This document shows positions 1 to 64,000 of a stretch of DNA of 64,000 bases, in pieces (within the stretch, counting starts at the first letter, position 1; each line of letters begins with the position of its first letter). A model generated the notes under the pieces. It had not been told where the DNA came from. It ran no database searches and was given only the letters and a program-made list of their open reading frames with translations. This DNA is from Candidatus Azophilus sp. (GTDB lineage Bacteria > Pseudomonadota > Gammaproteobacteria > Pseudomonadales > Azotimanducaceae): contig OZ244892.1 of assembly GCA_965221465.1 (NCBI GenBank), positions 1,577,536 through 1,641,535 on the forward strand. Reading direction: 5' to 3'. Both the position numbers and the translations under genes were made by a program.

Positions 1-3
1 GAA

Positions 4-1161
4 ATGGCCAGGCACAACCTGGCGCACGTTCGAGCCGGAACCATCGAAAAGACGGAAGCGATCCACAGGGAACCCGCCCGGCACTATTTCGACGAGGAGC
101 GCTGGCACCTGGAGATGGACCGGGTATTCAAGCGCCTGCCGCTCATGCTGGCGATGACGGCAGAGCTTCCGAACCCCGGCGACTACAAGGCCATGGACGC
201 CGTGGATACGCCGGTGCTCATCGCCCGCGGCCAGGACGGCGAGGTGCGGGCCTTCGTCAACATGTGCCGGCACCGGGGCTCTCAGATCATGCCCCCCGGC
301 ACGGGCAGCGCCAGGCGATTCACCTGCCCTTACCACGCCTGGTCCTACGACCAGACCGGCGCCCTGATCGGGGTATTCTCCGAGCAGGACTTCGGCGCCG
401 TGGACCGGTCCTGCTACAGCCTCGTCGAGTTGCCCTCGGCAGAGCGCGCCGGGCTCATCTGGGTGCATCTGAACCCGGGTGCCAAGCTGGACATCGATGA
501 CTTTCTATCCGGATACGACGCCGTTCTGGAGCATTTCGACTTCAAGAACTGGCACCACTTCGAAAGCCGCGTGATTCCGGGGCCCAACTGGAAGATCGCT
601 TACGACGGCTATCTCGACCTGTATCACCTGCCGATCCTGCACAAGGACTCGTTCGGCCCCGACATGCACAACCAGGCGCTCTATTACGCCTGGGGGCCCC
701 ACCAGCGGGTCAGCTCGCCCGACCCGTCACTCGCCGACTACGACGACATCGAAGGCGTCGACGAAGCGCATCTGATGTCGGGTGTATGGACCGTCTTTCC
801 CCACGTCTCCATCGCCGGCTTCGACGGCGGCGGGCGTGGCGTGATGATCTCGCAACTCTTCCCCGGCGAGACGCCGCTGCAATCCTACACGGTGCAGAAC
901 TACCTGATGGAGAACGAACCCGCCGACGAGCAAACCAGAACCGAGGCTCACGAACAGTTCAAGTTTCTCGAATACGTGGTCAAGGATGAAGACTACGCCA
1001 CCGGCCTGCGCCAGCAGAGGGCGCTCCGGACCGGCAACATGCCCCACGTCCTGTTCGGTCGCAACGAGGGCGGCGTGCAGCGATTCCACGGGTGGGTGGA
1101 CAGGCTGGTCGAAACGGACGACCGGGCCTTGCCGTCGCTATTCCGAAACGGCAGGGCCTGA
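4..1161 (+). CDS. Rieske [2Fe-2S] ring-hydroxylating oxygenase, alpha (catalytic) subunit
   Basis: 385-aa ORF. Rieske motif CRH-x17-CPYH (NMCRHRGS...FTCPYHAW). The C-terminal part resembles a catalytic domain. No adjacent beta subunit. Confidence 0.85.
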   Translation: MARHNLAHVRAGTIEKTEAIHREPARHYFDEERWHLEMDRVFKRLPLMLAMTAELPNPGDYKAMDAVDTPVLIARGQDGEVRAFVNMCRHRGSQIMPPGTGSARRFTCPYHAWSYDQTGALIGVFSEQDFGAVDRSCYSLVELPSAERAGLIWVHLNPGAKLDIDDFLSGYDAVLEHFDFKNWHHFESRVIPGPNWKIAYDGYLDLYHLPILHKDSFGPDMHNQALYYAWGPHQRVSSPDPSLADYDDIEGVDEAHLMSGVWTVFPHVSIAGFDGGGRGVMISQLFPGETPLQSYTVQNYLMENEPADEQTRTEAHEQFKFLEYVVKDEDYATGLRQQRALRTGNMPHVLFGRNEGGVQRFHGWVDRLVETDDRALPSLFRNGRA

Positions 1162-1189
1162 CGGCGCGATGCATGTCATGGCCCTTTTT

Positions 1190-1676
1190 CATGGAACACT
1201 TTTTCCAAGTGATTGATTCTATTGAATTCGCTAACCAAGGAACCCTTACATTCGATTCGGCTCCGAGAACCGGTAAGCGTCCAGATCCGTTTTGGAGATT
1301 TCACCCCCACGGTATTACGGTATGATCGTTCGTAGTTTCCTGGCTCCTGGGCTTGTCATTCGGGCATTCATGCCCACATATCCATTCAGGATGTCGGGAA
1401 ACGACGGTGGCGACCAAACTCGTGCACGGCCCCTGAGGCCTGGCTTTAAACGGTCCGCCACCGCACCCGCCGCCGGTCGCGACCGGCGGCGGGTGGACCC
1501 ATCCCATGGGCTTACCGAGGTCGAGCTTGACCGGGGTCCACGTGGGGAGATCAAACAGAAAAGCCCCAACAGCGCCATTCGGCGAGCCGGATACACCCAC
1601 CGCACACCGGCTCTCTCCCAGCGTATGACTGGTGTTTCTTGCGCGTCTTCGTCCCGGCGCGCCGGGTTCGGAACTC
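1190..1676 (-). repeat. Structured intergenic repeat element, copy A (expanded, about 490 nt, carries an extra interior of about 290 nt)
   Basis: Read on the minus strand: head GAGTTCCGAACCCGGCGCGCCGGGACGAAGACGCGCAAGAAACACC, GGGAGAG, a 5' arm, a large interior, a partial 3' arm (CCGGTTCTC), then tail AATCAATCACTTGGAAAAAGTGTTCCATG. Aligns with copies B and C at both ends. Confidence 0.8.
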
Positions 1677-1678
1677 GC

Positions 1679-3577
1679 GTGAGAAAGAGATTGTTTGTCG
1701 GGATGCTCGCGACACTCGGCGCGCTCTGTGGACTGGGGGGTTGTGCACCGTCGGGTGAGCGGACGGACGGGGAATCGCCCGGCACGCAGGTCGCTGTCGG
1801 GCAGCAAGCCCCGGCCATCGACGCGAATCCGAACCGCAGCGCCTGGTTTGGTGACCTGCACGTGCACTCGCTGCATTCGCTGGATGCCTTCATATTCGGG
1901 ACGCGGGCGACCCCTGACGACGCCTACCGGTATGCCAGGGGTGAACCGCTCGCCCACCCCGCCGGCTTCGAGATGCAGCTTTCGGCGCCCCTCGACTTCC
2001 AGGCCGTCACCGACCACGCCTCCTACCTGGGCATCATGGCGGCCATGGCGGACCCCGCTTCGAACGTGGGGGCTCATCCGCTGGCAATGGCCCTGCGCGA
2101 CGCCAAAAACCCCGACGAACGGCTCTCGTATTTCCTGGATGTCGTGCCGGCCATGCTCGGTTCCGACGAAGGCGCGGAATTGCTGGACCTCGACATCGTC
2201 CGGGATGCATGGCGGGACATCGTCGAAACCGCCGAACGGCACAACGAGCCCGGTGTGTTCACCACCTTTATCGGTTACGAGTACACGGCATCGGGCCCCG
2301 AAGGCGCCAACCTGCACCGCAACGTGATCTTCCGCGGCAGCAACGCCCCCGACCTGCCCTTCGGCGCCGTCGATTCCCTCAATCCCGAGGACCTGTGGGA
2401 CTGGATGGACGGCTTGCGGGCGCTCGGCATCGAGTCGCTGGCCATCCCTCACAACCCCAACCGGTCCAATGGCATGATGTTCGAACCCAACGACCGGGCG
2501 GGCAGGCCCATCGACGCCATCTACGCCAATCAGCGCATGCGCAACGAACCGCTGGTGGAGGTCACCCAGGTCAAGGGAACCTCCGATACCCATCCCCTGC
2601 TCTCGCCCAACGACGAATGGGCCGATTTCGGCATTTCCGATCAGCGGGCCAGGTCGCCGTTGCCCAGCCGAGCCGCCGGGAGCTATGTGCGCAACGCCTG
2701 GCTGCGGGGCCTGGCCATCGAGAACGACCGGGGATCGAATCCGTTTCGGTTCGGCCTGATCGGTTCGTCCGATACCCACAACGCGGGCGGCTCGTTCCGC
2801 GAAGAGAATTACGTCGGCAAGCTCGGGTTGCTGGATGCCACGCCGCAACAGCGCGGTTCGGTGCTGCCGGCCGACCCGGCTCGGGCCGTACGCGACCCCG
2901 CCCCGACAGACGGCCGCACCTGGGGCGCTTCAGGCCTTGCCGGAGCCTGGGCGGAGTCGAACACCCGCGACGCCATCTTCGCTGCGTTTCGCCGCAAGGA
3001 GACCTTCGCCACCAGCGGGCCTCGCATCCGGGTCCGGTTTTTCGCCGGAACCGGTATCGACGAATCGCTGCTGGACGCGGACGACCCGATTGCCGCCGCC
3101 TATGAATCCGGCGTGCCGATGGGCGCCGACCTGCCGCCGGGCGACGGTTCCGCGCCCGGGTTTTTCGTCTGGGCGATGCGTGACCCCGAGACCGTGCCGC
3201 TGCAACGCCTGCAGGTCGTCAAGGGCTGGATCGAGGGCGATGAAACCAGGGAGCAGGTCTACGACGTTGCCTGCTCCGACGGCGGGCAGTTGGACATCGA
3301 CACCCACCGCTGTTCCGACAACGGCGCCACGGTCGACCTGTCCACCTGTAACGTCAGTAGAGAGACGGGCGCGGCCGAACTCGCCGCCGTCTGGAATGAC
3401 CCGGGCTTCCGACCCGGACAACGCGCCTTTTACTACGTTCGTGTTCTGGAGAATCCCAAGTGCCGCTGGTCTACCTGGGACGCAATCCGTGCGGGCGTCG
3501 CGCCCAATCCCGACATGCACGCCACCATCCAGGACCGGGCCTGGTCTTCACCGATCTGGACCGGGCCGGCACGATAA
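1679..3577 (+). CDS. DUF3604-family protein, predicted lipoprotein
   Basis: The ORF frame from 1292 is trimmed to GTG 1679, giving signal peptide VRKRLFVGMLATLGALCGLGGC (lipobox). HVHSLHSLD and DH metal-site-like motifs are typical of DUF3604. ATG 1703 is an alternative start. Confidence 0.75.
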   Translation: MRKRLFVGMLATLGALCGLGGCAPSGERTDGESPGTQVAVGQQAPAIDANPNRSAWFGDLHVHSLHSLDAFIFGTRATPDDAYRYARGEPLAHPAGFEMQLSAPLDFQAVTDHASYLGIMAAMADPASNVGAHPLAMALRDAKNPDERLSYFLDVVPAMLGSDEGAELLDLDIVRDAWRDIVETAERHNEPGVFTTFIGYEYTASGPEGANLHRNVIFRGSNAPDLPFGAVDSLNPEDLWDWMDGLRALGIESLAIPHNPNRSNGMMFEPNDRAGRPIDAIYANQRMRNEPLVEVTQVKGTSDTHPLLSPNDEWADFGISDQRARSPLPSRAAGSYVRNAWLRGLAIENDRGSNPFRFGLIGSSDTHNAGGSFREENYVGKLGLLDATPQQRGSVLPADPARAVRDPAPTDGRTWGASGLAGAWAESNTRDAIFAAFRRKETFATSGPRIRVRFFAGTGIDESLLDADDPIAAAYESGVPMGADLPPGDGSAPGFFVWAMRDPETVPLQRLQVVKGWIEGDETREQVYDVACSDGGQLDIDTHRCSDNGATVDLSTCNVSRETGAAELAAVWNDPGFRPGQRAFYYVRVLENPKCRWSTWDAIRAGVAPNPDMHATIQDRAWSSPIWTGPAR

Positions 3578-3604
3578 CAGGCGCATCCCGCCAACAACCG
3601 CATA

Positions 3605-5794
3605 TCAAAGGCGCTCGGCGTAGTGGCGAAACCTGGCGTCATCGCCAATGTCCCGAGCAATTGCCGCAGCAGCGCGCAGCAGATTTCGATCGCCGGGGCG
3701 GCGTTCCAGCGCCCGATCCAGAACGGCGATGGCCTGCTCCGACTCGCCCCGCGAATGCAGCGCCACCGCATGCACGTAGGCCAGGTGCGGATCGTCCGGC
3801 GCCAGTTCCACGGCCTGCGCAAGCAATGGCATTGCATCGGGATGGCGCCCCTGCCTGACCAGCCACAGCGCCCGGGCCAGCTTGACTTCGGCGGAGCCGG
3901 GCGCGAGCGCCGATGCGCGCTCCAGCAATTCGCCCCCGGCTTCGTCGCGATTCGTGGCGCGATAGAGATCCGCCAGGTTGACGAGCGCCGGCACCCAGTT
4001 CGGAGAGAGGCGCAGGGCTGCTGCAAGAGCCGTCTCGGCGCCCTCCGGGTTTCCGAGCGCCCGGAAAACGGTCGCCAAGTTTGTATGGGCCTCCGGCCGG
4101 TCCGCATTGAATCGCTGGGTGGCCAGGTACTCGTCCAATGCCTCGCGAAGAGGGAAACGCTCGCTGTCCGGTAGGGTCGAATGCGCAGCCGACAGCACCC
4201 GGGCCGCTTCGCTCCGCACCGCAAGATAGCTGTCGTCGAGCAGGTGCCGAGCCCCCCGCCAGAGGCGTTCCGGCGGAAACCGTGCGGCGCCGCGCAAAGC
4301 GCCGATGCGCACCAACGCGTCCGAATCGCGCAATCCCTGCTCGAGCGCAAGGGCCGTTTCGCCGTCGTCGTAGGATTCCATCAGCGCGAATGCGCTGGCG
4401 CGGACGATGGCGGCCTGATTCCGGTTTGCCGCCAGCGCGGCGAGCGCCCCCCCGATCCCCGGCCGGCCGAGCCGTGCTGCCGCAATCACGGAAGCGAAAT
4501 GGGGCTCGTCCGTCGGCCCGAATCGGGCCGCGAGCACATCGCGAGCCCACCCGGCCGTCTGATCGTCGTGACAGCCGTTGCAGGCATTGCGAATGCCCGG
4601 CGTTACGGTCAGATCGGGCCTCGGTATGCGAAAACCATGGTCCCGCCGGTCGTCGAGCACCATGTAGGTGCGTTCCGGCATGTGACACGAAACGCACTGC
4701 GACCCCTCACTGCCGGCAACATGCAGGTGGTGATCGCGAGAGTCGTAGTCGGCGAGCGGCAGCGTCGGGAAATCCGGGTTGCCCGCCTCGTTGTGGCAAC
4801 GCGTGCAGAGCGCGTCGCCGCTCACGACAAGCTGCGCGGAGTGGGGCTGGTGGCAATCCCCGCACGTGACGCCGCGCGCGAACATCCGGCTCTGAAGGAA
4901 CGATCCGTAGACGTATACCTCGTCTTCGATCTGCCCGTCGGCTTCGTAGAGGCCGGCTTCCAGCAACGACGGCAGGTAGAAGTCCAGGAACGGGCGGTCG
5001 GGAGTATAGCCGTCGGCAAGTTGTGCGCGCCGGCTGTGACAGGGTGCGCAGCTATCGATCTGCTCGCTTTGAGTGCGGAGACCGACGATGGCTCCGCCTT
5101 CCCGGTTTCCACCGGATTCGTCATGACCGCGCTGACCGGCCCAGGCGACGTGCAGCGACCCTGGGCCGTGACAGGCTTCGCAGCCGACCGAAACTTCGGC
5201 GAACTCCGTGCGGTAGGCGTTTTCCGCCGGGTCGTACCCCTTCCTGACCCCGGTGGAGTGGCAGTCCGCGCACATGAAGTTCCAGGTGTAGGCCGGGCCG
5301 CTCCAGTGCAACGGGTCCCCGTGTCGTGCCCCATCGACCGGCTGCAGGTGAAACCAGCGTTCGGCGGCCGTATCCCAGGCTACCCCGAGCGCCTGCAGAC
5401 GGCCCCCTTCCCCTTCCAGCAGGTACTGCTGCAAGGGCTCGACGCCAAATGCATACTGCACGTCGAATTCATCGACGTCTCCCTCCGGGCCGGCGGTACT
5501 GACGACGAACCGGCCATCGCGGCGGCCGAAAACCGTCGTTTCCCCACCGTGGGCGAAGGACGAGCCCTCGAAGTCGGCAGCCACGCTCGCACCGCTGGCA
5601 GGCTGCATGGCCAACTGGTGATGGGATCCGAGCCAGTCTTCGTACGCCTTTCCATGACACCCCGCACAGGCCGCGGAACCCACGTATTCCGCTTCGCCCG
5701 CAACCGGCGCCTGACCTTCTTCGGAATCCGGTGCGCCGCTGCAACCCCACAGCAGCCAGGCCGCAGCCCAGATTCCGAATCCCGGCCGGTTCAT
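3605..5794 (-). CDS. Multiheme (8 x CXXCH) c-type cytochrome fused to a C-terminal TPR domain, predicted lipoprotein
   Basis: 729 aa. N-terminus MNRPGFGIWAAAWLLWGCSG. Heme motifs CAGCH, CADCH, CEACH, CAPCH, CGDCH, CTRCH, CVSCH, CNGCH. The C-terminal roughly 300 aa is Ala/Leu-rich and TPR-like. Confidence 0.85.
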   Translation of the reverse strand: MNRPGFGIWAAAWLLWGCSGAPDSEEGQAPVAGEAEYVGSAACAGCHGKAYEDWLGSHHQLAMQPASGASVAADFEGSSFAHGGETTVFGRRDGRFVVSTAGPEGDVDEFDVQYAFGVEPLQQYLLEGEGGRLQALGVAWDTAAERWFHLQPVDGARHGDPLHWSGPAYTWNFMCADCHSTGVRKGYDPAENAYRTEFAEVSVGCEACHGPGSLHVAWAGQRGHDESGGNREGGAIVGLRTQSEQIDSCAPCHSRRAQLADGYTPDRPFLDFYLPSLLEAGLYEADGQIEDEVYVYGSFLQSRMFARGVTCGDCHQPHSAQLVVSGDALCTRCHNEAGNPDFPTLPLADYDSRDHHLHVAGSEGSQCVSCHMPERTYMVLDDRRDHGFRIPRPDLTVTPGIRNACNGCHDDQTAGWARDVLAARFGPTDEPHFASVIAAARLGRPGIGGALAALAANRNQAAIVRASAFALMESYDDGETALALEQGLRDSDALVRIGALRGAARFPPERLWRGARHLLDDSYLAVRSEAARVLSAAHSTLPDSERFPLREALDEYLATQRFNADRPEAHTNLATVFRALGNPEGAETALAAALRLSPNWVPALVNLADLYRATNRDEAGGELLERASALAPGSAEVKLARALWLVRQGRHPDAMPLLAQAVELAPDDPHLAYVHAVALHSRGESEQAIAVLDRALERRPGDRNLLRAAAAIARDIGDDARFRHYAERL

Positions 5795-6020
5795 CGCAAG
5801 TCGAGTGTGAACCGCACCGCCCCGTCACGCCCTGCGGGCGAACGCCGAACGCGTTGTTTCCGGACGTCGAACGCGATCGTCAATCGCGTCGACGGGCTCG
5901 TTTTCCATCGTCATCTGCATGGTTTTCATGTTGCACGCCATCGGTGTGGGCTGAGCCATGGCCATGCTAACCCAAATCCCGTCGATGCTCTGGCCCTGGC
6001 AAGCATCCGTCACCGGCTTT

Positions 6021-6059
6021 CGCCTCGACGCCCTCGCGGCGAAAGTTGGTGAGGGATGC
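6021..6059 (+). repeat. REP-like element (CTCGCGRCGAAAGTTGGTGA variant)
   Basis: CGCCTCGACGCCCTCGCGGCGAAAGTTGGTGAGGGATGC. The same unit occurs at 13601, 63652, and (reversed) 20301 and 32015. Confidence 0.75.
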
Positions 6060-6223
6060 AGGCAGGGTCGATGGATTCGACCTCTGCCGGTCTGCATCGC
6101 CGGATTCGTTGCAACACGGCACCAACCTTGGATACATTGCGCCGTTCACCGAGCCGGCGCAGAGCATGGCACCTCACTCCGAGCGTGCCCCCGGATGCCG
6201 GCAAACGAATTCGGAGAGCGGCA

Positions 6224-7033
6224 ATGACAGAGCGCTATCAGGGCTATCAACGCCTGAAGTTCGACTATCCGACCGAACGGATTCTGCGCATTACGCTGTC
6301 CAGGCCCGAGCGTCTGAACGCCCTCGATGCCATCGGCCACCGGGAACTGACCTACGTCTGGCGCGAAATCGACGACGACTGCGAGATCGATTGCGTCATC
6401 CTCACCGGCGAAGGCCGGGCCTTCTCCGCCGGTGGCGACTTCGAGATGGTCGAGACCAACATCACCGACTACAACGCGCTGATCACCACCTGGAAGGAAG
6501 CCCGAGATCTGGTCTACAACATCATCAACTGCGGCAAGCCCACCATTTCATCCATCAACGGCGTCGCGGTCGGCGCCGGGCTGGTCGCGGCGTTGCTCTG
6601 CGATATCTCCATCGCCGCCCGGTCCGCCTACGTCACCGACGGCCATACCCGCCTCGGCGTTGCCGCGGGCGATCACGCCGCCATCGTCTGGCCCCTGCTC
6701 TGCGGCATGGCCAAGGCCAAGTACTACCTCATGACCTGCGACCGGCTCTCCGCCGAGGAAGCGGAACGCATCGGGCTGATCTCGCTGTGTGTGGACGACG
6801 GCGAACTCGACAGCCGGACCATGGAGGTGGCGCACAAGCTCGCAAACGGCGCGCCGAACGCCATTCGCTGGACGAAATATGCATTGAACAACTGGCTGCG
6901 CATGGCGGGGCCGACCTACGACACGTCGACTGCGCTGGAGATGCTTGGTTTCCTGGGCCCCGAAGGGCGGGAAGGCCTGGACGCCCTGGTGGAGAAACGC
7001 GAACCGACGTTTCCCAAGGGTTCCCCGATTTGA
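6224..7033 (+). CDS. Enoyl-CoA hydratase/isomerase family protein
   Basis: Crotonase signature LTGEGRAFSAGGD. GGAGAG lies 6 nt upstream of ATG 6224. The ORF-track start 6056 is trimmed. Confidence 0.85.
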   Translation: MTERYQGYQRLKFDYPTERILRITLSRPERLNALDAIGHRELTYVWREIDDDCEIDCVILTGEGRAFSAGGDFEMVETNITDYNALITTWKEARDLVYNIINCGKPTISSINGVAVGAGLVAALLCDISIAARSAYVTDGHTRLGVAAGDHAAIVWPLLCGMAKAKYYLMTCDRLSAEEAERIGLISLCVDDGELDSRTMEVAHKLANGAPNAIRWTKYALNNWLRMAGPTYDTSTALEMLGFLGPEGREGLDALVEKREPTFPKGSPI

Positions 7034-7055
7034 AGACGCCCGGTCGCACCTGTTC

Positions 7056-7670
7056 ATGAATACCGGCTCCACGGTTGTCGGGCTGACCGGCGGCATTGCC
7101 TCCGGCAAGTCCACTGCGGCCCGGTATCTCGGCAGCCTCGGAGCCACCGTCGTCGACTGCGACCGGCTCGGGCATCGTGCTTACGACCCCGACATGCCCT
7201 CCTTCGATGCCGTCAGGCAGACATTCGGCCCGGAGGTGGTGGGCGAGGACGGCCGCATCGACCGCCGGGCACTCGGCGAGAAGGTATTCGACAAACCCGC
7301 CGCAATGAAACAGCTCACCGACATCGTCTGGCCGGAGATCGGACGCCTGGCACAAGCGCAGATTGCAGCGTCCCCGCCCGGCGGCATTGCCGTCATGGAG
7401 GCGGCGGTACTCTTCGAGGCCGGCTGGCTACAGGGGCTGAACGAGATATGGGTAGTCGTCGCCGACCCCGAGATCGCGGTTCGGCGCACCATGGCCCGCG
7501 ACGGTCTCGACGAAGCGGCCGTGCGCAAGCGCATCGCGTCCCAGTTTTCCAACGAGGAACGCGCCGCCCGGGCTGACGTGGTCATCGAAAACTCCGGTGG
7601 GCTCGACGATCTTCACCGCCAACTCGATGCCCAATGGCAGCGTCTTCTCGAACAGAGGGAGGTTTCGTGA
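7056..7670 (+). CDS. coaE: Dephospho-CoA kinase
   Basis: P-loop VVGLTGGIASGKST at the N-terminus. About 204 aa, typical for CoaE. Confidence 0.85.
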   Translation: MNTGSTVVGLTGGIASGKSTAARYLGSLGATVVDCDRLGHRAYDPDMPSFDAVRQTFGPEVVGEDGRIDRRALGEKVFDKPAAMKQLTDIVWPEIGRLAQAQIAASPPGGIAVMEAAVLFEAGWLQGLNEIWVVVADPEIAVRRTMARDGLDEAAVRKRIASQFSNEERAARADVVIENSGGLDDLHRQLDAQWQRLLEQREVS

Positions 7671-8338
7671 TCCTCGATTTGCATACCCACTCGGTACAGT
7701 CCGACGACGGGCGCGCCAAGGTGCCCAACTACTGCCGGTGGATCCGCAGCCGGGACATCCCGGTGGACGGCTTCGTGCTGACCGAGCACCGCCAGTACGA
7801 CCAGGCATCCGATTATTCCGGAATCGCCCGAAAACACGGGCTCACGATTCTCAAGGGCAGCGAAGTCGAAACCGAATACGGCCATGTGCTCATCTTCGGG
7901 GTCACCGAAGCGCTGACCCGGGCCTTCGATTTCGCCGACATCAATCTGCCCCTCGCCCGGGTCATCGAGGAATCCGAGCGCCACGGGGCCGTCCCGGTGC
8001 CTTGCCACCCGGGTCGCAAGCGCGTGGGCATGTTCGCGCACATCGATGAATATGGCGTTCCGGCGGGTGTGCGGATCGTGGAAATCCTCAACGGCGGCAG
8101 CCGCGGCAGGGAAGACGACCTCGCGCAGCGGATGACCCGGGAGCTCGGTTATCTCGGCATCGGCGGCAGCGATGCGCACATCGTCAGCCACATCGGCCGC
8201 TGCGCCACCCGGTTTCCCGCCAGGGTGACCAGTGCGGACGAGCTCGCCGAGGCATTGCGGAGCGAAGATTTCGAAGCGCTGCGGCTGAGTCCGCGACCGG
8301 GGCCGCAACCGTCGAAGAACGAAGGGAGCAACGCATGA
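7667..8338 (+). CDS. PHP-domain metal-dependent phosphoesterase
   Basis: Starts VILDLHTHSVQSDDG; later GSEVET, CHPGR, GGSDAH motifs. The GTG start overlaps the coaE stop (GTGA). AGGGAGG lies upstream. Confidence 0.75.
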   Translation: MILDLHTHSVQSDDGRAKVPNYCRWIRSRDIPVDGFVLTEHRQYDQASDYSGIARKHGLTILKGSEVETEYGHVLIFGVTEALTRAFDFADINLPLARVIEESERHGAVPVPCHPGRKRVGMFAHIDEYGVPAGVRIVEILNGGSRGREDDLAQRMTRELGYLGIGGSDAHIVSHIGRCATRFPARVTSADELAEALRSEDFEALRLSPRPGPQPSKNEGSNA

Positions 8339-8811
8339 GCGAACCGCTGGACATCGAAGCATTGCGCGCCGAATTCCTGAACCGGGATTTCGACGAGCAA
8401 CACTACACACTCACGGCCGAGGACATCGCGCAGTACTCGGCAAGTTGCGGGGAAATCACCCCCCGCTTCACCGACCCGGCCCATCCGGATTTCCAGGCTC
8501 CGCCGACCATGGCGGCAACCCTGCAGCCGCATAACTATCTGCCGACCGGGTTTCCGAAGATCGCCGGGCTCGGCATGGACGCCGGCCGCGCCGTCAGAGC
8601 GTTCGGGCCCATTCGGCCCGGAATGCGGCTCACGGGCAGAACGCACATGCACGACATATACGCCAAGACAGGCCGGTCCGGCCGCATGGTGTTCTTCGTG
8701 AAACGGATGGAAGTGACCGGGCCGGAAGGAGAACGCCTCGCGCACGCGGATATCAGCACCGTCATACGTGAGAAGCCGGCGGCGCAACGCGCAGATTCGG
8801 ACGAGGACTGA
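8335..8811 (+). CDS. MaoC/FAS1-like dehydratase N-terminal-domain protein
   Basis: 158 aa. ATGA overlap with the upstream PHP gene. Sits next to a MaoC hot-dog protein, as in known two-gene hydratase pairs. Confidence 0.6.
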   Translation: MSEPLDIEALRAEFLNRDFDEQHYTLTAEDIAQYSASCGEITPRFTDPAHPDFQAPPTMAATLQPHNYLPTGFPKIAGLGMDAGRAVRAFGPIRPGMRLTGRTHMHDIYAKTGRSGRMVFFVKRMEVTGPEGERLAHADISTVIREKPAAQRADSDED

Positions 8812-8917
8812 CCATTCGACCGGCAGGTTGCCGCGATGCACGGTGAATTCTCGACCAGCGGCCCCGGCCGCTCGCTATCAGTGGATCGGGTCCATTGCTC
8901 GATCGTTTGGAGGACCG

Positions 8918-9331
8918 ATGCCAACCAATATTGAGGATGTGGAATTCGGCGAAGAACTGCCCGCATTCGACCCCGATACATCCATGAACAACGTCAGGGC
9001 ATTTGTCGGCGCCGCGCACTGGACCGGCCCCCGCTTTACCGACCATGAAGCGGCCCGTCGGGAGGGCCTGCCCGGCGCGCTCGTCCCCGGCGTCATGAGC
9101 CAGGGTTTCCTCGCCGCGATGATCCATCGCTGGGCGCCCGATGCCGCGCTGCAACGCCTCGACACGGTGTTCCGGGCACCGCTCCTCGTCGACGACCCCT
9201 GCCACATCAACGGCGTGGTGACGGACATCGACGACGATGCCGGCGAGGTCGAGATCGACATCACCGTCACCAACGATGCGGGCGAAACCCGGGTATTCGG
9301 CACTGCCAGAGTGGGCCTGCCTTCCGGCTGA
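8918..9331 (+). CDS. MaoC-family (R-specific enoyl-CoA) dehydratase
   Basis: 137 aa hot-dog fold-like protein (TDHEAARREGLPGALVPGVM). GGAGG lies 5 nt upstream of ATG 8918. Confidence 0.7.
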   Translation: MPTNIEDVEFGEELPAFDPDTSMNNVRAFVGAAHWTGPRFTDHEAARREGLPGALVPGVMSQGFLAAMIHRWAPDAALQRLDTVFRAPLLVDDPCHINGVVTDIDDDAGEVEIDITVTNDAGETRVFGTARVGLPSG

Positions 9332-9357
9332 ACGGAATCGAAGCCCGGCAGCGCGGG

Positions 9358-11649
9358 CTAATCGCCGGCCACCTGCGGTATCTCGCAGGCAGTCTCCAGC
9401 AACTCCGGATACTCCTCGCGGTAGGACGACTCGCAGAATGCAATGACCCCATTGGCCCGGTCGACGACATAGGCGCGGATATCCTGCGCACCCCGGGCAT
9501 CGAGCACATGGCTGAACTCCGGCATGCCCATCTGCGTATAGGCGCCGTCGAGGACGATGGCGTTCCAGATGTCGTGGGTTGCTTCACTCGCGTACAGCAG
9601 GCTGCGTATCGTCCCCGAGGTCCCCACGCCCGGGCCATGGCAGGACGCACAGTAGACGTGAAAGGCGTCCTGGCCGCGCCGTACCTGTTCCTGCGTGTAG
9701 TCCATTGGCGGTGGCGTGGGCACGCCGATGTAGGTCACGTCGGGCTGCGGCAACTCGACATTCCCGCCCAGCTTGTAGGTCAGAATCCGCCCCTCGCTCA
9801 ACACGTTGTCCCGGTGGCGGGGTGCGCCGGTCGCGACGCCGTAGGCTCCGCCCCAACCGGCAACGACACTGATGTACTGTTCCCCGTCGACGCTGTAGCT
9901 CACGGGCGCTGCAATGATGCCGACATGGGTCGGGCTTTCCCAAAGGAGTTCTCCCGAATCCGCGGCATAGGCGGCAAACCGGCCGTCTGCCCGGCCTTGA
10001 AAGACCAGATTGCCGGCCGTGGACAAGAGGCCGCCGTTCCACGCGGTGGCGTGCTGGACTCGCCACACTTCCTGCTGGCTCACCGGGTCCCAGGCCGCGA
10101 GGAAGCCGCGGATGTCCTGCAGGTTGGCGATATTCTCCTCCGCGGTGGGCGGCGGTGCGGAGAGGCGGAAGTCGACCCCGGTGTTCCAGGCCTCGGGGGC
10201 GTACTTGAAGGCGTTGTCCTGGGCATAGTCGAAACGCATGTCGAGAGCGGGGATATAGACCAGGCCGGTCCCCGGATGGTAGGTCATGGGATGCCAGTTG
10301 TGCCCGCCCAGCGGGCCGGGCCGAACGCGCTTTGTTTCGTTGGCATAGTGTGCCTCGGGGTTTTCCACCGGGCGCCCGGTTTCCGGGTCCACATGGGTCG
10401 CCCAGGTCACGGGCACGTAGGCTTCCGCCGAGATGAACTCGCCGTTGGTGCGGTCGATAACGTAGAAGAAGCCGTTCTTGGGCGCCTGCATGATCACCTG
10501 GCGCATGCGGCCGGCAATCTCGATGTCGGCCAGGATCATGTGCTGTACGGCGGTGTAGTCCCAGGTGTCGCCGGGGGTCGTCTGATAGTGCCATGCCCGC
10601 CGGCCCGTATCGGGGTCGATGGCTACGATGGAGGACAGGTACAAGTTGTCCCCGCCGCCCGGGCTGCGAATGTACCGGTTCCAGGGCGAGCCGTTGCCGG
10701 TACCGATATACAGCAGGTTCAGGTCGGGATCGTAAGCCATGGAGTCCCAGACCGTGCCGCCGCCGCCGACTTCCCACCACCTGCCGCCCTGCCAGGTGGC
10801 GGCCGCCAGTTCCATGTCTTCGGTCTCGAAACCGTCGGCGGGATTGCCCGGCACGGTATGGAAACGCCACAATCGCTCGCCGGTAGCAGCATCGTAGGCG
10901 GTGATGTAGCCGCGAACGCCGTATTCCGCGCCGCCGTTGCCGATGATGACCTTGTCGCTGACGATCCGGGGCGCGCCGGTGATGGTGTATGCCCGGTCGC
11001 GCGGCGTGGTTTCCACATCCCAGACGGGTTCGCCGGTGCCCGCATCCAGTGCAACCAGGCGTCCGTCGAGGGTGCCGACGTAGATCCTGCCCTTCCAGGC
11101 TGCCACACCGCGGTTGACCACATCGCAGCAGGCGTATCGCCCCCAGGCGCGCGGCACCTGCGGGTCGTATTCCCACAGCAACTCACCGGTTTTCGCATCG
11201 TGTGCCCAGACCACCGACCAGGTGCCGGTGCTGAACATCACGCCGTCGACGACGATGGGGGTCGCCTCGAGCCCGCGTTTCGTGCCGGTGTCCCAGTACC
11301 AGGCGAGGCCCAGTTCGCCCACCGTTTCCCGATTGATCGCATCGAGGGGGCTGTGCCGCTGCTCGTCGTAGGTACGCCCGGTGCTGAGCCAGTTGCCCGG
11401 TTCGCCCTTCGCGATTCGCGCACCGTCGATGTCGGCCGTTGCCTGTTGAATCTCCGTGACGCGAGACTGCGGGGAATCGACCGGGGCTTCCGACAATGGG
11501 GACACGGCCTCACCCCCCTGGCCCGACGGTTCGGAACACCCGTTCAGCAACGCCAGCAGCCCGACAACAGCCAGGTTGCGCTCGAAGGCCCGCCGGCAAA
11601 CAAATGGAAGATCACTATCGGAACCAGGCGCCGCAGTCGTAACCATCAT
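9358..11649 (-). CDS. PQQ-dependent quinohemoprotein dehydrogenase (alcohol dehydrogenase type, C-terminal cytochrome c domain), predicted lipoprotein
   Basis: 763 aa. Vicinal-Cys motif YACCDVVNRG, beta-propeller W-repeats, C-terminal CASCHG heme site. Signal RRAFERNLAVVGLLALLNGC. The only usable start is ATGATG at 11649, inside the tail of repeat copy B. Confidence 0.9.
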   Translation of the reverse strand: MMVTTAAPGSDSDLPFVCRRAFERNLAVVGLLALLNGCSEPSGQGGEAVSPLSEAPVDSPQSRVTEIQQATADIDGARIAKGEPGNWLSTGRTYDEQRHSPLDAINRETVGELGLAWYWDTGTKRGLEATPIVVDGVMFSTGTWSVVWAHDAKTGELLWEYDPQVPRAWGRYACCDVVNRGVAAWKGRIYVGTLDGRLVALDAGTGEPVWDVETTPRDRAYTITGAPRIVSDKVIIGNGGAEYGVRGYITAYDAATGERLWRFHTVPGNPADGFETEDMELAAATWQGGRWWEVGGGGTVWDSMAYDPDLNLLYIGTGNGSPWNRYIRSPGGGDNLYLSSIVAIDPDTGRRAWHYQTTPGDTWDYTAVQHMILADIEIAGRMRQVIMQAPKNGFFYVIDRTNGEFISAEAYVPVTWATHVDPETGRPVENPEAHYANETKRVRPGPLGGHNWHPMTYHPGTGLVYIPALDMRFDYAQDNAFKYAPEAWNTGVDFRLSAPPPTAEENIANLQDIRGFLAAWDPVSQQEVWRVQHATAWNGGLLSTAGNLVFQGRADGRFAAYAADSGELLWESPTHVGIIAAPVSYSVDGEQYISVVAGWGGAYGVATGAPRHRDNVLSEGRILTYKLGGNVELPQPDVTYIGVPTPPPMDYTQEQVRRGQDAFHVYCASCHGPGVGTSGTIRSLLYASEATHDIWNAIVLDGAYTQMGMPEFSHVLDARGAQDIRAYVVDRANGVIAFCESSYREEYPELLETACEIPQVAGD

Positions 11650-11890
11650 GAAAATACCTTCCAAGTGATTGATTTCATTGAATTCGCGAACCAAGGAAAC
11701 CTTACCTTCGATCCGGCACCGAGAACCGGCATGCGGTACGTGCATGCGGCGCACCAGGCGGCGGCGCTTACGGCTACGATAGGCGCAAGAGCGAGCCTTA
11801 ACAGCGCCGCATACACGCACCGCACACCGGTTCTCTCCCAGCGGGCCTTTGTTGCTTTCACGTCCGCGGTCCCGCGCGCCGGGGTGAAAT
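11647..11890 (-). repeat. Structured intergenic repeat element, copy B (full length, intra-operonic)
   Basis: Aligns end to end with copy C. The 32-nt arms 11835-11804 and 11752-11721 pair at all positions. Tail ...AATCAATCACTTGGAAGGTATTTTCATG. Confidence 0.9.
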
Positions 11891-11939
11891 CTTTCATCGA
11901 ATACCCCCTCCTGTGCTGTTCGATGAATGACGTGGAATC

Positions 11940-12356
11940 TCAGTCGGCCGGCTCGAAGAGCGGCAGGCAGAGGTCGTCGTGTTCTTCCCAGCGGACGCGC
12001 ACACGCATGCCGATTTTCACGTCCTCCTGCGGGTCCTCCACCCCGACGATGTTGGAGACGAGCCTCGGGCCTTCGTCCAGGTCGACCCAGGCCACTGCGT
12101 AAGGCACCAGCGTGCGGAAGAACGGGTGATAGCTCTGGCGCACGACGCTGTAGGTGTAGACGGTGCCGAACCCGGCAGATCGTTTCCAGGCGAGGTCGTT
12201 GCCCAGGCAGGCGGTACAGTGCCCCCGCGGATAGAAGACCACATTGCCGCAGTCGCGGCATTGCTGGTAGGTGAGCGCCTTGTTCCGGGTTGCGACCCAG
12301 AAGGCTCGGGAATCGGCCTCGTCGAGGCTCGGCAGCGGGCGCCCTGGCGTGTTCAT
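11940..12356 (-). CDS. DUF35 OB-fold / zinc-ribbon protein (thiolase partner)
   Basis: 138 aa. Zn-ribbon CRDCG...CTAC followed by an OB-fold. GGGGAGGGA upstream. Starts 2 nt after the thiolase-like stop. Confidence 0.8.
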   Translation of the reverse strand: MNTPGRPLPSLDEADSRAFWVATRNKALTYQQCRDCGNVVFYPRGHCTACLGNDLAWKRSAGFGTVYTYSVVRQSYHPFFRTLVPYAVAWVDLDEGPRLVSNIVGVEDPQEDVKIGMRVRVRWEEHDDLCLPLFEPAD

Positions 12357-12358
12357 GC

Positions 12359-13567
12359 TCAATCCCTCCCCAGCACGACGGTTCCGGCGCAATGCCGGCT
12401 GCCGAGCATGCCGCCGTTGCCGTGCGCCACGGCAAGCGCTGCGCCCTCTACCTGGGAACAGGACTCGCCCCGCAATTGCCGCGCCGCCTCGATCAGCAGA
12501 AAGATGCCGCGCATGCCCGGGTGATTCGACGAAAGCCCGCCGCCATCGGTATTCAGCGCCGGACCGTCCGCCGGCCGGTCGAAGCGCAATCGGCCGCCCT
12601 CGATCCAGCGGCCGCCCTCGCCCTTGGGACAAAACCCCAGGTCTTCCAGGATCGTCAACACCGTGATGCTGAAGGAGTCGTAGATCATGGCCACATCGAT
12701 CTCCCGAGGAGTCACGCCGGCCTCGCCGAAGGCGTCGGGGCCCGACTGCACGGCGGCGCTGGCGGTGATGTCACCGCCGTTTTCCGGGTAGCGGGTCGCT
12801 TCCCCGGTGCCGAGCAGCCAGACCGGCGGCTTCCGGCAGTTGCTCGCCACCTCGGGAGCGGCGATTACCACCGCACCGCCGCCGTCGGAAATCATGCAGC
12901 AATCCAGGAGGTGCAGCGGGTCGGCGATCATTCGGGAGTTGACCACGTCCTCGATGCCGGTCTCGCGAATGTCGAGAAACTCCAGGTCTTTCATGGCCTG
13001 GACCGCTTGCGGATTGCGCATGGCGTGATAGCGGGTCGCCACCGGAATTTCGGCGAGCTGTTCATGGGTAGTGCCGTAGTCGTGCATGTGACGCTGCGCC
13101 ACCATGGCGTAGTTGGCGACCAGGGTCATGCCGGCGAATCGATCCATGTTGTCCGCGGGATGCCCGATCGCGCCGCCGCGCCCGCCAACACCGATGGCGT
13201 TGGCGTTGCTGTGCGCCGTGGAGCCATACGTCAGAAGCCCAACGTTGGCCTTGCCGGCGGCAATGTCCCGTTTTGCGTGGGCCGCGTGAAATTCGTAGGA
13301 GGCGCCGCCGACGTTCGTGGTGTCGATGACCCGGGGCCTGATGCCGAAATGCTCGGCGATGCTGAGGCCGGCCATGCCGCCGCCTTCACCGGCATCGTAG
13401 ACGGCATCGATATCACCCCAGCCGAGGCCTGCGTCCTCGAGGGCCCGCGCAGCGCTTTCGGCCTTGATCTGCAACGGACTGACGCTGCCCTCGACGTCCC
13501 GGGACGGGTATTCGTGAATGCCGACGATTGCGGCATCCCTTGCCTGATCCCTTGCCTGCGCGGTCAA
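12359..13567 (-). CDS. Thiolase-like protein (SCP-x / lipid-transfer type)
   Basis: N-terminal DAAIVGIHEY and thiolase-fold-like sequence throughout. The start is uncertain: TTG 13567 is preferred, and GTG 13603 lies inside a REP unit. Confidence 0.75.
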   Translation of the reverse strand: MTAQARDQARDAAIVGIHEYPSRDVEGSVSPLQIKAESAARALEDAGLGWGDIDAVYDAGEGGGMAGLSIAEHFGIRPRVIDTTNVGGASYEFHAAHAKRDIAAGKANVGLLTYGSTAHSNANAIGVGGRGGAIGHPADNMDRFAGMTLVANYAMVAQRHMHDYGTTHEQLAEIPVATRYHAMRNPQAVQAMKDLEFLDIRETGIEDVVNSRMIADPLHLLDCCMISDGGGAVVIAAPEVASNCRKPPVWLLGTGEATRYPENGGDITASAAVQSGPDAFGEAGVTPREIDVAMIYDSFSITVLTILEDLGFCPKGEGGRWIEGGRLRFDRPADGPALNTDGGGLSSNHPGMRGIFLLIEAARQLRGESCSQVEGAALAVAHGNGGMLGSRHCAGTVVLGRD

Positions 13568-13600
13568 GCGGACGCCCCTGAACGGCAGGGCGCAGGACGG

Positions 13601-13636
13601 CACCTCGACGGCCTCGCGACGAAAGTTGGTGACGGG
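13601..13636 (+). repeat. REP-like element
   Basis: CACCTCGACGGCCTCGCGACGAAAGTTGGTGACGGG, same family as 6021. Confidence 0.75.
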
Positions 13637-13653
13637 TCGGGGCTGGAGATTTT

Positions 13654-13872
13654 CATGGTACAGATTTCCGAGTAATCGACTTTATTCGATGTGTTGACCT
13701 GGGGAACCATTCCGTCGAACCGGTCGCCGAAAGCCGGAGCAGGATACGTGCATACGGCGCGCCGAGCGATCCCTGAATTGCAAGAAACCTGTGGGACCGG
13801 ACACTAACATACAACCGGATTCGAGCGGAACGCCCATGCAGGCGCTGGACGCACCGTAAAGCTCCGGTATGA
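13654..13872 (-). repeat. Structured intergenic repeat element, copy D (diverged, head missing)
   Basis: Tail CGATTACTCGGAAATCTGTACCATG and 3' arm GCGCCGTATGCACGTATCCTGCTCCGG align to B and C. A degenerate complementary 5' arm is present (ACCGGAGC...GGTGCGT...GCGCC). Confidence 0.65.
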
Positions 13873-13873
13873 T
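13846..13873 (+). promoter_or_regulatory. Candidate sigma70 promoter for the ferredoxin gene
   Basis: TGGACG, 16-nt spacer, TATGAT, ending 42 nt upstream of ATG 13916. GAAGGAG Shine-Dalgarno at 13898-13904. Confidence 0.35.
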
Positions 13874-13915
13874 ACGCCCCCTTCCGATACCCCCGACGAA
13901 GGAGCGCGCTCAGCA

Positions 13916-14236
13916 ATGCCCACCATCACCTATGTCGAATTCGACGGCACGGAGCATGTCGTCGCGGGCGAAACGGGCTCGACGGTCATGCGCACCGCCA
14001 TAGAGAACGGCGTGCCGGGTATCGATGCAGACTGCGGGGGCGAATGTTCCTGTGCGACCTGCCATGTCATCGTTGCGGACGAGTGGATGGAAACTGTCGG
14101 CCGACCACACGACATGGAGGAATCGATGCTCGACCTCAATCCGGAACGGGAACCCAACTCCAGGCTCTCCTGCCAGATCGACGTGACCGACGCCATCGAC
14201 GGGCTCGTCGTCAAGCTGCCCGAGTTCCAGATGTAG
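13916..14236 (+). CDS. 2Fe-2S ferredoxin (adrenodoxin/putidaredoxin type)
   Basis: 106 aa. Cluster motif [11 protein letters not shown] plus a distal Cys (LSCQI). Confidence 0.9.
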
Positions 14237-14261
14237 CAGAGCTGGCGGCAACCGGCCGCCG

Positions 14262-16784
14262 TCAACCCATTCCCATGTCCTTGCGCATCGCTTCGACGAC
14301 GCCGCCGAACTCGGCTTCGTTCTCGCCGCTCAGCGCCGCGAGCACTTCGTGGGCCTTGAGCAACCGCATCTTCTGGCCCCTCGGATCGGCATCCGGCAAA
14401 TCGAGAGTTTCCCGGTTGTCCGGGACCGGCAGCGACTGTTCCGAGATATGCTTCAGAACCACATCCATGCTGAGTTCCCGGAAGGCCTCGAGCAAGGCAG
14501 CGCTCGCGCCCTGTATGCGGACGCCGCCGGCATTTTCCTCGGCCTCCTGAACGAGTTCGTGCAGGGTGCCCAGCAGGGCGCTGTCGAGGTACTCGCACTC
14601 GGCCAGGTCGACGATCAGCAGCTTGCCGGCATCGAACGCCGCGCGTCCGCCCAGTATCAGCGCCTCGGCGTAGGTCCAGGTCACCCGGCCCTTCAGGCAG
14701 ACGAACCGGCCCGTGTCCGTTTCCGCCCAGGTGAGGCTCGGTGCGTCCGCGGGCGGGTCGATCTCCAGTTCGGGAACATCGTCGTCGCTGCCGAAGTGGC
14801 TCTCGCCGGCATGACCTTCCAGCAGCAGCATGGTCACGTCGTCCCGGTCTTCGCGTTCATGCCCGTGGGAGAGTTCGATGAACAGTTCGTCCAGCACGTG
14901 CTCGCCATCGTCTTGACCGATCAATGTCCTGGCGATGGAGCCAACGCTCGGTTTGTCCTCGCCGCCGATGTCGAAAATGCCGTCGGTATAGAAAAGCAGC
15001 CGATCCTGTTCCCCGAGGGGCGTTTCACTTTCGGCAAACACCGCGTCCCGATACAAGCCCAGCGCCGGCCCGGTGTGCTCGATCCGGTCGACGCTGCCGA
15101 ACCGCCCCACCAGAATGGCAGGGCTGTGGCCGGCCGAGGCGATCGTTGCCCGTCTTTTCTTCGTGTCGAGCAGACAGTAGATGCAGGTTACGAACATTCC
15201 GGGCGTCGTCGGGCCCGCGAGCAGTGCGCGATTAACCTGTTGCAGGGCTTCCGAAGGACGCAGCGGCCGACCGCGCCGGTTGGTGAAGGACAGGCGGTGC
15301 TTGAACAGTACGGACAGCATGGCCGCACTCACGCCGTGGCCGGATGCATCGGCAATAACCAGCACCAGATAGCGCTTGTCGATCTTGACGATATCGAACA
15401 GGTCACCGCCGACATTGTGACCCGGCCGGTACAGGGTGTGGACGCAGAAACCGGCGATCTCCGGCGGCGCTCCCGGCAGCAGCGAACGCTGAATGACCTC
15501 GGCGCGTTTCAGATCGAGTTCCATGGTCTCGGCATGGTTGTCCAGCACCCGGCACAGTTCCGCCAGCTGATCGCGGGATTCTTCGAGTTGCAGGGTGCGT
15601 TCCCTGACCCGTTCCTCGAGGTGATTCTGATGCTGGGCCAGCGACGAGGTCATGGTATTGAAGGCATTGCCGAGCAGCCCCAATTCGTCACGGGTGGCGA
15701 TGCGCGCCTGCACGCTCGTGTCGCCGCCTTCGATGGCCCGGGCCACCTTGGCGAGCCGCAATACCGGGCGCGTGAAGACCGCGGCGATCCGCCCGCCGAT
15801 CAGTGCAGCCGCCAGAAAGAACACGATCGCCACCACCAGCGCCACGACGCCGACACGGCCGATCGGGGCATAGGCTTCTTCCGCCGCGACCTGAGCCACC
15901 ATCCCCCAGCCCCCGTAGCCGATGGGCATGTGCACCGAGAGCACCTCGCGCCCGAGGTAGTCGGTGGTCTCGGCAAACCCGGTTTCGCCGCTCAGGGCGG
16001 CGCGCATGGCTGCATCCCCCGACGCCTCGACGGACAGGGAGTCCACCGGGCCGACCGGAAACAGGTATCGGATGCGATCCTCATCGGCCCCCGCCGCGTT
16101 CCAGGCGCCGAGCCGCACTTCCGCACTGCGGAATCCGCTGGGCAGCGCAGCGAGAATATCCAGTTCCGGCTGGGCATCCACTTCCACCAGCACCACGCCC
16201 AGAAAGCGGCCCTGGCGGCTTTGAATCGGGGCCGAAAGCATGGCGCGGAATTCGCCCGCCACGGGTATCGGCAGCCCCAGGGTGGGTTCTTCCATGCCGT
16301 CGAGATAGGCGCGGCTGGCGGAGAGGTCGGCGCCGAGTTGGGTGACGTCGGTCGCGGTTACCACTACCCCGGCGGGGTCCGTGACGCGGGTATTCAGGAG
16401 GCCTTCGGCACTTTGTTGCGCATCGAGCAGAATCCGCGTCGTCGCAGCCCGAAACGACGCTTCCTCGATCTGCCCATCGAGCCTCGTTTCGAGCAACTCA
16501 CGCAATCGGGTTCCGCTCGCCACGATGCGGATGCTGTCGCTGCGCTGCCGGACGTGGCTGAGGAGGACTTCGCTGATCCCCTCAGCGCGAAGCGTCAGCT
16601 GCTGCTGAACACTGGAGGAGAGCAATTGGCGCACATGGAAGTAATTGACGAGGGTCAGCACCGTCGCGGTAAGCGCGATCAACGCCGCCAGCAACAAGAC
16701 GAACTTGCCGCGTAGCGATCGCGCCAGCGGGATGTCGGTATCCGCTGCAGGGCGGGACACCGCACTCTCCTTCTCTTCGGCCAT
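14262..16784 (-). CDS. Membrane sensor PP2C (SpoIIE/RsbU-like) phosphatase with HAMP domain and a fused C-terminal STAS domain
   Basis: Two TM segments flank a roughly 250-aa periplasmic region. HAMP (RDELGLLGNAFNTM). PP2C motifs GGDLFD, IADASGHGVSAAM, FYTDG. C-terminal STAS-like LIVDLAECEYLDSALLGTLHELV. ATG 16784 is preferred because the upstream ATG 16877 lies inside a REP unit. Confidence 0.8.
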   Translation of the reverse strand: MAEEKESAVSRPAADTDIPLARSLRGKFVLLLAALIALTATVLTLVNYFHVRQLLSSSVQQQLTLRAEGISEVLLSHVRQRSDSIRIVASGTRLRELLETRLDGQIEEASFRAATTRILLDAQQSAEGLLNTRVTDPAGVVVTATDVTQLGADLSASRAYLDGMEEPTLGLPIPVAGEFRAMLSAPIQSRQGRFLGVVLVEVDAQPELDILAALPSGFRSAEVRLGAWNAAGADEDRIRYLFPVGPVDSLSVEASGDAAMRAALSGETGFAETTDYLGREVLSVHMPIGYGGWGMVAQVAAEEAYAPIGRVGVVALVVAIVFFLAAALIGGRIAAVFTRPVLRLAKVARAIEGGDTSVQARIATRDELGLLGNAFNTMTSSLAQHQNHLEERVRERTLQLEESRDQLAELCRVLDNHAETMELDLKRAEVIQRSLLPGAPPEIAGFCVHTLYRPGHNVGGDLFDIVKIDKRYLVLVIADASGHGVSAAMLSVLFKHRLSFTNRRGRPLRPSEALQQVNRALLAGPTTPGMFVTCIYCLLDTKKRRATIASAGHSPAILVGRFGSVDRIEHTGPALGLYRDAVFAESETPLGEQDRLLFYTDGIFDIGGEDKPSVGSIARTLIGQDDGEHVLDELFIELSHGHEREDRDDVTMLLLEGHAGESHFGSDDDVPELEIDPPADAPSLTWAETDTGRFVCLKGRVTWTYAEALILGGRAAFDAGKLLIVDLAECEYLDSALLGTLHELVQEAEENAGGVRIQGASAALLEAFRELSMDVVLKHISEQSLPVPDNRETLDLPDADPRGQKMRLLKAHEVLAALSGENEAEFGGVVEAMRKDMGMG

Positions 16785-16871
16785 CGCGCGCAGTCTATCA
16801 GAATCGGTAGCCGGATACTCCGACGACAGGGCGCCCTGGCGGCCGTCGCGAGCACGGCCGCGCTTGCGCGA

Positions 16872-16910
16872 GTGCATCGGCGTCCACAGCAGCGAGATGG
16901 TGATGGATGC
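16872..16910 (+). repeat. REP-like element (GCATCGGCGTCC variant, diverged)
   Basis: GTGCATCGGCGTCCACAGCAGCGAGATGGTGATGGATGC, compared with 37961 GTGCATCGGCGTCCGCAGCAGGAAGCTGGTGACGGATGC. Confidence 0.65.
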
Positions 16911-16913
16911 GGA

Positions 16914-18263
16914 CTAGCCGGTGATGCCGAAAACGAAGATCAGCAACACGGCTGCAGGCGCCAGATAGCGGACCAGCAGCCGCCAGACGGCGAACAGCGA
17001 TTCGCTGGCCATGCCGAGTTCGTCACGCGCCGAAGCGGTCTTGACGAACCAGCCGGCGAACACCGCGATCAACAGGCCGCCGACAGGCAACAGAATCTGG
17101 TTGGGCACGTAATCGAATACCGCATTCAGGTCACGGCCGAACACCTGAATTTCACTCCAGACGTTGTACGACAGCACACTGATCAGGCTGAGCACGGCAA
17201 CGCCGCAGAGAACCAGGAGTGCGCTCCTGTGCCGGGCAAACCCCTGGTGCTCTTCCATCCAGGCGGTCATGGGTTCGATCAACCCGACCATGGAGGTGAT
17301 TGCTGCGACCGTCAGCAGCAGGAAGAACAGCACGCTCACCAGGTGACCGCCCGGCATCTGCGCAAACGCCACCGGCAGGGTCTCGAAGATAAGGCCGACA
17401 CCGCCGGCCGGGTCCAGGCCGAAATTGAACACCACCGGAAAGATGACGAGACCCGCCACCAGGGCCACCAGGGTGTCCGCGGCGACAATCACCAGCGCGC
17501 TGCCGGGGATGGAGACGTTTTTGGGCAGATAGGCCCCAAAGGTCATCATCCCCGCCATGGCGACGCCGATGGAGAAGAACGCCTGGCCCACCGCGGCCAG
17601 GACCATCGGACCGTCGACCTTGCTGAAGTCCGGCGAGAACAGGTACGTGAGCGCCGCTCCGAATCCGCCGGCGAAGACGTTGTAGACCGCGAGCCCCACG
17701 AGCAGCACGAACAGCGTGGGCATCAGGACGCGCACGGCTCGCTCGATCCCCGAGCGTACCCCCGCGTAGATAATGACACCCGTGATCGCAAGCCCCAGGA
17801 AAGTCCAGAAAACGAGCCCGGGTATATCGACCAGCACCGCCGCGAAGCCCTGCTTGGCCGCAGCGGCGTCCATCCCCGCAAACCCCGTGAACACGGCCTT
17901 GTAGAGATACAGCAGCACCCAGCCGGCGATCACGCAGTAGACCACCTCGATCAGGAAGGCAGCCACCAGGTTCATGCCGCCCGCCCATTGCCAATGCCTC
18001 GATATTCCCGCATCCCGCGCCAGGGCACGCATCGAACCGGGCGGGCTCATGCCGCCACGCCGGCCGATCATGAGTTCGGCGATGAGTATCGGCACGCCGA
18101 TGGCGAAGGCGCAGACCAGATAAACGATCACGAAGGCGGCGCCGCCGTTCTCGCCGGTGATGTAGGGAAACCGCCAGATATTGCCGAGCCCCACGGCGAA
18201 GCCGACCGAAGCCAGCAGAAAACTCAGCCGCGAAGACCATTGCTCGTGTACCGCACCCGCCAT
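16914..18263 (-). CDS. Sodium-dependent transporter, NSS (SNF) family
   Basis: 449 aa polytopic protein. Signature GLGNIWRFPY near the N-terminus. Confidence 0.9.
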   Translation of the reverse strand: MAGAVHEQWSSRLSFLLASVGFAVGLGNIWRFPYITGENGGAAFVIVYLVCAFAIGVPILIAELMIGRRGGMSPPGSMRALARDAGISRHWQWAGGMNLVAAFLIEVVYCVIAGWVLLYLYKAVFTGFAGMDAAAAKQGFAAVLVDIPGLVFWTFLGLAITGVIIYAGVRSGIERAVRVLMPTLFVLLVGLAVYNVFAGGFGAALTYLFSPDFSKVDGPMVLAAVGQAFFSIGVAMAGMMTFGAYLPKNVSIPGSALVIVAADTLVALVAGLVIFPVVFNFGLDPAGGVGLIFETLPVAFAQMPGGHLVSVLFFLLLTVAAITSMVGLIEPMTAWMEEHQGFARHRSALLVLCGVAVLSLISVLSYNVWSEIQVFGRDLNAVFDYVPNQILLPVGGLLIAVFAGWFVKTASARDELGMASESLFAVWRLLVRYLAPAAVLLIFVFGITG

Positions 18264-18316
18264 TGCCCGTTCCCTCGTCCCGTTGCACCCAGCGCCGACG
18301 TGCAGATGCTACAGGA

Positions 18317-18567
18317 AAGTTGCCACCCCGGCGCGCCGGGACGAGGACGCGCAAGGAACACCTGATGACCCTTGGGAGAGAGCAGGTGTGCGGTGCGTGT
18401 ATCCGGCGCTGTTGAGGCTTGTGCTTGCGCCCATCTTCGCGGTAAGCACCTCCGCCTGGTGCGCCGGATGCACGTACCGTATACCTGCTCTCGGTGCCGG
18501 ATCGAAGGCCATGTTTGCCACGCTAACGAATTCAATAAAATCAATCACTTGGAAAGAGCGTTCCATG
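18317..18567 (+). repeat. Structured intergenic repeat element, copy C (full length)
   Basis: Head AAGTTGCCACCCCGGCGCGCCGGGACGAGGACGCGCAAGGAACACC. Arms 18378-18409 and 18461-18492 pair at 32 of 32 positions. Tail AATCAATCACTTGGAAAGAGCGTTCCATG. Confidence 0.9.
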
Positions 18568-18630
18568 AAAGTTCCCAACCCGGCGCGCCGGGACGAGGAC
18601 GGGCAGACAACAGCGGACAACGGGGGACAG
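18568..18630 (+). repeat. Structured repeat element, head-only module C' (tandem, directly after the ATG of copy C)
   Basis: AAAGTTCCCAACCCGGCGCGCCGGGACGAGGACGGGCAGACAAC..., the same head as the other copies. Confidence 0.8.
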
Positions 18631-18714
18631 CAAGAGTGCAATTCGACTCGAATACTCGGCTGCCGGATTGATATCATCTCCGGCACGACGATACCGTGGC
18701 CGGAAGAGCACGCC

Positions 18715-20280
18715 GTGATCGATTACACGCAGCCCTATCCGTCATCCCGCTCCCCGGTTTGCGCCGCCAACCTGGTGGCCAGCTCTCAACCCCTGGCCGT
18801 ACAGGCTGGCATTCGAGCCCTGCGCCGGGGCGGCAATGCCGTCGATGCCGCCCTCGCCACCGCCATCGCGTTGACCGTCGTCGAACCCAACAACAACGGC
18901 GTCGGCAGCGATGCATTCGCCATCGTCTGGGACGGGGAGGCACTCACGGGGTTGAACGCCTCCGGACGGTCTCCGGCAGGCTGGACCCGCGATCGATTTG
19001 CCGACCGCGATGCCATGCCCCACCGGGGATGGGACGCCGTAACCGTACCCGGCGCGGTAAGTGCCTGGGTAGCCCTGTCCGAGCGATACGGCAAGCTGCC
19101 CTTCGAAGAACTGTTCGAGGATGCCATCGGCTATGCACAGGACGGCTTTCAGGTCGGCCCCAAGACCGCCTGGTATTGGCGATTCGCCGAGGAGATGTAC
19201 GGCGAATTCCAGGATTTTGCCGAGCATTTCCTGCCGGCGCCCCAGCCGGGCGACCTGTTCCGGCGCGCAGACCTGGCCGCCACGCTCATCGAAATCGCGC
19301 ATACCCGGGGCGAGTCGTTCTACAGGGGCCGACTGGCAGAGCGCATCGAAGCCGCCGCCGTTGCTGCCGGCGGCGCCATGCGAAAGGCAGACCTCGCGAG
19401 TCATCGCGCCGAGTGGGTCCGACCGCTGGCACAGGACTACCGGGACGTGACGCTGCACGAGATTCCACCGAACGGGCAGGGCCTCGCCGCACAGATCGCA
19501 CTCGGCATCCTGCAACACCTCGACATCGCGCCGCTCGACTCGTCGGACAGCGTGCACCGGGAACTCGAAGCCATGAAGATCGCCATCCGGGCGGCATTCG
19601 ACCACTTTGCCGACCCGGCACACATGCAAGTCGACCCGAAGGCACTGCTGGATGCGGCGTCGCTCGAGCGAATCGCGCACGGCATCGACGACCGGGCGGC
19701 TCCGCTGCCGCCGGTGGCACTGCCGACCGGTAGCGACACGGTCTACCTGGCCACCGCCGATGCCGACGGCATGATGGTGTCGATGATCCAGTCGAACTAC
19801 GAAGGGTTCGGCTCCGGCATCGTCGTGCCCGGAACCGGTATCGCCATGCAGAATCGGGGCCTGGGGTTCGTGCTCGACCCCGGTCATCCGAACGAGGTGG
19901 GGCCGAACAAGCGCCCGTACCACACCATCATCCCCGGGTTCGTGACCCGCGCCGGCGCACCGCTTCTGAGTTTCGGCGTCATGGGCGGCCACATGCAGCA
20001 CCAGGGCCACGTACAGATGGTGCGGCGCCTGTTCGACCACGACCAGAACCCCCAGGCCGCCAGCGATGCCCCGCGCTGGCACGTCTACCCGGATTTCAGC
20101 GTCGGCCTGGAAACGGGGTTCGATCCTGCCGTCGCTCGGAGCCTGGCCGACCGTGGCCACCGGGTCAGGCACGAACCGCTCGAACGCGTCTTCGGTGGCG
20201 CGCAACTGATTCTGAAAACGGATTGCGGCTACGTGGGGGGATCCGATCATCGCAAGGAAGGCATGGCCGCCGGCTTCTGA
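18715..20280 (+). CDS. Gamma-glutamyltransferase-family protein (no obvious signal peptide)
   Basis: GGT-family sequence (SQPLAVQAG, GSDTVYLATAD with the Thr nucleophile, GGHMQ). GTG 18715 is preceded by GGAAGAG. The in-frame ATG 18565 in the repeat tail is an alternative start. Confidence 0.8.
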   Translation: MIDYTQPYPSSRSPVCAANLVASSQPLAVQAGIRALRRGGNAVDAALATAIALTVVEPNNNGVGSDAFAIVWDGEALTGLNASGRSPAGWTRDRFADRDAMPHRGWDAVTVPGAVSAWVALSERYGKLPFEELFEDAIGYAQDGFQVGPKTAWYWRFAEEMYGEFQDFAEHFLPAPQPGDLFRRADLAATLIEIAHTRGESFYRGRLAERIEAAAVAAGGAMRKADLASHRAEWVRPLAQDYRDVTLHEIPPNGQGLAAQIALGILQHLDIAPLDSSDSVHRELEAMKIAIRAAFDHFADPAHMQVDPKALLDAASLERIAHGIDDRAAPLPPVALPTGSDTVYLATADADGMMVSMIQSNYEGFGSGIVVPGTGIAMQNRGLGFVLDPGHPNEVGPNKRPYHTIIPGFVTRAGAPLLSFGVMGGHMQHQGHVQMVRRLFDHDQNPQAASDAPRWHVYPDFSVGLETGFDPAVARSLADRGHRVRHEPLERVFGGAQLILKTDCGYVGGSDHRKEGMAAGF

Positions 20281-20300
20281 CTCCCTCGATGCGCATCCAT

Positions 20301-20373
20301 CGCCAACTTGCGTCGCGAGGACGTCGCGGCGCTTGCCCGAGGGCATCGGCGTCCGCAGCAGGAAGTTGGTGAC
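20301..20373. repeat. Inverted pair of REP-like elements (BIME-like)
   Basis: CGCCAACTTGCGTCGCGAGGACGTCGCGG (20301-20329) faces GCATCGGCGTCCGCAGCAGGAAGTTGGTGAC (20343-20373), head to head. Confidence 0.75.
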
Positions 20374-20454
20374 CGGTGCGCGTTAAATCCGATTGCCCGT
20401 TTTCCTGAACACGGGTAACGAGTTATCCTGATCAGACGACGCAAGGACGCAATC

Positions 20455-21687
20455 ATGGCCGAAGCAACGCAACAGACCTTTTACACCGAAACGCCGCTGC
20501 AACGGGTGCACCGGATCCGGGATGCCATCGTCGAAGGCGGCGACGAAGCCCAGCAGGTCAGGCGGCTGCCGGCAGAGACCGCCGACATCCTGATTCAGGA
20601 GGGACTCTACCGGTTTACCCTGCCCCGGGAACTCGGCGGCGAAAACGCAAGCGTCCGGGAGACCATCGAAGTGCTCGAGGCAATCGCCGCCATCGACGGC
20701 TCGGTGGGCTGGAACGTCATGATCGGCTCCGAAATCAATGCCATAGCCGCAGGCGGCATGGACCCCGCCATTGCCAGGGAGGTCTACCTGGAGAACCCCC
20801 GCATCGTCATGTGCGGCGGCGGTGGGCCGGGCACTCAACCATCGTACGCCGTCGAGCAGCAGGACGGCAGCTACCGGGTCTGGGGCCAGGCCACCTTCCT
20901 TTCCGGCTGCCACAACGCCGAATGGGCATTCCTGGTGGCGCCCATCGTCGAAGACGGCAATCCGATCATGGACGATGCCGGCAACCCGGTTTTCCGCACC
21001 TGGTTCCTGCACAGGAACGAGTGGCAGATCAAGGACACCTGGCACATGGCAGGATTGCGCGGTTCGGGCAGTCACGATGTGCTCGCCGACGGCGCCCTGG
21101 TGCCGGAGCATCTGGTGCCCGTGGAACTGTTCTCGGTGCCGGCACACTACCCGAACCCGGTGTTTCGCATTCCCGTGGCGCTGCGCCTGTCGTTCAACAA
21201 GGCCGCGGTCGCCATCGGCGTCGCCCGCGGCGCTCTGGATGCGTTCTCCGACATCGCCCAGAACAAGGTTCCCCTGTTGTCCACCTCGACACTGAAAGAC
21301 AAGCCCATCGCCCACTACCGCATGGGCGAAGGCGAGGCGAGCCTGCGCGCGGCGCGCGCCTTCCTGATGGAAACCATGGACGACGTGGTGGACGAACTGG
21401 AAGCCGGAGCCCTCACGCCCGGCCCCGAGACCACCAGGCTGGCGCGACTGGCCTGCACCCACGCCGCCAATGTGTCGATGCACGTCGTCGACAGCGTGCA
21501 CAACGCCGCCGGCACCACCAGCCTGCGCATGGACTGCCCGCTCGAGCGCAAGCTGCGCGATGCCCACGGATGCGCAACCCATCGCTGGGTAGCGCACCCG
21601 TTGTACGCCGAACTCGGCAAGATGTTTCTCGGACACCCGGGCTTGCCGGAACTTTCCGGAGAAGGCGATGCCCAGCCCGCCAAGTGA
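20455..21687 (+). CDS. Acyl-CoA dehydrogenase-family protein (type-2 / flavin monooxygenase-like)
   Basis: 410 aa. N-terminal region LPRELGGENASVRETIEVLEAIAAIDGSVGW is typical of the family. Confidence 0.75.
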   Translation: MAEATQQTFYTETPLQRVHRIRDAIVEGGDEAQQVRRLPAETADILIQEGLYRFTLPRELGGENASVRETIEVLEAIAAIDGSVGWNVMIGSEINAIAAGGMDPAIAREVYLENPRIVMCGGGGPGTQPSYAVEQQDGSYRVWGQATFLSGCHNAEWAFLVAPIVEDGNPIMDDAGNPVFRTWFLHRNEWQIKDTWHMAGLRGSGSHDVLADGALVPEHLVPVELFSVPAHYPNPVFRIPVALRLSFNKAAVAIGVARGALDAFSDIAQNKVPLLSTSTLKDKPIAHYRMGEGEASLRAARAFLMETMDDVVDELEAGALTPGPETTRLARLACTHAANVSMHVVDSVHNAAGTTSLRMDCPLERKLRDAHGCATHRWVAHPLYAELGKMFLGHPGLPELSGEGDAQPAK

Positions 21688-21745
21688 CCCGGGCAACCGC
21701 CAGCCGAATTCCCGACAACCGGACAAACACCATCAGGAGTAGCCC

Positions 21746-22042
21746 ATGGCAGCCTATTTCGTTCTGCAATACGACGTGAAAGACCGGGACCTCTATCGCG
21801 AATACCAGCGCGGCGCCGGGGCGACCATTCAGGCGCACGGCGTCGAGGTGACGGTTTACGACGAGGCTGCGGAAACCGTCGAGGGAACGCCCCCGGGGAT
21901 GCAGACCGTCGTCCTGAAGTTCGAGGACAGCGATCACTTCCGCCGCTGGTACGACTCCGACGAGTACCAGGCGGTGGTGGCCAAGCGCCACGCGGCCACC
22001 TCCGGCTTCGGCGTGCTTTCGCAGTCCATGAACCTGGGCTGA
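21746..22042 (+). CDS. DUF1330-domain protein
   Basis: 98 aa, MAAYFVLQYDVKDRDLYREY..., typical DUF1330 length and N-terminus. AGGAG upstream. Confidence 0.7.
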   Translation: MAAYFVLQYDVKDRDLYREYQRGAGATIQAHGVEVTVYDEAAETVEGTPPGMQTVVLKFEDSDHFRRWYDSDEYQAVVAKRHAATSGFGVLSQSMNLG

Positions 22043-22094
22043 CGGCGTCCGGCAGGGCCGGCGCGAACATCGGGCAATTCGAGCCGGCGCAAAT

Positions 22095-22119
22095 CCCCTG
22101 AAAACGGCCGTTTTCGGGG
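22095..22119. terminator. GC-rich hairpin, possible terminator
   Basis: CCCCTGAAAACGG/CCGTTTTCGGGG near-perfect palindrome 53 nt after the DUF1330 stop. No clear U-tract. Confidence 0.3.
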
Positions 22120-22298
22120 CATTCACGCATTTGGCGGGGAACGATTTGGTGGTAAGCTTGCCGCCCCCAGCGCAGGCACGCCGGAATGCCGACAGGGCGA
22201 TGCCCCCACCCGGCGAAACTGCGGTGACCGGGTGCAAACTCGACCGGATCGACAACCCGATTCGACAATCCAACCCGCGAACGAGAGGACCAGAAACC

Positions 22299-23735
22299 GT
22301 GAGCAATCGACAGAAGTTCTACATCGACGGCGAGTGGGTAGCGCCCGCCGGCAAGAAGACCCTGGCAGTCATCAACCCCGCGAACGAAGAGCCCATCGAC
22401 GATATCGCCCTCGGTAACGAGGAAGACGTCAATCGGGCGGTTGCCGCCGCCAAGGCGGCGTTCGAAACCTATTCCCGGACCAGCCGCGAAGAGCGCGTTG
22501 CAATGATGGAGCGCATCGTCGCCGTTTATCAGGGGCGCCTCGACGAAGTCGCGGCGACCATCAGCGAAGAAATGGGCGCACCCATGACCCTGGCCAAGGC
22601 CGCCCAGGCGCCCATGGGCATTGCCCACATGATGACCAATCTCAACGTGCTGAAGACATACGAATTCGAGGAAGACCTGGGAACGTCGCACATCGTCAAG
22701 GAACCCGCGGGTGTCTGCGGGTTCATCACTCCCTGGAACTGGCCGATCAACCAGATTGCCTGCAAGGTGGCCCCGGCACTGGCAGCGGGCTGCACCATGG
22801 TTCTGAAACCCTCGGAAGTGGCCCCGTTCAACGCCATACTTTTTGCCGAGATTCTCGACGAGGCCGGCGTGCCGCCGGGGGTATTCAATCTGGTCAATGG
22901 GGACGGCCCGACGGTTGGCGCTGCGCTGTCCTCGCATCCCGATGTCGACATGATGTCATTCACCGGTTCGACCCGCGCGGGCGTCGAAGTGGCGAAAAAC
23001 GCGGCGCCCACGGTCAAGCGCGTCACCCAGGAACTCGGCGGCAAGTCAGCCAACATCGTTCTCGACGATGCCGATTTCCAGGCCGTCATCGCCAGGGACA
23101 TGGTGGGCATGTGCACCAACTCCGGCCAGTCCTGCAATGCACCGACGCGCATGCTGGTGCCGAACGGGCGCATGGACGAGGCTGCGGCCATCGCTCGATC
23201 GGCTGCCGAGGGTATCAAGGTCGGCGACCCCAATGCTCCGGACACCAATATCGGCCCCGTGGTCTCCGAGGTACAGTTCAACAAGATTCAGGATCTCATC
23301 CAGAAAGGCATCGACGAAGGCGCGAAGCTCGAGACCGGCGGCACGGGCCGTCCCGACGGGCTGAACCGCGGCTACTACGTCAAGCCCACCGTTTTCTCCC
23401 ATGTCAGCAACGACATGACCATCGCCCGGGAGGAAATCTTCGGCCCCGTTCTGTCGCTGATCGGTTACGAGGACGACGAGGACGCGGTGCGCATCGCCAA
23501 CGACACCCCGTACGGGTTGTCCGGCTACATCTCCGCCGGCGACCCGGAACGGGCCAGGTCCATGGCCCGCCGCATCCGTTCCGGCAACGTTCATCTGAAC
23601 GGCGCGTCCGTAGACCCGAACGCACCGTTCGGCGGCTACAAGCAGTCCGGCAACGGCCGCGAGTGGGGCAGCCACGGCTTCGAGGAATTTCTGGAGGTCA
23701 AGGCGATACTCGGCTACAACGCAGCCGCCGGTTGA
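22299..23735 (+). CDS. NAD(P)-dependent aldehyde dehydrogenase
   Basis: 478 aa. ELGGKS, FTGSTRAG, catalytic Cys in NSGQSCNAPTR. GTG start with GAGAGGA upstream. Confidence 0.9.
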   Translation: MSNRQKFYIDGEWVAPAGKKTLAVINPANEEPIDDIALGNEEDVNRAVAAAKAAFETYSRTSREERVAMMERIVAVYQGRLDEVAATISEEMGAPMTLAKAAQAPMGIAHMMTNLNVLKTYEFEEDLGTSHIVKEPAGVCGFITPWNWPINQIACKVAPALAAGCTMVLKPSEVAPFNAILFAEILDEAGVPPGVFNLVNGDGPTVGAALSSHPDVDMMSFTGSTRAGVEVAKNAAPTVKRVTQELGGKSANIVLDDADFQAVIARDMVGMCTNSGQSCNAPTRMLVPNGRMDEAAAIARSAAEGIKVGDPNAPDTNIGPVVSEVQFNKIQDLIQKGIDEGAKLETGGTGRPDGLNRGYYVKPTVFSHVSNDMTIAREEIFGPVLSLIGYEDDEDAVRIANDTPYGLSGYISAGDPERARSMARRIRSGNVHLNGASVDPNAPFGGYKQSGNGREWGSHGFEEFLEVKAILGYNAAAG

Positions 23736-23760
23736 ACCCCGCCCATTTTCGACAAACACT

Positions 23761-23801
23761 GCGAGGCGCCGGCACGGCGCCTCGCCCGTTTGTTCGGTTT
23801 T
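23761..23801 (+). terminator. Rho-independent terminator
   Basis: Perfect 11-bp stem GCGAGGCGCCG-gca-CGGCGCCTCGC followed by CCGTTTGTTCGGTTTT, 26 nt after the aldehyde dehydrogenase stop. Confidence 0.7.
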
Positions 23802-23865
23802 GGGTCTGACCGCCAATCGCGCCCGGTTTGCATCCGGCCGCTGACCTCGACAAGAGAACGATCCG

Positions 23866-24285
23866 ATGTCCGATCGACTCACCGCCGACCGCATCGCCTT
23901 GCAGGACGTTCACTTGCGGTATGCCGCCGGCATCGACAACCGGGACATGGACCTGTACCGGTCCTGTTTCGCGGAAGACGTGGAAGTGCTGGGCTTCGGA
24001 GAGGAAACCTTTCATGGCATCGAAGCCTGGGTCGCCCATGTCAGCGAAGCGCTCGAGCAGTTCGGGCCGACACAGCACATGCTGGGCCCGCAACTCGCCA
24101 CGGTGGATGGCGATATCGCCCACACGCGCTCGGACCTGCAGGCGCTGCACTACCTGGCAGATGCAGAGGACACTACTCTGACGCTCTGGGCAACCTACGA
24201 ATCCGACATGCGCCGCATCGACGGCGAATGGAAAATCTACCGCCATCGCCTGATATCCCGCGGAACCCGGGTACAGCAGGGCTGA
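23866..24285 (+). CDS. SnoaL-like / NTF2-family protein
   Basis: 139 aa. N-terminus IALQDVHLRYAAGIDNRDMDLYRSCFAEDV is typical of the SnoaL_4 type. Confidence 0.7.
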   Translation: MSDRLTADRIALQDVHLRYAAGIDNRDMDLYRSCFAEDVEVLGFGEETFHGIEAWVAHVSEALEQFGPTQHMLGPQLATVDGDIAHTRSDLQALHYLADAEDTTLTLWATYESDMRRIDGEWKIYRHRLISRGTRVQQG

Positions 24286-24292
24286 CGATGGG

Positions 24293-25663
24293 ATGACCGA
24301 GCACGGTTTCCTCGAGGAATCCGCTGCGCTCTTGCGTCTGGGCGCACCCATGCTGGCGACGCAGTTCTGCATCATGGGCATGGGTTTCGTGGACACGGCC
24401 ATGGCCGGCCACTACGACTCGGTAGACCTCGCCGGGGTGACCCTGGCCGGGTATCTGCTGTGGCCGGTTTTCATGCTGATGACCGGGTTGACGATGGCGG
24501 TCACGCCCATCGTCTCGCAGATGGCCGGTGCGCAACGCGTCGGCGAATCCGGGGCCATCGTCGGTCAGGGGCTGTGGGTCGCCCTGTTTGCATCCCTCGT
24601 CACCGTGGCGGTGCTGCAGAACGCGGAACCGTTCTTTGCGATGCTGAGCGCCGAACCCGCGGTGGTCGAGGTGGCCGTCAGCTACCTCGAGGCCGTCTCC
24701 TGGGGCATGCCGCCCGGCATGATCTACATCGTGCTGCGCTACACCTCCGAAGGGCTCGGCCATACGCGCCCGCCCATGGCCATCGCCTTCTACGCCCTGT
24801 TGCTGAACCTGCCGCTCAATTACGTGCTGATCTACGGTACGTTCGGGTTTCCGGAACTCGGCGGCGAAGGCTGCGGCTGGGCCACGGCCGCCGTCATGTG
24901 GTTCGAACTGCTGCTCATGACGCGGGTTACGCGGCGGCATTTCTTTCGGGCCACCGGTTTCTTCCATCAGTTTCGCCGTCCGGAGACAGCAACCATCGTC
25001 CGAATTCTCAAGATCGGGCTTCCCATCGGCGTTGCAGTGTTCATGGAAATGGCTGTCTACTCGGTGATGGGATTCCTGATCACCGCCTTCGGCACCAGCC
25101 CTCAGGCCGCCAACGGCATAGCCGGCAACATCAACTGGATGACCTACGTCATACCCATGGCCCTGGGTTCCGCGGCGGGCATTCGCGTCGGCTTCCACGT
25201 GGGCGCCGGGGACCGCGAGGGCGCCCGGCGCGTGGCGATGACCGCAGTCAAGCTGTCCCTGCTCTACGCCCTGGTGGTGAGCGTCATCCTCATCGGGCTT
25301 CGCGATTTGCTGGTCGGCGTCTACACTACCGATCCTGCGGTGATCCGGATTGCCGCAAATCTCATGATCTTCATCGCCCTCTACCAGATCGTCGACGACA
25401 CCATGGCCACCATGGAAGGCACGCTGCGCGGTTACAAGGACACCCGCGTGCCGATGATCTTTTCCCTCGTGGGCTATTGGCTGGTCGGGTTGCCGGTGGG
25501 CCACATCCTGGCGCTCGGATGGTTCGGGCTGCCCGCCATCGGCGTGTACGGCTACTGGACGGGCATGACCATCGGCATGCTGCTGGTGGCCATCTGCCTG
25601 TGGGTGCGACTGCGCCGCACCAGCAGGGACGACGCCCTCATCCGACGGCTGGCCCTGGGTTGA
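24293..25663 (+). CDS. MATE-family multidrug efflux transporter
   Basis: 456 aa, 12-TM-like. N-terminus LLRLGAPMLATQFCIMGMGFVDTAMAGH is typical of NorM-type MATE pumps. Confidence 0.85.
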   Translation: MTEHGFLEESAALLRLGAPMLATQFCIMGMGFVDTAMAGHYDSVDLAGVTLAGYLLWPVFMLMTGLTMAVTPIVSQMAGAQRVGESGAIVGQGLWVALFASLVTVAVLQNAEPFFAMLSAEPAVVEVAVSYLEAVSWGMPPGMIYIVLRYTSEGLGHTRPPMAIAFYALLLNLPLNYVLIYGTFGFPELGGEGCGWATAAVMWFELLLMTRVTRRHFFRATGFFHQFRRPETATIVRILKIGLPIGVAVFMEMAVYSVMGFLITAFGTSPQAANGIAGNINWMTYVIPMALGSAAGIRVGFHVGAGDREGARRVAMTAVKLSLLYALVVSVILIGLRDLLVGVYTTDPAVIRIAANLMIFIALYQIVDDTMATMEGTLRGYKDTRVPMIFSLVGYWLVGLPVGHILALGWFGLPAIGVYGYWTGMTIGMLLVAICLWVRLRRTSRDDALIRRLALG

Positions 25664-25680
25664 CTGCCGCGGCGCTCGAG

Positions 25681-26577
25681 ATGGAAAACGGCAACGACGA
25701 ATTCTGGACCGAACTGCGCCGCGCCAGGGACCGGCGCGTGCTTGCCGATGCGGCACTGGTGCTCGAAGCGATGCGCATACCGCACCGTCTGGATTGCAGA
25801 AACCGCATGTGGCGCCTCGAAGTGCCGCCGGCCCAGGAAAGCGCCGCCCGGGCGGAACTGGAGCGCTACGATGCAGAAAACCGGCGCGTTGTGCCCTATC
25901 GCCCCGAAGTGACCCGGTTCGACAACGGTTGGGCCGGCGTGCTGGGTTACCTGGCGGTCATCTGGCTGCTGCCGAACCTGGAAGGCGCAGCCGTGTTCGG
26001 CTGGGATTGGCGCGATTCCGGCGTCATGAACGCGGAACTCGTGCGGGATGGCGCCTGGTGGCGAACCGTGACCGCGCTGACGCTGCACGCCGACCTCGGT
26101 CACATCGCCGGCAATTCTTTCTTCGGTGCGCTGTTCGGGATATTTCTCGGCCGCTACGTCGGTTCCGGCCTCGGCTGGCTGCTGGTGGTGGTGGCGGCCT
26201 CGATATCCAACCTCGTCAACGCCTGGCTGCAAACCCCGCCATTCGTTTCCCTGGGCGCGTCCACCGCCACCTTCGCCGTTCTGGGGCTTACCGGCACCTT
26301 CGTGTGGCGGCGAGGCTATCTGCGCGGACGCAACTGGCGACAGAGTTTTGCCCCGCTTTTCGGCGCGATCGCACTCCTGGTCTATACGGGCGTGGGCGGT
26401 GTGCGGACCGACATCCTGGCCCACTTTCTGGGGTTTGCGGCGGGCGCAGTCGGCGGCGTACTTGCGGCCACTTACGACATCCGGCGGCTCGGCAGAAGCG
26501 GGCAGTGGATCGCAGGGGCGCTGACCATCATGCTTCTCGGCCATGCCTGGCTGCTGGCAGGCACCCATGCCGCTTGA
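25681..26577 (+). CDS. Rhomboid-family intramembrane serine protease
   Basis: 298 aa. HADLGHIAGN and GASTATFAVLG (GxSxxxF) motifs. Soluble N-terminal domain of about 90 aa. Confidence 0.8.
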   Translation: MENGNDEFWTELRRARDRRVLADAALVLEAMRIPHRLDCRNRMWRLEVPPAQESAARAELERYDAENRRVVPYRPEVTRFDNGWAGVLGYLAVIWLLPNLEGAAVFGWDWRDSGVMNAELVRDGAWWRTVTALTLHADLGHIAGNSFFGALFGIFLGRYVGSGLGWLLVVVAASISNLVNAWLQTPPFVSLGASTATFAVLGLTGTFVWRRGYLRGRNWRQSFAPLFGAIALLVYTGVGGVRTDILAHFLGFAAGAVGGVLAATYDIRRLGRSGQWIAGALTIMLLGHAWLLAGTHAA

Positions 26578-26618
26578 TGTACCACGGGTCCGACTTCTGC
26601 CCATACAGGCGACACTTC

Positions 26619-26765
26619 GAGTTTCGAACCCGGCGCGCCGGGACGACGACGCCCGGGAAACACCCGTCAACCGCTGGGAGAGAACCGGTGTGCGGTGCGT
26701 GTATACGGCTTGCCGAATGGCGCTTTCCGGGCTCGTGTTCAATAACTTGAAAACTCTTTTCACGC
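26619..26765 (+). repeat. Structured repeat element, copy E (head + 5' arm, internal deletion, degenerate tail)
   Basis: GAGTTTCGAACCCGGCGCGCCGGGACGACGACGCCCGGGAAACACC...GGGAGAGAACCGGTGTGCGGTGCGTGTATACGGC. It then shares GCCGAATGGCGCT with copy A. The 3' arm is absent. Tail-like GTTCAATAACTTGAAAAC. Confidence 0.75.
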
Positions 26766-26782
26766 GAAAGTTGCGCCATTGC

Positions 26783-27406
26783 ATGTGGTGCGGCATGGCT
26801 CTCGCGTTGGCGCTCACCAGCAGCCAGCCGGCGCTCGGTCACGGCGGGGTCGTTGCCGAAGAGGACCTCTGCCTGTTGAAGATGGGCTTCCTGCAGGCAC
26901 ACTTCACGCTGTTTCTGCCGGATTCCCACGGCTCCGAGGAGTTCTGCGAAGAGGTGCCCAGGGCCGGCAGGGCGCTGTTCGTCGTCGAATACCTGCACGA
27001 AATGATGAAAGAGATGCCGATCGAATTCCGTGTGGTACGAGACGAACAGGGTTTCGGCATCTTTGCGAATTGGGACGACGTGACCTCCATTCCCGACCTG
27101 GACGCGCAGACCGTGTTTCATCGGCCCCTGGCTGCCGAGCCCACCGGCTGGGTCGCCGTCAGCCACACCTTCGAGGAAACGGGAGGTTACATCGGCGTGG
27201 TGGTGGCGGAAAACCCCGCCAACGGCAAGATTTACAACTCCGTCTTCTATTTCGAGGTCGGTAACGCCGGTTACGGCTACATCCCCCTTTTCGTGGCCCT
27301 GATCGTCGTTGCACAACTCCTGTTCTTCGCGAGCACGGGATACCTGCAACGCTTCCTCCGTTGGCTGCGGAACCGGACCCGCAGCGGATATCACGCAAAC
27401 CGCTGA
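26783..27406 (+). CDS. Hypothetical exported / C-terminally membrane-anchored protein
   Basis: Signal-like MWCGMALALALTSSQPALG, C-terminal TM YIPLFVALIVVAQLLFFASTGYL. No family recognised. The start is uncertain (TTG 26747 or ATG 26795 are alternatives). Confidence 0.5.
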   Translation: MWCGMALALALTSSQPALGHGGVVAEEDLCLLKMGFLQAHFTLFLPDSHGSEEFCEEVPRAGRALFVVEYLHEMMKEMPIEFRVVRDEQGFGIFANWDDVTSIPDLDAQTVFHRPLAAEPTGWVAVSHTFEETGGYIGVVVAENPANGKIYNSVFYFEVGNAGYGYIPLFVALIVVAQLLFFASTGYLQRFLRWLRNRTRSGYHANR

Positions 27407-27447
27407 GCAATTGAGCAACCACAATCACCCGAACCCTGGAGATCGCG

Positions 27448-27786
27448 ATGACCGTACCACTGAACCGCCTGACGACCACACCCACGATTCCCGGCCGGGA
27501 AATCGATGCCTGCCTCGGCATCGTCACCGCCGAGTGCGTTCTCGGCATCAACGTGTTTCGCGACATGCTCGGCGGACTGCGCGACATCTTCGGCGGGCGC
27601 AGCGGCACGCACCAGAAGGCGCTCAGGCAGGCGCGCCGGACCTGTCTCGAGGAACTGGCGGCACGCGCCGACGAACTCGGCGGCGACGCTGTGGTGGGCG
27701 TCGATCTCGACTTCAGCGAAATCAGCGGCGGCAACAAGGGCATGGTGTTCCTGGTCGCCTCGGGCACCGCGGTGCGGCTGGCATGA
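27448..27786 (+). CDS. YbjQ-family (UPF0145) protein
   Basis: 112 aa; GIVTAECVLGINVFRDMLGGLRDIFGGRS is typical of YbjQ. Confidence 0.8.
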   Translation: MTVPLNRLTTTPTIPGREIDACLGIVTAECVLGINVFRDMLGGLRDIFGGRSGTHQKALRQARRTCLEELAARADELGGDAVVGVDLDFSEISGGNKGMVFLVASGTAVRLA

Positions 27787-27910
27787 AGCCCGGGAAGCCG
27801 GCCGCAAGTGAGTGCCTTCGTTCCGGACTACCCCCTGCCCGTGAACCGGTCACTTTCCGAAGTCCGCTGAGCAGGCGGGATTTGGGGCCAAAGGGCAAAT
27901 CGCCGCCGCC

Positions 27911-29542
27911 TTACTCCTCCGAGACGGCAATCTCCCTGGCGGTGATGAACTCGAGCAGCGCCGGCTGGCCGCGTTCCGTCGCCTCGATACCCCGTCTCAG
28001 CGCCGCGGTGATCTCGTCCGCATTGGTGATGCGTTCTCCGTAGGCGCCGAACGCTTTCGCCATGTCGGCGTAATTGCCCGAGATATCGGTGGCGCCGTAT
28101 TTCTCCTGGGAGACCGGCATGATCGGTATCTCGATGGCCATCGAGAAATTGTTGAACAGTATCGACAGGATCGGGATGCGCTCGCGCACGGCCGTTTCGA
28201 AATCCATGCCGGTGAAGCCGATGGCGGCATCTCCCCAGAGGTTCATGCAGAGCTTGTCCGGGTGGGCGAGCTTGGCCCCCATGGCAAGCCCGAGGCCGTA
28301 TCCGAGCTGGGTGGTCTTGCCCCAACCGATGTAGCTGAGCGGCACCGTCGCTTCCCAGAACGGCGTCGTCTGGTCCCTGGGGCTGCCGGCATCATGCGTG
28401 ACGACAGTGCGCTCCTTGTCCACCATCCGGTTCAGTTCCCAGATCACCCGGTAGGGATTGATGGGGCATTCGTTGCTCTCCAGTTTCGGCAGCCACTCGG
28501 CAAGCCAGTCCTGCCGCATCGCCGCGATCTGTTCCGGCAAGTCTGCCCGGGCTTTGGCGGTGCGCCGATCGAATTCCGCCATGGCGACATGCAGCGCTTC
28601 CAGGGTCAGCCTGGCGTCGCCGATCAGGCCATGCTGGGCGGGGACATCCTTGTTGAGGTCCATGGGATCGAGGGTGGCGTGCACGATGGTCTTGCCCCGG
28701 GGCATCTGCACCCCGAACCCGGTCAGCGCGAAACTGCAACCGATGCCCAGGATGACATCGGCTTCCCGCAGCCAGGCGGTCACCGGTCGCGGGTTGGCGC
28801 GGCCTCCCGAGCCGAGGGAAAGGGGATGATTTTCCGGGAACGCGCTCTTGCCCTCGATGCTGGTCGTCACCGGAATGTTCCAGCTCTCGGCGAGGGTCTC
28901 GAGCGCATCCCACGCCCGGCTGTAGTGCACGCCCTGCCCCGCGTAGATGACCGGCCGCTCGGCGGTTGCCAGCACCTCGGCAGCTTCGGAGACGGCAGCG
29001 GGGTCTGGCGCGGTACGGCTCTTGTAGCTCGGTACGTGGTTCCAGCTCTCGGGCACGTCTTCCGCAAAGACATCGAACGGAACTTCGATGAGCACCGGGC
29101 CGGGGCGGCCGTTGCGCAACTGAAAAAACGCCCGCCGCATCACCTCGGGAAGCGCCTTGCCCATGGTCAGGGGCTCCGCCCACTTGGCGACCTGGCCGAT
29201 GTGCCGGGTCGAGTTGAAGTTGGGATAGTAGTGGGCCAATCGGCGGGGATAGCCGGCCGGCATGACGAGAATGGGCACGGATTCGGAGTAGGCCTGGGCG
29301 ACACCACCGAACGCGTTTTCCGCACCCGGGCCGTGCTGCATGCAGAAGACGCCGATCCGGTCTCCCGACGACATCCTCGAATAGGCGTCCGCCATGTGCA
29401 GCCCCGTGCGTTCCTGGCGGACGATGACGGTGCGGATGTCTTCGGCCGCTGCCGCCTCGATGAGCGGGTTGACCGGGTAGGCGAAGAGGATGTCGACCCC
29501 TTCCGCTTTCAGTACCCTGGCGATTCCTTCCGCAACCTTCAT
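27911..29542 (-). CDS. Thiamine-diphosphate-dependent enzyme (acetolactate synthase-like)
   Basis: 543 aa. MKVAEGIARVLKAEGVDILFAYP, GPGAENAFGG, C-terminal ThDP-binding region. GGGAGG Shine-Dalgarno. Confidence 0.85.
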   Translation of the reverse strand: MKVAEGIARVLKAEGVDILFAYPVNPLIEAAAAEDIRTVIVRQERTGLHMADAYSRMSSGDRIGVFCMQHGPGAENAFGGVAQAYSESVPILVMPAGYPRRLAHYYPNFNSTRHIGQVAKWAEPLTMGKALPEVMRRAFFQLRNGRPGPVLIEVPFDVFAEDVPESWNHVPSYKSRTAPDPAAVSEAAEVLATAERPVIYAGQGVHYSRAWDALETLAESWNIPVTTSIEGKSAFPENHPLSLGSGGRANPRPVTAWLREADVILGIGCSFALTGFGVQMPRGKTIVHATLDPMDLNKDVPAQHGLIGDARLTLEALHVAMAEFDRRTAKARADLPEQIAAMRQDWLAEWLPKLESNECPINPYRVIWELNRMVDKERTVVTHDAGSPRDQTTPFWEATVPLSYIGWGKTTQLGYGLGLAMGAKLAHPDKLCMNLWGDAAIGFTGMDFETAVRERIPILSILFNNFSMAIEIPIMPVSQEKYGATDISGNYADMAKAFGAYGERITNADEITAALRRGIEATERGQPALLEFITAREIAVSEE

Positions 29543-29565
29543 TACGTGCCTCCCATCATGGCCCG

Positions 29566-30816
29566 CTAGGCCGCGCAGATGCGGTCGAGAATGGGTAACA
29601 GGTACTCGACGAAGCGTTCCGGGTTCTCGGACATGGGGAAGTGGCCCATGCCTTTCATCTCCGCCCAGGTCGACCCGGGTATCGCTGCATGGGCAGCACG
29701 GCCGAGTTCCGGTGTGCCGCTGTAGTCGTACTCGCCGGAGAGGATGTGCACCCCGACCCGGTTGGTGTCGATGTCGGCGGCCCGGCCGGTCAGATCGTAG
29801 TCGACCACATAATAGTAGAGGTCGCCGAGGAACGCGGGCGGCCAGCAGGATGCGTAGACGAAACTCGTTTCCTTCCGGTAGGCCTCCGGGGATGTGGGCG
29901 CCATGAGGCCGTCCATCAGTCGCCCCTTGTACTCGCTGCCGACCTGGGGATGCCACAATTCGCCGAGGCCCTCGAACTCGCCGCCGATACGCAGTGCCCC
30001 CTCGAGCGAAATCACGGCGCGAAACCGCTCCGGGTGACGGGCGGCCAGGTCCAGCGCCAGCAGCCCGCCCACCGAGCAGCCCATGAAAACCGGGTTTTCC
30101 AGGTTCAGCGCGTCCGCGAGCGTCAGCGGCACCGAGCGCAGGAAGTCGCCCTCCAGCCGGTAGTCTTCCGCCCACCAGGAGCGGGTCACCGGCGGCATGG
30201 ATTTTCCGTGGCACGGCAGATCGTAGGCAATCAGGCGGAAGCGGTCGGTGATCTCGGGATATTCGAACAGGTGCCGCCACTGGCTGCCATGGGCGCCGGC
30301 CGTGTGGTGAAGAAGGAGCGGTATGCCCTGCCCTGCCTCTTCGAAGTAGATGCGATGGTCGTGCCCACCGAGGTCGAGGTGCACGTAGCGACCCACCGGT
30401 GCATCGAAGTTTCCCTGGGGGCCGGCCTCGTCACGTGCCGGGTCTTGCTCGAGGCCCGCCGGACGCAGCAATTCCACCGCCCGCATGGCGGCAGCGTGGT
30501 ACTGGGCATGCAGAACCGGGTCGCCGCCCCGCTGCAATCCCTGGCCCCAGGCGACACCGATGTCGTTGTAGAACGGCGGCGGCACCGGCGCGAGCAATCG
30601 AGCCCATAACGACCGGGGCGCCGACAGCCTCATGACGCCATTCTCGCCCTGCGGCTCACCGCCGCTCACAGCGCCATCGGCAAGCCGCAAGCTCAGAGAA
30701 TCGTTGCCGATTTCCAGCACGAGCCCGCCGGTCCAGTGACGGGCAGCCAACCGGAATTCACCATCGGAAGCGCAACGCGCCGCCCACTCGGTGTTTGCAG
30801 GAAGCTCCAGCGACAT
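29566..30816 (-). CDS. Alpha/beta hydrolase with an N-terminal extension of about 150 aa
   Basis: 416 aa. Nucleophile elbow GCSVGG, HTAGAHGSQW oxyanion region. ATG 30816 with GAGAGG upstream. Confidence 0.75.
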   Translation of the reverse strand: MSLELPANTEWAARCASDGEFRLAARHWTGGLVLEIGNDSLSLRLADGAVSGGEPQGENGVMRLSAPRSLWARLLAPVPPPFYNDIGVAWGQGLQRGGDPVLHAQYHAAAMRAVELLRPAGLEQDPARDEAGPQGNFDAPVGRYVHLDLGGHDHRIYFEEAGQGIPLLLHHTAGAHGSQWRHLFEYPEITDRFRLIAYDLPCHGKSMPPVTRSWWAEDYRLEGDFLRSVPLTLADALNLENPVFMGCSVGGLLALDLAARHPERFRAVISLEGALRIGGEFEGLGELWHPQVGSEYKGRLMDGLMAPTSPEAYRKETSFVYASCWPPAFLGDLYYYVVDYDLTGRAADIDTNRVGVHILSGEYDYSGTPELGRAAHAAIPGSTWAEMKGMGHFPMSENPERFVEYLLPILDRICAA

Positions 30817-30837
30817 GTCTACACCTCTCTTCGTTGT

Positions 30838-30873
30838 CTGTCCCTTGCCTGTCCCTTGCCTGTCCCTTGCCTG
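30838..30873. repeat. Tandem 11-bp repeat (CTGTCCCTTGC x3.3)
   Basis: Direct reading of 30838-30873. Related CGCTTGCC copies at 30893 and 30911. Lies between the nudC stop and the hydrolase start. Confidence 0.9.
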
Positions 30874-30917
30874 ACGCTTTCCCGCCCGATTACGCTTGCC
30901 CGTCCGACAACGCTTGC

Positions 30918-31847
30918 CTACTTCATTTTCGGTTCGCAATCGTTCAGCGCCCAGGCCTTGATCAGGTGATGGGCGATGGCAAGTGGCCCTGGAACCTTCA
31001 GCTTGGGGTTTTCGTTCTCGAGGGCGGCAACGATCTCCTCGCGGGTGAACCAGCTTACGTCCGCCATCTCTGCCTCGTCGATTCGAATGTCGGTGCTCGT
31101 TGCGCGCCCGAGGCATCCGATCATGAGCGACGAGGGAAACGGCCAGGGCTGCGAGGAGTGATAGCGTACCTCTTCCACGTCGACGCCGGCCTCTTCGCGC
31201 ACCTCGCGGCGCACCGCCTCCTCGATGGATTCTCCCTGATCGATGAACCCCGCCAGCGCGGAATACATGCCCATCCGCACCAGGGGCCCCCTGGGCTGCC
31301 CCAACAGGCAGCGTCCGTCATCGTGAATCACCATGATTGCAACCGGATCTGTCCGGGGAAAATGCTCGGCGCCGCATTGCAGGCATTGGCGAACGTGGCC
31401 GCCCTTGCGCTGTTCGGTGCCCGCACCGCACTGGCTGCAGAACCGATGCGAATCGTGCCAGCTCAGTTGGGCGCGAGCCTGGGCGACGATGCCCGTTTCG
31501 TCCGCTGGCATGGTCATCGCGGCCATGCGGCAATCCCCGAAGCGCCAACCGTTCTCGAGGCCGAGGTCGCGGGCCGGTTCCTCCAGCTCCGAGATGTCCA
31601 GTGCAAAGTGCGGAACGCCGCCGGCAAGGCCGAGGAACACCGGGGGTACATCGACATCGAGCCAGCGAATCGTCGAACCGGAGGTCCAGCCCAGGGCGCC
31701 CCCGTTGGCGAGCAGCACATCGAGATTGTAGAACGGCAGGAAACGGCTGGCAGGATCCTTCTCGGCAGCAGCCAGCCACCCGTCGTCGCGGCGCTCTGCA
31801 TCGGCCCGGTCCAATGGATTGCCGGCAAATCGGTGAACGAGTGTCAT
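30918..31847 (-). CDS. nudC: NADH pyrophosphatase (Nudix hydrolase)
   Basis: 309 aa. Zn-ribbon CSQCG...CLQCG. Nudix box GFIDQGESIEEAVRREVREEAGV. Confidence 0.85.
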   Translation of the reverse strand: MTLVHRFAGNPLDRADAERRDDGWLAAAEKDPASRFLPFYNLDVLLANGGALGWTSGSTIRWLDVDVPPVFLGLAGGVPHFALDISELEEPARDLGLENGWRFGDCRMAAMTMPADETGIVAQARAQLSWHDSHRFCSQCGAGTEQRKGGHVRQCLQCGAEHFPRTDPVAIMVIHDDGRCLLGQPRGPLVRMGMYSALAGFIDQGESIEEAVRREVREEAGVDVEEVRYHSSQPWPFPSSLMIGCLGRATSTDIRIDEAEMADVSWFTREEIVAALENENPKLKVPGPLAIAHHLIKAWALNDCEPKMK

Positions 31848-32004
31848 CCCACCCTCGCAGGGCAAAGGGTCATTGTAGCCTTTCTTTCGAGGGCAGCCGC
31901 GATGACCGAGTTGCTGCAATCAGGCGCGTCCGGGCTCGCGGACCCGCGTCGAGCAGGCGCGCACGTGAACGGACAAGCATTTTGACACTTGCTATCCTAC
32001 CGTC

Positions 32005-33204
32005 GTGTCCAGCCCGCATCCGTTACTGATTTCCGTCGCGAGGGCGTCGAGGTACCGCCTCACCGGACCCGTCGTTATCGGCGGCTCTCGATCTGCAATT
32101 CAATTCATTTGCGCGGTCGCCATCGTTGCCGGCTGCGGCCGCTACCCGTCGGATGCCACCCCGACAGACAGGATGCAAACCGCCGACGATCCCGTTGCGT
32201 CCGCACTGATGACGCCGGTGCATGTGCGGGTCAAGCCTGCATCGGTGGCCGATATCGGCCGGCAGGCCACCGTTGCCGGCATCGTGGAGGCGTTTCGCAC
32301 CGCCACCATCGCCGCAGAGACCAACGGCCGGGTCTTGTCCCGGTCCGTCGAGCCCGGCGATTCCGTGCAGGCCGGACAGGTGCTCGTCGAGCTGGACAAG
32401 GAACGGGCGCTGATCGCGCGCGACCAGGCCGCAGCCCGGTTGCGCTCCCGTGAGGTGGATCTCGAACAGGCGGGCAACGAATTGCAACGCGGGCGCGACC
32501 TGCATGCCCGGGAATTCATCAGCGAGGATGCACTGGAAGACCTCGGTTTCGCGGCAGCCCGCGCCTCGTCGGCGCTGCAGGCCGCCCGGGCCGACCTGGA
32601 CGCTGCCGAGCGAATGCTGAAAGACACCGAGGTGCGCGCTCCGTTCAAGGGCATTGCCGAAACGGTACACGTGCACGAAGGCGACTACCTCAAATCCGGA
32701 ACACCGGTAGTGACGCTCGCCGACTTTTCCAGCGCGCGGATCAAGGCCGGCGTAACTGCCCGGGAAGCCGTATTGCTGCAGGGCGCCGAGCATGCCGAAC
32801 TGACCGTCGACGCACTCGGCGCAGGGGCGATCGACGGCCGGATCAACAGCCTGGCGAGGGTTGCCGACGCTGCCACGGGAACCTATGCGCTGGAAATCTG
32901 GCTGAATGACATGAGCACCGATCTGCAGGAACGCCTCCGGGCAGGCATGCTCGCCACCGTGTACCTCCCCTATGCGGCTACGTCGGCCCCAATCACGGTT
33001 CCGAGCAGCGCGGTATTCCGCCGCGGCGGCGCGATGCACGTTTTCGTGGTGGAGGGCGACAGTGCCTTCTTGCGGCCAGTCCACACCGGGCGAACCAACG
33101 GCCCAACCGTCGAAGTGCTCGACGGGCTGGCGGAGGGAGTCCTGGTGGTGACCGACGGCCAGTTCGCGCTGCGCGATGGCGCCCCGGTCATCGTCGAAGA
33201 CTGA
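32005..33204 (+). CDS. Efflux RND transporter periplasmic adaptor (MFP/HlyD family)
   Basis: 399 aa. Lipobox-like AIVAGCG, coiled-coil hairpin region, barrel domains. Immediately upstream of the RND pump. The N-terminal codons run through a REP-like unit (32015-32052). Confidence 0.8.
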   Translation: MSSPHPLLISVARASRYRLTGPVVIGGSRSAIQFICAVAIVAGCGRYPSDATPTDRMQTADDPVASALMTPVHVRVKPASVADIGRQATVAGIVEAFRTATIAAETNGRVLSRSVEPGDSVQAGQVLVELDKERALIARDQAAARLRSREVDLEQAGNELQRGRDLHAREFISEDALEDLGFAAARASSALQAARADLDAAERMLKDTEVRAPFKGIAETVHVHEGDYLKSGTPVVTLADFSSARIKAGVTAREAVLLQGAEHAELTVDALGAGAIDGRINSLARVADAATGTYALEIWLNDMSTDLQERLRAGMLATVYLPYAATSAPITVPSSAVFRRGGAMHVFVVEGDSAFLRPVHTGRTNGPTVEVLDGLAEGVLVVTDGQFALRDGAPVIVED

Positions 33205-33208
33205 ATCG

Positions 33209-36200
33209 ATGGAACCCGTACTGCGATTCTTCATCGAGCGCCATCTGCTCGTCAACATCGTCGCCGGAACCCTGGTCGTCCTCGGCTACCTGTCGGCGGC
33301 CGGCCTGAACCGGGAGTTCGTCCCGAATATCGATGCACCGCTCATCTTCATCACCGCGAACCTGCCCGGCGCCAGCGCGCGGGACATCGAAACGAAAATC
33401 ACCATTCCCATCGAGGAGGCCCTGGAGGGCCAGGACGGCATCGACTATTTCACGACGATCGTTTCCGACAGCACCTCCTATACCTCGGTGCGGCTCTTCG
33501 ACGACTTCGACTCCGCGGAGGTCGAAGCCGCAGAAACGGACCTGCGTGCCGCCGTGGATCGAATTACCGACTTCCCAAACGAAATGGAAGACGAACCGGT
33601 GTTCGAGCGGCTCAAACCGGGTCGTTTTCCCGTCATCGAGGTCGTTCTCTCGGGCTCCGAGCCCGAATTGAGCCGCACGGCGGAAGACCTCGAGAAGCGC
33701 CTTCGGCGGCTCGACCTCGTCGGCGATGTGGCCACGGTGGGCCTGGCCGACCCGGAAGTACGCGTACTCATCGACCCGGTCCTGGCGCGGGAACACGGCG
33801 TCACGCTCGGCGACGTCATCGCCGCCGTCCAGCGACGCAACGTGTCCAGTACCGGCGGCACGCTGGAGAGCCCGGTCGATCGCCGCCAGGTGGTCATGTG
33901 GAGCCGTTTCGAAGACCCCGCCGATGTGGGCGAGACGATTCTGCGCTTCAGGCCCGGCAGCGGGGCGCTACGCATTCGCGACATCGCCCGAATCGAAACG
34001 AGCCGGGAGGACACTGGCCTGATCGTGCACGTCGACGGCCGGCGCGGCATCAGCCTGTTGGTGAAGAAGCGCGAGACGGCAGACATCATCGACACCGTCG
34101 AGCAGATTCGCGCGGCCATCGCCACGGCGCCGCTTCCCGACACGATCGAGCTGGCGACAATCAATGACGGGTCTGGAATCATCGTCAACCGGCTGCAACT
34201 GATGTTCACCAACGGCCTGATCGGCGTAGCGCTGGTCACGGTCGTGCTGTTCCTGTTCGTTCGCCCCGGCCCGGCAGTCTGGATACTGGTGGGCATTCCC
34301 GTGGTGTTCCTGGGCGCCCTGACGCTGGTGGGGCCGTTGGGCATGACGCTCAACATGATCGTCCTGACCGGGTTCGTCGTGGTGCTCGGCATGGTGGTCG
34401 ACGATGCGGTGGTGGTCTCCGAGCGCATCGCGCTGAAACACGCCCAGGGCTTGCCGCCGGTGGAGGCAGCCCTTGCCGGCACGCGCGAGATGCTGGCGCC
34501 GGTGACCGCCGCGGCCCTGACCACGATGCTGGCCTTTCTGCCGCTCACAATGCTCGGTGGGCTGCCCGGCAAGATCATGTGGCAGATCCCGGCTGTGGTG
34601 GTGATGGTGCTGCTGTTCTCCCTCGTCGAAACGTTCTTCGTACTGCCCGCTCACCAATCCACGGTCAGCGCCCGGGCCGACCTGAGAAAACGCCGATTCA
34701 TGGTGGTGCTCGAAGCGCGCTACCGGCGCGTGCTGCAATGGATTCTGCGGCGCCGGCTGGCAGCCCTGGCGACCGCGGTCGGCGCGTTCGTCGTCATCAT
34801 GTTGTTCGTTCGCCCGCTCGTGCCGTTCGTGCTGTTTCCACAGGACGACGCCAACCGGCTGCTCATCAAGGTGACGACACCGCCAGGAATGTCCCTGGAA
34901 CAGACGGAAGCCGTTGCCGGCGACCTGGCGCAGCAGCTTCTGCGGATAACTGCAAGCGACATCGAAGCCATTACCGGCCGCATCGGCCATCAGAATAACA
35001 ATGCCCTGGAAAAGGGATTCGGCGAAGCGGACAACGAAGCGTTGCTGATCCTGCAGTTCCGGCGCCACCCGCGCAGCCGCACCAACGCCCAGTGGATCGA
35101 GCGGCTGCCGCTCGAACTGCGGGTTCCCGACGACGTGCGCGTTCTCTACCAGTCCGAGTACTTCGGCCCGCCCACCGATTTGCCCGTGACCGTCCACGTG
35201 CTCAGCAACGACGACGAATTGCGGCGCGGCGTCGCGTTCGAGATCGAGCGCTACCTCGAAGCCACGCCCGGGGTCGTCGAAGTGGAAGTGGACGAACGGC
35301 CCGGCACACCCCAGCTCGAATTGAACCTGAACTACGAAAAGCTGGCGTTGCGCGGCCTCGACCCCGAAGCCGTGGGACAAACCCTGGCTGCGGCTTTCTA
35401 CGGCATCGAGGCCAGCGAGCATCGCGATCTCGACAACACCACGGAACTGCGGGTGCAGTTCGACCCGGCGGCGCGCGGCGACCTCGACGCGCTGCTCGAG
35501 GTTCCGGTGCGCGCATCGAGCGGCGAGCTCGTTCGCCTGCGCGATGTGGTCGACCCCATGGAAGTACCCGCCGTTACCCGGATTTATCATCGCGACGGCT
35601 ACCGGGCCGCGACCGTGCGCGCCAGTTTCCTGGAATCGAGCGGGCTCACCTCGCTGAGCTTCGCAGAACGCATGCGTGCGGAGCTGTTTCCCCGCTTCGA
35701 ACACATTCCGGGCCTCTTCGTGTTCAGCGGCGGAGAGGCGGTCGATACACAGAAGACCACGGCGCGCATGGGTATCGCCGCCGCCCTGGCCGTGATCGGC
35801 ATCGCCCTGGTCATCTGGCTCATGCTCGGCTCGCTGCTCGAGGCGCTGTTCGTGATGCTGGTGATCCCACTGGCCGTCGCGGGCGTGTTTCTGGTGTTTT
35901 TCCTGCACGGCAAACCCATGAACATGTTCGCCATGCTCGGGGCCATCGGGCTTGCCGGAATCGTGGTCAACGGGTCCATCGTCATGGTGGATTCGATTCA
36001 CCGACGCCTGAAGGAGAACCCGGAAGCCGAAGGCAGCGCCGTGCGGAACCTGATCGTCGAAGCGGTGGTGGAGCGGCTGCGACCGATTCTGGTGACCACG
36101 CTGACCACCCTCGGCGGCGTGTTGCCGAGCGCCTACGGCATTGGCGGCTACGACCCGATCTTGAGCATCATATCGCTCGCCGTCGGCTGGGGGCTGGCGC

Positions 36201-36313
36201 TGTCGACGCTGGTCACCCTCTTCCTGGTGCCGGTTCTCTACTCCCTGGCCGGCGATCTGCGCCGCCTGGCTATTGGCGCGGTGCCGGGCGCCGTCGTTCC
36301 CCGCCCGAATTGA
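33209..36313 (+). CDS. Efflux RND transporter permease (AcrB/CzcA superfamily)
   Basis: 1034 aa. Two large periplasmic loops and a 12-TM pattern. N-terminus FFIERHLLVNIVAGTLVVLG. Confidence 0.9.
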   Translation: MEPVLRFFIERHLLVNIVAGTLVVLGYLSAAGLNREFVPNIDAPLIFITANLPGASARDIETKITIPIEEALEGQDGIDYFTTIVSDSTSYTSVRLFDDFDSAEVEAAETDLRAAVDRITDFPNEMEDEPVFERLKPGRFPVIEVVLSGSEPELSRTAEDLEKRLRRLDLVGDVATVGLADPEVRVLIDPVLAREHGVTLGDVIAAVQRRNVSSTGGTLESPVDRRQVVMWSRFEDPADVGETILRFRPGSGALRIRDIARIETSREDTGLIVHVDGRRGISLLVKKRETADIIDTVEQIRAAIATAPLPDTIELATINDGSGIIVNRLQLMFTNGLIGVALVTVVLFLFVRPGPAVWILVGIPVVFLGALTLVGPLGMTLNMIVLTGFVVVLGMVVDDAVVVSERIALKHAQGLPPVEAALAGTREMLAPVTAAALTTMLAFLPLTMLGGLPGKIMWQIPAVVVMVLLFSLVETFFVLPAHQSTVSARADLRKRRFMVVLEARYRRVLQWILRRRLAALATAVGAFVVIMLFVRPLVPFVLFPQDDANRLLIKVTTPPGMSLEQTEAVAGDLAQQLLRITASDIEAITGRIGHQNNNALEKGFGEADNEALLILQFRRHPRSRTNAQWIERLPLELRVPDDVRVLYQSEYFGPPTDLPVTVHVLSNDDELRRGVAFEIERYLEATPGVVEVEVDERPGTPQLELNLNYEKLALRGLDPEAVGQTLAAAFYGIEASEHRDLDNTTELRVQFDPAARGDLDALLEVPVRASSGELVRLRDVVDPMEVPAVTRIYHRDGYRAATVRASFLESSGLTSLSFAERMRAELFPRFEHIPGLFVFSGGEAVDTQKTTARMGIAAALAVIGIALVIWLMLGSLLEALFVMLVIPLAVAGVFLVFFLHGKPMNMFAMLGAIGLAGIVVNGSIVMVDSIHRRLKENPEAEGSAVRNLIVEAVVERLRPILVTTLTTLGGVLPSAYGIGGYDPILSIISLAVGWGLALSTLVTLFLVPVLYSLAGDLRRLAIGAVPGAVVPRPN

Positions 36314-36564
36314 CACGAGTGCAAAACAAAACACAGCGAGCGCATTCGGCAGTTCTCATCGCGCTCGTGGGTTCCCTGCGGAAAACTGCTGTGGCGGTGG
36401 ATCTGGTCGCTGTGCAGCCCCATTGACGGGATGGTGAGCGCCCGACGATGCGATCCGACACCAATAGGTGAGCTTCCAGAGAGCATCACCGCGACTCGCC
36501 TGCACGATGGTTACCTGTATAGACTTGCGGTTTCGCAAATCAGTCGACAAGGAGCAGCCCCAGC

Positions 36565-36978
36565 ATGATCAGCAGCGGACCCATCGAAGACCGGCTCGCC
36601 ATCCGTGAACTGGTGGATTCCTACAACGATGCCGTGATGCGTTTCGACGGCGATGCCTGGCAGGCCAACTGGCGTGACGACGCCGTCTGGTCGTTGCCGG
36701 GTGCGGGGCCGATCGCAGGCAAGAAGAACTTCTACCCCATCTGGCAGCAGGCCATGGCCGGTTTCTCGTTCGTGGGGTTCTTCGCATCCGCAGGCCCGAT
36801 CGTCGTGGACGGCGACCGGGCCCACGGAACCTGGTACCAGCAGGAAGTGCTGCACCAGAAAGACGGCGGCAAGCGTCATGTCACCGGCCGATACGAAGAC
36901 GACTACGTCAAGGTCGACGGGCGCTGGTACTTCCAGAAACGGGACTACAGCATTCTCAGTTCCGAAGAGACCGCCTGA
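36565..36978 (+). CDS. SnoaL-like / NTF2-family protein
   Basis: 137 aa; IEDRLAIRELVDSYNDAVMRFDGDAW. AAGGAG upstream. Confidence 0.7.
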   Translation: MISSGPIEDRLAIRELVDSYNDAVMRFDGDAWQANWRDDAVWSLPGAGPIAGKKNFYPIWQQAMAGFSFVGFFASAGPIVVDGDRAHGTWYQQEVLHQKDGGKRHVTGRYEDDYVKVDGRWYFQKRDYSILSSEETA

Positions 36979-37146
36979 CCGCACGCCAGTTCTCGGCGTC
37001 GAATCGCAGGAACGGTTCTCCGCTAAGGGAGAGCTTTAAATTCAACAACTTGTAGATTGAATTCATGCAAGGAGCGCCCCCTCGCGACGAAAGCTGGAGA
37101 GGTATGCGGGCTGGCCGCACCGGGTCAAGATTGAAGGAGAACGACC

Positions 37147-37920
37147 ATGAACATGCTCGAGCGCTTCCGACTGGACGGCAAGGTCGCGGTCGTGACCGGC
37201 GGCGGGCGCGGCATTGGCCGGGGTATCGCCCTGGCGCTCGCCGATTGCGGGGCCGATGTCGCGGTCGTCGCCCGGCGCCGGCACGATGTCGAGACCGTGG
37301 CGGGCGAAATCGAGACGCGCGGTCGTCGCGGTCTGGGCTTGTCGGCAGACGTCATGGACTTCGAAGCCATTCCGACGGTGCTCGACCGGGTGGTCGACGA
37401 ATTCGGTGGCCTCGACATAATGGTGAACAACGCCGGCGGCAACCTGGATCGTAAAATGTACGCCTTGCCCGAAATGTCGCTAGCCAAGTTCGACGAGCAA
37501 CTCGCGCTAAACATGAAGACCAAGTGGTGGGGCTCGCAGCAGGCCGCCAGGCGCATGCAGAACGGCGGGCGCATCATCAACATCATCTCCATTGCGGCGC
37601 ACAAGCCTTCTCCCGGATTCGGTGTCTACTCCGCCGCCAACATGGGCATGATCAGCATGACGCGCACGCTTGCCGTCGAACTCGCGCCGAAGGGAATCAC
37701 CGTGAACTGCATCGCCCCCGGCGTCATCGTCACGGAAATGCTGGTGGAGACCATGAAGATCTCCGAAGAAGAAGCGCGCGCCGCCATGGCCCCGCAAATC
37801 CCCCTCGGGCGCACCGGCACACCGGAAGATTGCGCCGCCGCCGCCGTCTTCTTCGCCTCGCCCGCCGCAGAGTGGACGACAGGACAGTTCATCGACGTGG
37901 CCGGCGGTCAGCCCAACTGA
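37147..37920 (+). CDS. Short-chain dehydrogenase/reductase (atypical catalytic motif)
   Basis: 257 aa. TGGGRGIGRG cofactor motif. The active-site region reads YSAAN instead of YxxxK. GAAGGAG Shine-Dalgarno. Confidence 0.85.
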   Translation: MNMLERFRLDGKVAVVTGGGRGIGRGIALALADCGADVAVVARRRHDVETVAGEIETRGRRGLGLSADVMDFEAIPTVLDRVVDEFGGLDIMVNNAGGNLDRKMYALPEMSLAKFDEQLALNMKTKWWGSQQAARRMQNGGRIINIISIAAHKPSPGFGVYSAANMGMISMTRTLAVELAPKGITVNCIAPGVIVTEMLVETMKISEEEARAAMAPQIPLGRTGTPEDCAAAAVFFASPAAEWTTGQFIDVAGGQPN

Positions 37921-37960
37921 TAGGGGCGCGGCTGTATCCGAAACAGCGGTTTACCCCGCA

Positions 37961-37999
37961 GTGCATCGGCGTCCGCAGCAGGAAGCTGGTGACGGATGC
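37961..37999 (+). repeat. REP-like element (GCATCGGCGTCC variant)
   Basis: GTGCATCGGCGTCCGCAGCAGGAAGCTGGTGACGGATGC, between convergent genes. Confidence 0.75.
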
Positions 38000-38016
38000 G
38001 GGCTGGATAGGCATTT

Positions 38017-39900
38017 CTATGCCTGCTCGATCGGTTCACCGCTCCATTCGAGCGCATCGATCAGGGGCACGAGGTGTTTCTCGAATCGCTCCCAGGCGTC
38101 CAAGGAGTCCGTGTAGATGGGTTCACGCACCTGGCTGGCACTGGGCGTCTTCACGAGTCGGCGGGTCTGGTGAAACTCGAGAACCTCGGATTCGAAGGGC
38201 AAGTCCAGATAACCGAGCAAGCGCCGACTCTGGCCTTGCAGATCGGCCACCGTGTCCTCGTAACGAACGTCGAGAATCCGGCCGGGAAAAAGCAACTTCC
38301 ATTGTTCGAGAAGTTGCTGGTGCCGCCGGTAATAGCGCCCCAAGGCGGTCAGCGAATGGGCGTAGGTCTGCTTTTCGTCGAACGGAATCCGGTGGATGGC
38401 CCAGCAGTTGGCGACCGGCTCCCGGTGGCAGTAGACGAAACGGGCGTGCGGCAGGGCGATGCCGAGCAAGCCGATGTACTGGAAATTGAGCGGCGTCTTG
38501 TCGACCACGTAGCGCGCGCCCAGGTGGATGGGCGAGTGCCGGCCAACGTAGTATTCGCCGAGTTCGCGGAATTGCGTTGGCGACAGCAGTTGCATGTTGT
38601 CCGGGAACTTCTGGCCGGTGATATCGCGCACACGGTGCGCCGTGTCGTAGGCATAACTCAACTCGCCAGCGCCGGCAATGGCGCTGTGGCTCGCAAGTAT
38701 CTGTTCGGTGAGACTGGTGCCCGACCGGGGCATGCCGACCACGAACACCGGCCGGTCGTCCGGGCATCCGCATTCGCGGCCGACGCGAGCCACCGCCTCG
38801 GCCGCGCGGCGGTATAGCCCTTCGAGGTATTCCGCCGTCTCCGCATCGTCATAGGGTCGGGTCTCGGCTTTCATGGCATTTCCTTCGGCCACAAAGGCGA
38901 AGGCCCCATCGTAATCCCCTCGCTGCTCCAGCGCCCGGGCCAGACCGAAGGCGAGATACATGCGGTTGTTTCGAGACAGGTCCGGCAGTTCCCAGGCGGA
39001 GCGCATCGCCCCGAGTTCGGCTTCGGCACCGGTACGCCCGCTGATCTGCGCGAGTTGGTAGTGGGCAATTCCCATTTCCGGGGCAGCATCGATCGCGGCC
39101 TGGAAGTGTGTCGCTGCGCAATCGCGGTCGCCCATCTGCTCGTGCAGCACACCGAGCACATGATGCGCTTCGGGATTGCGCGGTTCGATGTCCAGTACCC
39201 CGTGCAGGGTTTCGAGAGCTTCCTGCGGTGCTTCCATGTCGCGCTGCGCACGTGCCATGTTGATCATTGCGGCCGCATACTTCGGGCTCAATTCGGCAGC
39301 CCGGCGGTAGTGTTGCAATGCGGCCTCGTACTTGGCCTGGGCCAGGAGGATGTCGCCTTTGTTGTTCCAGGCCTGAGCCAGTTCCGGGTCGATTTGCAAC
39401 GCCTTGTCGACCGCTCGGAGCGCCTGTTCGTGACGATCGGCCTCGTGCATCGCCGCTGCCAGATTGCTCCAGCACTCGGCGAAGGATGGACGCAGGTCCA
39501 GCGCCTGCTCGTAGCAGCGCGCCGCTCGCTCCGGCTGCTCCAGAAGACGCAGGACATTGCCGAGATTGTTGTGCACGACCGGATTGCGGGGATGCAATCG
39601 GATCGAATTCCGGAAGTGCCGAACGGCTTCCCGGAGCTTGCCGGAATCCTTGTAAGCCAGAGCGATATTCGCATGCGCGTCCGCATCCCGGTCGTCCACC
39701 GCCAGCGCCCGTTCGATGAACCGAATGGCTTCCTTCGGACGGTTTGCGTTGACGCGGAGCATGCCCAGCAGGTTCAGCGCGTGGACGTTCTCGGGGTCGC
39801 GACTCAGCACCGCAAGATAGTGCTTCTCCGCCTTTTCAATGTCTCCAGCCTGTTGTGCCCGATATCCGGATTCCAGTGCGCGTACGATCGCTTCCCGCAT
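38017..39900 (-). CDS. TPR-repeat protein fused to a sulfotransferase domain
   Basis: 627 aa. N-terminal ~350 aa of TPR repeats. C-terminal sulfotransferase with PAPS-binding-like GMPRSGTSLTEQ. Confidence 0.8.
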   Translation of the reverse strand: MREAIVRALESGYRAQQAGDIEKAEKHYLAVLSRDPENVHALNLLGMLRVNANRPKEAIRFIERALAVDDRDADAHANIALAYKDSGKLREAVRHFRNSIRLHPRNPVVHNNLGNVLRLLEQPERAARCYEQALDLRPSFAECWSNLAAAMHEADRHEQALRAVDKALQIDPELAQAWNNKGDILLAQAKYEAALQHYRRAAELSPKYAAAMINMARAQRDMEAPQEALETLHGVLDIEPRNPEAHHVLGVLHEQMGDRDCAATHFQAAIDAAPEMGIAHYQLAQISGRTGAEAELGAMRSAWELPDLSRNNRMYLAFGLARALEQRGDYDGAFAFVAEGNAMKAETRPYDDAETAEYLEGLYRRAAEAVARVGRECGCPDDRPVFVVGMPRSGTSLTEQILASHSAIAGAGELSYAYDTAHRVRDITGQKFPDNMQLLSPTQFRELGEYYVGRHSPIHLGARYVVDKTPLNFQYIGLLGIALPHARFVYCHREPVANCWAIHRIPFDEKQTYAHSLTALGRYYRRHQQLLEQWKLLFPGRILDVRYEDTVADLQGQSRRLLGYLDLPFESEVLEFHQTRRLVKTPSASQVREPIYTDSLDAWERFEKHLVPLIDALEWSGEPIEQA

Positions 39901-39993
39901 GGTTGTCTACGTATCCGCACCGCGACTGTCGCGCCATCCTGCAAAGTCCCTCACGCGTGGGAGCTTTGCACGGAATCGAGCGGAAATGCCGGG

Positions 39994-42522
39994 TCAGAAA
40001 TCCCAGGCCACCCGCACGCCCCAGGTGCGCGGATTGTTGAAATCGGCTACCGCACGCCCTTGACTGTACTGGTCGCCGCCGATCTGCACGGTCTTGTCGG
40101 TGGCGTTCAGCACATAGGCCTGCAGCGTCAACGGCATTTCCGCGGACCGCCAGGTGGCGCGCAAGTCCAGGGTGAGATAGGCGTCCTGTCGGGTGAAGAA
40201 GTACTCGATGTTGGTTGTCTTGTAGTTGTCCGAGCGATACAGATATACACCGGGTTCTATCTGGCCCACGTTGCCGAGGTCGAACAGGTAGCTGACATCG
40301 AGAGCCAACGTGTAGCTTGGGGAGAACCGCGCCTTCTTGCCGTCGAGAATGTACACCTGAGAACAGGTGTGGTCGCAGGGGTCGACGGTCACGATCTGCT
40401 GATCGCCGCCGCTGCGGAACACGCGATTGAGCACGGAGCGGCCGAACTCGTCGAGTTCCGAATCGTTCAGAGCCAGCCCCGCGGTCACGTTCAGGCGCTC
40501 GTCGGGCGACCAGTTCAGTTCCGCTTCCAGGCCCTTGGATGTCATGGTGCCCGCAACGGTGCCAACGGCCACGATGGTCTGGCCCTGGGCGACGAACGAA
40601 GAGGTGGTCAAGCCCTTGTAGTCGTTGTAGTAGGCGGCCATGTTCAGCCGCATCGTGCCGTCGAGCAGGGTGGTCTTCAAACCCGCCTCGTAGGCGTCGA
40701 CCTCGTTGGGGTCGGTAAGATCGGTGGAACCGCCCCCTTCGATCGACCCGGCGATGTAGCCGGTGGCAGCGGATGCATAAACCATGGTGTTGTCGCCGAT
40801 GTCGTACTGCACGGCGACCTTCCAGTCGGTGTGCGAGGCCTTGCCGGTGTTGCGGCCATCGATGCTGGCCTGGGTCTCGACGAATTCCGGCCAGTCGGCG
40901 AATCGGCTGCCGGGGTCGGTGAGGTGCGCATCTGCATAACCCGCGGCAAAGCCATGCACGCTCGGGCCCCAGTCCACGTACTTGTTGAAGAATTGGCGCT
41001 TGTCGGTGGAGCGACGCAAGCCCGCCGTCAGGCGCAGCCGGTCGGTCAGCGAGTATTCGGCCTGACCGTAGATGGCCGTCGATTTGGTGCCGCCGTTGCC
41101 CTGGTAAAGCCAGTGCCCCCAGGTGACGTTCTGCGGCGCTGCGGCATCGGTATAGCCCCAGACGAACTCGCTGGAGGTATCGCCGTCGCCGGAGTCATCG
41201 TAGTAGAAGTAGCCCAGGGTCCACTGCAGCGGGCCGTCGCCCATGGAGGCAAGGTTGATATCCGCTTGCCAGGCATTGGAATTGACCCTCTGTCCAGCGG
41301 CCAGGCCGCAGGAAGGGCCGCCCCAGCATTGCGACCAGTAACCCGGGCCCGTGGCGGTCGGCGGGGCTACACCCGGGTTGCGCTCCCCCCAGCCGGTTGG
41401 ATTCGGCGAAAAATCCGAGTCGGTCAGCCGGAATTCCTCGTAGTCGAACCAGCCCACATTGGCGCGCAGTGCAACCGTACCGATATCCCAGTTGACCCTG
41501 GCGCTGAACGACGTTTCCTCGATGTCGCGCAGGGGCGTGAAGTCGCTGGCGATGCGGTAGACGCCCGGTGTTGTCGAGGCGGCAGGGTCGACACCGAACG
41601 TGCCGGCCTGATTGCGTCCGCCCGCCCCCGGCCAGCTGTCGTTCTCGGTTCCCGGCAGCCGGCCCTGGCGAGGCTGCATGACACCGTTGATGCCGTCCGT
41701 GAGGCCCGTCTCCGGGTTGACGGGAATACCGAGGATGACCCCCGCGTAGTCGGCGTTGCCGTTCGATTCGTCGTTCCAGTAGGTGGCGGTAAAGGTGACG
41801 TCGAAGTCGTCGGTCGGTTCGATGCTCAGTTGCACCCGGCCGTAGAGGTTGTCGTCGTCGCGCATGCCGCCGTCTTCGTTGTAGACATTCTTGATCATCG
41901 GGTCGCGAAACGTGTCGCTTGCGGTTACCCGCAATGCCACGGCATCGCTCAACGGCACGTTCACGAAGCCCTCGATGCGGCGGTAGGAGTAGTTGCCCAG
42001 CGTGACCGCTGCGCCGTAATCGAATTCCGTCGTGTCCGGTTTGCGCGCGATGATGTTGGCCAGCCCGCCGAAGGTGTTGCGGCCGAACAGAGTACCCTGA
42101 GGGCCGCGCAGCAGTTCCACCCGCTCGACATCGAGCCAGCTCGCCAGTGCCTGCCCATAGCGCGGCCGGTACAGGCCATCGACGTATATCGGCACGGCCA
42201 CGTCGTTGGTGCCCGCGGTGCCGGCGCCACGGACGATGATCGACGGATCAGCCCCCACGTAACGGACCTTGAGGCCCGGCACGACCTTGTCGAGATCGAG
42301 CACGTTCACCATCTGCAGGTCGGCGATCAAATCGCTGTCTATGGCGGTGACTGCCACGGCCAGATCCTGCACACTGCTCTCGCGCTTGGTGGCGGTAACG
42401 ATGACTTCTTCGATCATGCCTCCGCCCTGCTCGGCCCAACCGGGCGCGGCCATCGTCGCCGCAATGGCGGCGGCCAGTGCCGAAAACGGTACCGGAGGTC
42501 TTGCTGATTTGGTCGGATTCAT
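39994..42522 (-). CDS. TonB-dependent outer-membrane receptor
   Basis: 842 aa. Signal peptide ending APGWA, plug EEVIVTATKRESSVQD, C-terminal ...GVRVAWDF. GGGGAGA Shine-Dalgarno. Confidence 0.9.
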   Translation of the reverse strand: MNPTKSARPPVPFSALAAAIAATMAAPGWAEQGGGMIEEVIVTATKRESSVQDLAVAVTAIDSDLIADLQMVNVLDLDKVVPGLKVRYVGADPSIIVRGAGTAGTNDVAVPIYVDGLYRPRYGQALASWLDVERVELLRGPQGTLFGRNTFGGLANIIARKPDTTEFDYGAAVTLGNYSYRRIEGFVNVPLSDAVALRVTASDTFRDPMIKNVYNEDGGMRDDDNLYGRVQLSIEPTDDFDVTFTATYWNDESNGNADYAGVILGIPVNPETGLTDGINGVMQPRQGRLPGTENDSWPGAGGRNQAGTFGVDPAASTTPGVYRIASDFTPLRDIEETSFSARVNWDIGTVALRANVGWFDYEEFRLTDSDFSPNPTGWGERNPGVAPPTATGPGYWSQCWGGPSCGLAAGQRVNSNAWQADINLASMGDGPLQWTLGYFYYDDSGDGDTSSEFVWGYTDAAAPQNVTWGHWLYQGNGGTKSTAIYGQAEYSLTDRLRLTAGLRRSTDKRQFFNKYVDWGPSVHGFAAGYADAHLTDPGSRFADWPEFVETQASIDGRNTGKASHTDWKVAVQYDIGDNTMVYASAATGYIAGSIEGGGSTDLTDPNEVDAYEAGLKTTLLDGTMRLNMAAYYNDYKGLTTSSFVAQGQTIVAVGTVAGTMTSKGLEAELNWSPDERLNVTAGLALNDSELDEFGRSVLNRVFRSGGDQQIVTVDPCDHTCSQVYILDGKKARFSPSYTLALDVSYLFDLGNVGQIEPGVYLYRSDNYKTTNIEYFFTRQDAYLTLDLRATWRSAEMPLTLQAYVLNATDKTVQIGGDQYSQGRAVADFNNPRTWGVRVAWDF

Positions 42523-42663
42523 CGATCGATTCTCCCCATGAATGTCAATTGGCTGGCTCGCTGCCACAACTGCCAATATACGCCCTTTGTACTTCGAATG
42601 TAAGGAATCGGTGCGTTTCTTGCGGGTGATCGTCTCACCCCTCGATTTAACTTTTATTGATGT

Positions 42664-42692
42664 ATTTCAATATGATAAACCCAGATTTTCAA
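42664..42692 (-). promoter_or_regulatory. Candidate sigma70 promoter in the AT-richer region upstream of the TonB-dependent receptor
   Basis: Minus strand TTGAAA, 17-nt spacer, TGAAAT. It is the only clearly AT-rich patch in this intergenic region. Confidence 0.3.
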
Positions 42693-43040
42693 GTCGGCCG
42701 GTGTGCCGTAGCCTATCCTGCCGCCAAATCGGCGCGATGACGAGGCGTTCTTGTTCAGTTGCGGTTAACTTCGTAGTACGTCCAACGCGGTGCGAGGGTT
42801 TTCGGGAAAACGCGTCGCGAGAAGCCGCAGGCTATCGCCCCTCTCCAACCCCGAAGCTCGTACCCGCCGAACGGTCCGGCAAATCAGCGCCATGTGCACG
42901 CCCGAAGCGGGCGCGAGATCGACCCACCGTTCCGAAACAATCCGGATAGCCCCGGCACGCGGGTGCCATGCCCGGCGCGCACCGCTTGACCGTGGCTTGC
43001 ATTCGAAGTTACTTTGCTCCGCCAGAAAGGACAGCGTTCC

Positions 43041-44747
43041 ATGGCCGACACGTCCGCCGCCAGCAGGCATGCGACAAGTCGTGGGCGCCGTCCGACAAGG
43101 CTTCATGGAGTTCCCTTCGAGATTGCGAGGCAGACGGCCTTGAGTGAATTTGGCGCATTGAACTGGTCCATCGTGGCCGTCTACATCGCCGGCAACCTCG
43201 TGCTCGGGTATTTTCTCAGCAAGCGCGTCCAGACTGCCGAACACTACTACCTCGGCCGGCGCACGACGCCCTGGTGGGCGATCGGCATTTCCGTGGTCGC
43301 CACCTATTTCGGAGCCCTCACTTTTCTGGGCGGCCCGGCGTGGTCGTACACGGAAGGGTTCTCCGTCATTTTCATCCACATCAACTACCCCATTGCGGTC
43401 TTCGTCGTGGTCACGGTATTCCTGCCGTTCTTCTATCGCAGTGGCGTCGCTTCCATTTTCGACTACCTCGAGCATCGGTTCGGCCTGGCGTCCCGCACGG
43501 TGATGTCGGCGGTCTTCCTGCTCGGCAACATCGCCTACTCCGGGATCATGCTCTACACCACCGCGCTGGTGCTGGAATTCATCACGGGTATCGGCGTGGT
43601 GGACGCCATTCTCGTTCTGGCGGTGGTGGCCGTGACGTATACCATGCTTGGCGGCATCTCCGCGGTGATCTGGACCGATGTGATCCAGGCATCGATTCTC
43701 TTCTTCGGCGCCCTGCTGACCGCCGGCCTGCTGCTCGGCGCGCTGCCGGATTCCCTGCCCAACACCCTGGCCTCATTGAAGGCCGCGGGCATAACCGACC
43801 CGTTCGAATACTCCTTGGACCCTGCAAAGGTCGGCACGATCTGGACGGGCGTGATCGCCATGTCGATCTACCATGTCGTCGTCTACGGCGTAAACCAGAT
43901 GATGGTGCAACGCACGCTGGCGGCACGGACCCTGGGCGATGCGAAAAAAGCCTACATCGCGATGGGCTACGTCGCCTTCCCGGCCTTCGTGCTGTTCTTC
44001 GGGCTCGGGGTGCTCTTGCACGCCTATTATGGCGGGCGTGCGTTCGACAACGAAAATCTGATCGTCCTGAAATTTGTCGCCGGCATTGCGGCGCCGGGGC
44101 TCATGGGCATCCTGACTGCGGCTGTGGTCGCCGCGGCGATGTCGAGCCTCGACTCGAGCCTGAATTCCATGGCGACCGTCACCAACCTGGATTTCTACGC
44201 GAAGTTCGCGAAAAAGGACGGCACTCCAGAGCACTACCTGAAAGCATCACGCTGGTTCACCCTGTTCTGGGCGGTGCTGATGGTGATTCCGGCCATCGCT
44301 TTCACCAAGGCGGGAGGCTCCGTGCTCGAGGTGCTGAGCAAGGTCGGCTCGTTCTTCGTCGGTTCGAAGCTCGCCATGTTCGGAATGGGATTCTATTCGA
44401 AGCACGCCTCGGAAAAGGGCCTGCTGATCGGCGTTGCGGCGGGATTCCTGGCGTTGTGGTACGTCGAAGCAAACCACGACATCGCCTGGCCCTGGTATTG
44501 CGCGCTGGGCGCCGTCGTCAGCATCGTCATTGCCTGGATCGCCAGCATTGCCCTGGATGGATATCAGCGCGAATACTCCGAGTACACCGTGCAGGGCCAG
44601 AAGGAGAAGTTCCGCCGCGAACAGCTCGACGAGAAGGAGGACGGCTGGTACGTCCTGCCGGGCAAGGTCGACCGCGCCAGTTACTGGCTGTTGGCGTATT
44701 TCGGGCTCTGTGTCCTGGGGCTGGCCGCGATGCAGGCGACAATCTGA
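43041..44747 (+). CDS. Sodium:solute symporter (SSS family)
   Basis: Polytopic protein; SIVAVYIAGNLVLGYFLSKR...YYLGRR is typical of SSS. ATG 43041 is preceded by GAAAGGACAGCGTTCC, which resembles the repeat-element tail. TTG 43140 is an alternative start. Confidence 0.8.
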   Translation: MADTSAASRHATSRGRRPTRLHGVPFEIARQTALSEFGALNWSIVAVYIAGNLVLGYFLSKRVQTAEHYYLGRRTTPWWAIGISVVATYFGALTFLGGPAWSYTEGFSVIFIHINYPIAVFVVVTVFLPFFYRSGVASIFDYLEHRFGLASRTVMSAVFLLGNIAYSGIMLYTTALVLEFITGIGVVDAILVLAVVAVTYTMLGGISAVIWTDVIQASILFFGALLTAGLLLGALPDSLPNTLASLKAAGITDPFEYSLDPAKVGTIWTGVIAMSIYHVVVYGVNQMMVQRTLAARTLGDAKKAYIAMGYVAFPAFVLFFGLGVLLHAYYGGRAFDNENLIVLKFVAGIAAPGLMGILTAAVVAAAMSSLDSSLNSMATVTNLDFYAKFAKKDGTPEHYLKASRWFTLFWAVLMVIPAIAFTKAGGSVLEVLSKVGSFFVGSKLAMFGMGFYSKHASEKGLLIGVAAGFLALWYVEANHDIAWPWYCALGAVVSIVIAWIASIALDGYQREYSEYTVQGQKEKFRREQLDEKEDGWYVLPGKVDRASYWLLAYFGLCVLGLAAMQATI

Positions 44748-44801
44748 CGCGGTTTCGGCGAGGGCTGCGACAACCGGAACGGCTTTTGCCGCTCTGCACT
44801 G

Positions 44802-45797
44802 TCATCTGGAGGCGGACGTACTGCGCGCGAGCACATCGACGCCCAACTCCGCCATATAGTGCAACAGGTCGATAAATACCCAGTTCTCCGCGAGCTTGCC
44901 GCCTTCCCGGCGATAGATGTCCACCACACGCATTTCGGTCCGGCGGTCCGATGCCGGCAACCCCAGGAAGCCGCGGCCCTGGTTCATGAACAGGTTCGGC
45001 CACCCGAACCAGCCGCCATAACGGCCTTCCGCATGTTCCAGCACATGGCCGTTGAACTCGATATTTGCGAGACCCGTGCGGAATGGCCCCTGGTGCTGGA
45101 CCTGATAGCGTTCGATCGTGCAGGTCGCGCCGATTCCCGAGGGCCCGAACCAGATCATGTCGTCATGCCAGGTGCTGGCGAGCGATGCATTGGACGAGCG
45201 GAAGCCGTCCTTTTCGACCAGGTCGCTGCACATCGTCATGATGAGTTCCAGGGTTCGCTGCGATTCGATTTCGTCTTGTGCCTCGAACAGCAACCCGTCC
45301 TGGGTGCGTGGCCCCGGATTCACGATCTCCGCCCCGGTCTGCATGGGCAGCGGTGCAAGTCCTGCCTGTTTCATGACGCTTACGATGTCGCAGAAAAAAG
45401 CCGATTCGGCAATCCGGCCGCGCTCGATCCGGTGAAATTCGCAGTACGGTATGAGAACGATCTTTCCGGTGGGTGGAATACCGAGCCAGGGCGCATCGAA
45501 CAGCCCCATGAACTTTCCCATATCGGTGACCCACAGACTACCGTCGAGGCGGTTCGGAGCCGCCATGAATACTTCCTGACGGCGGTGCAGCGCGCTGACT
45601 GCGGCGCGCATCGGGCGCCACACCTGTTCCGTCACCTGCCGGGCACCGTCGATCTCATTGAACGGGTGAACGCCCCGAAAGCGGTAGCCGGGAAGGGTAT
45701 GGCGGTCGATGACAGCTGCAAGTTTGTCAGGCGCCGCCGTCTCGAACTCCTCGAAGTAGCGCCGCACCACTGCCTTTGCCCGTTGAATGTCGTTCAT
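44802..45797 (-). CDS. Tandem SnoaL-like (ester-cyclase / NTF2-fold) two-domain protein
   Basis: 331 aa. Two SnoaL-like halves (AKAVVRRYFEEF... and QRTLELIMTMCSDL...). Confidence 0.65.
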   Translation of the reverse strand: MNDIQRAKAVVRRYFEEFETAAPDKLAAVIDRHTLPGYRFRGVHPFNEIDGARQVTEQVWRPMRAAVSALHRRQEVFMAAPNRLDGSLWVTDMGKFMGLFDAPWLGIPPTGKIVLIPYCEFHRIERGRIAESAFFCDIVSVMKQAGLAPLPMQTGAEIVNPGPRTQDGLLFEAQDEIESQRTLELIMTMCSDLVEKDGFRSSNASLASTWHDDMIWFGPSGIGATCTIERYQVQHQGPFRTGLANIEFNGHVLEHAEGRYGGWFGWPNLFMNQGRGFLGLPASDRRTEMRVVDIYRREGGKLAENWVFIDLLHYMAELGVDVLARSTSASR

Positions 45798-45829
45798 GCC
45801 GTTCTCGATCGGGATCGCCGCAATCCGCG

Positions 45830-46963
45830 CTACGCAAGCTGCATCATGAGGTCGAGTTCGTTGAAGAGCATCCATTCCCGAACGATGCGGCCGGCAACGA
45901 TCCGATGCTGCGTGATTCCCCAGATCTGTACCGGGCGGCCGGTCGGTTCGCCGTAGATGCCGGCGCCGGTGTGGACGCCCTCCCCGCTCCACCGATGCGC
46001 TGTCAGATAGCCCTCCGAATCGTTCCCAATCCAGTAGACTTCGTCCACTTGCAAGTGCAGATCCGGGAACGCCGCAAGGATCGATTCGAGCATTTGCCGG
46101 TACGACCGCGCACCCCGGCCGACACGGTCGGTCGGTCCCTGAAACGGGAATCCGGGCTCATAGGCCGTATCCAGACGGTCGAACGAGCGGCGGTTCCAGA
46201 GCGCATCGAAGGTCGCCCTGACAAAACGGTCCGGATCGAATCCGTACACCGGCTCGCCAACCGAAAGCGGCGCGGGAGGGCGTGCTGCGTTCCTCGAATC
46301 CGACCAGACGGCAGCGTTCCGGGGCCAGCCGGCGGGGGGTTCGGCGGCAAGCTTTGGCGCCATTTCCCGCAAGTCGAAGCCCAGCTGCTGCAGCAGGCTC
46401 GAGTTGTTGTACAGCACGTGCTCGAGGAAGATCTCGTTCTCGAGCGCGACGCAATTGGCGAACACCAGCACATCGACACTCTTGCCCGTGGGCGGGCCGT
46501 AGCGGCTCGGCCCGTCATTGACGCCGCGAATCAGCGTGCGATGGGAGGTATGAAATCCCACCTCGTCGTCGCCGGCCCAGACGATCTCGTCCGCGATCAG
46601 ACGGATGTCGGAGAAGGCACCCGTCGTGTGCCGGGTATCGTTCACGATCTTGTGCGCGCCAAGCTGCAGGCCGTAATCGTCGTAGACGTGGGCGCTGTCC
46701 GAATAGGTGTCGTAAATGTACTCCACCTGCCGGTCTTCCCAGATTCTGTAGGTGATGCGGACGATGTAGTCGATGATATTGCGGTAGTGCGCCTCGAAGC
46801 CGCGCAACGATTGGGATGGACCGAAGTCGTCGGGAATGCGTGTTTCTTTCGGTGTTCCTCTCCGGGTGTAGCGTTCGAGGGAAATCGAATAGCCGGGCGG
46901 CATATGGCGCCTTTCCAGGGGCGTCGCGATGCGCCCTGCCGTTCTTTTACTGTCGTCTGTCAT
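45830..46963 (-). CDS. Tandem SnoaL/NTF2-like two-domain protein
   Basis: 377 aa. Two NTF2-like halves (YRNIIDYIVRITYRIWEDR... and FVRATFDALWNRR...). Confidence 0.6.
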   Translation of the reverse strand: MTDDSKRTAGRIATPLERRHMPPGYSISLERYTRRGTPKETRIPDDFGPSQSLRGFEAHYRNIIDYIVRITYRIWEDRQVEYIYDTYSDSAHVYDDYGLQLGAHKIVNDTRHTTGAFSDIRLIADEIVWAGDDEVGFHTSHRTLIRGVNDGPSRYGPPTGKSVDVLVFANCVALENEIFLEHVLYNNSSLLQQLGFDLREMAPKLAAEPPAGWPRNAAVWSDSRNAARPPAPLSVGEPVYGFDPDRFVRATFDALWNRRSFDRLDTAYEPGFPFQGPTDRVGRGARSYRQMLESILAAFPDLHLQVDEVYWIGNDSEGYLTAHRWSGEGVHTGAGIYGEPTGRPVQIWGITQHRIVAGRIVREWMLFNELDLMMQLA

Positions 46964-47315
46964 GCAACCACCCCTAAACGGCCTGCGGCGCCGAATACTG
47001 CGCCCTTTCGACTTCGACCCGTGGCGCGGCCCGCCCGCCGCGTCGCGCACTTCGCTCTGAACCTCCGACGGCACGCGCCCCGCGAATCGGCAAGGCTGGC
47101 CCGTGCACCGGGTTCGGGATGCCGGGGGACAACTCTGCGCTATGATACTCGGCGCAAACGGGTATATCTCGCCCTGAATCCGGGCTGTTTCCCCAATGTC
47201 CGCAACGAGGGCTGCAACCTCTGAATCGGGCAACATTGTCGAATTGTCGAAGCAGCCCGTGCCGGGTCGGCAGCGGTTCCAATCAGGGCGCGAGGAGCAG
47301 GAGTTCAAGCAAGCG

Positions 47316-48536
47316 ATGAGCGCGACAGCGGCCGGCCCCGTACCCGACGTTGCAGGATTCAGCCTCGAATGCCCGCCCGCCGGGTTCGTGTCCGACCCCT
47401 ACCCCTGGTACGCGGCGCTTCGGGAAGGGCGGCCCGTGCATCGCCTGAGCGACGATTCCTGGCTCATCACGCGGCATGCGGATTGCGTTGCCGTCTATCA
47501 GGGCACCGTTTTCAGTTCCGACAAGGGTGATTTTTTCCGACCGAAGTTCGGCGACTCCCCACTCTACGAACACCACACCACCAGCCTGGTGTTCAACGAT
47601 CCCCCGTATCACACACGGGTTCGCGAAACGCTGGTGAACGCCCTGAAACCGAAGAACATCCAGCCCACCGTGGCCGCGCTCGAGCGCTTCGTCAGCGAAC
47701 GCATCGAAGAGCTCCGCGAACGACGCGAGTTCGACGCCATCGAACACTTCGCGGCAGCCGTACCCGTCGAGATCATCTGCACCCTGCTCGGCGTCCCGGA
47801 TTCGGAGCGTGGCCACCTGAGGCGCTGGTCACTGGCCATACTCGGCGCGCTGGAACCCACCATCTCCTCCGCGCAGGCCCGCATCGGCAACGATGCCGTT
47901 CGGGAATTCATGGCTTACCTTCGCGACCTGATCGCCTGGCGCAAGCGCCGCCCGGCTGCGGAGAGCCAGGACGTGCTCGCCTCGCTGATCGAGCAGGCCG
48001 AGGGCGGCGATCTCAGCGAAGCCGAGTTGCTGCACAACTGCATCTTCCTCTTGAACGCCGGCCACGAGACGACCACGAACCTGATCGGCAACGGCATTCA
48101 CATGCTCGCCGAGAACGGCGATGCGCGGCTGCGGCTCAGAACCCGACCCGGCTCGACACGCCTGGCTGTCGAAGAAGTCCTGCGCTACCAGAGCCCGGTA
48201 CAACTCGGCAACCGGCAGGTAACCGCGCCGGTGACCGTTCGCGGCCACGACTTTCACCCCGGAGACCAGATCACCCTGTGCATCGGCGCCGCCAACCGCG
48301 ACCCCCAGGTTTTTGCTAATCCCGACAGGTTCGACATCGCTCGAACCCCGAACCGACACCTCGCCTTCGCGGCAGGCATTCACCAATGCGCTGGCATGTC
48401 CCTCGCCCGCATCGAGGGCCGCATTGCCCTGGGCGGTTTCTTCCGGGCCTTCGATGCACCGGAAATCCGGGTCGAACCGGAATACCATCCCAGGTTGAGG
48501 TTCCGCGGACTGAAAGCGCTGGAGATGCGGGTATGA
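47316..48536 (+). CDS. Cytochrome P450
   Basis: 406 aa. I-helix NAGHETT, EEVLRY (ExxR), heme loop FAAGIHQCAGMSLA. Confidence 0.9.
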   Translation: MSATAAGPVPDVAGFSLECPPAGFVSDPYPWYAALREGRPVHRLSDDSWLITRHADCVAVYQGTVFSSDKGDFFRPKFGDSPLYEHHTTSLVFNDPPYHTRVRETLVNALKPKNIQPTVAALERFVSERIEELRERREFDAIEHFAAAVPVEIICTLLGVPDSERGHLRRWSLAILGALEPTISSAQARIGNDAVREFMAYLRDLIAWRKRRPAAESQDVLASLIEQAEGGDLSEAELLHNCIFLLNAGHETTTNLIGNGIHMLAENGDARLRLRTRPGSTRLAVEEVLRYQSPVQLGNRQVTAPVTVRGHDFHPGDQITLCIGAANRDPQVFANPDRFDIARTPNRHLAFAAGIHQCAGMSLARIEGRIALGGFFRAFDAPEIRVEPEYHPRLRFRGLKALEMRV

Positions 48537-49879
48537 ACAGAGGCTATCTCACCGGGTTCGGCAACGAGCACGAGTCGGAAGCGCTGCCGGATGCCCTTCC
48601 AACAGGCCGCTTCAGCCCCCAGAAGCCCGCCTACGGCCTGTACGCCGAGCAGTTCAGCAGCACCGCCTTCACGGTTCCGCGGGCCACAAACCGGCGCACC
48701 TGGTTCTACCGCATCCGCCCATCCGTGCTGCAAGGCGCTTACGAGCCCATGGAGCACGAGTTGCTGCAATCGGCTCCACTGGAAACCGGCAATCCACCGC
48801 CGGACCCCATGCGCTGGGACCCCCTGGACATTCCTCGAGAGCCCGCCGATTTCATTGACGGCCTGGTTACGCTCGCAGCCAACGGCGACTGCGCCGCCGG
48901 TACGGGCATCGGCATTCACGTCTACCTCGCCAACCGCTCGATGCGCGACCGCTTTCTCTGTAATGCCGACGGCGAGTCGTTGCTTGTGCCGCAACTGGGC
49001 AAGCTGGTCGTGCACACGGAATGCGGTGTGCTGGAGGTCGGTCCGGGCAGTGTCTGCGTGCTGCCCAGGGGCCTGAAATGCCGGATCGACCTGGCCGACG
49101 AAAGAGCCCGGGGTTACGTCTGCGAAAACTACGGCACCCCCTTCGAATTGCCCGAACGGGGCCTCGTCGGCGCCAACGGATTTGCCAACGATCGCGACTT
49201 CGAGTATCCCCAGGCCGCGTTCGAGGACCGCGACGGGTCGTTTCAGTTGATCACCAAGTTCGCGGGCCACCTGTACGCGACTCCACTGGATCACTCACCG
49301 CTCGACGTGGTGGCCTGGACCGGCAACTCCGCGCCCTACCGGTACGATCTCGCCCGTTTCAACGTCATTGGCTCGGTCAGCTTCGACCACCCGGACCCCA
49401 GCATCAATACCGTGCTGACCTCCCCCTCTCCGGGGCAGGGCATCGCCAATGCAGATTTCGTGATCTTCCCGCCGCGCTGGCTGGTCGCCGAGAACACCTT
49501 CCGTCCACCCTGGTACCACCGCAACGTCATGAGCGAATTCATGGGCCTGGTCCGCGGCATCTACGACGGCAAGGCCGAAGGCTTCCTGCCGGGCGGCGCC
49601 AGCCTGCACAACTGCATGACGCCCCACGGCCCGGACGCGGCCACCTTCGAACCGGCGAGCCACGCAAACCTCGAACCCGCCTATCTCGACGACACCCTGG
49701 CCTTCATGTTCGAGTCTTGTCGCATCATCGTGCCAACCCGATTCGCACTGGAAACGCCGGCCAGGCAGCGCGACTACGCCGATTGCTGGCAGGGATTGAA
49801 AAAGCAGTTTACCGGCGCGCCGGAACCAGGAGGCGCAAGCCCGGATATCTCAGGACGGCCTACCGGCGTTTGCGGATGA
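48533..49879 (+). CDS. hmgA: Homogentisate 1,2-dioxygenase
   Basis: 448 aa. N-terminus YLTGFGNEHESEALPDALPTGRFSPQK and family-wide similarity. ATGA overlap with the P450 stop. Confidence 0.9.
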   Translation: MNRGYLTGFGNEHESEALPDALPTGRFSPQKPAYGLYAEQFSSTAFTVPRATNRRTWFYRIRPSVLQGAYEPMEHELLQSAPLETGNPPPDPMRWDPLDIPREPADFIDGLVTLAANGDCAAGTGIGIHVYLANRSMRDRFLCNADGESLLVPQLGKLVVHTECGVLEVGPGSVCVLPRGLKCRIDLADERARGYVCENYGTPFELPERGLVGANGFANDRDFEYPQAAFEDRDGSFQLITKFAGHLYATPLDHSPLDVVAWTGNSAPYRYDLARFNVIGSVSFDHPDPSINTVLTSPSPGQGIANADFVIFPPRWLVAENTFRPPWYHRNVMSEFMGLVRGIYDGKAEGFLPGGASLHNCMTPHGPDAATFEPASHANLEPAYLDDTLAFMFESCRIIVPTRFALETPARQRDYADCWQGLKKQFTGAPEPGGASPDISGRPTGVCG

Positions 49880-49906
49880 ATGCCTCCCGGGCGGGGTCGT
49901 CGGCGA

Positions 49907-50221
49907 TCAATCCCTGCCGCGCCCGGTGCCGCCGCGCGCCATCCCGGCGTTGACCCGCTCGCGCAGGTTCTTGCCGGGCTTGAAATGGGGCACGTACTTG
50001 CCGGACAGGCCGACGGACTCGCCGGTCTTGGGGTTACGGCCGATGCGCGGCGCCCGGTAGTGCAACGAGAAGCTGCCGAAGCCGCGTATCTCGATGCGCC
50101 TGCCCTGGGCGAGCGTCTGGGACATGTGCTCGATCATGGTCTTGATCGCCAGTTCGATATCCCGCACGGGAAGTTGCGCCTGCGCAGCGCCGATCTTTTC
50201 GATTAGCTCCGACTTGGTCAT
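49907..50221 (-). CDS. ihfB: Integration host factor subunit beta
   Basis: 104 aa; [10 protein letters not shown]...[27 protein letters not shown]. Confidence 0.95.
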
Positions 50222-50244
50222 CGCGATTGCAAATCCTGAACCCG

Positions 50245-52014
50245 CTAACTCTCTTCGCCTTCTTCTTTGCTGGCTTTACTGTCTTCTTTTTTGCTGTCTT
50301 CTTTTTTCTTCTTGCGCTTGTCATCCCCGCCATCGCTCTGGCGGCCGGCCATCTGCGCCTTGATCAGGTCACCGAGCGTACTGGAGCCGGCGCGGGAGCC
50401 TTCCTGTCGCCGGTGTTCCTTGACCGCCATGCGCTCTTCGTCGAGTTGTTTGGCCTTGATGGAGAGCCCGATCACCCGGTTCTTGCGATCGATGCTGATG
50501 ATCTTCACCTCGATGTCCTGGCCTTCCGACAACTCCTTGCGCGTGTCTTCCACCCGGTCGAAGCCGATCTCGGAGGCCTTCAGCACGCCGATGACATCGT
50601 CTGCGAGTTGCACCTCGGCCACCTTCGGTTCCAGCGCCGTCACCACCCCCTTGACGATGGAACCGCGCTCGTTGACGGCCACGTAATCGGTGAACGCATC
50701 CTGGTCGAGCTGCTTGATGCCGAGCGAAATCCGCTCCCGGGCCGGGTCGATGGAGAGGATGACCGCCTCGATCTCCTCGCCCTTGCTGTAACGCCGCACG
50801 GCCGTCTCTCCCTGCTCTTTCCAGGATACGTCGGAGAGGTGCACCAGCCCGTCGATATCGCCCTCGAGCCCGATGAACATGCCGAAATCGGTGATCGACT
50901 TGATCGTTCCGGTAACGCGCTCGTTTTTCTTGTGATTGACCGCGAATTCTTCCCACGGATTCGGCCGGCACTGCTTGATGCCAAGGGAAATCCGCCGCCG
51001 GTCCTCGTCGATGTCGAGCACCATCACTTCCACCTGATCGCCTGCGGTAACGACCTTCGAGGGGTGGATGTTCTTGTTGGTCCAGTCCATCTCGGAGACG
51101 TGGACGAGACCTTCCACGCCCTCCTCGATTTCGGCGAAACAGCCGTAGTCGGTGAGATTGGTCACCGTCGACATCACCCGGGAGCCTTCCGGGTAGCGGC
51201 GGGTCAATTCCACCCAGGGATCGTCGCCGAGCTGTTTCATGCCCAGGCTCACCCGGTTCTTTTCGCGGTCGAACTTGAGTATTCGGACCTCGACCTCGTC
51301 GCCGACATTGACCATCTCGCTGGGGTGGCGGATACGCTTCCACGCCATGTCGGTAATGTGCAGCAGCCCGTCCACGCCACCGAGGTCGACGAATGCGCCG
51401 TAGTCGGTGAGGTTCTTGACGATGCCCTGGAGCGTCTGCCCTTCTTCCAGTGAGGCGAGCAGCGCCTCGCGCTCTTCGCTGTTTTCCTGTTCGAGCACGG
51501 CGCGTCGGGAGACCACGACGTTGTTGCGTTTCCGGTCGAGCTTGATGACCTTGAATTCGAGGGGCCTGCCCTCGAGATGCGCTGTTTCGCGCAACGGCCT
51601 GATGTCCACCAGGGAACCCGGCAGAAAGGTGCGGATGTCGCTGATGTCGACGGTGAAGCCGCCCTTGACCTTGCCGTTGATGATGCCCTTGACCACTTCG
51701 TTGTCGGAAAAGGCTTCTTCGAGCATCTGCCAGGATTCGGCTCGGCGCGCCTTCTCGCGAGACAACCGGGTCTCGCCGCTGCCGTCGTCGACGACTTCCA
51801 TCACCACCTTGACCCGGTCGCCGATCGCCAGGGTGAACTCCCCGGCCTCGTTCAGAAACTGGCTCTTGGGGATGCTCCCCTCGGATTTGAGGCCGGCGTG
51901 AACGAGCACCCGCTCGTTGTCCATGTCGACTACCGTCCCGGTGACGACGGCGCCGGGTTCCATTTCTATGGTTTCAAGGCTCTCCTCGAACAGTTCCGCA
52001 AAACTCTCGCTCAT
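50245..52014 (-). CDS. rpsA: 30S ribosomal protein S1 (with a Lys/Glu-rich C-terminal tail)
   Basis: 589 aa. Six S1 domains, N-terminus [13 protein letters not shown]. Confidence 0.95.
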
Positions 52015-52130
52015 TTATCGGTCGATCTCCTGTCGCTCGGTACTGCCGGCGCCGGCATGGCGGCCACCTGGCGACATCCGTGGTTGATTGGGCTCAATAC
52101 GCCCGTTGGTTGCTGTCATGCGCACCGCTG

Positions 52131-52817
52131 TCAGGCCGCCAACCCGCGCTCCTGCGCAAGCGTCAAGGCCCGCGCCAGCACATCTTCCAGGCTCATTGCC
52201 GTGCTGTCGATGACAATGGCGTCACCGGCGGGTCGCAACGGTGAAGCGGCACGCCCCCTGTCTCGCGCATCCCGTTCCCGAACGCCCGCGAGAAGGTCGC
52301 GAACCCTAACATTCAAGCCCTTGTTTCTCAATTGTTTATTGCGTCGATTCGCGCGAACTTCGGGGCTTGCGTCCAGGAATATCTTCAAATTGGCGTCGGG
52401 GAACACCACGGTGCCCATGTCCCGGCCGTCCGCGACCAGGCCGGGCGGCCGTCGCGCCGCCCGCTGCAGTGCCAGAATGGCGTCACGCAACTCCGGCAAT
52501 GCCGCGATACGCGATGCGGCCGAACCCACCCGTTCGGCGCGGATGTCCTCGCGCAACGTCTTTCCCGCAACGGTCACGCAAGCGTCCTCGACCCGAAGAT
52601 CCAGCGTTCCCGCAAACGACGCAAGCGCCCGCCCGTCTTCCAGGTTCAACCCTCGTTCGAGCGCCGCCGCGGCGACCGTTCGATACAGTGCGCCGCTGTC
52701 GAGCCGGCCCCAGCGCAGCGTATCCGCAAGCAGGCCGGCCAGCGTGCTCTTGCCGGACCCGCCGGGACCGTCCACGCAAATCACCGGAGCAGCCGCCTCG
52801 CCGGCATCAGGCGCCAT
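52131..52817 (-). CDS. cmk: Cytidylate kinase
   Basis: 228 aa. P-loop VDGPGGSGKST. Conserved position between tyrA and rpsA. Confidence 0.9.
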   Translation of the reverse strand: MAPDAGEAAAPVICVDGPGGSGKSTLAGLLADTLRWGRLDSGALYRTVAAAALERGLNLEDGRALASFAGTLDLRVEDACVTVAGKTLREDIRAERVGSAASRIAALPELRDAILALQRAARRPPGLVADGRDMGTVVFPDANLKIFLDASPEVRANRRNKQLRNKGLNVRVRDLLAGVRERDARDRGRAASPLRPAGDAIVIDSTAMSLEDVLARALTLAQERGLAA

Positions 52818-53628
52818 CGAACTCTCGTCTCAAGGCGGCAGCGGGTTCGAGTATGGCGAGCACTGCCTCCGCATCATCGCGCCGAATGGCGGTCTCGAGT
52901 TCCCTCAACTGACGCCGGAATTCCCTGAGCGCCGACGTCAGGGGCCCCTTGTTGAGCCTGAAGATATGCCCCCACATCGCCGGGTTCGATGCTGCAATGC
53001 GAGTGAAATCGCGGAATCCGCCCCCGGCGAGAGACAGCATGTCCGGCTGCAGGCCGTTGACGTAGGCGGACGCCAGCAGGTGCGGCAGATGGCTGGTAAA
53101 CGCCAGTATCCGGTCGTGCTCGGTGACGCCCATGGTGCGCACCTCGGCGCCCACCGCCCGCCACATCACCTGCACCACGCCGGTAGCCGATGCATCCGTT
53201 TCCGGTTCGGGGGTCAGTATTACCGTCTGACCCGCGAACAACTGCGCGTCGGCCTCTTCCGGGCCGCTGCGCTCCGACCCGCAGACCGGATGCGTCGGCA
53301 CATAGCGAGGCGGCACGCTTTCGAGCCGGCGGCGCACCGCCCTGACGATGGGCTGCTTGACGCTGCCTGTATCGAACACCACGCCCGGATGATCGGCGAG
53401 GGCGCACACCCAATGGGCCACCGTCTCGCTCGGCGACGCCAGGAGCACTGCGGTCGCATCGTCCGGCACCCTGTCCACAACCGCGTCCACGATTCCAAGA
53501 CGCTGTGCTTTCCTGGCCTCGACAGCACTGATGTCGAGCCCCACGATCTCGGCGAAGAGGCCGTGCTCTCGAACCGCCTTCGCAAAGGACGCGCCGATAA
53601 AACCGGTGCCGACAACGGCCAGCTTCAC
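52807..53628 (-). CDS. tyrA: Prephenate dehydrogenase
   Basis: 273 aa from GTG 53628 (GTGA overlap with the hisC stop, GGGGAGG upstream). NAD motif VVGTGFIGASFA. The long ORF-track extension to 54333 is rejected. Confidence 0.85.
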   Translation of the reverse strand: MKLAVVGTGFIGASFAKAVREHGLFAEIVGLDISAVEARKAQRLGIVDAVVDRVPDDATAVLLASPSETVAHWVCALADHPGVVFDTGSVKQPIVRAVRRRLESVPPRYVPTHPVCGSERSGPEEADAQLFAGQTVILTPEPETDASATGVVQVMWRAVGAEVRTMGVTEHDRILAFTSHLPHLLASAYVNGLQPDMLSLAGGGFRDFTRIAASNPAMWGHIFRLNKGPLTSALREFRRQLRELETAIRRDDAEAVLAILEPAAALRREFDGA

Positions 53629-54719
53629 AGCACCTCCCCGAGAACATCGAGAAAGCGGCGATTCTCCTCGGGCAGGCCCACGGTCACCCGGACGTGGGTC
53701 GGCAAATCGTACTCGGCCACAGGCCGGACGATGACGCCCCGGGCCAGCATCGCCTGAAAGAGCGGTTGCGGGTCCCGGTCGAGGTCGATGCACACGAAGT
53801 TCCCCACCGACGGGATCGAGGCGAGCCCCAGAGCATCCACGCCGGCGACGAGCTGCGCCATGCCCGACCGGTTGAGCGAACGGCTGGATTCCACGAATTG
53901 CCGGTCCTCCAGCGCGGCTTGCGCGGCCGCGAGCGCCAGGCTGTTGACATTGAACGGCTGGCGAGCACGGTTCATCAAATCGGCTGCAAGGGGCGAACTC
54001 AGGGCGTAGCCGACCCGCAGCGAAGCCAGCCCGTGAATCTTGGAAAAGGTCCGCGTCACGATGAGGTTGGGATAGCGGTCGAGCAACGTGCGGCCGTCGG
54101 GGTATTCCGGTGCATCGACATATTCCAGATAGGCCTCGTCGAGCACGACCCAGACCCGTTCCGGCACGCGGTCGAGCAGGCCGACGAGTTCCTCCCGGTC
54201 GAGCCAGGTTCCCGTGGGATTGTTGGGGTTGGCCAGAAAGACGATGCGGCTGCGGTCGCCGAGCGCATCGACGATGCCGTCGGTATCGGCGCCGTATTCC
54301 CGTGCCGGCACCGTGACCAGCCGGCCCCCGCACGCCGTTACCGCCAGGCGGTAAACGACGAAGCCATGCTGCGACACGATACCCTCGAGGTTCGGTTCGA
54401 GCGCCATTTTCGCGGCCAGTTCGAGCACGTCGTTCGAGCCGTTGCCGAGGGTGATGCGGTTGGGTTCGATGTCGTGTGTGGCTGCAAGCGCCATTTTCAA
54501 CCGATAGCCGCTGCCGTCCGGGTAACGCGACAGTTCGTCGAAGGCCGCCGCGATTCGTTCGCGCACGTTCAGGCCGGGGCCGCGCGGGTTCTCGTTGCTG
54601 GCAAGCTTGACCACCCCGTCGATGCCGTGTTGCCGCGCCACCTCCTCGATGGGTTTGCCGGGATTGTAGGGTTGAAGCCCGGCGATGCCGGGATTGACGG
54701 GGGGATGCGATGCAGACAC
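53625..54719 (-). CDS. hisC: Histidinol-phosphate / aromatic aminotransferase
   Basis: 364 aa from GTG 54719. LQPYNPGKPIEE, KLASNENPRGP motifs. Confidence 0.85.
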   Translation of the reverse strand: MSASHPPVNPGIAGLQPYNPGKPIEEVARQHGIDGVVKLASNENPRGPGLNVRERIAAAFDELSRYPDGSGYRLKMALAATHDIEPNRITLGNGSNDVLELAAKMALEPNLEGIVSQHGFVVYRLAVTACGGRLVTVPAREYGADTDGIVDALGDRSRIVFLANPNNPTGTWLDREELVGLLDRVPERVWVVLDEAYLEYVDAPEYPDGRTLLDRYPNLIVTRTFSKIHGLASLRVGYALSSPLAADLMNRARQPFNVNSLALAAAQAALEDRQFVESSRSLNRSGMAQLVAGVDALGLASIPSVGNFVCIDLDRDPQPLFQAMLARGVIVRPVAEYDLPTHVRVTVGLPEENRRFLDVLGEVL

Positions 54720-54723
54720 GAAA

Positions 54724-55824
54724 TCAGCGCTCCGAGCGCGGATAGGAACCCAGCCGGCGTACCTCCAGTGCGACCTCGCCGACCTCCGCGAGCGCACGCT
54801 GCACGATCTCGTCCGCCTGGTGGCCGTCGAAGTCGATGAAAAAAACGTACGACCAGTCGCCGGACGGAGCCGGCCGGGTTTCGATTCTGCTGAGCGAGAT
54901 GTCATGGCGGTGAAAGGGCTCGAGCACCCGGTAGAGAGCCCCGGGCACGTTCTTCGTGGACACCAGTATGGACGTCTTGTCCCGTCCGCTTGCGCCCACG
55001 TACTGCCTGCCGATGACGAGAAAGCGGGTCTTGTTGTCCCGGCGATCCTGGATGCGCTCGGCGGCGACCCGCAAACCGTAGCGCTTCGCCGCAAGCTCAC
55101 CGGCAACCGCCGCAACTGCCGCATTTTGGGAGACCTGTTGCGCCGCCTCCGCATTGCTGGCGACGGCAAGGCGTTCGACCCCGGGATAGTGCGCATCGAG
55201 CCAGCCGCGGCACTGTGCCAGCGACTGCTCGTGGGACAGGATTCGCTCGATCCGGCCATCGTTCTGCGGATGAACCAGGAACGCGTGATGGATGGGCAAC
55301 TCCACTTCTCCGCAGATGCCGATTACCGGCTGCGTGTCGATGAAGCAGTCGAGCGTATGATTGACCATGCCCTCGGTGGAGTTTTCCACCGGCACCACGC
55401 CGTAGTGCGCCCGTTCGGATTCCACCGCCCGAAACACGTCTTCGATACCCGCCAGGGGCTCGTTCTGCACGAACTGGCCAAACTGCGCGAGCACGGCCAG
55501 TTCGGTATAGGTGCCCGGCGGCCCGAGGTAGGCGACGTTAAGGGGCTGTTCCAGCGACCGGCAACAGGAAACGATTTCACGAAACAGGCGCTCGATGTTC
55601 CGATCCGACAACGGCCCCCGATTGCGTTCCTTCAGGCGGACGAGAATCTCCGCTTCGCGTTCCGGCCGGTAGTAGACCGTCGCTTCGCCATCCTGGTGCG
55701 TCTGCTTGACCTTGCCGACCTCGAGGGCAAGGCTCGCACGTTCGTTCAGCAGCTTTTGCAGGTCGCCGTCGATGGTGTCGATGCGTTCGCGGATGCGCGC
55801 CAGTGCCGCATCATCCGTACTCAT
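54724..55824 (-). CDS. pheA: Bifunctional chorismate mutase / prephenate dehydratase (P-protein)
   Basis: 366 aa. N-terminal chorismate mutase helix bundle, prephenate dehydratase domain, ACT domain with SRIETRP. Confidence 0.9.
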   Translation of the reverse strand: MSTDDAALARIRERIDTIDGDLQKLLNERASLALEVGKVKQTHQDGEATVYYRPEREAEILVRLKERNRGPLSDRNIERLFREIVSCCRSLEQPLNVAYLGPPGTYTELAVLAQFGQFVQNEPLAGIEDVFRAVESERAHYGVVPVENSTEGMVNHTLDCFIDTQPVIGICGEVELPIHHAFLVHPQNDGRIERILSHEQSLAQCRGWLDAHYPGVERLAVASNAEAAQQVSQNAAVAAVAGELAAKRYGLRVAAERIQDRRDNKTRFLVIGRQYVGASGRDKTSILVSTKNVPGALYRVLEPFHRHDISLSRIETRPAPSGDWSYVFFIDFDGHQADEIVQRALAEVGEVALEVRRLGSYPRSER

Positions 55825-56950
55825 GCTGAAACTCTGTCATGAATTCGACCAGCGCAGTCACGGCCGCCTCCGGTACGGCATTGTACAGGCTGGCCCGCAT
55901 GCCACCGACACTGCGGTGGCCCTTCAGGTTGATCAGACCCGCCTCCGTCGCCCGGTGCAGGAACGCTCCGTCGAGCGCCGGGTCGGCCAATGTGAAGGGC
56001 ACGTTCATGATCGATCGGTTTTCCGGTGGAACCGGAGACCGGTAGAAGTCGCCACCGTCGATGCAGGCATAGAGCCTGGCGGCCTTGGCGGCGTTGCGTT
56101 CCGCCATGGCCGCGATGCCGCCCTGTGCCTTGACCCAGCGGAACACCAGGCCGGCGATGTACCAGGCATAGGTCGGCGGCGTGTTGTGCATGCAGCCGGA
56201 GCGGGCATTCGTCTCGTAATCGAGCAGGCTCGGCGTTTCGGGCCGGGCGCGGCCGATCAGGTCGTCGCGCACGATCGCCAGCGCAAGCCCCGCCATCCCG
56301 AGGTTTTTCTGTGCACCGGCGTAGATCAGGCCGAACCGCGAAACGTCGATGGGCCGCGAGAGCAGTTCCGACGACATGTCGGCAACCAGCGGGACGCCTG
56401 CATCGGGAAAGTCATGGAATTGCACACCGCCGATGGTCTCGTTGGAACAGATGTGCAGGTACGCAGCGGAACTGTCGAGGCGCCAGTCGGCACGGGGTGG
56501 TATCCGGTCGAAATTCGTCTCCGCCGAGCTCGCCGCCACATTGACCGCGCCGTACTTGCGCGCCTCGCCGATGGCTTTCTTCGACCAGGAACCGGTTTCG
56601 ATGTAATCGGCCGAGGTCTTCTCGCCGAGCAGATTGAGGGGGACGGCAGCAAACTGCATCGTCGCACCGCCGTGCAGAAACAAAACCCGATAGTTCTCCG
56701 GCACCTCGAGCAGGTCGCGGATATCGCTCTCTGCCCGTTCCGCCAGTTCCATGAAGACGCTGCCCCGATGGCTCATTTCCATGACGGACACGCCGCCGCC
56801 ACGGTAGTCGAGCATCTCGGCCCGGGCCTCTTCGAGGACCTCCTCGGGCAAGGCAGCCGGGCCGGGAGAAAAATTGAAAGGCCTCGCGGAGCGTTCCTGC
56901 CGATTGGTCGCTGCAGCCCGCGAAACACTAGACCTCTGCTGAATCTCCAT
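55811..56950 (-). CDS. serC: Phosphoserine aminotransferase
   Basis: [11 protein letters not shown] near the N-terminus. The start ATG 56950 overlaps the gyrA 3' end; ATG 56959 is an alternative. Confidence 0.85.
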
Positions 56951-59543
56951 GGTCTCCATTGCCGTTGTTGCCGTCGTTGTTTTCCCTGTCGCCATTGCCG
57001 CCGTTGGATTCGACGATGCGGGCGACACTGTTCAGTCGTTCCTCACCACGCAGCCGGATCAGTCGCACCCCCTGGGTATTGCGCCCCTGAATCGAGACTT
57101 CGTCGGCACCGGTGCGCACCAGTGTGCCCATGTCGCTGATGAGCATCAGTTCGTCTCCTTCGAACACCTGCACCGCACCCACCACATCGCCGTTGCGTTC
57201 GTTCGACTGCATGGCGATCACGCCCTGGGTTCCGCGCCCTTTCACCGGAAATTCGTCGACCCGGGTACGCTTGCCGTAGCCATTGGCGCTTGCGGTCAGC
57301 ACGAAGCCGTCCTCTCCGGGGATCATGAGCGAGATCACCCGGTGGCCGCCCCGCATGCGGATGCCGCGCACCCCGCGGGCCGTGCGCCCCATGGCGCGCA
57401 CATCGGATTCCTTGAAACGCGCAGCCTTGCCCGAGCTCGATGTCAGCATCACGTCGCAATGCCCATCGGTAATGGCGGCGCCTACCAGCGTATTGCCCTC
57501 TTCCAGCACCAGGGCGATCAATCCGCTCGGCCGCGGGCGGGAGAAATGCGACAACTCGGTCTTCTTCACGGTGCCATTGGCCGTCGCCATGAACACGAAG
57601 CGGTTGTCGTCGTATTCCTGCACCGGGAGCAGCGAGGTCACGCGTTCGTCGGGCCCGAGCGGCAACAGGTTGACCAGCGGGCGGCCCTTGGCGTTGCGGT
57701 TGCCGCGCGGAATCATGAAGACCCGCAGCCAGTAGACCTTGCCCACATTGGAGAAGCACAGCAGGGTGTCGTGGCTGTTCGCGATCAGCAGGTTTTCCAC
57801 GAAGTCTTCGTCGCGCACCGTGGCCGCGATCTTGCCCTGACCGCCCCGGCGTTGCGCCTGATACGCATCGAGGGGCTGGGTCTTGGCGTAACCCTTGTGG
57901 GAAATCGTCACCACCAGGTCTTCCTCGGGGATCAGGTCTTCCGTCGAGAGGTCCTGTTGCGAGGTCAGGATTTCCGTGCGCCGCGGGTCGCCGTAGGTTT
58001 CGGCAAGCGCTTCGAGTTCCTCCCGGATGACCGACTGCAGGCGTTCGGCTGACCCGAGGATGTCCTGCAGATCGGCGATCTCGTCGAGCACCGCCTGGTA
58101 GTCTGCCACCAATTTGTCCTGTTCGAGGGCCGTCAGCCGGTGCAGGCGCATGTCGAGTATGGCCTGGGCCTGAGCCTCGGACAGATAGTAGACGCCGTCG
58201 CGCAACCCGAATTCATCCTCCAGCCCCTCCGGCCGGCAGGCATCGCTGCCGGCGCGCGCCAGCAGGGCCTGTACGCTCTCCGAGGCCCAGCCGCGCCCCA
58301 TCAGGGCGGCCCGTGCATCTGCGGCGGAGGCGGATTCGCGAATCAGTTCGATGACCGCCTCGATGCTCGCGAGCGCCACTGCCTGGCCTTCGAGCAGGTG
58401 TCCGCGCTGCCGGGCGCGGCGCAGCAGGTAGAGCGTGCGCCGGGTAACCACCTCCCGCCGGTGCTGAACGAATGCCTCCAGCATCTGCTTCAGGTTCAGA
58501 ACACGGGGTTGCCCATCGACCAGCGCCACGCAATTGATGCCGAACACCGACTGCAGCTGCGTTTGCGCGTACAGATTGTTGAGCACCACCTCCCCCGGCT
58601 CGCCCCGACGCAATTCGATGACGATGCGCAGGCCATCCTTGTCGGACTCGTCGCGCAACTCGGCGATGCCCTCGATCTTCTTTTCCTTGACCAGTTCCGC
58701 AATCTTCTCGATGAGCCGCGACTTGTTGAGCTGGTAGGGAATCTCCGTGATGACGATGACGTCGCGACCGCGCTTCTCGTCCTGGATCACCTCGGCCCGG
58801 GCACGTACGTAGATGCGGCCCCGACCGGTGCGGTAGGCCTGCACGATACCGGCCCGGCCATTGACGATACCGGCGGTCGGAAAGTCGGGGCCCTTGATGT
58901 GCTCCATCAGCCCGTCGATGCCGATCGTCGGGTCGTCGAGCAATGCCAGCACGCCCGCCACCACTTCGTTGAAGTTGTGCGGCGGAATATTGGTCGCCAT
59001 GCCCACCGCGATGCCGGAACTGCCGTTGATCAACAGGTTGGGCGCCCGTGTGGGGAGTACCTCCGGCATGGTCAGGGTGTCGTCGTAGTTGGGCACGAAC
59101 GACACGGTTTCCTTGTCGAGGTCGGCCAGCAATTCCGAGGCTAGCCGGTGCATGCGAACTTCCGTATAGCGCATGGCCGCCGGCGGGTCGCCGTCCACCG
59201 AGCCGAAATTGCCCTGGCCATCGATGAGCAGATAGCGCATGGCGAAATCCTGAGCCATGCGCACCAGGGTGTCGTAGATGGCCAGGTCGCCGTGGGGGTG
59301 GTACTTGCCCATGACGTCGCCAACGACCCGGGCAGACTTCATGTACGGGCGGCTGTGGGTGTTGTTCAGTTCGCTCATGGTGAAGAGCACCCGGCGATGC
59401 ACCGGTTTCAGACCGTCGCGAACGTCGGGCAGGGCGCGCCCGACAATGACGCTCATGGCGTAGTCGAGATACGACTGCCGCAGTTCGTCTTCGATGTTTA
59501 CGGGGAGGATTTCCCGCGCTTGACCGGGGGTCGGGTCGGACAT
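56928..59543 (-). CDS. gyrA: DNA gyrase subunit A
   Basis: 871 aa. DGLKPVHRR, active-site AAMRYTE. Asn/Gly/Asp-rich C-terminal tail. Confidence 0.97.
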
Positions 59544-59589
59544 TTGGGCACGCGCCGAAAAGGTCGCAAGTTTACCACGAACGGTGGCG

Positions 59590-59595
59590 TATAAT
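59590..59595 (+). promoter_or_regulatory. Consensus -10 hexamer TATAAT 6 nt upstream of ATG 59602
   Basis: GGTGGCGTATAATCCGCCGATG. No convincing -35 or Shine-Dalgarno. Confidence 0.3.
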
Positions 59596-59601
59596 CCGCC
59601 G

Positions 59602-60912
59602 ATGGCCCCCTGCGATCTGCTGATTCAGTGCCGCTGGTGCTTGCCCGTGGCGCCGCCCGAGACCACCATCGACGATGCCGCAATCGCGGTGCAGGGCGAA
59701 CGCATCGCGGCGGTCGGCCCGCGGGCAGAAGTCGAAGCCGCTTTCTCGTCCTCCACCGTGGTCGAGCTGGGCCGTCACGCCGTCATTCCAGGGCTCGTAA
59801 ACGCCCACGGGCACGCGGCAATGACGCTGATGCGCGGCGCCGCCGAAGACCTGCCATTGCAGGAATGGCTGAGCGAAATCGTCTGGCCACTGGAGGCAGC
59901 GAACCTGTCGAGAGAATTCGTGCGCGACGGCACCGACCTCGCCCTTGCCGAGATGCTCTCGAGGGGCATCACGACCTTCTCCGACATGTATTACTATCCC
60001 GATGAGGTGGCGCTCTGCGCATCCCGGGCCGGCATGCGTGCGGAGGTGGCATTCCCGGTTGTGGATTTCCCCAACGTCTGGAGCCGCGACGCCGACGAAG
60101 CACTGCACAAGGGCATGGAACTGCACGACGAGTACAAGGGCGACCCCCTGGTCAACATGGTGTTCGGCCCCCATGCCGCCTACACCGTTTCCGGGGGTGC
60201 CCTCGAGAAGATCGCGATGTACGCGGAGGAACTGAACCGACCGGTGCAGACGCATCTGCACGAAAACGCCGCCGAGGTGGCCGAAGCGCGCAGCCGCGTC
60301 GGGCAGTCGTGGATCTATTTCCTGCACGACCTGGGCCTGCTCACGCCGTCGCTGCAGGCGGTGCACATGACGCAACTGACCGACCACGAGATCGACCTGG
60401 TTGCCCTGCACAACGTCAATGTCGTTCACTGCCCGCATTCGAACCTGAAACTGGCGAGCGGCATCTGCCCGGTCGAACGTCTTGCCGATGCCGGCGTCAA
60501 CGTCGCCCTGGGCACCGACGGTGCCGCCTCGAACAACACACTGGATCTGCTCGCGGAGGCGCGCCTGGCGGCACTGCTCGCCAAGCAGGCAGGCGGCGAC
60601 ACCACCCGTGCAGACGCCGGCCGCATGCTGCACATGGCGACGCTGGGGGGTGCACGAGCCCTGGGGCTCGACCGGGAAACGGGGTCGCTCGAACCCGGCA
60701 AGCTGGCGGATATCGTGGCGTTCGATCTCGGCGCCCCGCGATTCGCACCGGTGCGCGACCCGATCGCCACCCTCATCCACGGCGCTCCGGCGGGTGCGGT
60801 CAGTCACGTCTGGGTGGGCGGCCGCTGCCTCTACGACGCCGGGAGTTATACGACACTGGACATCGACGCGGTCGGTGCGCGCGCCGAACGCTGGCGGGAC
60901 ATCGTCCATTGA
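59602..60912 (+). CDS. mtaD: Amidohydrolase, 5'-methylthioadenosine/S-adenosylhomocysteine deaminase-like (TRZ/ATZ family)
   Basis: HxH metal motif [14 protein letters not shown], later DGAASNN. Conserved pairing with ubiG. GTG 59584 is an alternative start. Confidence 0.75.
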
Positions 60913-61601
60913 ACATCGACGACGCGGAAATCGGGAAATTCGAGGCCCTCGCCCATCGCTGGTGGGACCCCGACGGGGACTTTCGCGCCCTGCACGACAT
61001 CAATCCCCTGCGCCTCGGCTATGTCGACGAACGGGCGCCGCTGAACGGCGCACGCGTGGTCGATGTCGGCTGCGGTGGCGGCATCCTGTCGGAAGCCATG
61101 GCCAACGCGGGGGCGGAGGTCACCGGCATCGACATGGCCGGAAAGCCCCTGGCGGTGGCGCGGCTGCATGCCCTGGAGACGGGCGCCGAACTCGAATACC
61201 TGGCGGCCACGCCGGAGGAATTCGCCGGTGAGCGTCCGGGCGCCTTCGACACGGTCACCTGCATGGAAATGCTGGAACACGTGCCCGATTACGCCTCGTC
61301 GGTGGCGGCCTGCGCGGAACTGGCGGCCCCGGGCGGGCAACTGTTCTTCTCCACCATCAGCCGAACGCCCAAGGCATACCTGCTTGCCATTCTCGGCGCG
61401 GAGTACGTGCTTGGCATTCTGCCGAGAGGAACCCACGACTACGCCCGGCTGATCCGCCCCTCGGAACTGGCCCGGGCCGTGCGCAAGGCCGGCCTGAAGG
61501 TGCAACACGTGGCCGGCATGGCCTACAACCCGTTTTCCCACCAGGTCAGGTTGACCCGCGATACGGACGTGAACTACCTGCTGCACGCCAGCAAGCCCTG
61601 A
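60909..61601 (+). CDS. ubiG: Ubiquinone biosynthesis O-methyltransferase
   Basis: 230 aa from TTG 60909 (TTGA overlap with the mtaD stop). FEALAHRWWDPDG, SAM motif VDVGCGGGILSE. Confidence 0.9.
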   Translation: MNIDDAEIGKFEALAHRWWDPDGDFRALHDINPLRLGYVDERAPLNGARVVDVGCGGGILSEAMANAGAEVTGIDMAGKPLAVARLHALETGAELEYLAATPEEFAGERPGAFDTVTCMEMLEHVPDYASSVAACAELAAPGGQLFFSTISRTPKAYLLAILGAEYVLGILPRGTHDYARLIRPSELARAVRKAGLKVQHVAGMAYNPFSHQVRLTRDTDVNYLLHASKP

Positions 61602-61668
61602 CCCGCCTATCGCAACAAGCCTCTTGTCAGTTTGACGGAAGCCCTCTGATTTCGCTCAATTTCCTTGC

Positions 61669-61733
61669 GAGTCCCGAACCCGGCGCGCCGGGACGACGAC
61701 GCGCAAGGAACACCTGACAACCGCTGGGAGAGG
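61669..61733 (+). repeat. Structured repeat element, head-only module F
   Basis: GAGTCCCGAACCCGGCGCGCCGGGACGACGACGCGCAAGGAACACCTGACAACCGCTGGGAGAG, 68 nt after the ubiG stop. Confidence 0.8.
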
Positions 61734-61748
61734 GGCGTGGATCGTTGT

Positions 61749-62618
61749 TCAGTGCGGTTCCGAAACGCCGTGGAGCACGTCCGGTTCCACCCAGTGCAGC
61801 GAGTAGGCGATGCCGATTCCCAACAGAAAAGCGAGGGCGAGCAGAATGCGGTCGTGCCGGTGAAAGTGTATCTCCGGCAACAGATCGCTCAGCGCTATGC
61901 ACAGAAAAGAGCCCGCCGCGAAGGCAAGCGCGCAGCCGATCAGGGTTGTCGCAGCAGGGCCGATCTGACCGACCCCCCAGAACGTGACGAATGCGGCAAC
62001 GGGACACACCAGCGCAAAGCCCAGATTGGCCGCGACCCGCGCCCTGCGGCTGGCGCCGTTCGCCTGCATGGTGCTGACGATCGAGAGCGCATCGAGGGGC
62101 TTGTGCAGGGCAATGGCCAGAAAGACGCCCAAACCCGCGGCGCTGACGTCGCCATCGTGGGTCAACCGCATGGTCGTGCTCAGGGTCAGGCCTTCGGTCA
62201 ACGAGTGCACACCGAGCCCGAGCGCAATGCCGATCCAGGTGACCGACTTCATCCGGTGTGCCGCGCGGCTATTCCGGTCGTGCCGGTGGTCGTGCTGGTG
62301 ACTGTGCTCTTCGCTGAAATCGTGTTCGTGATAGTCGAAGAGGTAGAACAACAGCACCGAGAGGACGATGCCCGTCATCATCCAGCCGACGGCAGTCTCC
62401 ACCGCGCCGGGGCCGGAGAGCGCAGCCACGCTGTGCGGCAACAGGTGGAAGATGGCCACTCCGGCAATCAAGCCGGCCACGAAGGCCATCACTGCCTGAA
62501 TGCGCGTGTGTGAAATGGCGATGCGATCCGGAATCCAACCGCCCAGCAACGAACTCGCCGCGATGCCCAATCCGTAAAGAGCCAGCAGCCATGGGGCATC
62601 TATTTCCACAATGGGCAC
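61749..62618 (-). CDS. ZIP-family metal (zinc) transporter
   Basis: 289 aa polytopic protein. His-rich loop HEHDFSEEHSHQHDHRHD. HSLTEG motif. Confidence 0.8.
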   Translation of the reverse strand: MPIVEIDAPWLLALYGLGIAASSLLGGWIPDRIAISHTRIQAVMAFVAGLIAGVAIFHLLPHSVAALSGPGAVETAVGWMMTGIVLSVLLFYLFDYHEHDFSEEHSHQHDHRHDRNSRAAHRMKSVTWIGIALGLGVHSLTEGLTLSTTMRLTHDGDVSAAGLGVFLAIALHKPLDALSIVSTMQANGASRRARVAANLGFALVCPVAAFVTFWGVGQIGPAATTLIGCALAFAAGSFLCIALSDLLPEIHFHRHDRILLALAFLLGIGIAYSLHWVEPDVLHGVSEPH

Positions 62619-62670
62619 GCCTCGGACATCTCGCCGCGCCCAGCATACAACAGTTCCGACAAGCCAGAGT

Positions 62671-63525
62671 TCAGCGGGGTTTTGCCGGTCCGGCAGGTTC
62701 GAGGTGCTCGAGCGACGGGTACGGGAGCAGCAGGGATGCGCGGCGCTTGCGGCCGACGTTGCCGCGGTGCGGCGTGAGCGGGAGCTTGAGCAGGCGGTAG
62801 AGTGCCTTCAGATCCGCCTGGTCCATTTCCGCGAAGGCGCCCCGTTTGACTCGCGCCGGCAGCATGACGGGGCCGTAGCGGACGCGCTTCAGCCGACTGA
62901 CCCGCACGCCGACGCTTTCGAAGAGCCTGCGAACCTCCCGGTTACGGCCCTCCATCAACACCACGTGGTACCAGTGATTGCTGCCCGAGCCGTCGAAGTA
63001 GCGCACATCGCTGAATTGCAGCCGTTCGCCGTCGACCGACACGCCTGTTGTCAGTGCCTGCAATTCAGGGTCGTCGAGGCGTGCTTCCACCCTGACGGCA
63101 TATTCGCGATCGAGCCCGGTGGACGGGTGCATCATCCGGTGCGCCAGCGCGCCGTCGTTGGTCAGGAGCAGCAGCCCGGTGGTCTGAATGTCGAGCCGTC
63201 CGACAGCGATCCAGCGGCCGGTGCGCAGATTCGGCAAGCCCTCGAAAACGGAGCGACGGCCCTCGGGGTCGCGCCGCGAACAGATCACGCCGGCCGCCTT
63301 GTTCAGCACCAGCACCCGGCTCGGCTCTTTCGATCGCGCCGAGAGCTTGCGCCCGTCCAGCGCCAGGATGTCGTCTTGTGCTACCCGTTGCCCGAGGTGC
63401 GCGGTCTTGCCGTTCACCGTGACGCGCCCGGCAGCAATCCAGCCCTCCAGTTCGCGGCGGGAGCCGAGCCCCCGCCCGGCAAGCACTTTCTGCAGCTTCT
63501 GAGTTTCCATAGGTTTAACCCGCAT
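62671..63525 (-). CDS. rluB: 23S rRNA pseudouridine synthase (RluB-like)
   Basis: S4 domain KLQKVLAGRGLGSRRELEGWI, catalytic VGRLD, basic C-terminal tail. ATG 63510 (METQKLQK) is the likelier start. Confidence 0.85.
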   Translation of the reverse strand: MRVKPMETQKLQKVLAGRGLGSRRELEGWIAAGRVTVNGKTAHLGQRVAQDDILALDGRKLSARSKEPSRVLVLNKAAGVICSRRDPEGRRSVFEGLPNLRTGRWIAVGRLDIQTTGLLLLTNDGALAHRMMHPSTGLDREYAVRVEARLDDPELQALTTGVSVDGERLQFSDVRYFDGSGSNHWYHVVLMEGRNREVRRLFESVGVRVSRLKRVRYGPVMLPARVKRGAFAEMDQADLKALYRLLKLPLTPHRGNVGRKRRASLLLPYPSLEHLEPAGPAKPR

Positions 63526-63701
63526 ATCTCACCAACTTCCTGCTGCGGCCGCCGATGCACTCGCCCTGCGCGGCCGTGCTCCCTCCTGCCGATTTGACAT
63601 ACTGTCAAGTATGCCTGCATCGTCCTCCGGTCCGCGCGACCGCGCAGGACGGCGCCTCGACACCCTCGCGACGAAAGTTGGCGAGATTTCCGGGTTAAAC
63701 C
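63512..63701. repeat. Inverted pair of extended REP-like units (about 50 nt arms) flanking a roughly 90-nt spacer
   Basis: Left arm GGTTTAACCCGCATATCTCACCAACTTCCTGCTGCGGCCGCCGATGCAC. Right arm, reverse complement: GGTTTAACCCGGAAATCTCGCCAACTTTCGTCGCGAGGGTGTCGAGGCGCC. Confidence 0.75.
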
Positions 63702-63800
63702 GTCGAGCGTGCCCTCGAGCAAGCACCAGGCGGCCGCTTGAGTCAATCGTGAATCGAAGTCTCGTTCGCCTGACCTGCAGTTGGCGAGTTGTCCGATCTT

Positions 63801-63840
63801 CCCCGGGCTTCCTCGTCCCGGCGCGCCGGGTTCGAAACTC
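63801..63840 (-). repeat. Structured repeat element, head-only module G
   Basis: Minus strand GAGTTTCGAACCCGGCGCGCCGGGACGAGGAAGCCCGGGG, starting 4 nt after the stop of the partial minus-strand CDS. Confidence 0.75.
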
Positions 63841-63843
63841 GCA

Positions 63844-64000
63844 TCAGAATCGCTTCAGCAACTCGTCGACCACCGTCCCCATGCCGAATCGCACCGGGTC
63901 CGAGGCGGGCAGATTGAGCCGCGCAGCCGTCTCGTCCACCAGGGTCCGGGCCGCGCTGTCGCTCAGTTGTTGCGTGTTCAGGGCGACGCCGGCACAGCGG
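63844..64000 (-). CDS. Hypothetical protein, C-terminal fragment (5' end beyond the window)
   Basis: Open minus-strand frame from the window edge to TGA (63846-63844). C-terminus ...LPASDPVRFGMGTVVDELLKRF. Only 52 codons are visible, so this is weak. Confidence 0.35.
   Translation of the reverse strand, partial: RCAGVALNTQQLSDSAARTLVDETAARLNLPASDPVRFGMGTVVDELLKRF

Follow-up and report, generated by a model that had tools for sequence, protein, structure and literature searches.

A structured repeat family and the putative displaced start of a PQQ dehydrogenase gene in uncultured Pseudomonadales

The dehydrogenase operon and its start region

The minus strand of the 64-kb window (the whole stretch of DNA analysed here) carries an operon in which the DUF35/ChsH2-like stop TGA (11942-11940) is followed by AGGAGGGGG, ATG 11897, a 250-nt repeat (copy B) and then TCATGATG, which leads into a gene for a PQQ/cytochrome c quinohemoprotein dehydrogenase (PQQ-DH; Pfam E 1e-77) with a lipoprotein signal ending in LLALLNGC (lipobox LLNGC). 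A 42-nt spacer containing AGGAGGGGG separates the DUF35 stop from ATG 11897, and every coordinate of this layout in the original prediction is correct. The interval listed for the DUF35/ChsH2-like gene (Table 1) is its maximal ORF, the orthologues being about 137 aa long. Public annotation agrees on both CDSs, namely the 763-aa PQQ-DH from ATG 11649 and the 83-aa ORF (ORF83) that spans the repeat.

Table 1. Features of the dehydrogenase locus and further copies of the repeat in the window
Feature	Position	Strand	Basis or remarks
PQQ-dependent quinohemoprotein dehydrogenase, 763 aa	9358..11649	-	Pfam PQQ and Cytochrome_CBB3
3' heptamer ATGATGG, right bounding repeat; predicted PQQ-DH start codon(s) ATG 11649 and ATG 11646	11643..11649	-	sequence, no alternative start
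ORF83, MKDFTPARGT...SITWKVFS	11646..11897	-	opens at the putatively orphaned native start, crosses the element, ends ATGA
Tail, GGTGCCGGATCGAAGG then AT-rich GAATTCAATGAAATCAATCACTTGGAAGGTATTTTC, with SD-like GGAAGG	11650..11720	-	homologous tails in copies A and C
Long hairpin	11721..11835	-	self inverted match, MFE fold, covariation
Head palindrome CCCCGGCGCGCGGG (family consensus CCCGGCGCGCCGGG)	11871..11884	-	near-invariant in ~50 family loci examined
5' heptamer ATGAAAG, putative ancestral PQQ-DH start codon plus 4 nt; left bounding direct repeat	11891..11897	-	orthologue comparison
AGGAGGGGG, putative ancestral Shine-Dalgarno (SD) of PQQ-DH, now serving ORF83	11904..11912	-	element-free orthologues L080, L002
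DUF35/ChsH2-like gene, upstream neighbour of B in the operon	11940..12632	-	Pfam OB_ChsH2_C and zf-ChsH2
Copy A: head, 5' arm, ~300 nt foreign interior, partial 3' arm, tail, ATGAAAA	1186..1680	-	repeat matches
Copy H: 3' arm, tail, ATGAAAA	13650..13765	-	by eye; weak blastn match
Copy C: full length, 80% identical to B; 3' heptamer ATGAAAG at 18565-18571	18313..18571	+	repeat matches
Copy D: head only, direct tandem with C	18565..18625	+	head profile
Copy E: head, 5' arm, degenerate tail	26615..26768	+	head profile
Copy F: head only	61665..61735	+	head profile
Copy G: head only	63790..63845	-	head profile

The orthologous loci L002 and L080 have the identical order CoA-transferase, thiolase, DUF35 and PQQ-DH, and neither carries the element before the dehydrogenase. 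In L080 the start region reads GGGGGATTCG-ATGAGAG (also given as CCGAAGGGGGATTCG-ATGAGAG), with the native start only 29 nt past the DUF35 stop, and in L002 it reads GGGGGATTTG-ATGAAAG (also given as CCGAAGGGGGATTTG-ATGAAAG); the upstream edge of B in the window is CAGGAGGGGGTATTCG-ATGAAAG (also given as GGGGGTATTCG-ATGAAAG). A further orthologue, L085, has ATGAAAG CTGTTACACCG, with the codons ATG AAA GCT followed by GTT ACA CCG. PQQ-DH orthologues mostly begin MK[AV] or MRV, corresponding to ATGAAAG or ATGCGAG. On the other side of B, GTTACGACT is the continuation of the native codons, and removal of B and one heptamer in silico restores the in-frame ATG AAA GTT ACG ACT. AGGAGGGGG and ATG 11897 are predicted from L080, L002 and L085 to be the ancestral ribosome-binding site (RBS) and start of PQQ-DH, and not, as had been proposed, a part of the repeat. 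Since this SD and ATG match the element-free orthologues, B sits on the gene's start heptamer; it appears to have landed on the ATGAAAG of PQQ-DH inside the CoA-transferase/thiolase/DUF35/PQQ-DH operon. With the insertion at the start codon, the native RBS would drive a meaningless frame of 83 codons, and only an ATG at the far edge is left for the enzyme to start from. At its 3' junction B departs from an exact duplicate, with ATGATGG instead of ATGAAAG, and the right-hand heptamer may have come either with the element or from duplication of the target.

At this far edge, ATG 11649-11647 is overlapped by the ORF83 stop TGA (11648-11646), as originally described, and a second ATG lies at 11646-11644; GGAAGG (11662-11657) stands 7 nt ahead of ATG 11649. 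The first canonical start past both ATGs in the PQQ-DH frame is a TTG in the hydrophobic core (codon 33), with CTG codons only before it. The claim that no other start precedes this core thus stands, and ATG 11649/11646, at the tail edge of the repeat, is predicted to be the sole workable dehydrogenase start. The tail with GGAAGG has homologous counterparts in A and C, and ATG 11649 lies in the heptamer that bounds it. Orthologues that start elsewhere would speak against a start donated by the repeat, and they do have only 16-20 residues before the Cys versus 37 in the window PQQ-DH; however, this longer region probably reflects the insertion and not a wrong start call. The approximately 20 codons past the 3' junction (AAPGSDSDLPFVCRRAFERN) have no counterpart in the orthologues.

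Anatomy and fold of the repeat

B was claimed to be a genuine repeat, and its 80% identity to copy C over 240 nt (E 2e-59) bears this out. Family copies are bounded at both ends by the direct repeat ATG[CA][AG]AG: across 31 terminal junctions the flanking heptamer carries 1.3-1.8 bits of information at five of seven positions, compared to about 0.1 bit past it. On the 3' side the boundary is abrupt and lies immediately after ATGMRAG, with the tail profile informative up to the heptamer and nil beyond; the element 3' ends were set by hand, the nhmmer tail profile being insensitive and having missed B's own tail. The 5' and 3' heptamers are 248 nt apart in B and 252 nt apart in C, and the 1-nt tail indel reported earlier was recovered.

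The head palindrome CCCGGCGCGCCGGG is a 5-bp GC stem with a 4-nt loop and is similar to the long hairpin's distal stem, CCGGCGC..GCGCCGG. The GC hairpin of the head is separated from the 5' heptamer by 8-9 nt, and there is no hairpin near the 3' end. The long hairpin has 32-nt arms (11835-11804 and 11752-11721) with an intervening loop region of 51 nt, and B as a whole folds at -128.6 kcal/mol (z = -5.4 against shuffles). The helix-compensating changes of the original prediction are seen as double changes in 17 of 44 hairpin pairs across 10 diverse copies, which share ancestry, the events not being independent. One-sided changes give G-U at 9 pair positions versus A-C at 1 (10 copies, again with shared ancestry), and because they are nearly all G-U wobbles they indicate one folding strand. 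The AT-rich tail of the family ends in (G)TTCC. The element is strongly asymmetric, with a GC-rich head, an AT-rich tail and an internal hairpin, and its interiors are exchangeable between constant head and tail. Terminal inverted repeats are absent from C and one type-2 copy, in which the first 40 nt, aligned with the last 40 in reverse complement, scored at shuffle level; the inverted-end score of B is marginal, solely via a palindromic CATG.

The 64-kb window has no match at the Rfam gathering threshold, and in E-value mode (B and one type-2 copy) the hairpin matched only generic miRNA-precursor models, with scores far short of the threshold. Within the elements, neither intrinsic terminators nor sigma-70 promoters turned up in scans of B and C/D, the promoter scan being consensus-only and liable to pass over weak promoters or those of an alternative sigma factor. 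TTGGAAAGAGCGTTCC was discounted by eye as a sigma-54 (-24/-12) site, having TTCC where TTGC is needed and a motif unconserved in other sub-families. TTATGTTAAAT, found in type-2 and Azophilus tails, was considered as a dif/XerD arm and also set aside: the motif is missing from the window sub-family and there is no convincing XerC-arm at the required 6-nt spacing. Similarly, a tRNA-like head shows no T-arm pairing by eye, and the symmetric arms of a tyrosine-recombinase core (GTTCC...GGAAC around the heptamer) occur in some sub-families but not in that of the window. Integron attC sites or gene cassettes were dismissed on inspection, the head and tail consensus having no RYYYAAC ... GTTRRRY core sites and the copies being dispersed rather than in one array.

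Distribution of the family

Seven copies in the window (A-G) were obtained from head-profile matches, and an eighth, the tail-only copy H, was found by eye. Copy A lies antisense between two plus-strand genes. The ATG of copy D is in frame with a gamma-glutamyltranspeptidase-like gene, the entire remnant of copy E is in frame with a downstream signal-peptide gene, and the ATG of copy G overlaps the stop of the upstream gene (TGATG). Copy H is upstream of a thiolase-like gene in the same operon as B and is followed by a fragment of a different repeat.

Beyond the window, the family accounts for 50 of 74 genome-scan loci, distributed over 7 related uncultured Pseudomonadales or Gammaproteobacteria MAGs, one of which is Ca. 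Azophilus (Ca. Azotimanducaceae). Copies range from roughly 130 to 490 nt; tandem arrays are frequent, nested insertions are present and about 15 loci are at contig ends. No TnpA, RAYT or other transposase is found beside any copy examined (the 64-kb window and the 8-kb loci). One metagenome scan with the tail of the window sub-family returned a single low-GC contig with the 24-mer and no element.

The terminal tails show a range of relationships to genes. Of 28 tails, 17 point in the same direction as the next gene, whose start is at most about 110 nt away, and 11 run towards the 3' end of a convergent gene; about 8 of 32 feed straight into a gene. Thus, start codons are a frequent but not an exclusive site of the element. 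Co-oriented copies have the tail ATG in frame in 8 of 17 cases, which is not significantly above one third, so the argument for the tail ATG rests on the loci with no other start and not on this ratio. As in B, the downstream gene is predicted to have no workable start but the tail ATG in at least five further loci: L005 (TonB receptor), L016 (LptC), L038 (enoyl-CoA hydratase), L076 and L084, the last two being PQQ-DH genes with a tail remnant. The LptC locus is available in both states: the filled site (L016) runs from the kdsC stop through ATGCGAGTC, two elements and ATGCGAGTC again into the LptC body, and the empty site (L083) reads ATGCGGGTTAACGAA without an element.

Interpretation, alternatives and known repeats

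It is fairly probable that B is a copy of a non-autonomous, orientation-specific interspersed repeat family of an uncultured Pseudomonadales clade that inserted on the PQQ-DH start heptamer, so that the native SD/ATG opens an accidental frame and the enzyme starts on the tail side. A copy comprises, in order, the heptamer ATG[CA][AG]AG, the palindrome head, a long hairpin that retains its pairing as its sequence drifts, the AT-rich tail and a second heptamer. The native SD and ATG (11912-11895) would open the 83-codon frame through the element, with PQQ-DH starting at the tail-side heptamer, at ATG 11649 or 11646. Ribosomes loaded at the native SD may melt the 32-bp hairpin and translate PQQ-DH by termination-reinitiation, and direct loading on GGAAGG and the AU-rich tail may either supplement this route or substitute for it. 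In predicted accessibility (base-pairing probabilities) the tail initiation region was no better than the native one, the two not being separated. The original interpretation as a structured, non-coding repeat with a tail-side start is retained, whereas its views on the origin of the SD, the ATGA overlap as a trait and the unusual nature of the arrangement are not.

The alternatives differ in what they take to be expressed across B. A real small protein, translationally coupled to the dehydrogenase, would account for the strong SD, the ATG, the ATGA overlap, the public gene call and the frame that stays open, as originally stated, through copies A, C, E and F. However, the SD and ATG are by all appearances inherited from the dehydrogenase, and in this 64% GC DNA the PQQ-DH frame and a long opposite-strand ORF are open across the whole of B as well. 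Further, dN/dS in the ORF83 frame is 0.73 between B and C, ORF83 has no match in Pfam and forms a singleton protein cluster, the same frame stops after 33 codons in the related (type-2) sub-family and at varying points (189-243 nt) in other type-1 copies, and the 1-nt tail indel alters the frame relation between copies. Such a protein is therefore highly improbable, and ORF83 is, as far as sequence comparison tells, not a conserved protein, as had been argued, but an accidental frame. The ATGA overlap, earlier read as a coupling layout, is present at B but is not family-wide, and is expected by chance in about one third of registers given an open frame. It is also unlikely, if less so, that the insertion cost the dehydrogenase its proper start, leaving poor or no expression and an annotated ATG that is merely the first available. 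Consistent with such a loss are the 37-residue pre-Cys region, the low third-position GC after the 3' junction (~0.33 over codons 3-17, counted by eye) and an internal ATG in the nearest relative (L078), the homologue of which is here an out-of-frame GTG. Yet the 763-codon frame is intact and 85-87% identical to the orthologues with all domains kept, and the overlap with a well-initiated upstream frame is a canonical coupling geometry as PMC6728339 presents it. Moreover, the nearest relative (L078/L079) has the same MV(G)TT N-terminus, immediately preceded by an element-like spacer, indicating that the arrangement persisted through a speciation.

The other two alternatives concern the nature of the element. 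A conserved cis-regulatory leader RNA (riboswitch, attenuator or processing signal), with ORF83 as leader peptide and no mobile DNA, would fit the strand-specific covariation of the hairpin, the 17 of 28 tails lying co-oriented close to a gene start and the conserved AT-rich tail with its ATG. We regard it as improbable, since 11 of 28 copies are directed at the 3' end of a convergent gene, copy A runs antisense to the genes on either side of it, presence and absence differ among orthologous loci and the downstream genes are functionally unrelated; tandem arrays, variable truncation, other repeats nested in the hairpin, the lack of an Rfam family at threshold and the unconserved leader-peptide frame speak against it too. 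A classical MITE, with terminal inverted repeats and a target-site duplication made by a DDE transposase, has very little likelihood: the element is small, high-copy, intergenic and flanked by short direct repeats, as would suit one, but C and the type-2 copy have no terminal inverted repeat, the flanking repeat has a fixed sequence (ATG[CA][AG]AG) rather than a site-dependent one, head and tail are strongly asymmetric (GC-rich vs AT-rich) and the hairpin is internal.

Returning to an interspersed repeat inserted on the start heptamer, the family may spread by site-specific insertion at ATGMRAG-like sites via a folded single strand. By analogy, a hairpin-binding recombinase of the HUH (IS200/IS605) kind would be a candidate mobiliser, given the strand asymmetry and the two CCGGCGC hairpins. 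Together, the fixed heptamer boundary, the strand-specific covarying hairpin and the swappable interiors point to an insertion mechanism undescribed for small bacterial repeats. A more specific and doubtful proposal is that of an undescribed non-autonomous element that homes as a folded single strand to ATGMRAG start heptamers and is tolerated via a replacement initiation region in its tail. If true, insertion would rewire translation, with the native SD driving a throw-away frame and the gene restarting at the element edge, and the host would gain a structured, possibly RNase- or translation-sensitive switch before many genes.

The palindrome-associated elements derived from IS200/IS605 and the REP/REPIN-RAYT systems display strand-specific folding and subterminal GC hairpins, lack terminal inverted repeats, and insert in an orientation-specific manner by a short specific sequence, the known IS200/IS605-type targets being 4-5 nt. 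The likeness is a mechanistic analogy only; the family has a 7-nt site, no hairpin near the tail-end cleavage point and no TnpA/RAYT gene beside any copy. Correia (CREE/NEMIS) and ERIC sequences are transcribed intergenic repeats that form long mRNA hairpins and can alter the expression of flanking genes. The family resembles them in these transcribed, long-hairpin, intergenic features, but as PMC3184786 portrays them they have terminal inverted repeats, the whole element is the hairpin, no start-codon association is known and Correia elements have a TA duplication. At 1.4 kb and with its own transposase, IS900 is an autonomous IS, whereas the family is non-coding. IS900 inserts between the RBS and the ATG, unlike the present element, which follows the ATG plus 4 nt with the heptamer repeated at both ends. 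Like B, it has an insertion site set by the start codon and its context and a single orientation, IS900/IS110-family elements being described as targeting translation-initiation signals (target CATGNNNNNNTCTCCTT; PMC8141618, citing Doran 1997).

A portable initiation region on a repeat was originally considered unusual, which is overstated: there are precedents in the IR repeats of Borrelia and in Neisseria REP2, both reviewed as carrying a promoter, RBS and ATG (Delihas 2011, PMC3184786, on Parkhill 2000; Morelle 2003; Dunn 1994). According to that review, REP2 and the Borrelia plasmid IR repeats are, like the family, interspersed, without terminal inverted repeats, equipped with internal stem-loops and immediately upstream of genes; B shares with them an RBS-like motif (GGAAGG) and, together with the five loci, a 3'-edge ATG predicted to start the downstream gene. 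They differ in host clade and show no sequence similarity to the family; REP2 has a promoter, compared to none detected in B or C by the sigma-70 consensus scan, and it is not reported with the fixed heptamer bounds, gene-SD splitting or tandem modular arrays of the family. MIRU (Supply 1997; PMC3184786) are likewise small repeats in polycistronic operons with ORF ends overlapping neighbouring genes, and their empty and filled sites and short direct repeats, as related there, also suggest insertion. In the same account they are 40-100 bp long with imperfect terminal inverted repeats and tetranucleotide direct repeats, and the overlapping-ORF layout is a family property, unlike here, where only copy B has it.

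B illustrates a route by which a gene may survive an insertion directly on its own start codon: the repeat would supply a new ATG and ribosome-loading region, and the orphaned native signal could still feed ribosomes via termination-reinitiation. For annotation, gene starts beside such repeats are systematically ambiguous in these Pseudomonadales genomes, and spurious small CDSs such as ORF83 enter public collections.

Copy B and the start of the PQQ dehydrogenase

The original prediction placed, on the minus strand, a DUF35 stop, a spacer, an ATG, the repeat copy B and ATGATG in that order, and this layout matches the sequence. The repeat runs for ~250 nt after ATG 11897 and is followed by a 763-codon frame, which Pfam identifies as a PQQ/cytochrome c dehydrogenase (PQQ-DH). 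The 83-codon frame through B (ORF83) opens at 11897 and closes with a TGA (11648-11646) overlapping ATG 11649. The further claim that PQQ-DH has no other start also held: before the hydrophobic core, its frame has only the two repeat-edge ATGs as canonical starts, the next being a TTG at codon 33, within LLALL. Upstream, the frame is open across the entire copy B, with the closest in-frame ATG before those at B's edge lying within the hairpin's 3' arm. Public annotation holds an identical 763-aa dehydrogenase and an identical 83-aa ORF.

Coordinates of the repeat copies and associated features (in the window unless a locus is named)
Feature	Position	Strand	Remark
DUF35/ChsH2-like ORF, stop TGA	11942-11940	-
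Spacer 3' of DUF35 stop	11912-11904 (AGGAGGGGG)	-	42 nt, includes AGGAGGGGG
ATG opening ORF83	11897-11895	-
3' edge of copy B	GGAAGG 11662-11657; ATGATG 11649-11644	-	TATTTTC between the two
Copy A	1186-1680	-	interior replaced
Copy C	18313-18571	+
Copy D	18565 onward	+	head only; direct tandem 3' of C
Copy E	26615-26768	+	truncated
Copy F			head only
Copy G		-	head only
Copy H	13650-13765	-	partial (3' arm, tail, ATGAAAA); 5' of thiolase-like gene in B's operon; by eye
Inverted-repeat family, one end	13590-13632; 63642-63684; 6010-6052
Inverted-repeat family, other end	16857-16911; 20326-20380; 37946-38000
Inverted-repeat family, complete copies	L082 905-1247; 2130-2306

We compared this region with orthologous operons of other genomes. 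The element-free locus L080 reads CCGAAGGGGGATTCG ATGAGAG TTTTTCTACAG, 29 nt past the DUF35 stop; L002 reads CCGAAGGGGGATTTG ATGAAAG CTTCC and L085 AGAGGGCGAATAG ATGAAAG CTGTTACACCG, while in the window CAGGAGGGGGTATTCG ATGAAAG is followed directly by B's head. These operons thus mark AGGAGGGGG and ATG 11897 as the ancestral initiation region of the dehydrogenase. PQQ-DH orthologues mostly begin with MK[AV] or MRV, that is, with ATGAAAG or ATGCGAG, the heptamer of the element family. On the 3' side of B, ATGATGG TTACGACT has codons comparable to GTT ACA CCG of L085, and removal of B together with one heptamer restores an in-frame ATG AAA GTT ACG ACT; the window dehydrogenase has ~20 extra N-terminal codons. 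B is shown to part the dehydrogenase from its own Shine-Dalgarno (SD) sequence, and the gene must begin at the 3' heptamer.

The PQQ-DH start region has been struck repeatedly in the clade. In L001, a pair of tandem elements separates the DUF35 stop from an intact 5' UTR that has its own SD; in L084, a tail remnant (TTCTGTTCC) adjoins ATGCGAGTAGTT, coding for MRVVALILG; and in L078/L079, the nearest relatives (87% identity), a degenerate spacer resembling the element ends in ...GAGAACC ATGGTTGGTACTACG and yields an N-terminus, MVGTT..., similar to MMVTT... of the window. The 5' end of PQQ-DH is doubled in L078 (MVGTTIR and MIPPTLGV), similar to a doubling of lptC in L082.

ORF83 is shown to be a by-product. 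It has no Pfam match, clustering of ~15 billion sequences at 90% identity leaves its protein a singleton, and its frame has a dN/dS of 0.73 between B and C. In type-2 copies, a TAA within the loop of the hairpin always ends the head-ATG frame after 33 codons, and in the type-1 copies of other MAGs this frame ends at 189-243 nt; the extra tail base of copy C brings its head frame into phase with the tail ATG, with no overlap. These variable stops, together with the register of copy C, indicate that the ATGA overlap is peculiar to B; when the frame is open and the heptamer starts with ATGA, it arises in one of three registers.

Anatomy, fold and distribution of the element family

The most conserved block spans the tail/head junction without a break: ...AATCAAT.GGTTGA...TT.GTTCC ATGCGAG TCGG[GC]AAC CCGGCGCGCCGGG ACGAGGACGCGCAAGGAACA. 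Between one head and one tail lie several interiors that are unlike in sequence but alike in layout: type 1, the type of the window (248-256 nt), type 2 (243 nt), short forms (129-139 nt) and longer forms in which the hairpin contains other, nested small repeats. ATG[CA][AG]AG lies at both ends of all complete elements and arrays. The 31 terminal 3' junctions have a high information content over the tail GTTCC and ATG..AG, which drops to ~0.1 bit one base further; at 5' junctions, conservation starts at the ATG or slightly before. No terminal inverted repeats of the element were found.

The hairpin of B has 32 bp (arms 11835-11804 and 11752-11721), with a fold energy of -128.6 kcal/mol (z = -5.4) versus -107.7 kcal/mol on the opposite strand. 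In an alignment of ten diverse type-1 copies, all ten keep the long hairpin, and 17 of the 44 pairs predicted by RNAalifold have at least one double compensatory change. One-sided changes yield G-U at 9 distinct pair positions versus A-C at 1, an asymmetry which argues that the fold is selected on the strand as given; this could be the sense-orientation RNA or one DNA strand. The sense strand is more stable than the antisense by 7-20 kcal/mol in type-2 copies and in B and C of the window, and is not more stable in the type-1 copies of other MAGs. The small head palindrome is similar to the distal stem of the long hairpin (CCGGCGC...GCGCCGG).

A head-motif scan of one genome per species recovered at least 74 loci. 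Among the matches listed, at least 50 are family loci, mostly on MAG contigs and not independent counts given the common ancestry of the copies. All belong to seven related MAGs that carry the label Pseudomonadales or Gammaproteobacteria and include Ca. Azophilus of the family Ca. Azotimanducaceae; 24 further listed matches were rejected as chance matches to the GC-rich palindrome, without the remaining head. About 15 of the 50 lie at contig ends, as expected of a repeat that breaks short-read assemblies. LptC encoded on the 4.77-Mb contig of the window shares 76% identity with its counterpart in one element-bearing MAG, so the window organism looks related to this group.

Several smaller features accompany these elements. 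A GC-rich repeat of ~85 nt (GGTCGCCACCGGTCGGGCGCAGCCCGAGCCGAAGCACCGCTTCGGCAGGTGGCGACGCCCCGCAACTGGTTGCGGGGCC) recurs within the long hairpin of type-1 and type-2 elements (L001 ~530-620, L048, L077, L054 (inverted) and L082 ~1297-1380). Tails of type-2 and Azophilus copies, such as L064 and L053/L068 (minus strand), contain ATTATGTTAAAT or ATTATGTCAAAT; the former includes the 11-mer TTATGTTAAAT, the XerD arm of E. coli dif. No XerC arm could be matched convincingly in these tails at the required 6-nt spacing, and the window's sub-family lacks the motif. In two different MAGs, the head is broken at one identical point, after GACGCGCAA (L075 ~1940-1993; L036 ~41-94, minus strand), and by eye the L075 sequence beyond the break seems to encode a P4-type tyrosine integrase; the repeat head may be an attachment site for a genomic island. 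An exact 24-mer of B's tail (TTCAATGAAATCAATCACTTGGAA) is intergenic in L086 (5613-5636; low-GC metagenome contig Ga0136611_10001017), with no other element part present, and is borderline for chance by a rough size estimate.

Tail start codons at other genes and a possible route of translation

Among 32 terminal tails examined, no plausible start other than the tail ATG exists for a TonB-dependent receptor in L005 (MKAIATSIALIMITASC...), LptC in L016, an enoyl-CoA hydratase in L038 (MKVETTTAGRITLVTINRP...) and a membrane protein in L076. The element ATG shares its frame with the gene that follows in L021 (PhoA-like), copy D (gamma-glutamyltranspeptidase-like) and copy E (secreted protein). 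About 22 other tail ATGs open short ORFs, and some genes past such tails have their own SD (L001, L053, L058). Tails are co-oriented with the next gene in 17 of 28 cases and face a convergent gene in 11. LptC orthologues all begin M[RQ][AV][NS]E at one common ATG. The empty site in L083 reads ...GGAACCCA ATGCGGG TTAACGAACAC, with kdsC and lptC overlapping; in the filled site of L016, the kdsC stop CTGATCA ATGCGAGTC is followed by one type-2 and one type-1 element and then GTTTC ATGCGAGTC AACGAACAG. In L082, the first ~13 codons of lptC recur 3' of the element array (1448-1520) as a degenerate tandem copy that retains the former kdsC-end context (CTGATAC ATGCGCGCTAACGTGAAC...) and precedes the functional start.

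At B, ribosomes loaded at the strong native SD would translate through the hairpin and melt it, terminate at the UGA and reinitiate at the overlapping AUG, an arrangement with the canonical -4 overlap geometry (PMC6728339). Direct loading on GGAAGG and the AU-rich tail may also occur. The family probably spreads by site-specific insertion of a folded single strand at ATGMRAG-like sites; this analysis identified no enzyme for insertion. Known repeats that supply genes with an RBS and ATG include Neisseria REP2 and the Borrelia IR, and MIRUs are operon repeats whose ORFs overlap their neighbours (PMC3184786); IS900 is aimed at initiation signals, with the target CATGNNNNNNTCTCCTT (PMC8141618). 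In a non-exhaustive literature search, the combination of a fixed heptamer boundary coinciding with start codons, a head/tail frame with swappable interiors and a strand-specific covarying hairpin was not found described for any of these.

Other copies and repeats in the window

Copies B and C share 80% identity across 240 nt (E 2e-59), and a head profile made from related loci marked seven window copies. With copy H upstream of the thiolase-like gene, B's operon holds two insertions. The ATG of copy D is in frame, without a stop, with the gamma-glutamyltranspeptidase-like gene (18565-20280, plus strand); a GTG ~50 codons further 3' (VIDYTQPYPSSRSPV) may be the real start, which is ambiguous for the same reason as at B. 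Truncated copy E is entirely in frame with a downstream signal-peptide protein (26615-27400, plus strand), and a TTG in its degenerate tail (AACTTGAAAAC) would yield MKTLFTRKLRHCMWCGMALALALTSSQPALG. At 1674-1700, copy A's 5' heptamer in reverse complement (CTCGCGTGAGAAAG) contains the GTG start of a plus-strand DUF3604-like lipoprotein gene (MRKRLFVGMLATLGALCGLGGC); thus, an element edge adjoins a gene start in the antisense orientation as well.

An apparently second, unrelated repeat family has true terminal inverted repeats (GCCCGCATCCGTCACCAACTTTCGTCG ... CAGGAAGTTGGTGACGGATGCGGGC). A fragment of it directly follows copy H, and in L082 one copy is nested in a type-2 element and another lies after the LptC stop. 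Finally, 50710-51303 holds three direct repeats with a spacing of exactly 261 nt and 61-74% identity, which probably encode repeated domains of ~87 aa in a minus-strand protein.

Follow-up and report, generated by a model that had tools for sequence, protein, structure and literature searches.

Positions 18317–18630 of the window, the 64,000-nt stretch of DNA analysed here, had initially been annotated as a multi-copy intergenic element with a 32-bp strand-specific helix, more in keeping with a transcript or single-stranded DNA than with a plain DNA palindrome. The flagged sequence is a single copy of a dispersed, modular, non-coding intergenic repeat with a unit of approximately 250–340 nt, whose family is restricted to a clade of uncultured gammaproteobacteria that appear as "Pseudomonadales" MAGs in NCBI labelling. 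The long hairpin is one interchangeable module of this mosaic, which resembles mobile DNA in its presence or absence at orthologous sites, its tandem and nested arrangements and its solo heads and tails; it is not a discrete structured-RNA locus.

Organisation of the repeat and its copies in the window

Each unit opens with a near-palindromic junction 10-mer (TTYCATGMRA), followed in order by a head, a long hairpin, a tail and the same 10-mer again, with the ATG of the right-hand 10-mer closing the unit. This 10-mer was found at both the left and the right junctions of copies from many genomes. The head carries the palindrome CCCGGCGCGCCGGG, of which six exact copies are present in the window versus 0.42 expected, and the hairpin module consists of a 30–35-bp stem with an interior of about 50 nt. 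The tail, in turn, is AT-rich and contains a perfect IHF consensus, an SD-like ribosome-binding site and an ATG; a 16-mer from it occurs three times, with 0.27 occurrences expected. In tail A of copy C, the sequence AATCAATCACTTG at 18539–18551 perfectly matches the IHF consensus WATCAANNNNTTR, and this predicted IHF site is shared by the tails of copies A, B and C. Moreover, 23 of the 39 IHF-consensus matches detected in 576 kb fall within element tails.

Copies in the window were recovered by repeat search, blastn and nhmmer (Table 1).

Table 1. Copies and parts of the repeat located in the window.
Feature	Positions	Strand	Support
Copy C, complete (head, hairpin, tail A, terminal TTCCATGAAAG)	18309..18571	+	nhmmer 18303-18573, E 5e-52
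Head palindrome CCCGGCGCGCCGGG, copy C	18327..18340	+	exact match
Hairpin arm 1, copy C	18378..18409	+	32/32 pairs with 18461-18492; present in MFE fold
Hairpin interior, copy C (51 nt, short inner helix)	18410..18460	+	RNAalifold
Hairpin arm 2, copy C	18461..18492	+	pairs with arm 1; in MFE fold
Tail A, copy C	18493..18560	+	IHF consensus match and SD-like GGAAAGAG
Junction 10-mer TTCCATGAAA, end of copy C and start of next head	18561..18570	+	
Second, solo head, immediately 3' of copy C tail	18565..18630	+	nhmmer 18559-18606; also recovered as 18559-18621
Copy B, complete	11647..11897	-	nhmmer; recovered as 11910-11614; covariance model 126.8 bits
Hairpin arm 1, copy B	11804..11835	-	base-by-base pairing check
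Hairpin arm 2, copy B	11721..11752	-	base-by-base pairing check
Copy A	1186..1695	-	recovered as 1695-1586 plus 1279-1186
Copy D, degraded (arm 2 and tail recognisable)	13644..13872	-	nhmmer 13768-13644
Copy E, truncated (head and arm 1)	26616..26765	+	nhmmer/blastn, recovered as 26616-26733
Copy F, solo head	61647..61734	+	nhmmer
Copy G, solo head	63801..63852	-	nhmmer; recovered as 63852-63806
Solo tail (end of arm 2, tail, TTCATG)	36978..37087	+	blastn/nhmmer

A covariance model gave 125.8 bits (E 6e-33) on the hairpin of copy C, and the inner helix placed by RNAalifold at columns 56–59/96–99 shows A-U to G-C changes. The second head module noticed directly after the tail of copy C was confirmed as a direct repeat (18309–18369/18561–18621, 79% identical). 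Copy B lies between a ChsH2-like gene and a PQQ alcohol dehydrogenase (PQQ-ADH) gene. Copy A, previously described as expanded, is a real copy with a head, an arm 1 carrying an 11-nt insertion, approximately 290 nt of unrelated interior and a tail, but its arm 2 is reduced to the last ~10 nt. The same 11-nt-insertion subtype is represented by copy E, located about 40 nt past the stop of a rhomboid gene. Copy D had been listed as a diverged copy; it was recognised as such, but only through its arm 2 and tail, and the long helix is gone from its fold. By synteny, relatives carry a CoA-transferase gene at its position. Copy G begins 3 nt past a stop codon.

Two stretches had been proposed as remnants. 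That at 37025–37067 is derived from the element but is just part of the larger solo tail, while that at 42968–43043 was detected by neither blastn nor nhmmer and has nothing more than a palindrome-like stretch together with a GCGTTCCATGG junction where a gene begins.

Other identities considered for parts of the repeat were discarded. A tRNA-like T-arm in the head, read from the sequence, has a stem lacking complementarity; for an integron attC site, both the GTTRRRY core and an integrase are absent; and heads F and G are not the ends of a composite transposon, as the intervening genes encode a ZIP transporter and a pseudouridine synthase.

Pairing and strand asymmetry of the hairpin

The helix of the initial annotation was exactly reproduced, with pairing at 32 of 32 positions (28 Watson-Crick and 4 G-U) in both copy C and copy B, as were the five pairs at which the two copies differ while remaining paired (G-C to A-U, A-U to C-G, C-G to G-C, U-A to U-G and G-U to G-C). 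The minimum free energy fold of copy C includes this helix, at −118 kcal/mol (z = −5.35), versus −105.6 kcal/mol (z = −3.7) for the reverse strand. Covariation was examined in 24 type I copies, comprising copies B and C and 22 from the genomes of related MAGs. Across this set 99.1% of the cells were paired, compared to only 28–53% in slid control alignments, and double compensatory changes were present at 11 of 39 pairs versus 3.2 ± 1.1 in shuffled alignments (0/500). The addition of the 22 further copies strengthened the covariation rather than weakening it. Moreover, the type II hairpin described below has compensatory pairs of its own. Taken together, these patterns argue for a genuine helix whose pairing is maintained by selection.

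The structure had been proposed to exist in one orientation only, since its four G-U pairs become non-pairs on the other strand. This was borne out by the larger set, in which all seven wobble columns found in at least five copies were G-U on the element strand. The asymmetry held when column states were counted (19 G-U versus 5 A-C) and when individual cells were counted, both in type I (84 versus 4) and in the main helix of type II (32 versus 1). The strand on which the wobbles form is the one that also bears the SD and ATG. Such counts indicate that the hairpin structure is strand-specific, and both an RNA and a single-stranded DNA (ssDNA) reading would fit such a helix. Against selection on RNA, the fold of the top strand was more stable than that of the bottom one in only 28 of the 39 copies, and part of the G-U excess could come from C-to-T deamination of a non-template or displaced strand, and not from selection on RNA.

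These data also bear on whether the repeat works as double-stranded DNA, through a cruciform or protein-binding architecture involved in nucleoid organisation or acting as a recombination hot spot, with complementarity kept by conversion within the element and G-U pairs produced by mutation bias. Such an architecture would sit well with the head palindrome, invariant in 39 heads and without covariation (RNAalifold on the heads returned only this palindrome, with no extended head structure), as well as with the conserved IHF consensus of the tail and the conversion between copies that is evident in two related loci (L041 versus L059). However, the same wobble columns persist across copies about 80% diverged, between the window and the MAGs, where homogenisation should have erased them, and the wobbles interchange with Watson-Crick pairs solely as G-U, on a single strand. 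In addition, one slot houses two unrelated hairpins, which points to a need for a long hairpin and not for a given binding sequence. We hence regard a double-stranded DNA function as distinctly improbable.

Exchange of modules, turnover and gene context

Relatives were read as loci of 8–22 kb, and nhmmer returned more than 130 matches in 576 kb. The head pattern was found at 55 loci of GTDB genomes, approximately 48 of them true; a small number of related MAGs account for nearly all, and many are situated within about 130 nt of contig ends. The exact tail pattern gave no match in GTDB genomes, so that collection does not include the genome of the window itself; exact look-ups of proteins of the window likewise gave no record, and the arm-1 pattern gave nine loci in JGI metagenomes, of which only one (L004) is related. 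No match was obtained for copy C among PLSDB plasmids (blastn, distant mode), and the five matches of a head 18-mer in IMG/VR were all due to chance.

Three kinds of hairpin region follow the same head: type I, type I carrying a nested insert of ~105 nt, and type II, which is as long as type I but unrelated to it. Tails come in two variants. At least two unrelated hairpin sequences thus have the same flanking modules, and at two loci (L041 and L059) the junctions are common while body and tail differ. These arrangements show heads, hairpins and tails behaving as exchangeable cassettes. The spacer between the GGT and SNF genes illustrates their turnover: it is devoid of the element in L016 and L017, contains a head only in L015 and two convergent copies in L018, and in the window holds a head, an element and a head. 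The site orthologous to that of copy B is empty in L016, and the hairpin is precisely deleted in L061 and L069. Copies also occur in tandem (head to tail), nested, or converted between subtypes. Comparison of orthologous sites shows copies gained and lost, and copies decay to solo heads or tails.

With regard to neighbouring genes, eight of the nine copies in the window have the same sense as one neighbour or both, and the upstream gene is co-oriented with the element in 24 of 34 cases. Tandem-gene contexts showed a 15 versus 6 split in orientation, a modest bias (p ~0.08). About 15% of the copies (5 of 36 in the MAG loci, plus copy A in the window) are antisense to both neighbours and would therefore require a promoter of their own for transcription; a consensus scan found no promoter.

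At 7 of 22 non-tandem ends, an ORF of 98 codons or more begins at the right-terminal ATG. In copy B, the left ATG (11897) is the ancestral start of the PQQ-ADH gene, orthologous to the L016 start, and the tail ATG (11649) is the present one; PQQ-ADH, in L016 as in the window, thus takes its first codons from heads and tails. For copy C, the tail ATG at 18565 was correctly described as in frame with the GGT gene, but it is not the start of that gene and the frame through the element lacks codon periodicity. As GGT homologues are 521 aa long, the real start is GTG 18715.

The position of several copies immediately 5' of genes, ending at the start codon, together with a conserved, covarying and strand-specific structure, is what would be expected of dedicated regulatory RNAs, either cis-acting leaders of riboswitch-like type or an sRNA present in many copies, driven by a promoter of its own and acting on specific targets. 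Against this, the genes next to the copies have no function in common (GGT, PQQ-ADH, RuvC, TonB receptors, a ZIP transporter and others), unlike the related genes downstream of riboswitches and other cis-RNAs; many copies lie 3' of stop codons, between convergent genes or in antisense; presence varies at orthologous sites; and type I and type II hairpins replace each other. A consensus scan of copy C revealed neither a promoter nor an intrinsic terminator. Rfam 15 had no match in the window at the gathering threshold, and in E-value mode the best hits were miRNA precursor models at 29–36 bits, versus thresholds of 89–168, in agreement with the initial failure to assign the element to a named family. 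Dedicated regulatory RNAs are thus a very unlikely explanation.

Whether the repeat encodes a small protein was considered from the ORF of copy B, which spans 83 aa and is laid out like a coupled upstream ORF: it has an SD and an ATG, and its stop overlaps the start that follows. Copies B and C, like most type I copies, keep the frame of the left ATG open over 60–100 codons. However, variable columns are distributed 55/51/52 over the codon positions, without periodicity or third-position excess, and the compensatory changes of the arms alter amino acids. Moreover, type II has an in-frame TAA that stops this frame after 33 codons, and about a fifth of the heads miss the left ATG. The copy B ORF had no Pfam match and no homologue other than itself among 5.8 billion proteins. 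On the basis of Pfam, homology and the absent codon periodicity a small protein was ruled out, and we give it practically no credence.

Relation to known repeats and proposed explanation

Correia elements of Neisseria (CREE/NEMIS) carry an IHF site, are co-transcribed with their neighbours, form a long RNA hairpin that RNase III can cleave, and alter the expression of adjacent genes (PMC2649163, PMC10969869). The present repeat is likewise small, non-coding, multi-copy and intergenic, with an IHF site that here is a consensus match only. In contrast, the Correia hairpin derives from 26-bp terminal inverted repeats and a TA is duplicated, neither of which was found here. The present unit has its inverted repeat inside and is bounded by near-palindromic 10-mers in direct orientation, without copy-specific duplication; sequence similarity is nil, and the unit ends in SD and ATG instead of creating a promoter. 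ERIC/IRU and YPAL of enterobacteria are transcribed intergenic repeats with a long imperfect RNA hairpin and orientation-dependent effects on mRNA fate (PMC2229807, PMC10969869). The ~127-bp ERIC unit is itself the palindrome, whereas the present repeat is 2–3 times longer, has a non-palindromic head and tail, and belongs to a different bacterial order. Rickettsia palindromic elements are small repeats within reading frames that add codons to host genes (PMC2229807); their insertions lie in frame within genes and yield internal peptide segments on translation, whereas this repeat sits at gene boundaries and gives first codons.

The mosaic of interchangeable modules resembles BIMEs and BOX. BIMEs (REP mosaics) and pneumococcal BOX elements (boxA-boxB-boxC) consist of a few interchangeable modules, lie between genes and are transcribed; one BIME class (RIP/RIB) has an IHF site between palindromic units, and REP units are imperfect palindromes of 20–40 nt in alternating orientation, with a conserved GTAG, mobilised by RAYT. 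None of these is known to have a 32-bp stem, a GC-palindrome head or a terminal SD-ATG such as are present here, and a unit of 250–340 nt whose modules follow a fixed order around a single 32-bp stem departs from the REP/BIME pattern. Like classical MITEs, the repeat is shorter than 500 bp, non-coding, present in many copies and polymorphic for insertion, but its ends are TTYCATGMRA in direct orientation instead of terminal inverted repeats, the 32-bp inverted repeat sitting ~60 nt inside the left end and ~75 nt inside the right one. Nor is there a copy-specific target-site duplication, as the left and right 10-mers within a copy are no more alike than those of different copies (L021, L022, L025, L026, L041, L049 and others).

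The absence of both terminal inverted repeats and target duplication is shared with IS200/IS605-derived PATEs and with REP/RAYT, which have strand-specific hairpins and a short conserved motif that lies beside the left end and terminates the element on the right. The hairpin could accordingly be an ssDNA signal, recognised in a top-strand ssDNA intermediate by an HUH/Y1 enzyme (IS200/IS605 or REP-RAYT) or a Xer-type recombinase, with RNA effects as by-products. Strand specificity, tandem head-to-tail copies and the TTCCATG that precedes the left end on its 5' side and recurs at the right end, like IS200/IS605 cleavage sites, would all fit; the end pattern is compatible, but conservation runs past the ATG on both sides. 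Xer-type recombinases act on folded ssDNA in CTX phage, and tail variant B contains ATTATGTYAAAT, which we take to be the XerD arm of dif, all nine matches in 576 kb lying in tails. A full dif site was ruled out, as the XerD arm alone matches and no convincing XerC arm lies next to it. Moreover, PATEs have short, subterminal hairpins and require a Y1 transposase. The perfect 32-bp stem, 60–75 nt away from either end, does not resemble the short hairpins near the ends of IS200/IS605 or REPs, and no transposase or recombinase was found among ~20 checked window proteins. Replication-strand bias was not seen in the window (GC skew negative in eight 8-kb bins, copies 5 (+) and 4 (−), a small sample), and element orientation tracks genes. 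An ssDNA signal thus seems unlikely. We also think it unlikely that the family represents a new non-autonomous mobile class, spreading through an intermediate that is single-stranded and specific to one strand, either SINE-like RNA or folded ssDNA. Such an intermediate would be recognised through its exchangeable long hairpin, integrate at a near-palindromic TTYCATGRAA-like 10-mer that often coincides with a start codon, and restart the interrupted gene via its own IHF site, ribosome-binding site and ATG; the element would in effect be made for landing on gene starts while sparing the genes.

The explanation that we consider probable is that of a selfish intergenic element without its own transposase, co-transcribed with its neighbours, whose hairpin would act as an RNA processing or stability site and whose tail would re-supply a translation start. 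Spread would depend on a trans-acting enzyme or on recombination at the junction 10-mer and head. The element would usually be transcribed with its neighbours, in the sense orientation, and in the RNA the perfect hairpin may be a target of double-strand-specific processing or, lying between cistrons, a barrier to exonucleases. The tail would re-provide a ribosome-binding site and start codon to the downstream gene, so that insertions at or near gene starts could be tolerated, with copy B and PQQ-ADH as an example.

For the uncultured Pseudomonadales-type clade the family has practical consequences, as it breaks assemblies, and familiarity with it makes binning, assembly and annotation easier. 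Copy B is already predicted as an 83-aa "protein" by gene callers, which would also over-extend the GGT gene. It also offers a natural experiment on selection for RNA or ssDNA hairpins, with two unrelated 32-bp stems in one slot and compensatory changes plus one-strand wobbles in both. Because the ends overlap start codons and bring new ribosome-binding sites, host 5' ends and N-termini are rewired, as in PQQ alcohol dehydrogenase. Finally, should the repeat turn out to spread by a route that is neither MITE-like (with terminal inverted repeats and a target duplication) nor of REP/RAYT type, its mechanism would be new among the few known for small bacterial repeats.

Anatomy and copies of a dispersed repeat

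The feature is a dispersed modular repeat, with full units of about 250–340 nt. A unit starts with the junction 10-mer TTYCATGMRA, a near-palindrome centred on CATG that is repeated at the unit end. There follow a head, found in two variants, with an invariant 14-nt palindrome and GACGCGCAAGGAACA, and a hairpin of 30–35 bp around an interior of ~50 nt, the stem of which opens with a purine run (GGGAGAGAG or GGGAAAGAG). Downstream (3') of the hairpin lie CTCGGTGCC and a tail with an AT-rich stretch, a putative IHF site matching the consensus perfectly (AATCAAnnnnTTG) and SD-like GAGG/GGAA. Heads, hairpins and tails are interchangeable. The type I hairpin is that of the window, type II is an unrelated sequence of equal length in the same slot, and in type III the type I hairpin contains a structured, GC-rich insert of ~105 nt in either orientation (GGGGTCGCCACCGG...GCCGAAGCACCGCTTCGGC...CCCCGCAACTGGTTGCGGGG), which is probably a small repeat in its own right, nested in the hairpin. 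Tails come in two variants, and variant B carries ATTATGTYAAAT, for which all nine matches in 576 kb fell within tails. It matches the XerD-binding arm of dif exactly and keeps a constant distance to the terminal ATG. A convincing XerC arm beside it was not found in tail B.

Copies C and B were found to align end to end, as the initial annotation had reported, and both are complete; three of the other copies it listed (here A, D and E) proved less complete than it suggested (see table). All window copies are intergenic according to Pfam. The palindrome CCCGGCGCGCCGGG occurs 6 times in the window against 0.42 expected, and a tail 16-mer 3 times against 0.27. One proposed remnant gave no blastn or nhmmer match; all it shows is a stretch resembling the palindrome and, where a gene starts, a GCGTTCCATGG junction.

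Features of the repeat family and neighbouring repeats (positions without a locus number are in the window; L numbers are loci from related MAGs or metagenomes)
Feature	Location	Strand	Content or context
Copy A			nearly all of arm 2 missing; between Rieske oxygenase and DUF3604 lipoprotein genes, antisense to both
Extra interior of copy A	1464-1495		perfect 28-nt palindrome CCCGCCGCCGGTCGCGACCGGCGGCGGG
GC-rich stretch	37187-37211		resembles the palindrome of copy A
Copy B	11647-11890	-	between ChsH2-like and PQQ quinohemoprotein alcohol dehydrogenase (PQQ-ADH) genes, co-oriented with both
ORF of copy B	11646-11897	-	annotation hazard: already a predicted protein in a public collection
Copy C	18317-18567	+	between divergent SNF symporter gene and GGT gene
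Frame open through all of copy C	18181-20280	+	annotation hazard: open frame upstream of GGT could prompt an over-long gene call
Copy D	13644-13872		degraded, arm 2 and tail only; between ferredoxin and thiolase-like genes, filling the CoA-transferase gap
Copy E	26616-26733		head and arm 1 only
Solo heads F and G
Solo head after C	18565-18630
Solo tail	36978-37087
Proposed remnant	42968-43043
Stretch just 5' of head F	61602-61660		similar to interior of second-family L016 unit
Second family	6010-6066, 13590-13646, 16857-16912, 20326-20387, 37080-37123, 37946-38002, 63642-63698	-
Second family	32000-32052, 63514-63563	+
Second-family unit	L016 1380-1620		~240 nt
Head-like first codons of host genes	L016 16180-16200; L015 8466-8421; 11575-11649
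~105-nt insert, one orientation	L054 5495-5700; L059 1049-1254; L004 1099-1178; L018 7727-7936
~105-nt insert, other orientation	L038 5621-5826; L018
Tail B with ATTATGTYAAAT	L022, L027, L031, L043, L046, L052, L055, L058, L064
Element without AT-rich tail	L024 ~4600-4950	-	amid several tandem RBS-start units AAAAGAGGAGACACCCATGAA

A head pattern search of GTDB genomes returned 55 loci, about 48 of them true members, nearly all in a few MAGs labelled uncultured Pseudomonadales or Gammaproteobacteria, and nhmmer profiles gave >130 matches in 576 kb. Many loci lie within ~130 nt of a contig end, where a repeat that breaks assemblies is expected to fall. The 'SB0662' bin series is mentioned in a paper (PMC7883664) on Candidatus Poribacteria, a group of sponge symbionts, a hint that at least one element-bearing MAG may be sponge-derived. 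The window also holds a second intergenic family of about 45–57 nt (CCAGCCCGCATnCnTCACCAACTTyC...GCGAGGGCGTCGAGG); its L016 unit has perfect 22-nt inverted repeats at its two ends (CTAGCCCGCATATTGCACCAAG / CTTGGTGCAATATGCGGGCTAG) and resembles in sequence a classical MITE.

A hairpin selected for pairing on one strand

The strand-specific helix described by the initial annotation was confirmed. In both C and B all 32 positions pair (28 Watson-Crick, 4 G-U), and of the five pairs that differ between them three are double compensatory and two go through wobbles; the four wobbles are non-pairs on the opposite strand. RNAfold placed the helix of copy C in both the MFE and the centroid structures (-118 kcal/mol, z = -5.35, against -105.6 for the other strand). 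The case was strengthened by an alignment of 24 type I copies, drawn from six or more genomes, on which RNAalifold predicted 39 pairs, with 99.1% of cells paired; sliding the register by 1–3 columns lowered pairing to 28–53%. Covariation was not lost as copies were added: 11 of the 39 pairs changed on both sides, in 28 cells, compared to 3.2 ± 1.1 pairs and 5.6 ± 1.8 cells after shuffling (0/500 shuffles). Type II hairpins have compensatory columns of their own (C-G/U-A and C-G/G-C). A covariance model from the type I alignment gave scores of 126.8 bits for B and 125.8 bits for C, and detected no further helix-bearing copy in the window.

The hairpin is selected for pairing on one strand, the one with the SD and ATG. 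In type I, G-U accounted for 84 cells (14 column states) and A-C for 4, all singleton states; the main type II helix gave 32 G-U cells in 5 states against one A-C, and all seven wobble columns present in at least five copies were G-U on the element strand. Wobbles alternate with Watson-Crick states (U-G/C-G, G-U/A-U/G-C) and are kept between copies about 80% diverged, and for 28 of 39 copies the top strand was predicted to be the more stable one. Strand-biased C-to-T mutation would likewise raise the share of G-U. The wobble pattern favours a single-stranded structure of one strand over a plain DNA palindrome, and both RNA and ssDNA would be compatible with it.

Copy B also holds an 83-aa ORF with SD and ATG, the stop of which overlaps the next ATG. 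A protein reading was rejected: Pfam was empty, the sole match among 5.8 billion protein clusters was the ORF itself, variable columns per codon position numbered 55/51/52 (23 type I copies), type II relatives have a stop after 33 codons, and the left ATG is missing in about a fifth of heads.

Turnover at orthologous sites and overlap with start codons

The repeat turns over at orthologous sites, and its ends overlap start codons. Syntenic loci L015–L019 (78–90% protein identity) were reached through homologues of a neighbouring SpoIIE-type protein. Their GGT-SNF spacers range from no element (L016, L017) through a head with a degenerate arm 1 (L015) to a tail-to-tail pair of full, diverged copies (L018); that of the window has head, hairpin, tail and a second head. 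The B site is empty in L016, where the PQQ-ADH start (GGGGGATTCGATGAAAG...) is orthologous to B's left edge; therefore B splits the ancestral SD/ATG from PQQ-ADH, and the present ATG comes from B's tail. The L016 gene opens with head-like ATGAAAGCTTCCATACCGGCC (MKASIPA), and the window gene is newly extended by 25 residues at its N terminus, from the tail ATG through a degenerate second head. Between ferredoxin and thiolase-like genes, L015, L016, L017 and L019 have a CoA-transferase (CoA_transf_3) gene that is absent in the window (13604–13915); copy D lies in the gap, suggestive of an element-associated deletion. The orthologous L041 and L059 have identical junctions, with type I and tail A in one and type III and tail B in the other, evidence of conversion between copies. 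The hairpin is exactly deleted in L061 and L069, and head-to-tail tandems occur in L030, L036, L055 and L058, as with C and the second head.

With crude gene calls on the loci, the upstream gene was co-oriented with the element in 24 of 34 cases, and tandem-gene contexts held 15 sense and 6 antisense copies, window included. GC skew is negative throughout the window while copies lie on both strands (5 plus, 4 minus), so orientation tracks genes, not replication. Left ends often lie a few nucleotides from the upstream stop codon, and at 7 of 22 non-tandem right ends an ORF of at least 98 codons begins with the terminal ATG; RuvC and several secreted proteins are among the products. The tail ATG at 18565 is in frame with GGT, as initially noted, but is not the annotated start in relatives; since the homologues have 521 aa, the start is placed at GTG 18715.

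Relation to known repeats

BIME and BOX are mosaic repeats. Such repeats are architecturally the nearest to the element (PMC2229807). Functionally the nearest are ERIC and the Correia elements, the latter with an IHF site, a transcribed hairpin that is an RNase III target and effects on neighbours (PMC2649163, PMC10969869); the element's own IHF site and RNA hairpin are predicted. The element differs from a classical MITE in its defining features, terminal inverted repeats (none were found) and target duplication, and equally lacks those of REP/BIME and Correia elements. The left and right 10-mers resemble each other no more within a copy than between copies, and are thus not fresh target duplications. 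A near-palindromic 10-mer at both ends would fit either site-specific recombination or cutting at a fixed motif in the manner of IS200/IS605; no mobilising enzyme was found among about 20 window proteins checked. No Rfam family matched, and a limited literature search found no published description.

We infer that the element may be a selfish intergenic sequence transcribed together with its neighbours. In the RNA, its hairpin would be a site of double-strand-specific processing or a stability determinant, and its tail, by re-supplying translation signals, could make insertions at gene boundaries tolerable. The feature is best filed as a variant among small bacterial intergenic repeat elements, rather than as a new RNA gene, and it would be of greater interest if it turned out to spread through a single-stranded intermediate or by targeting start codons.
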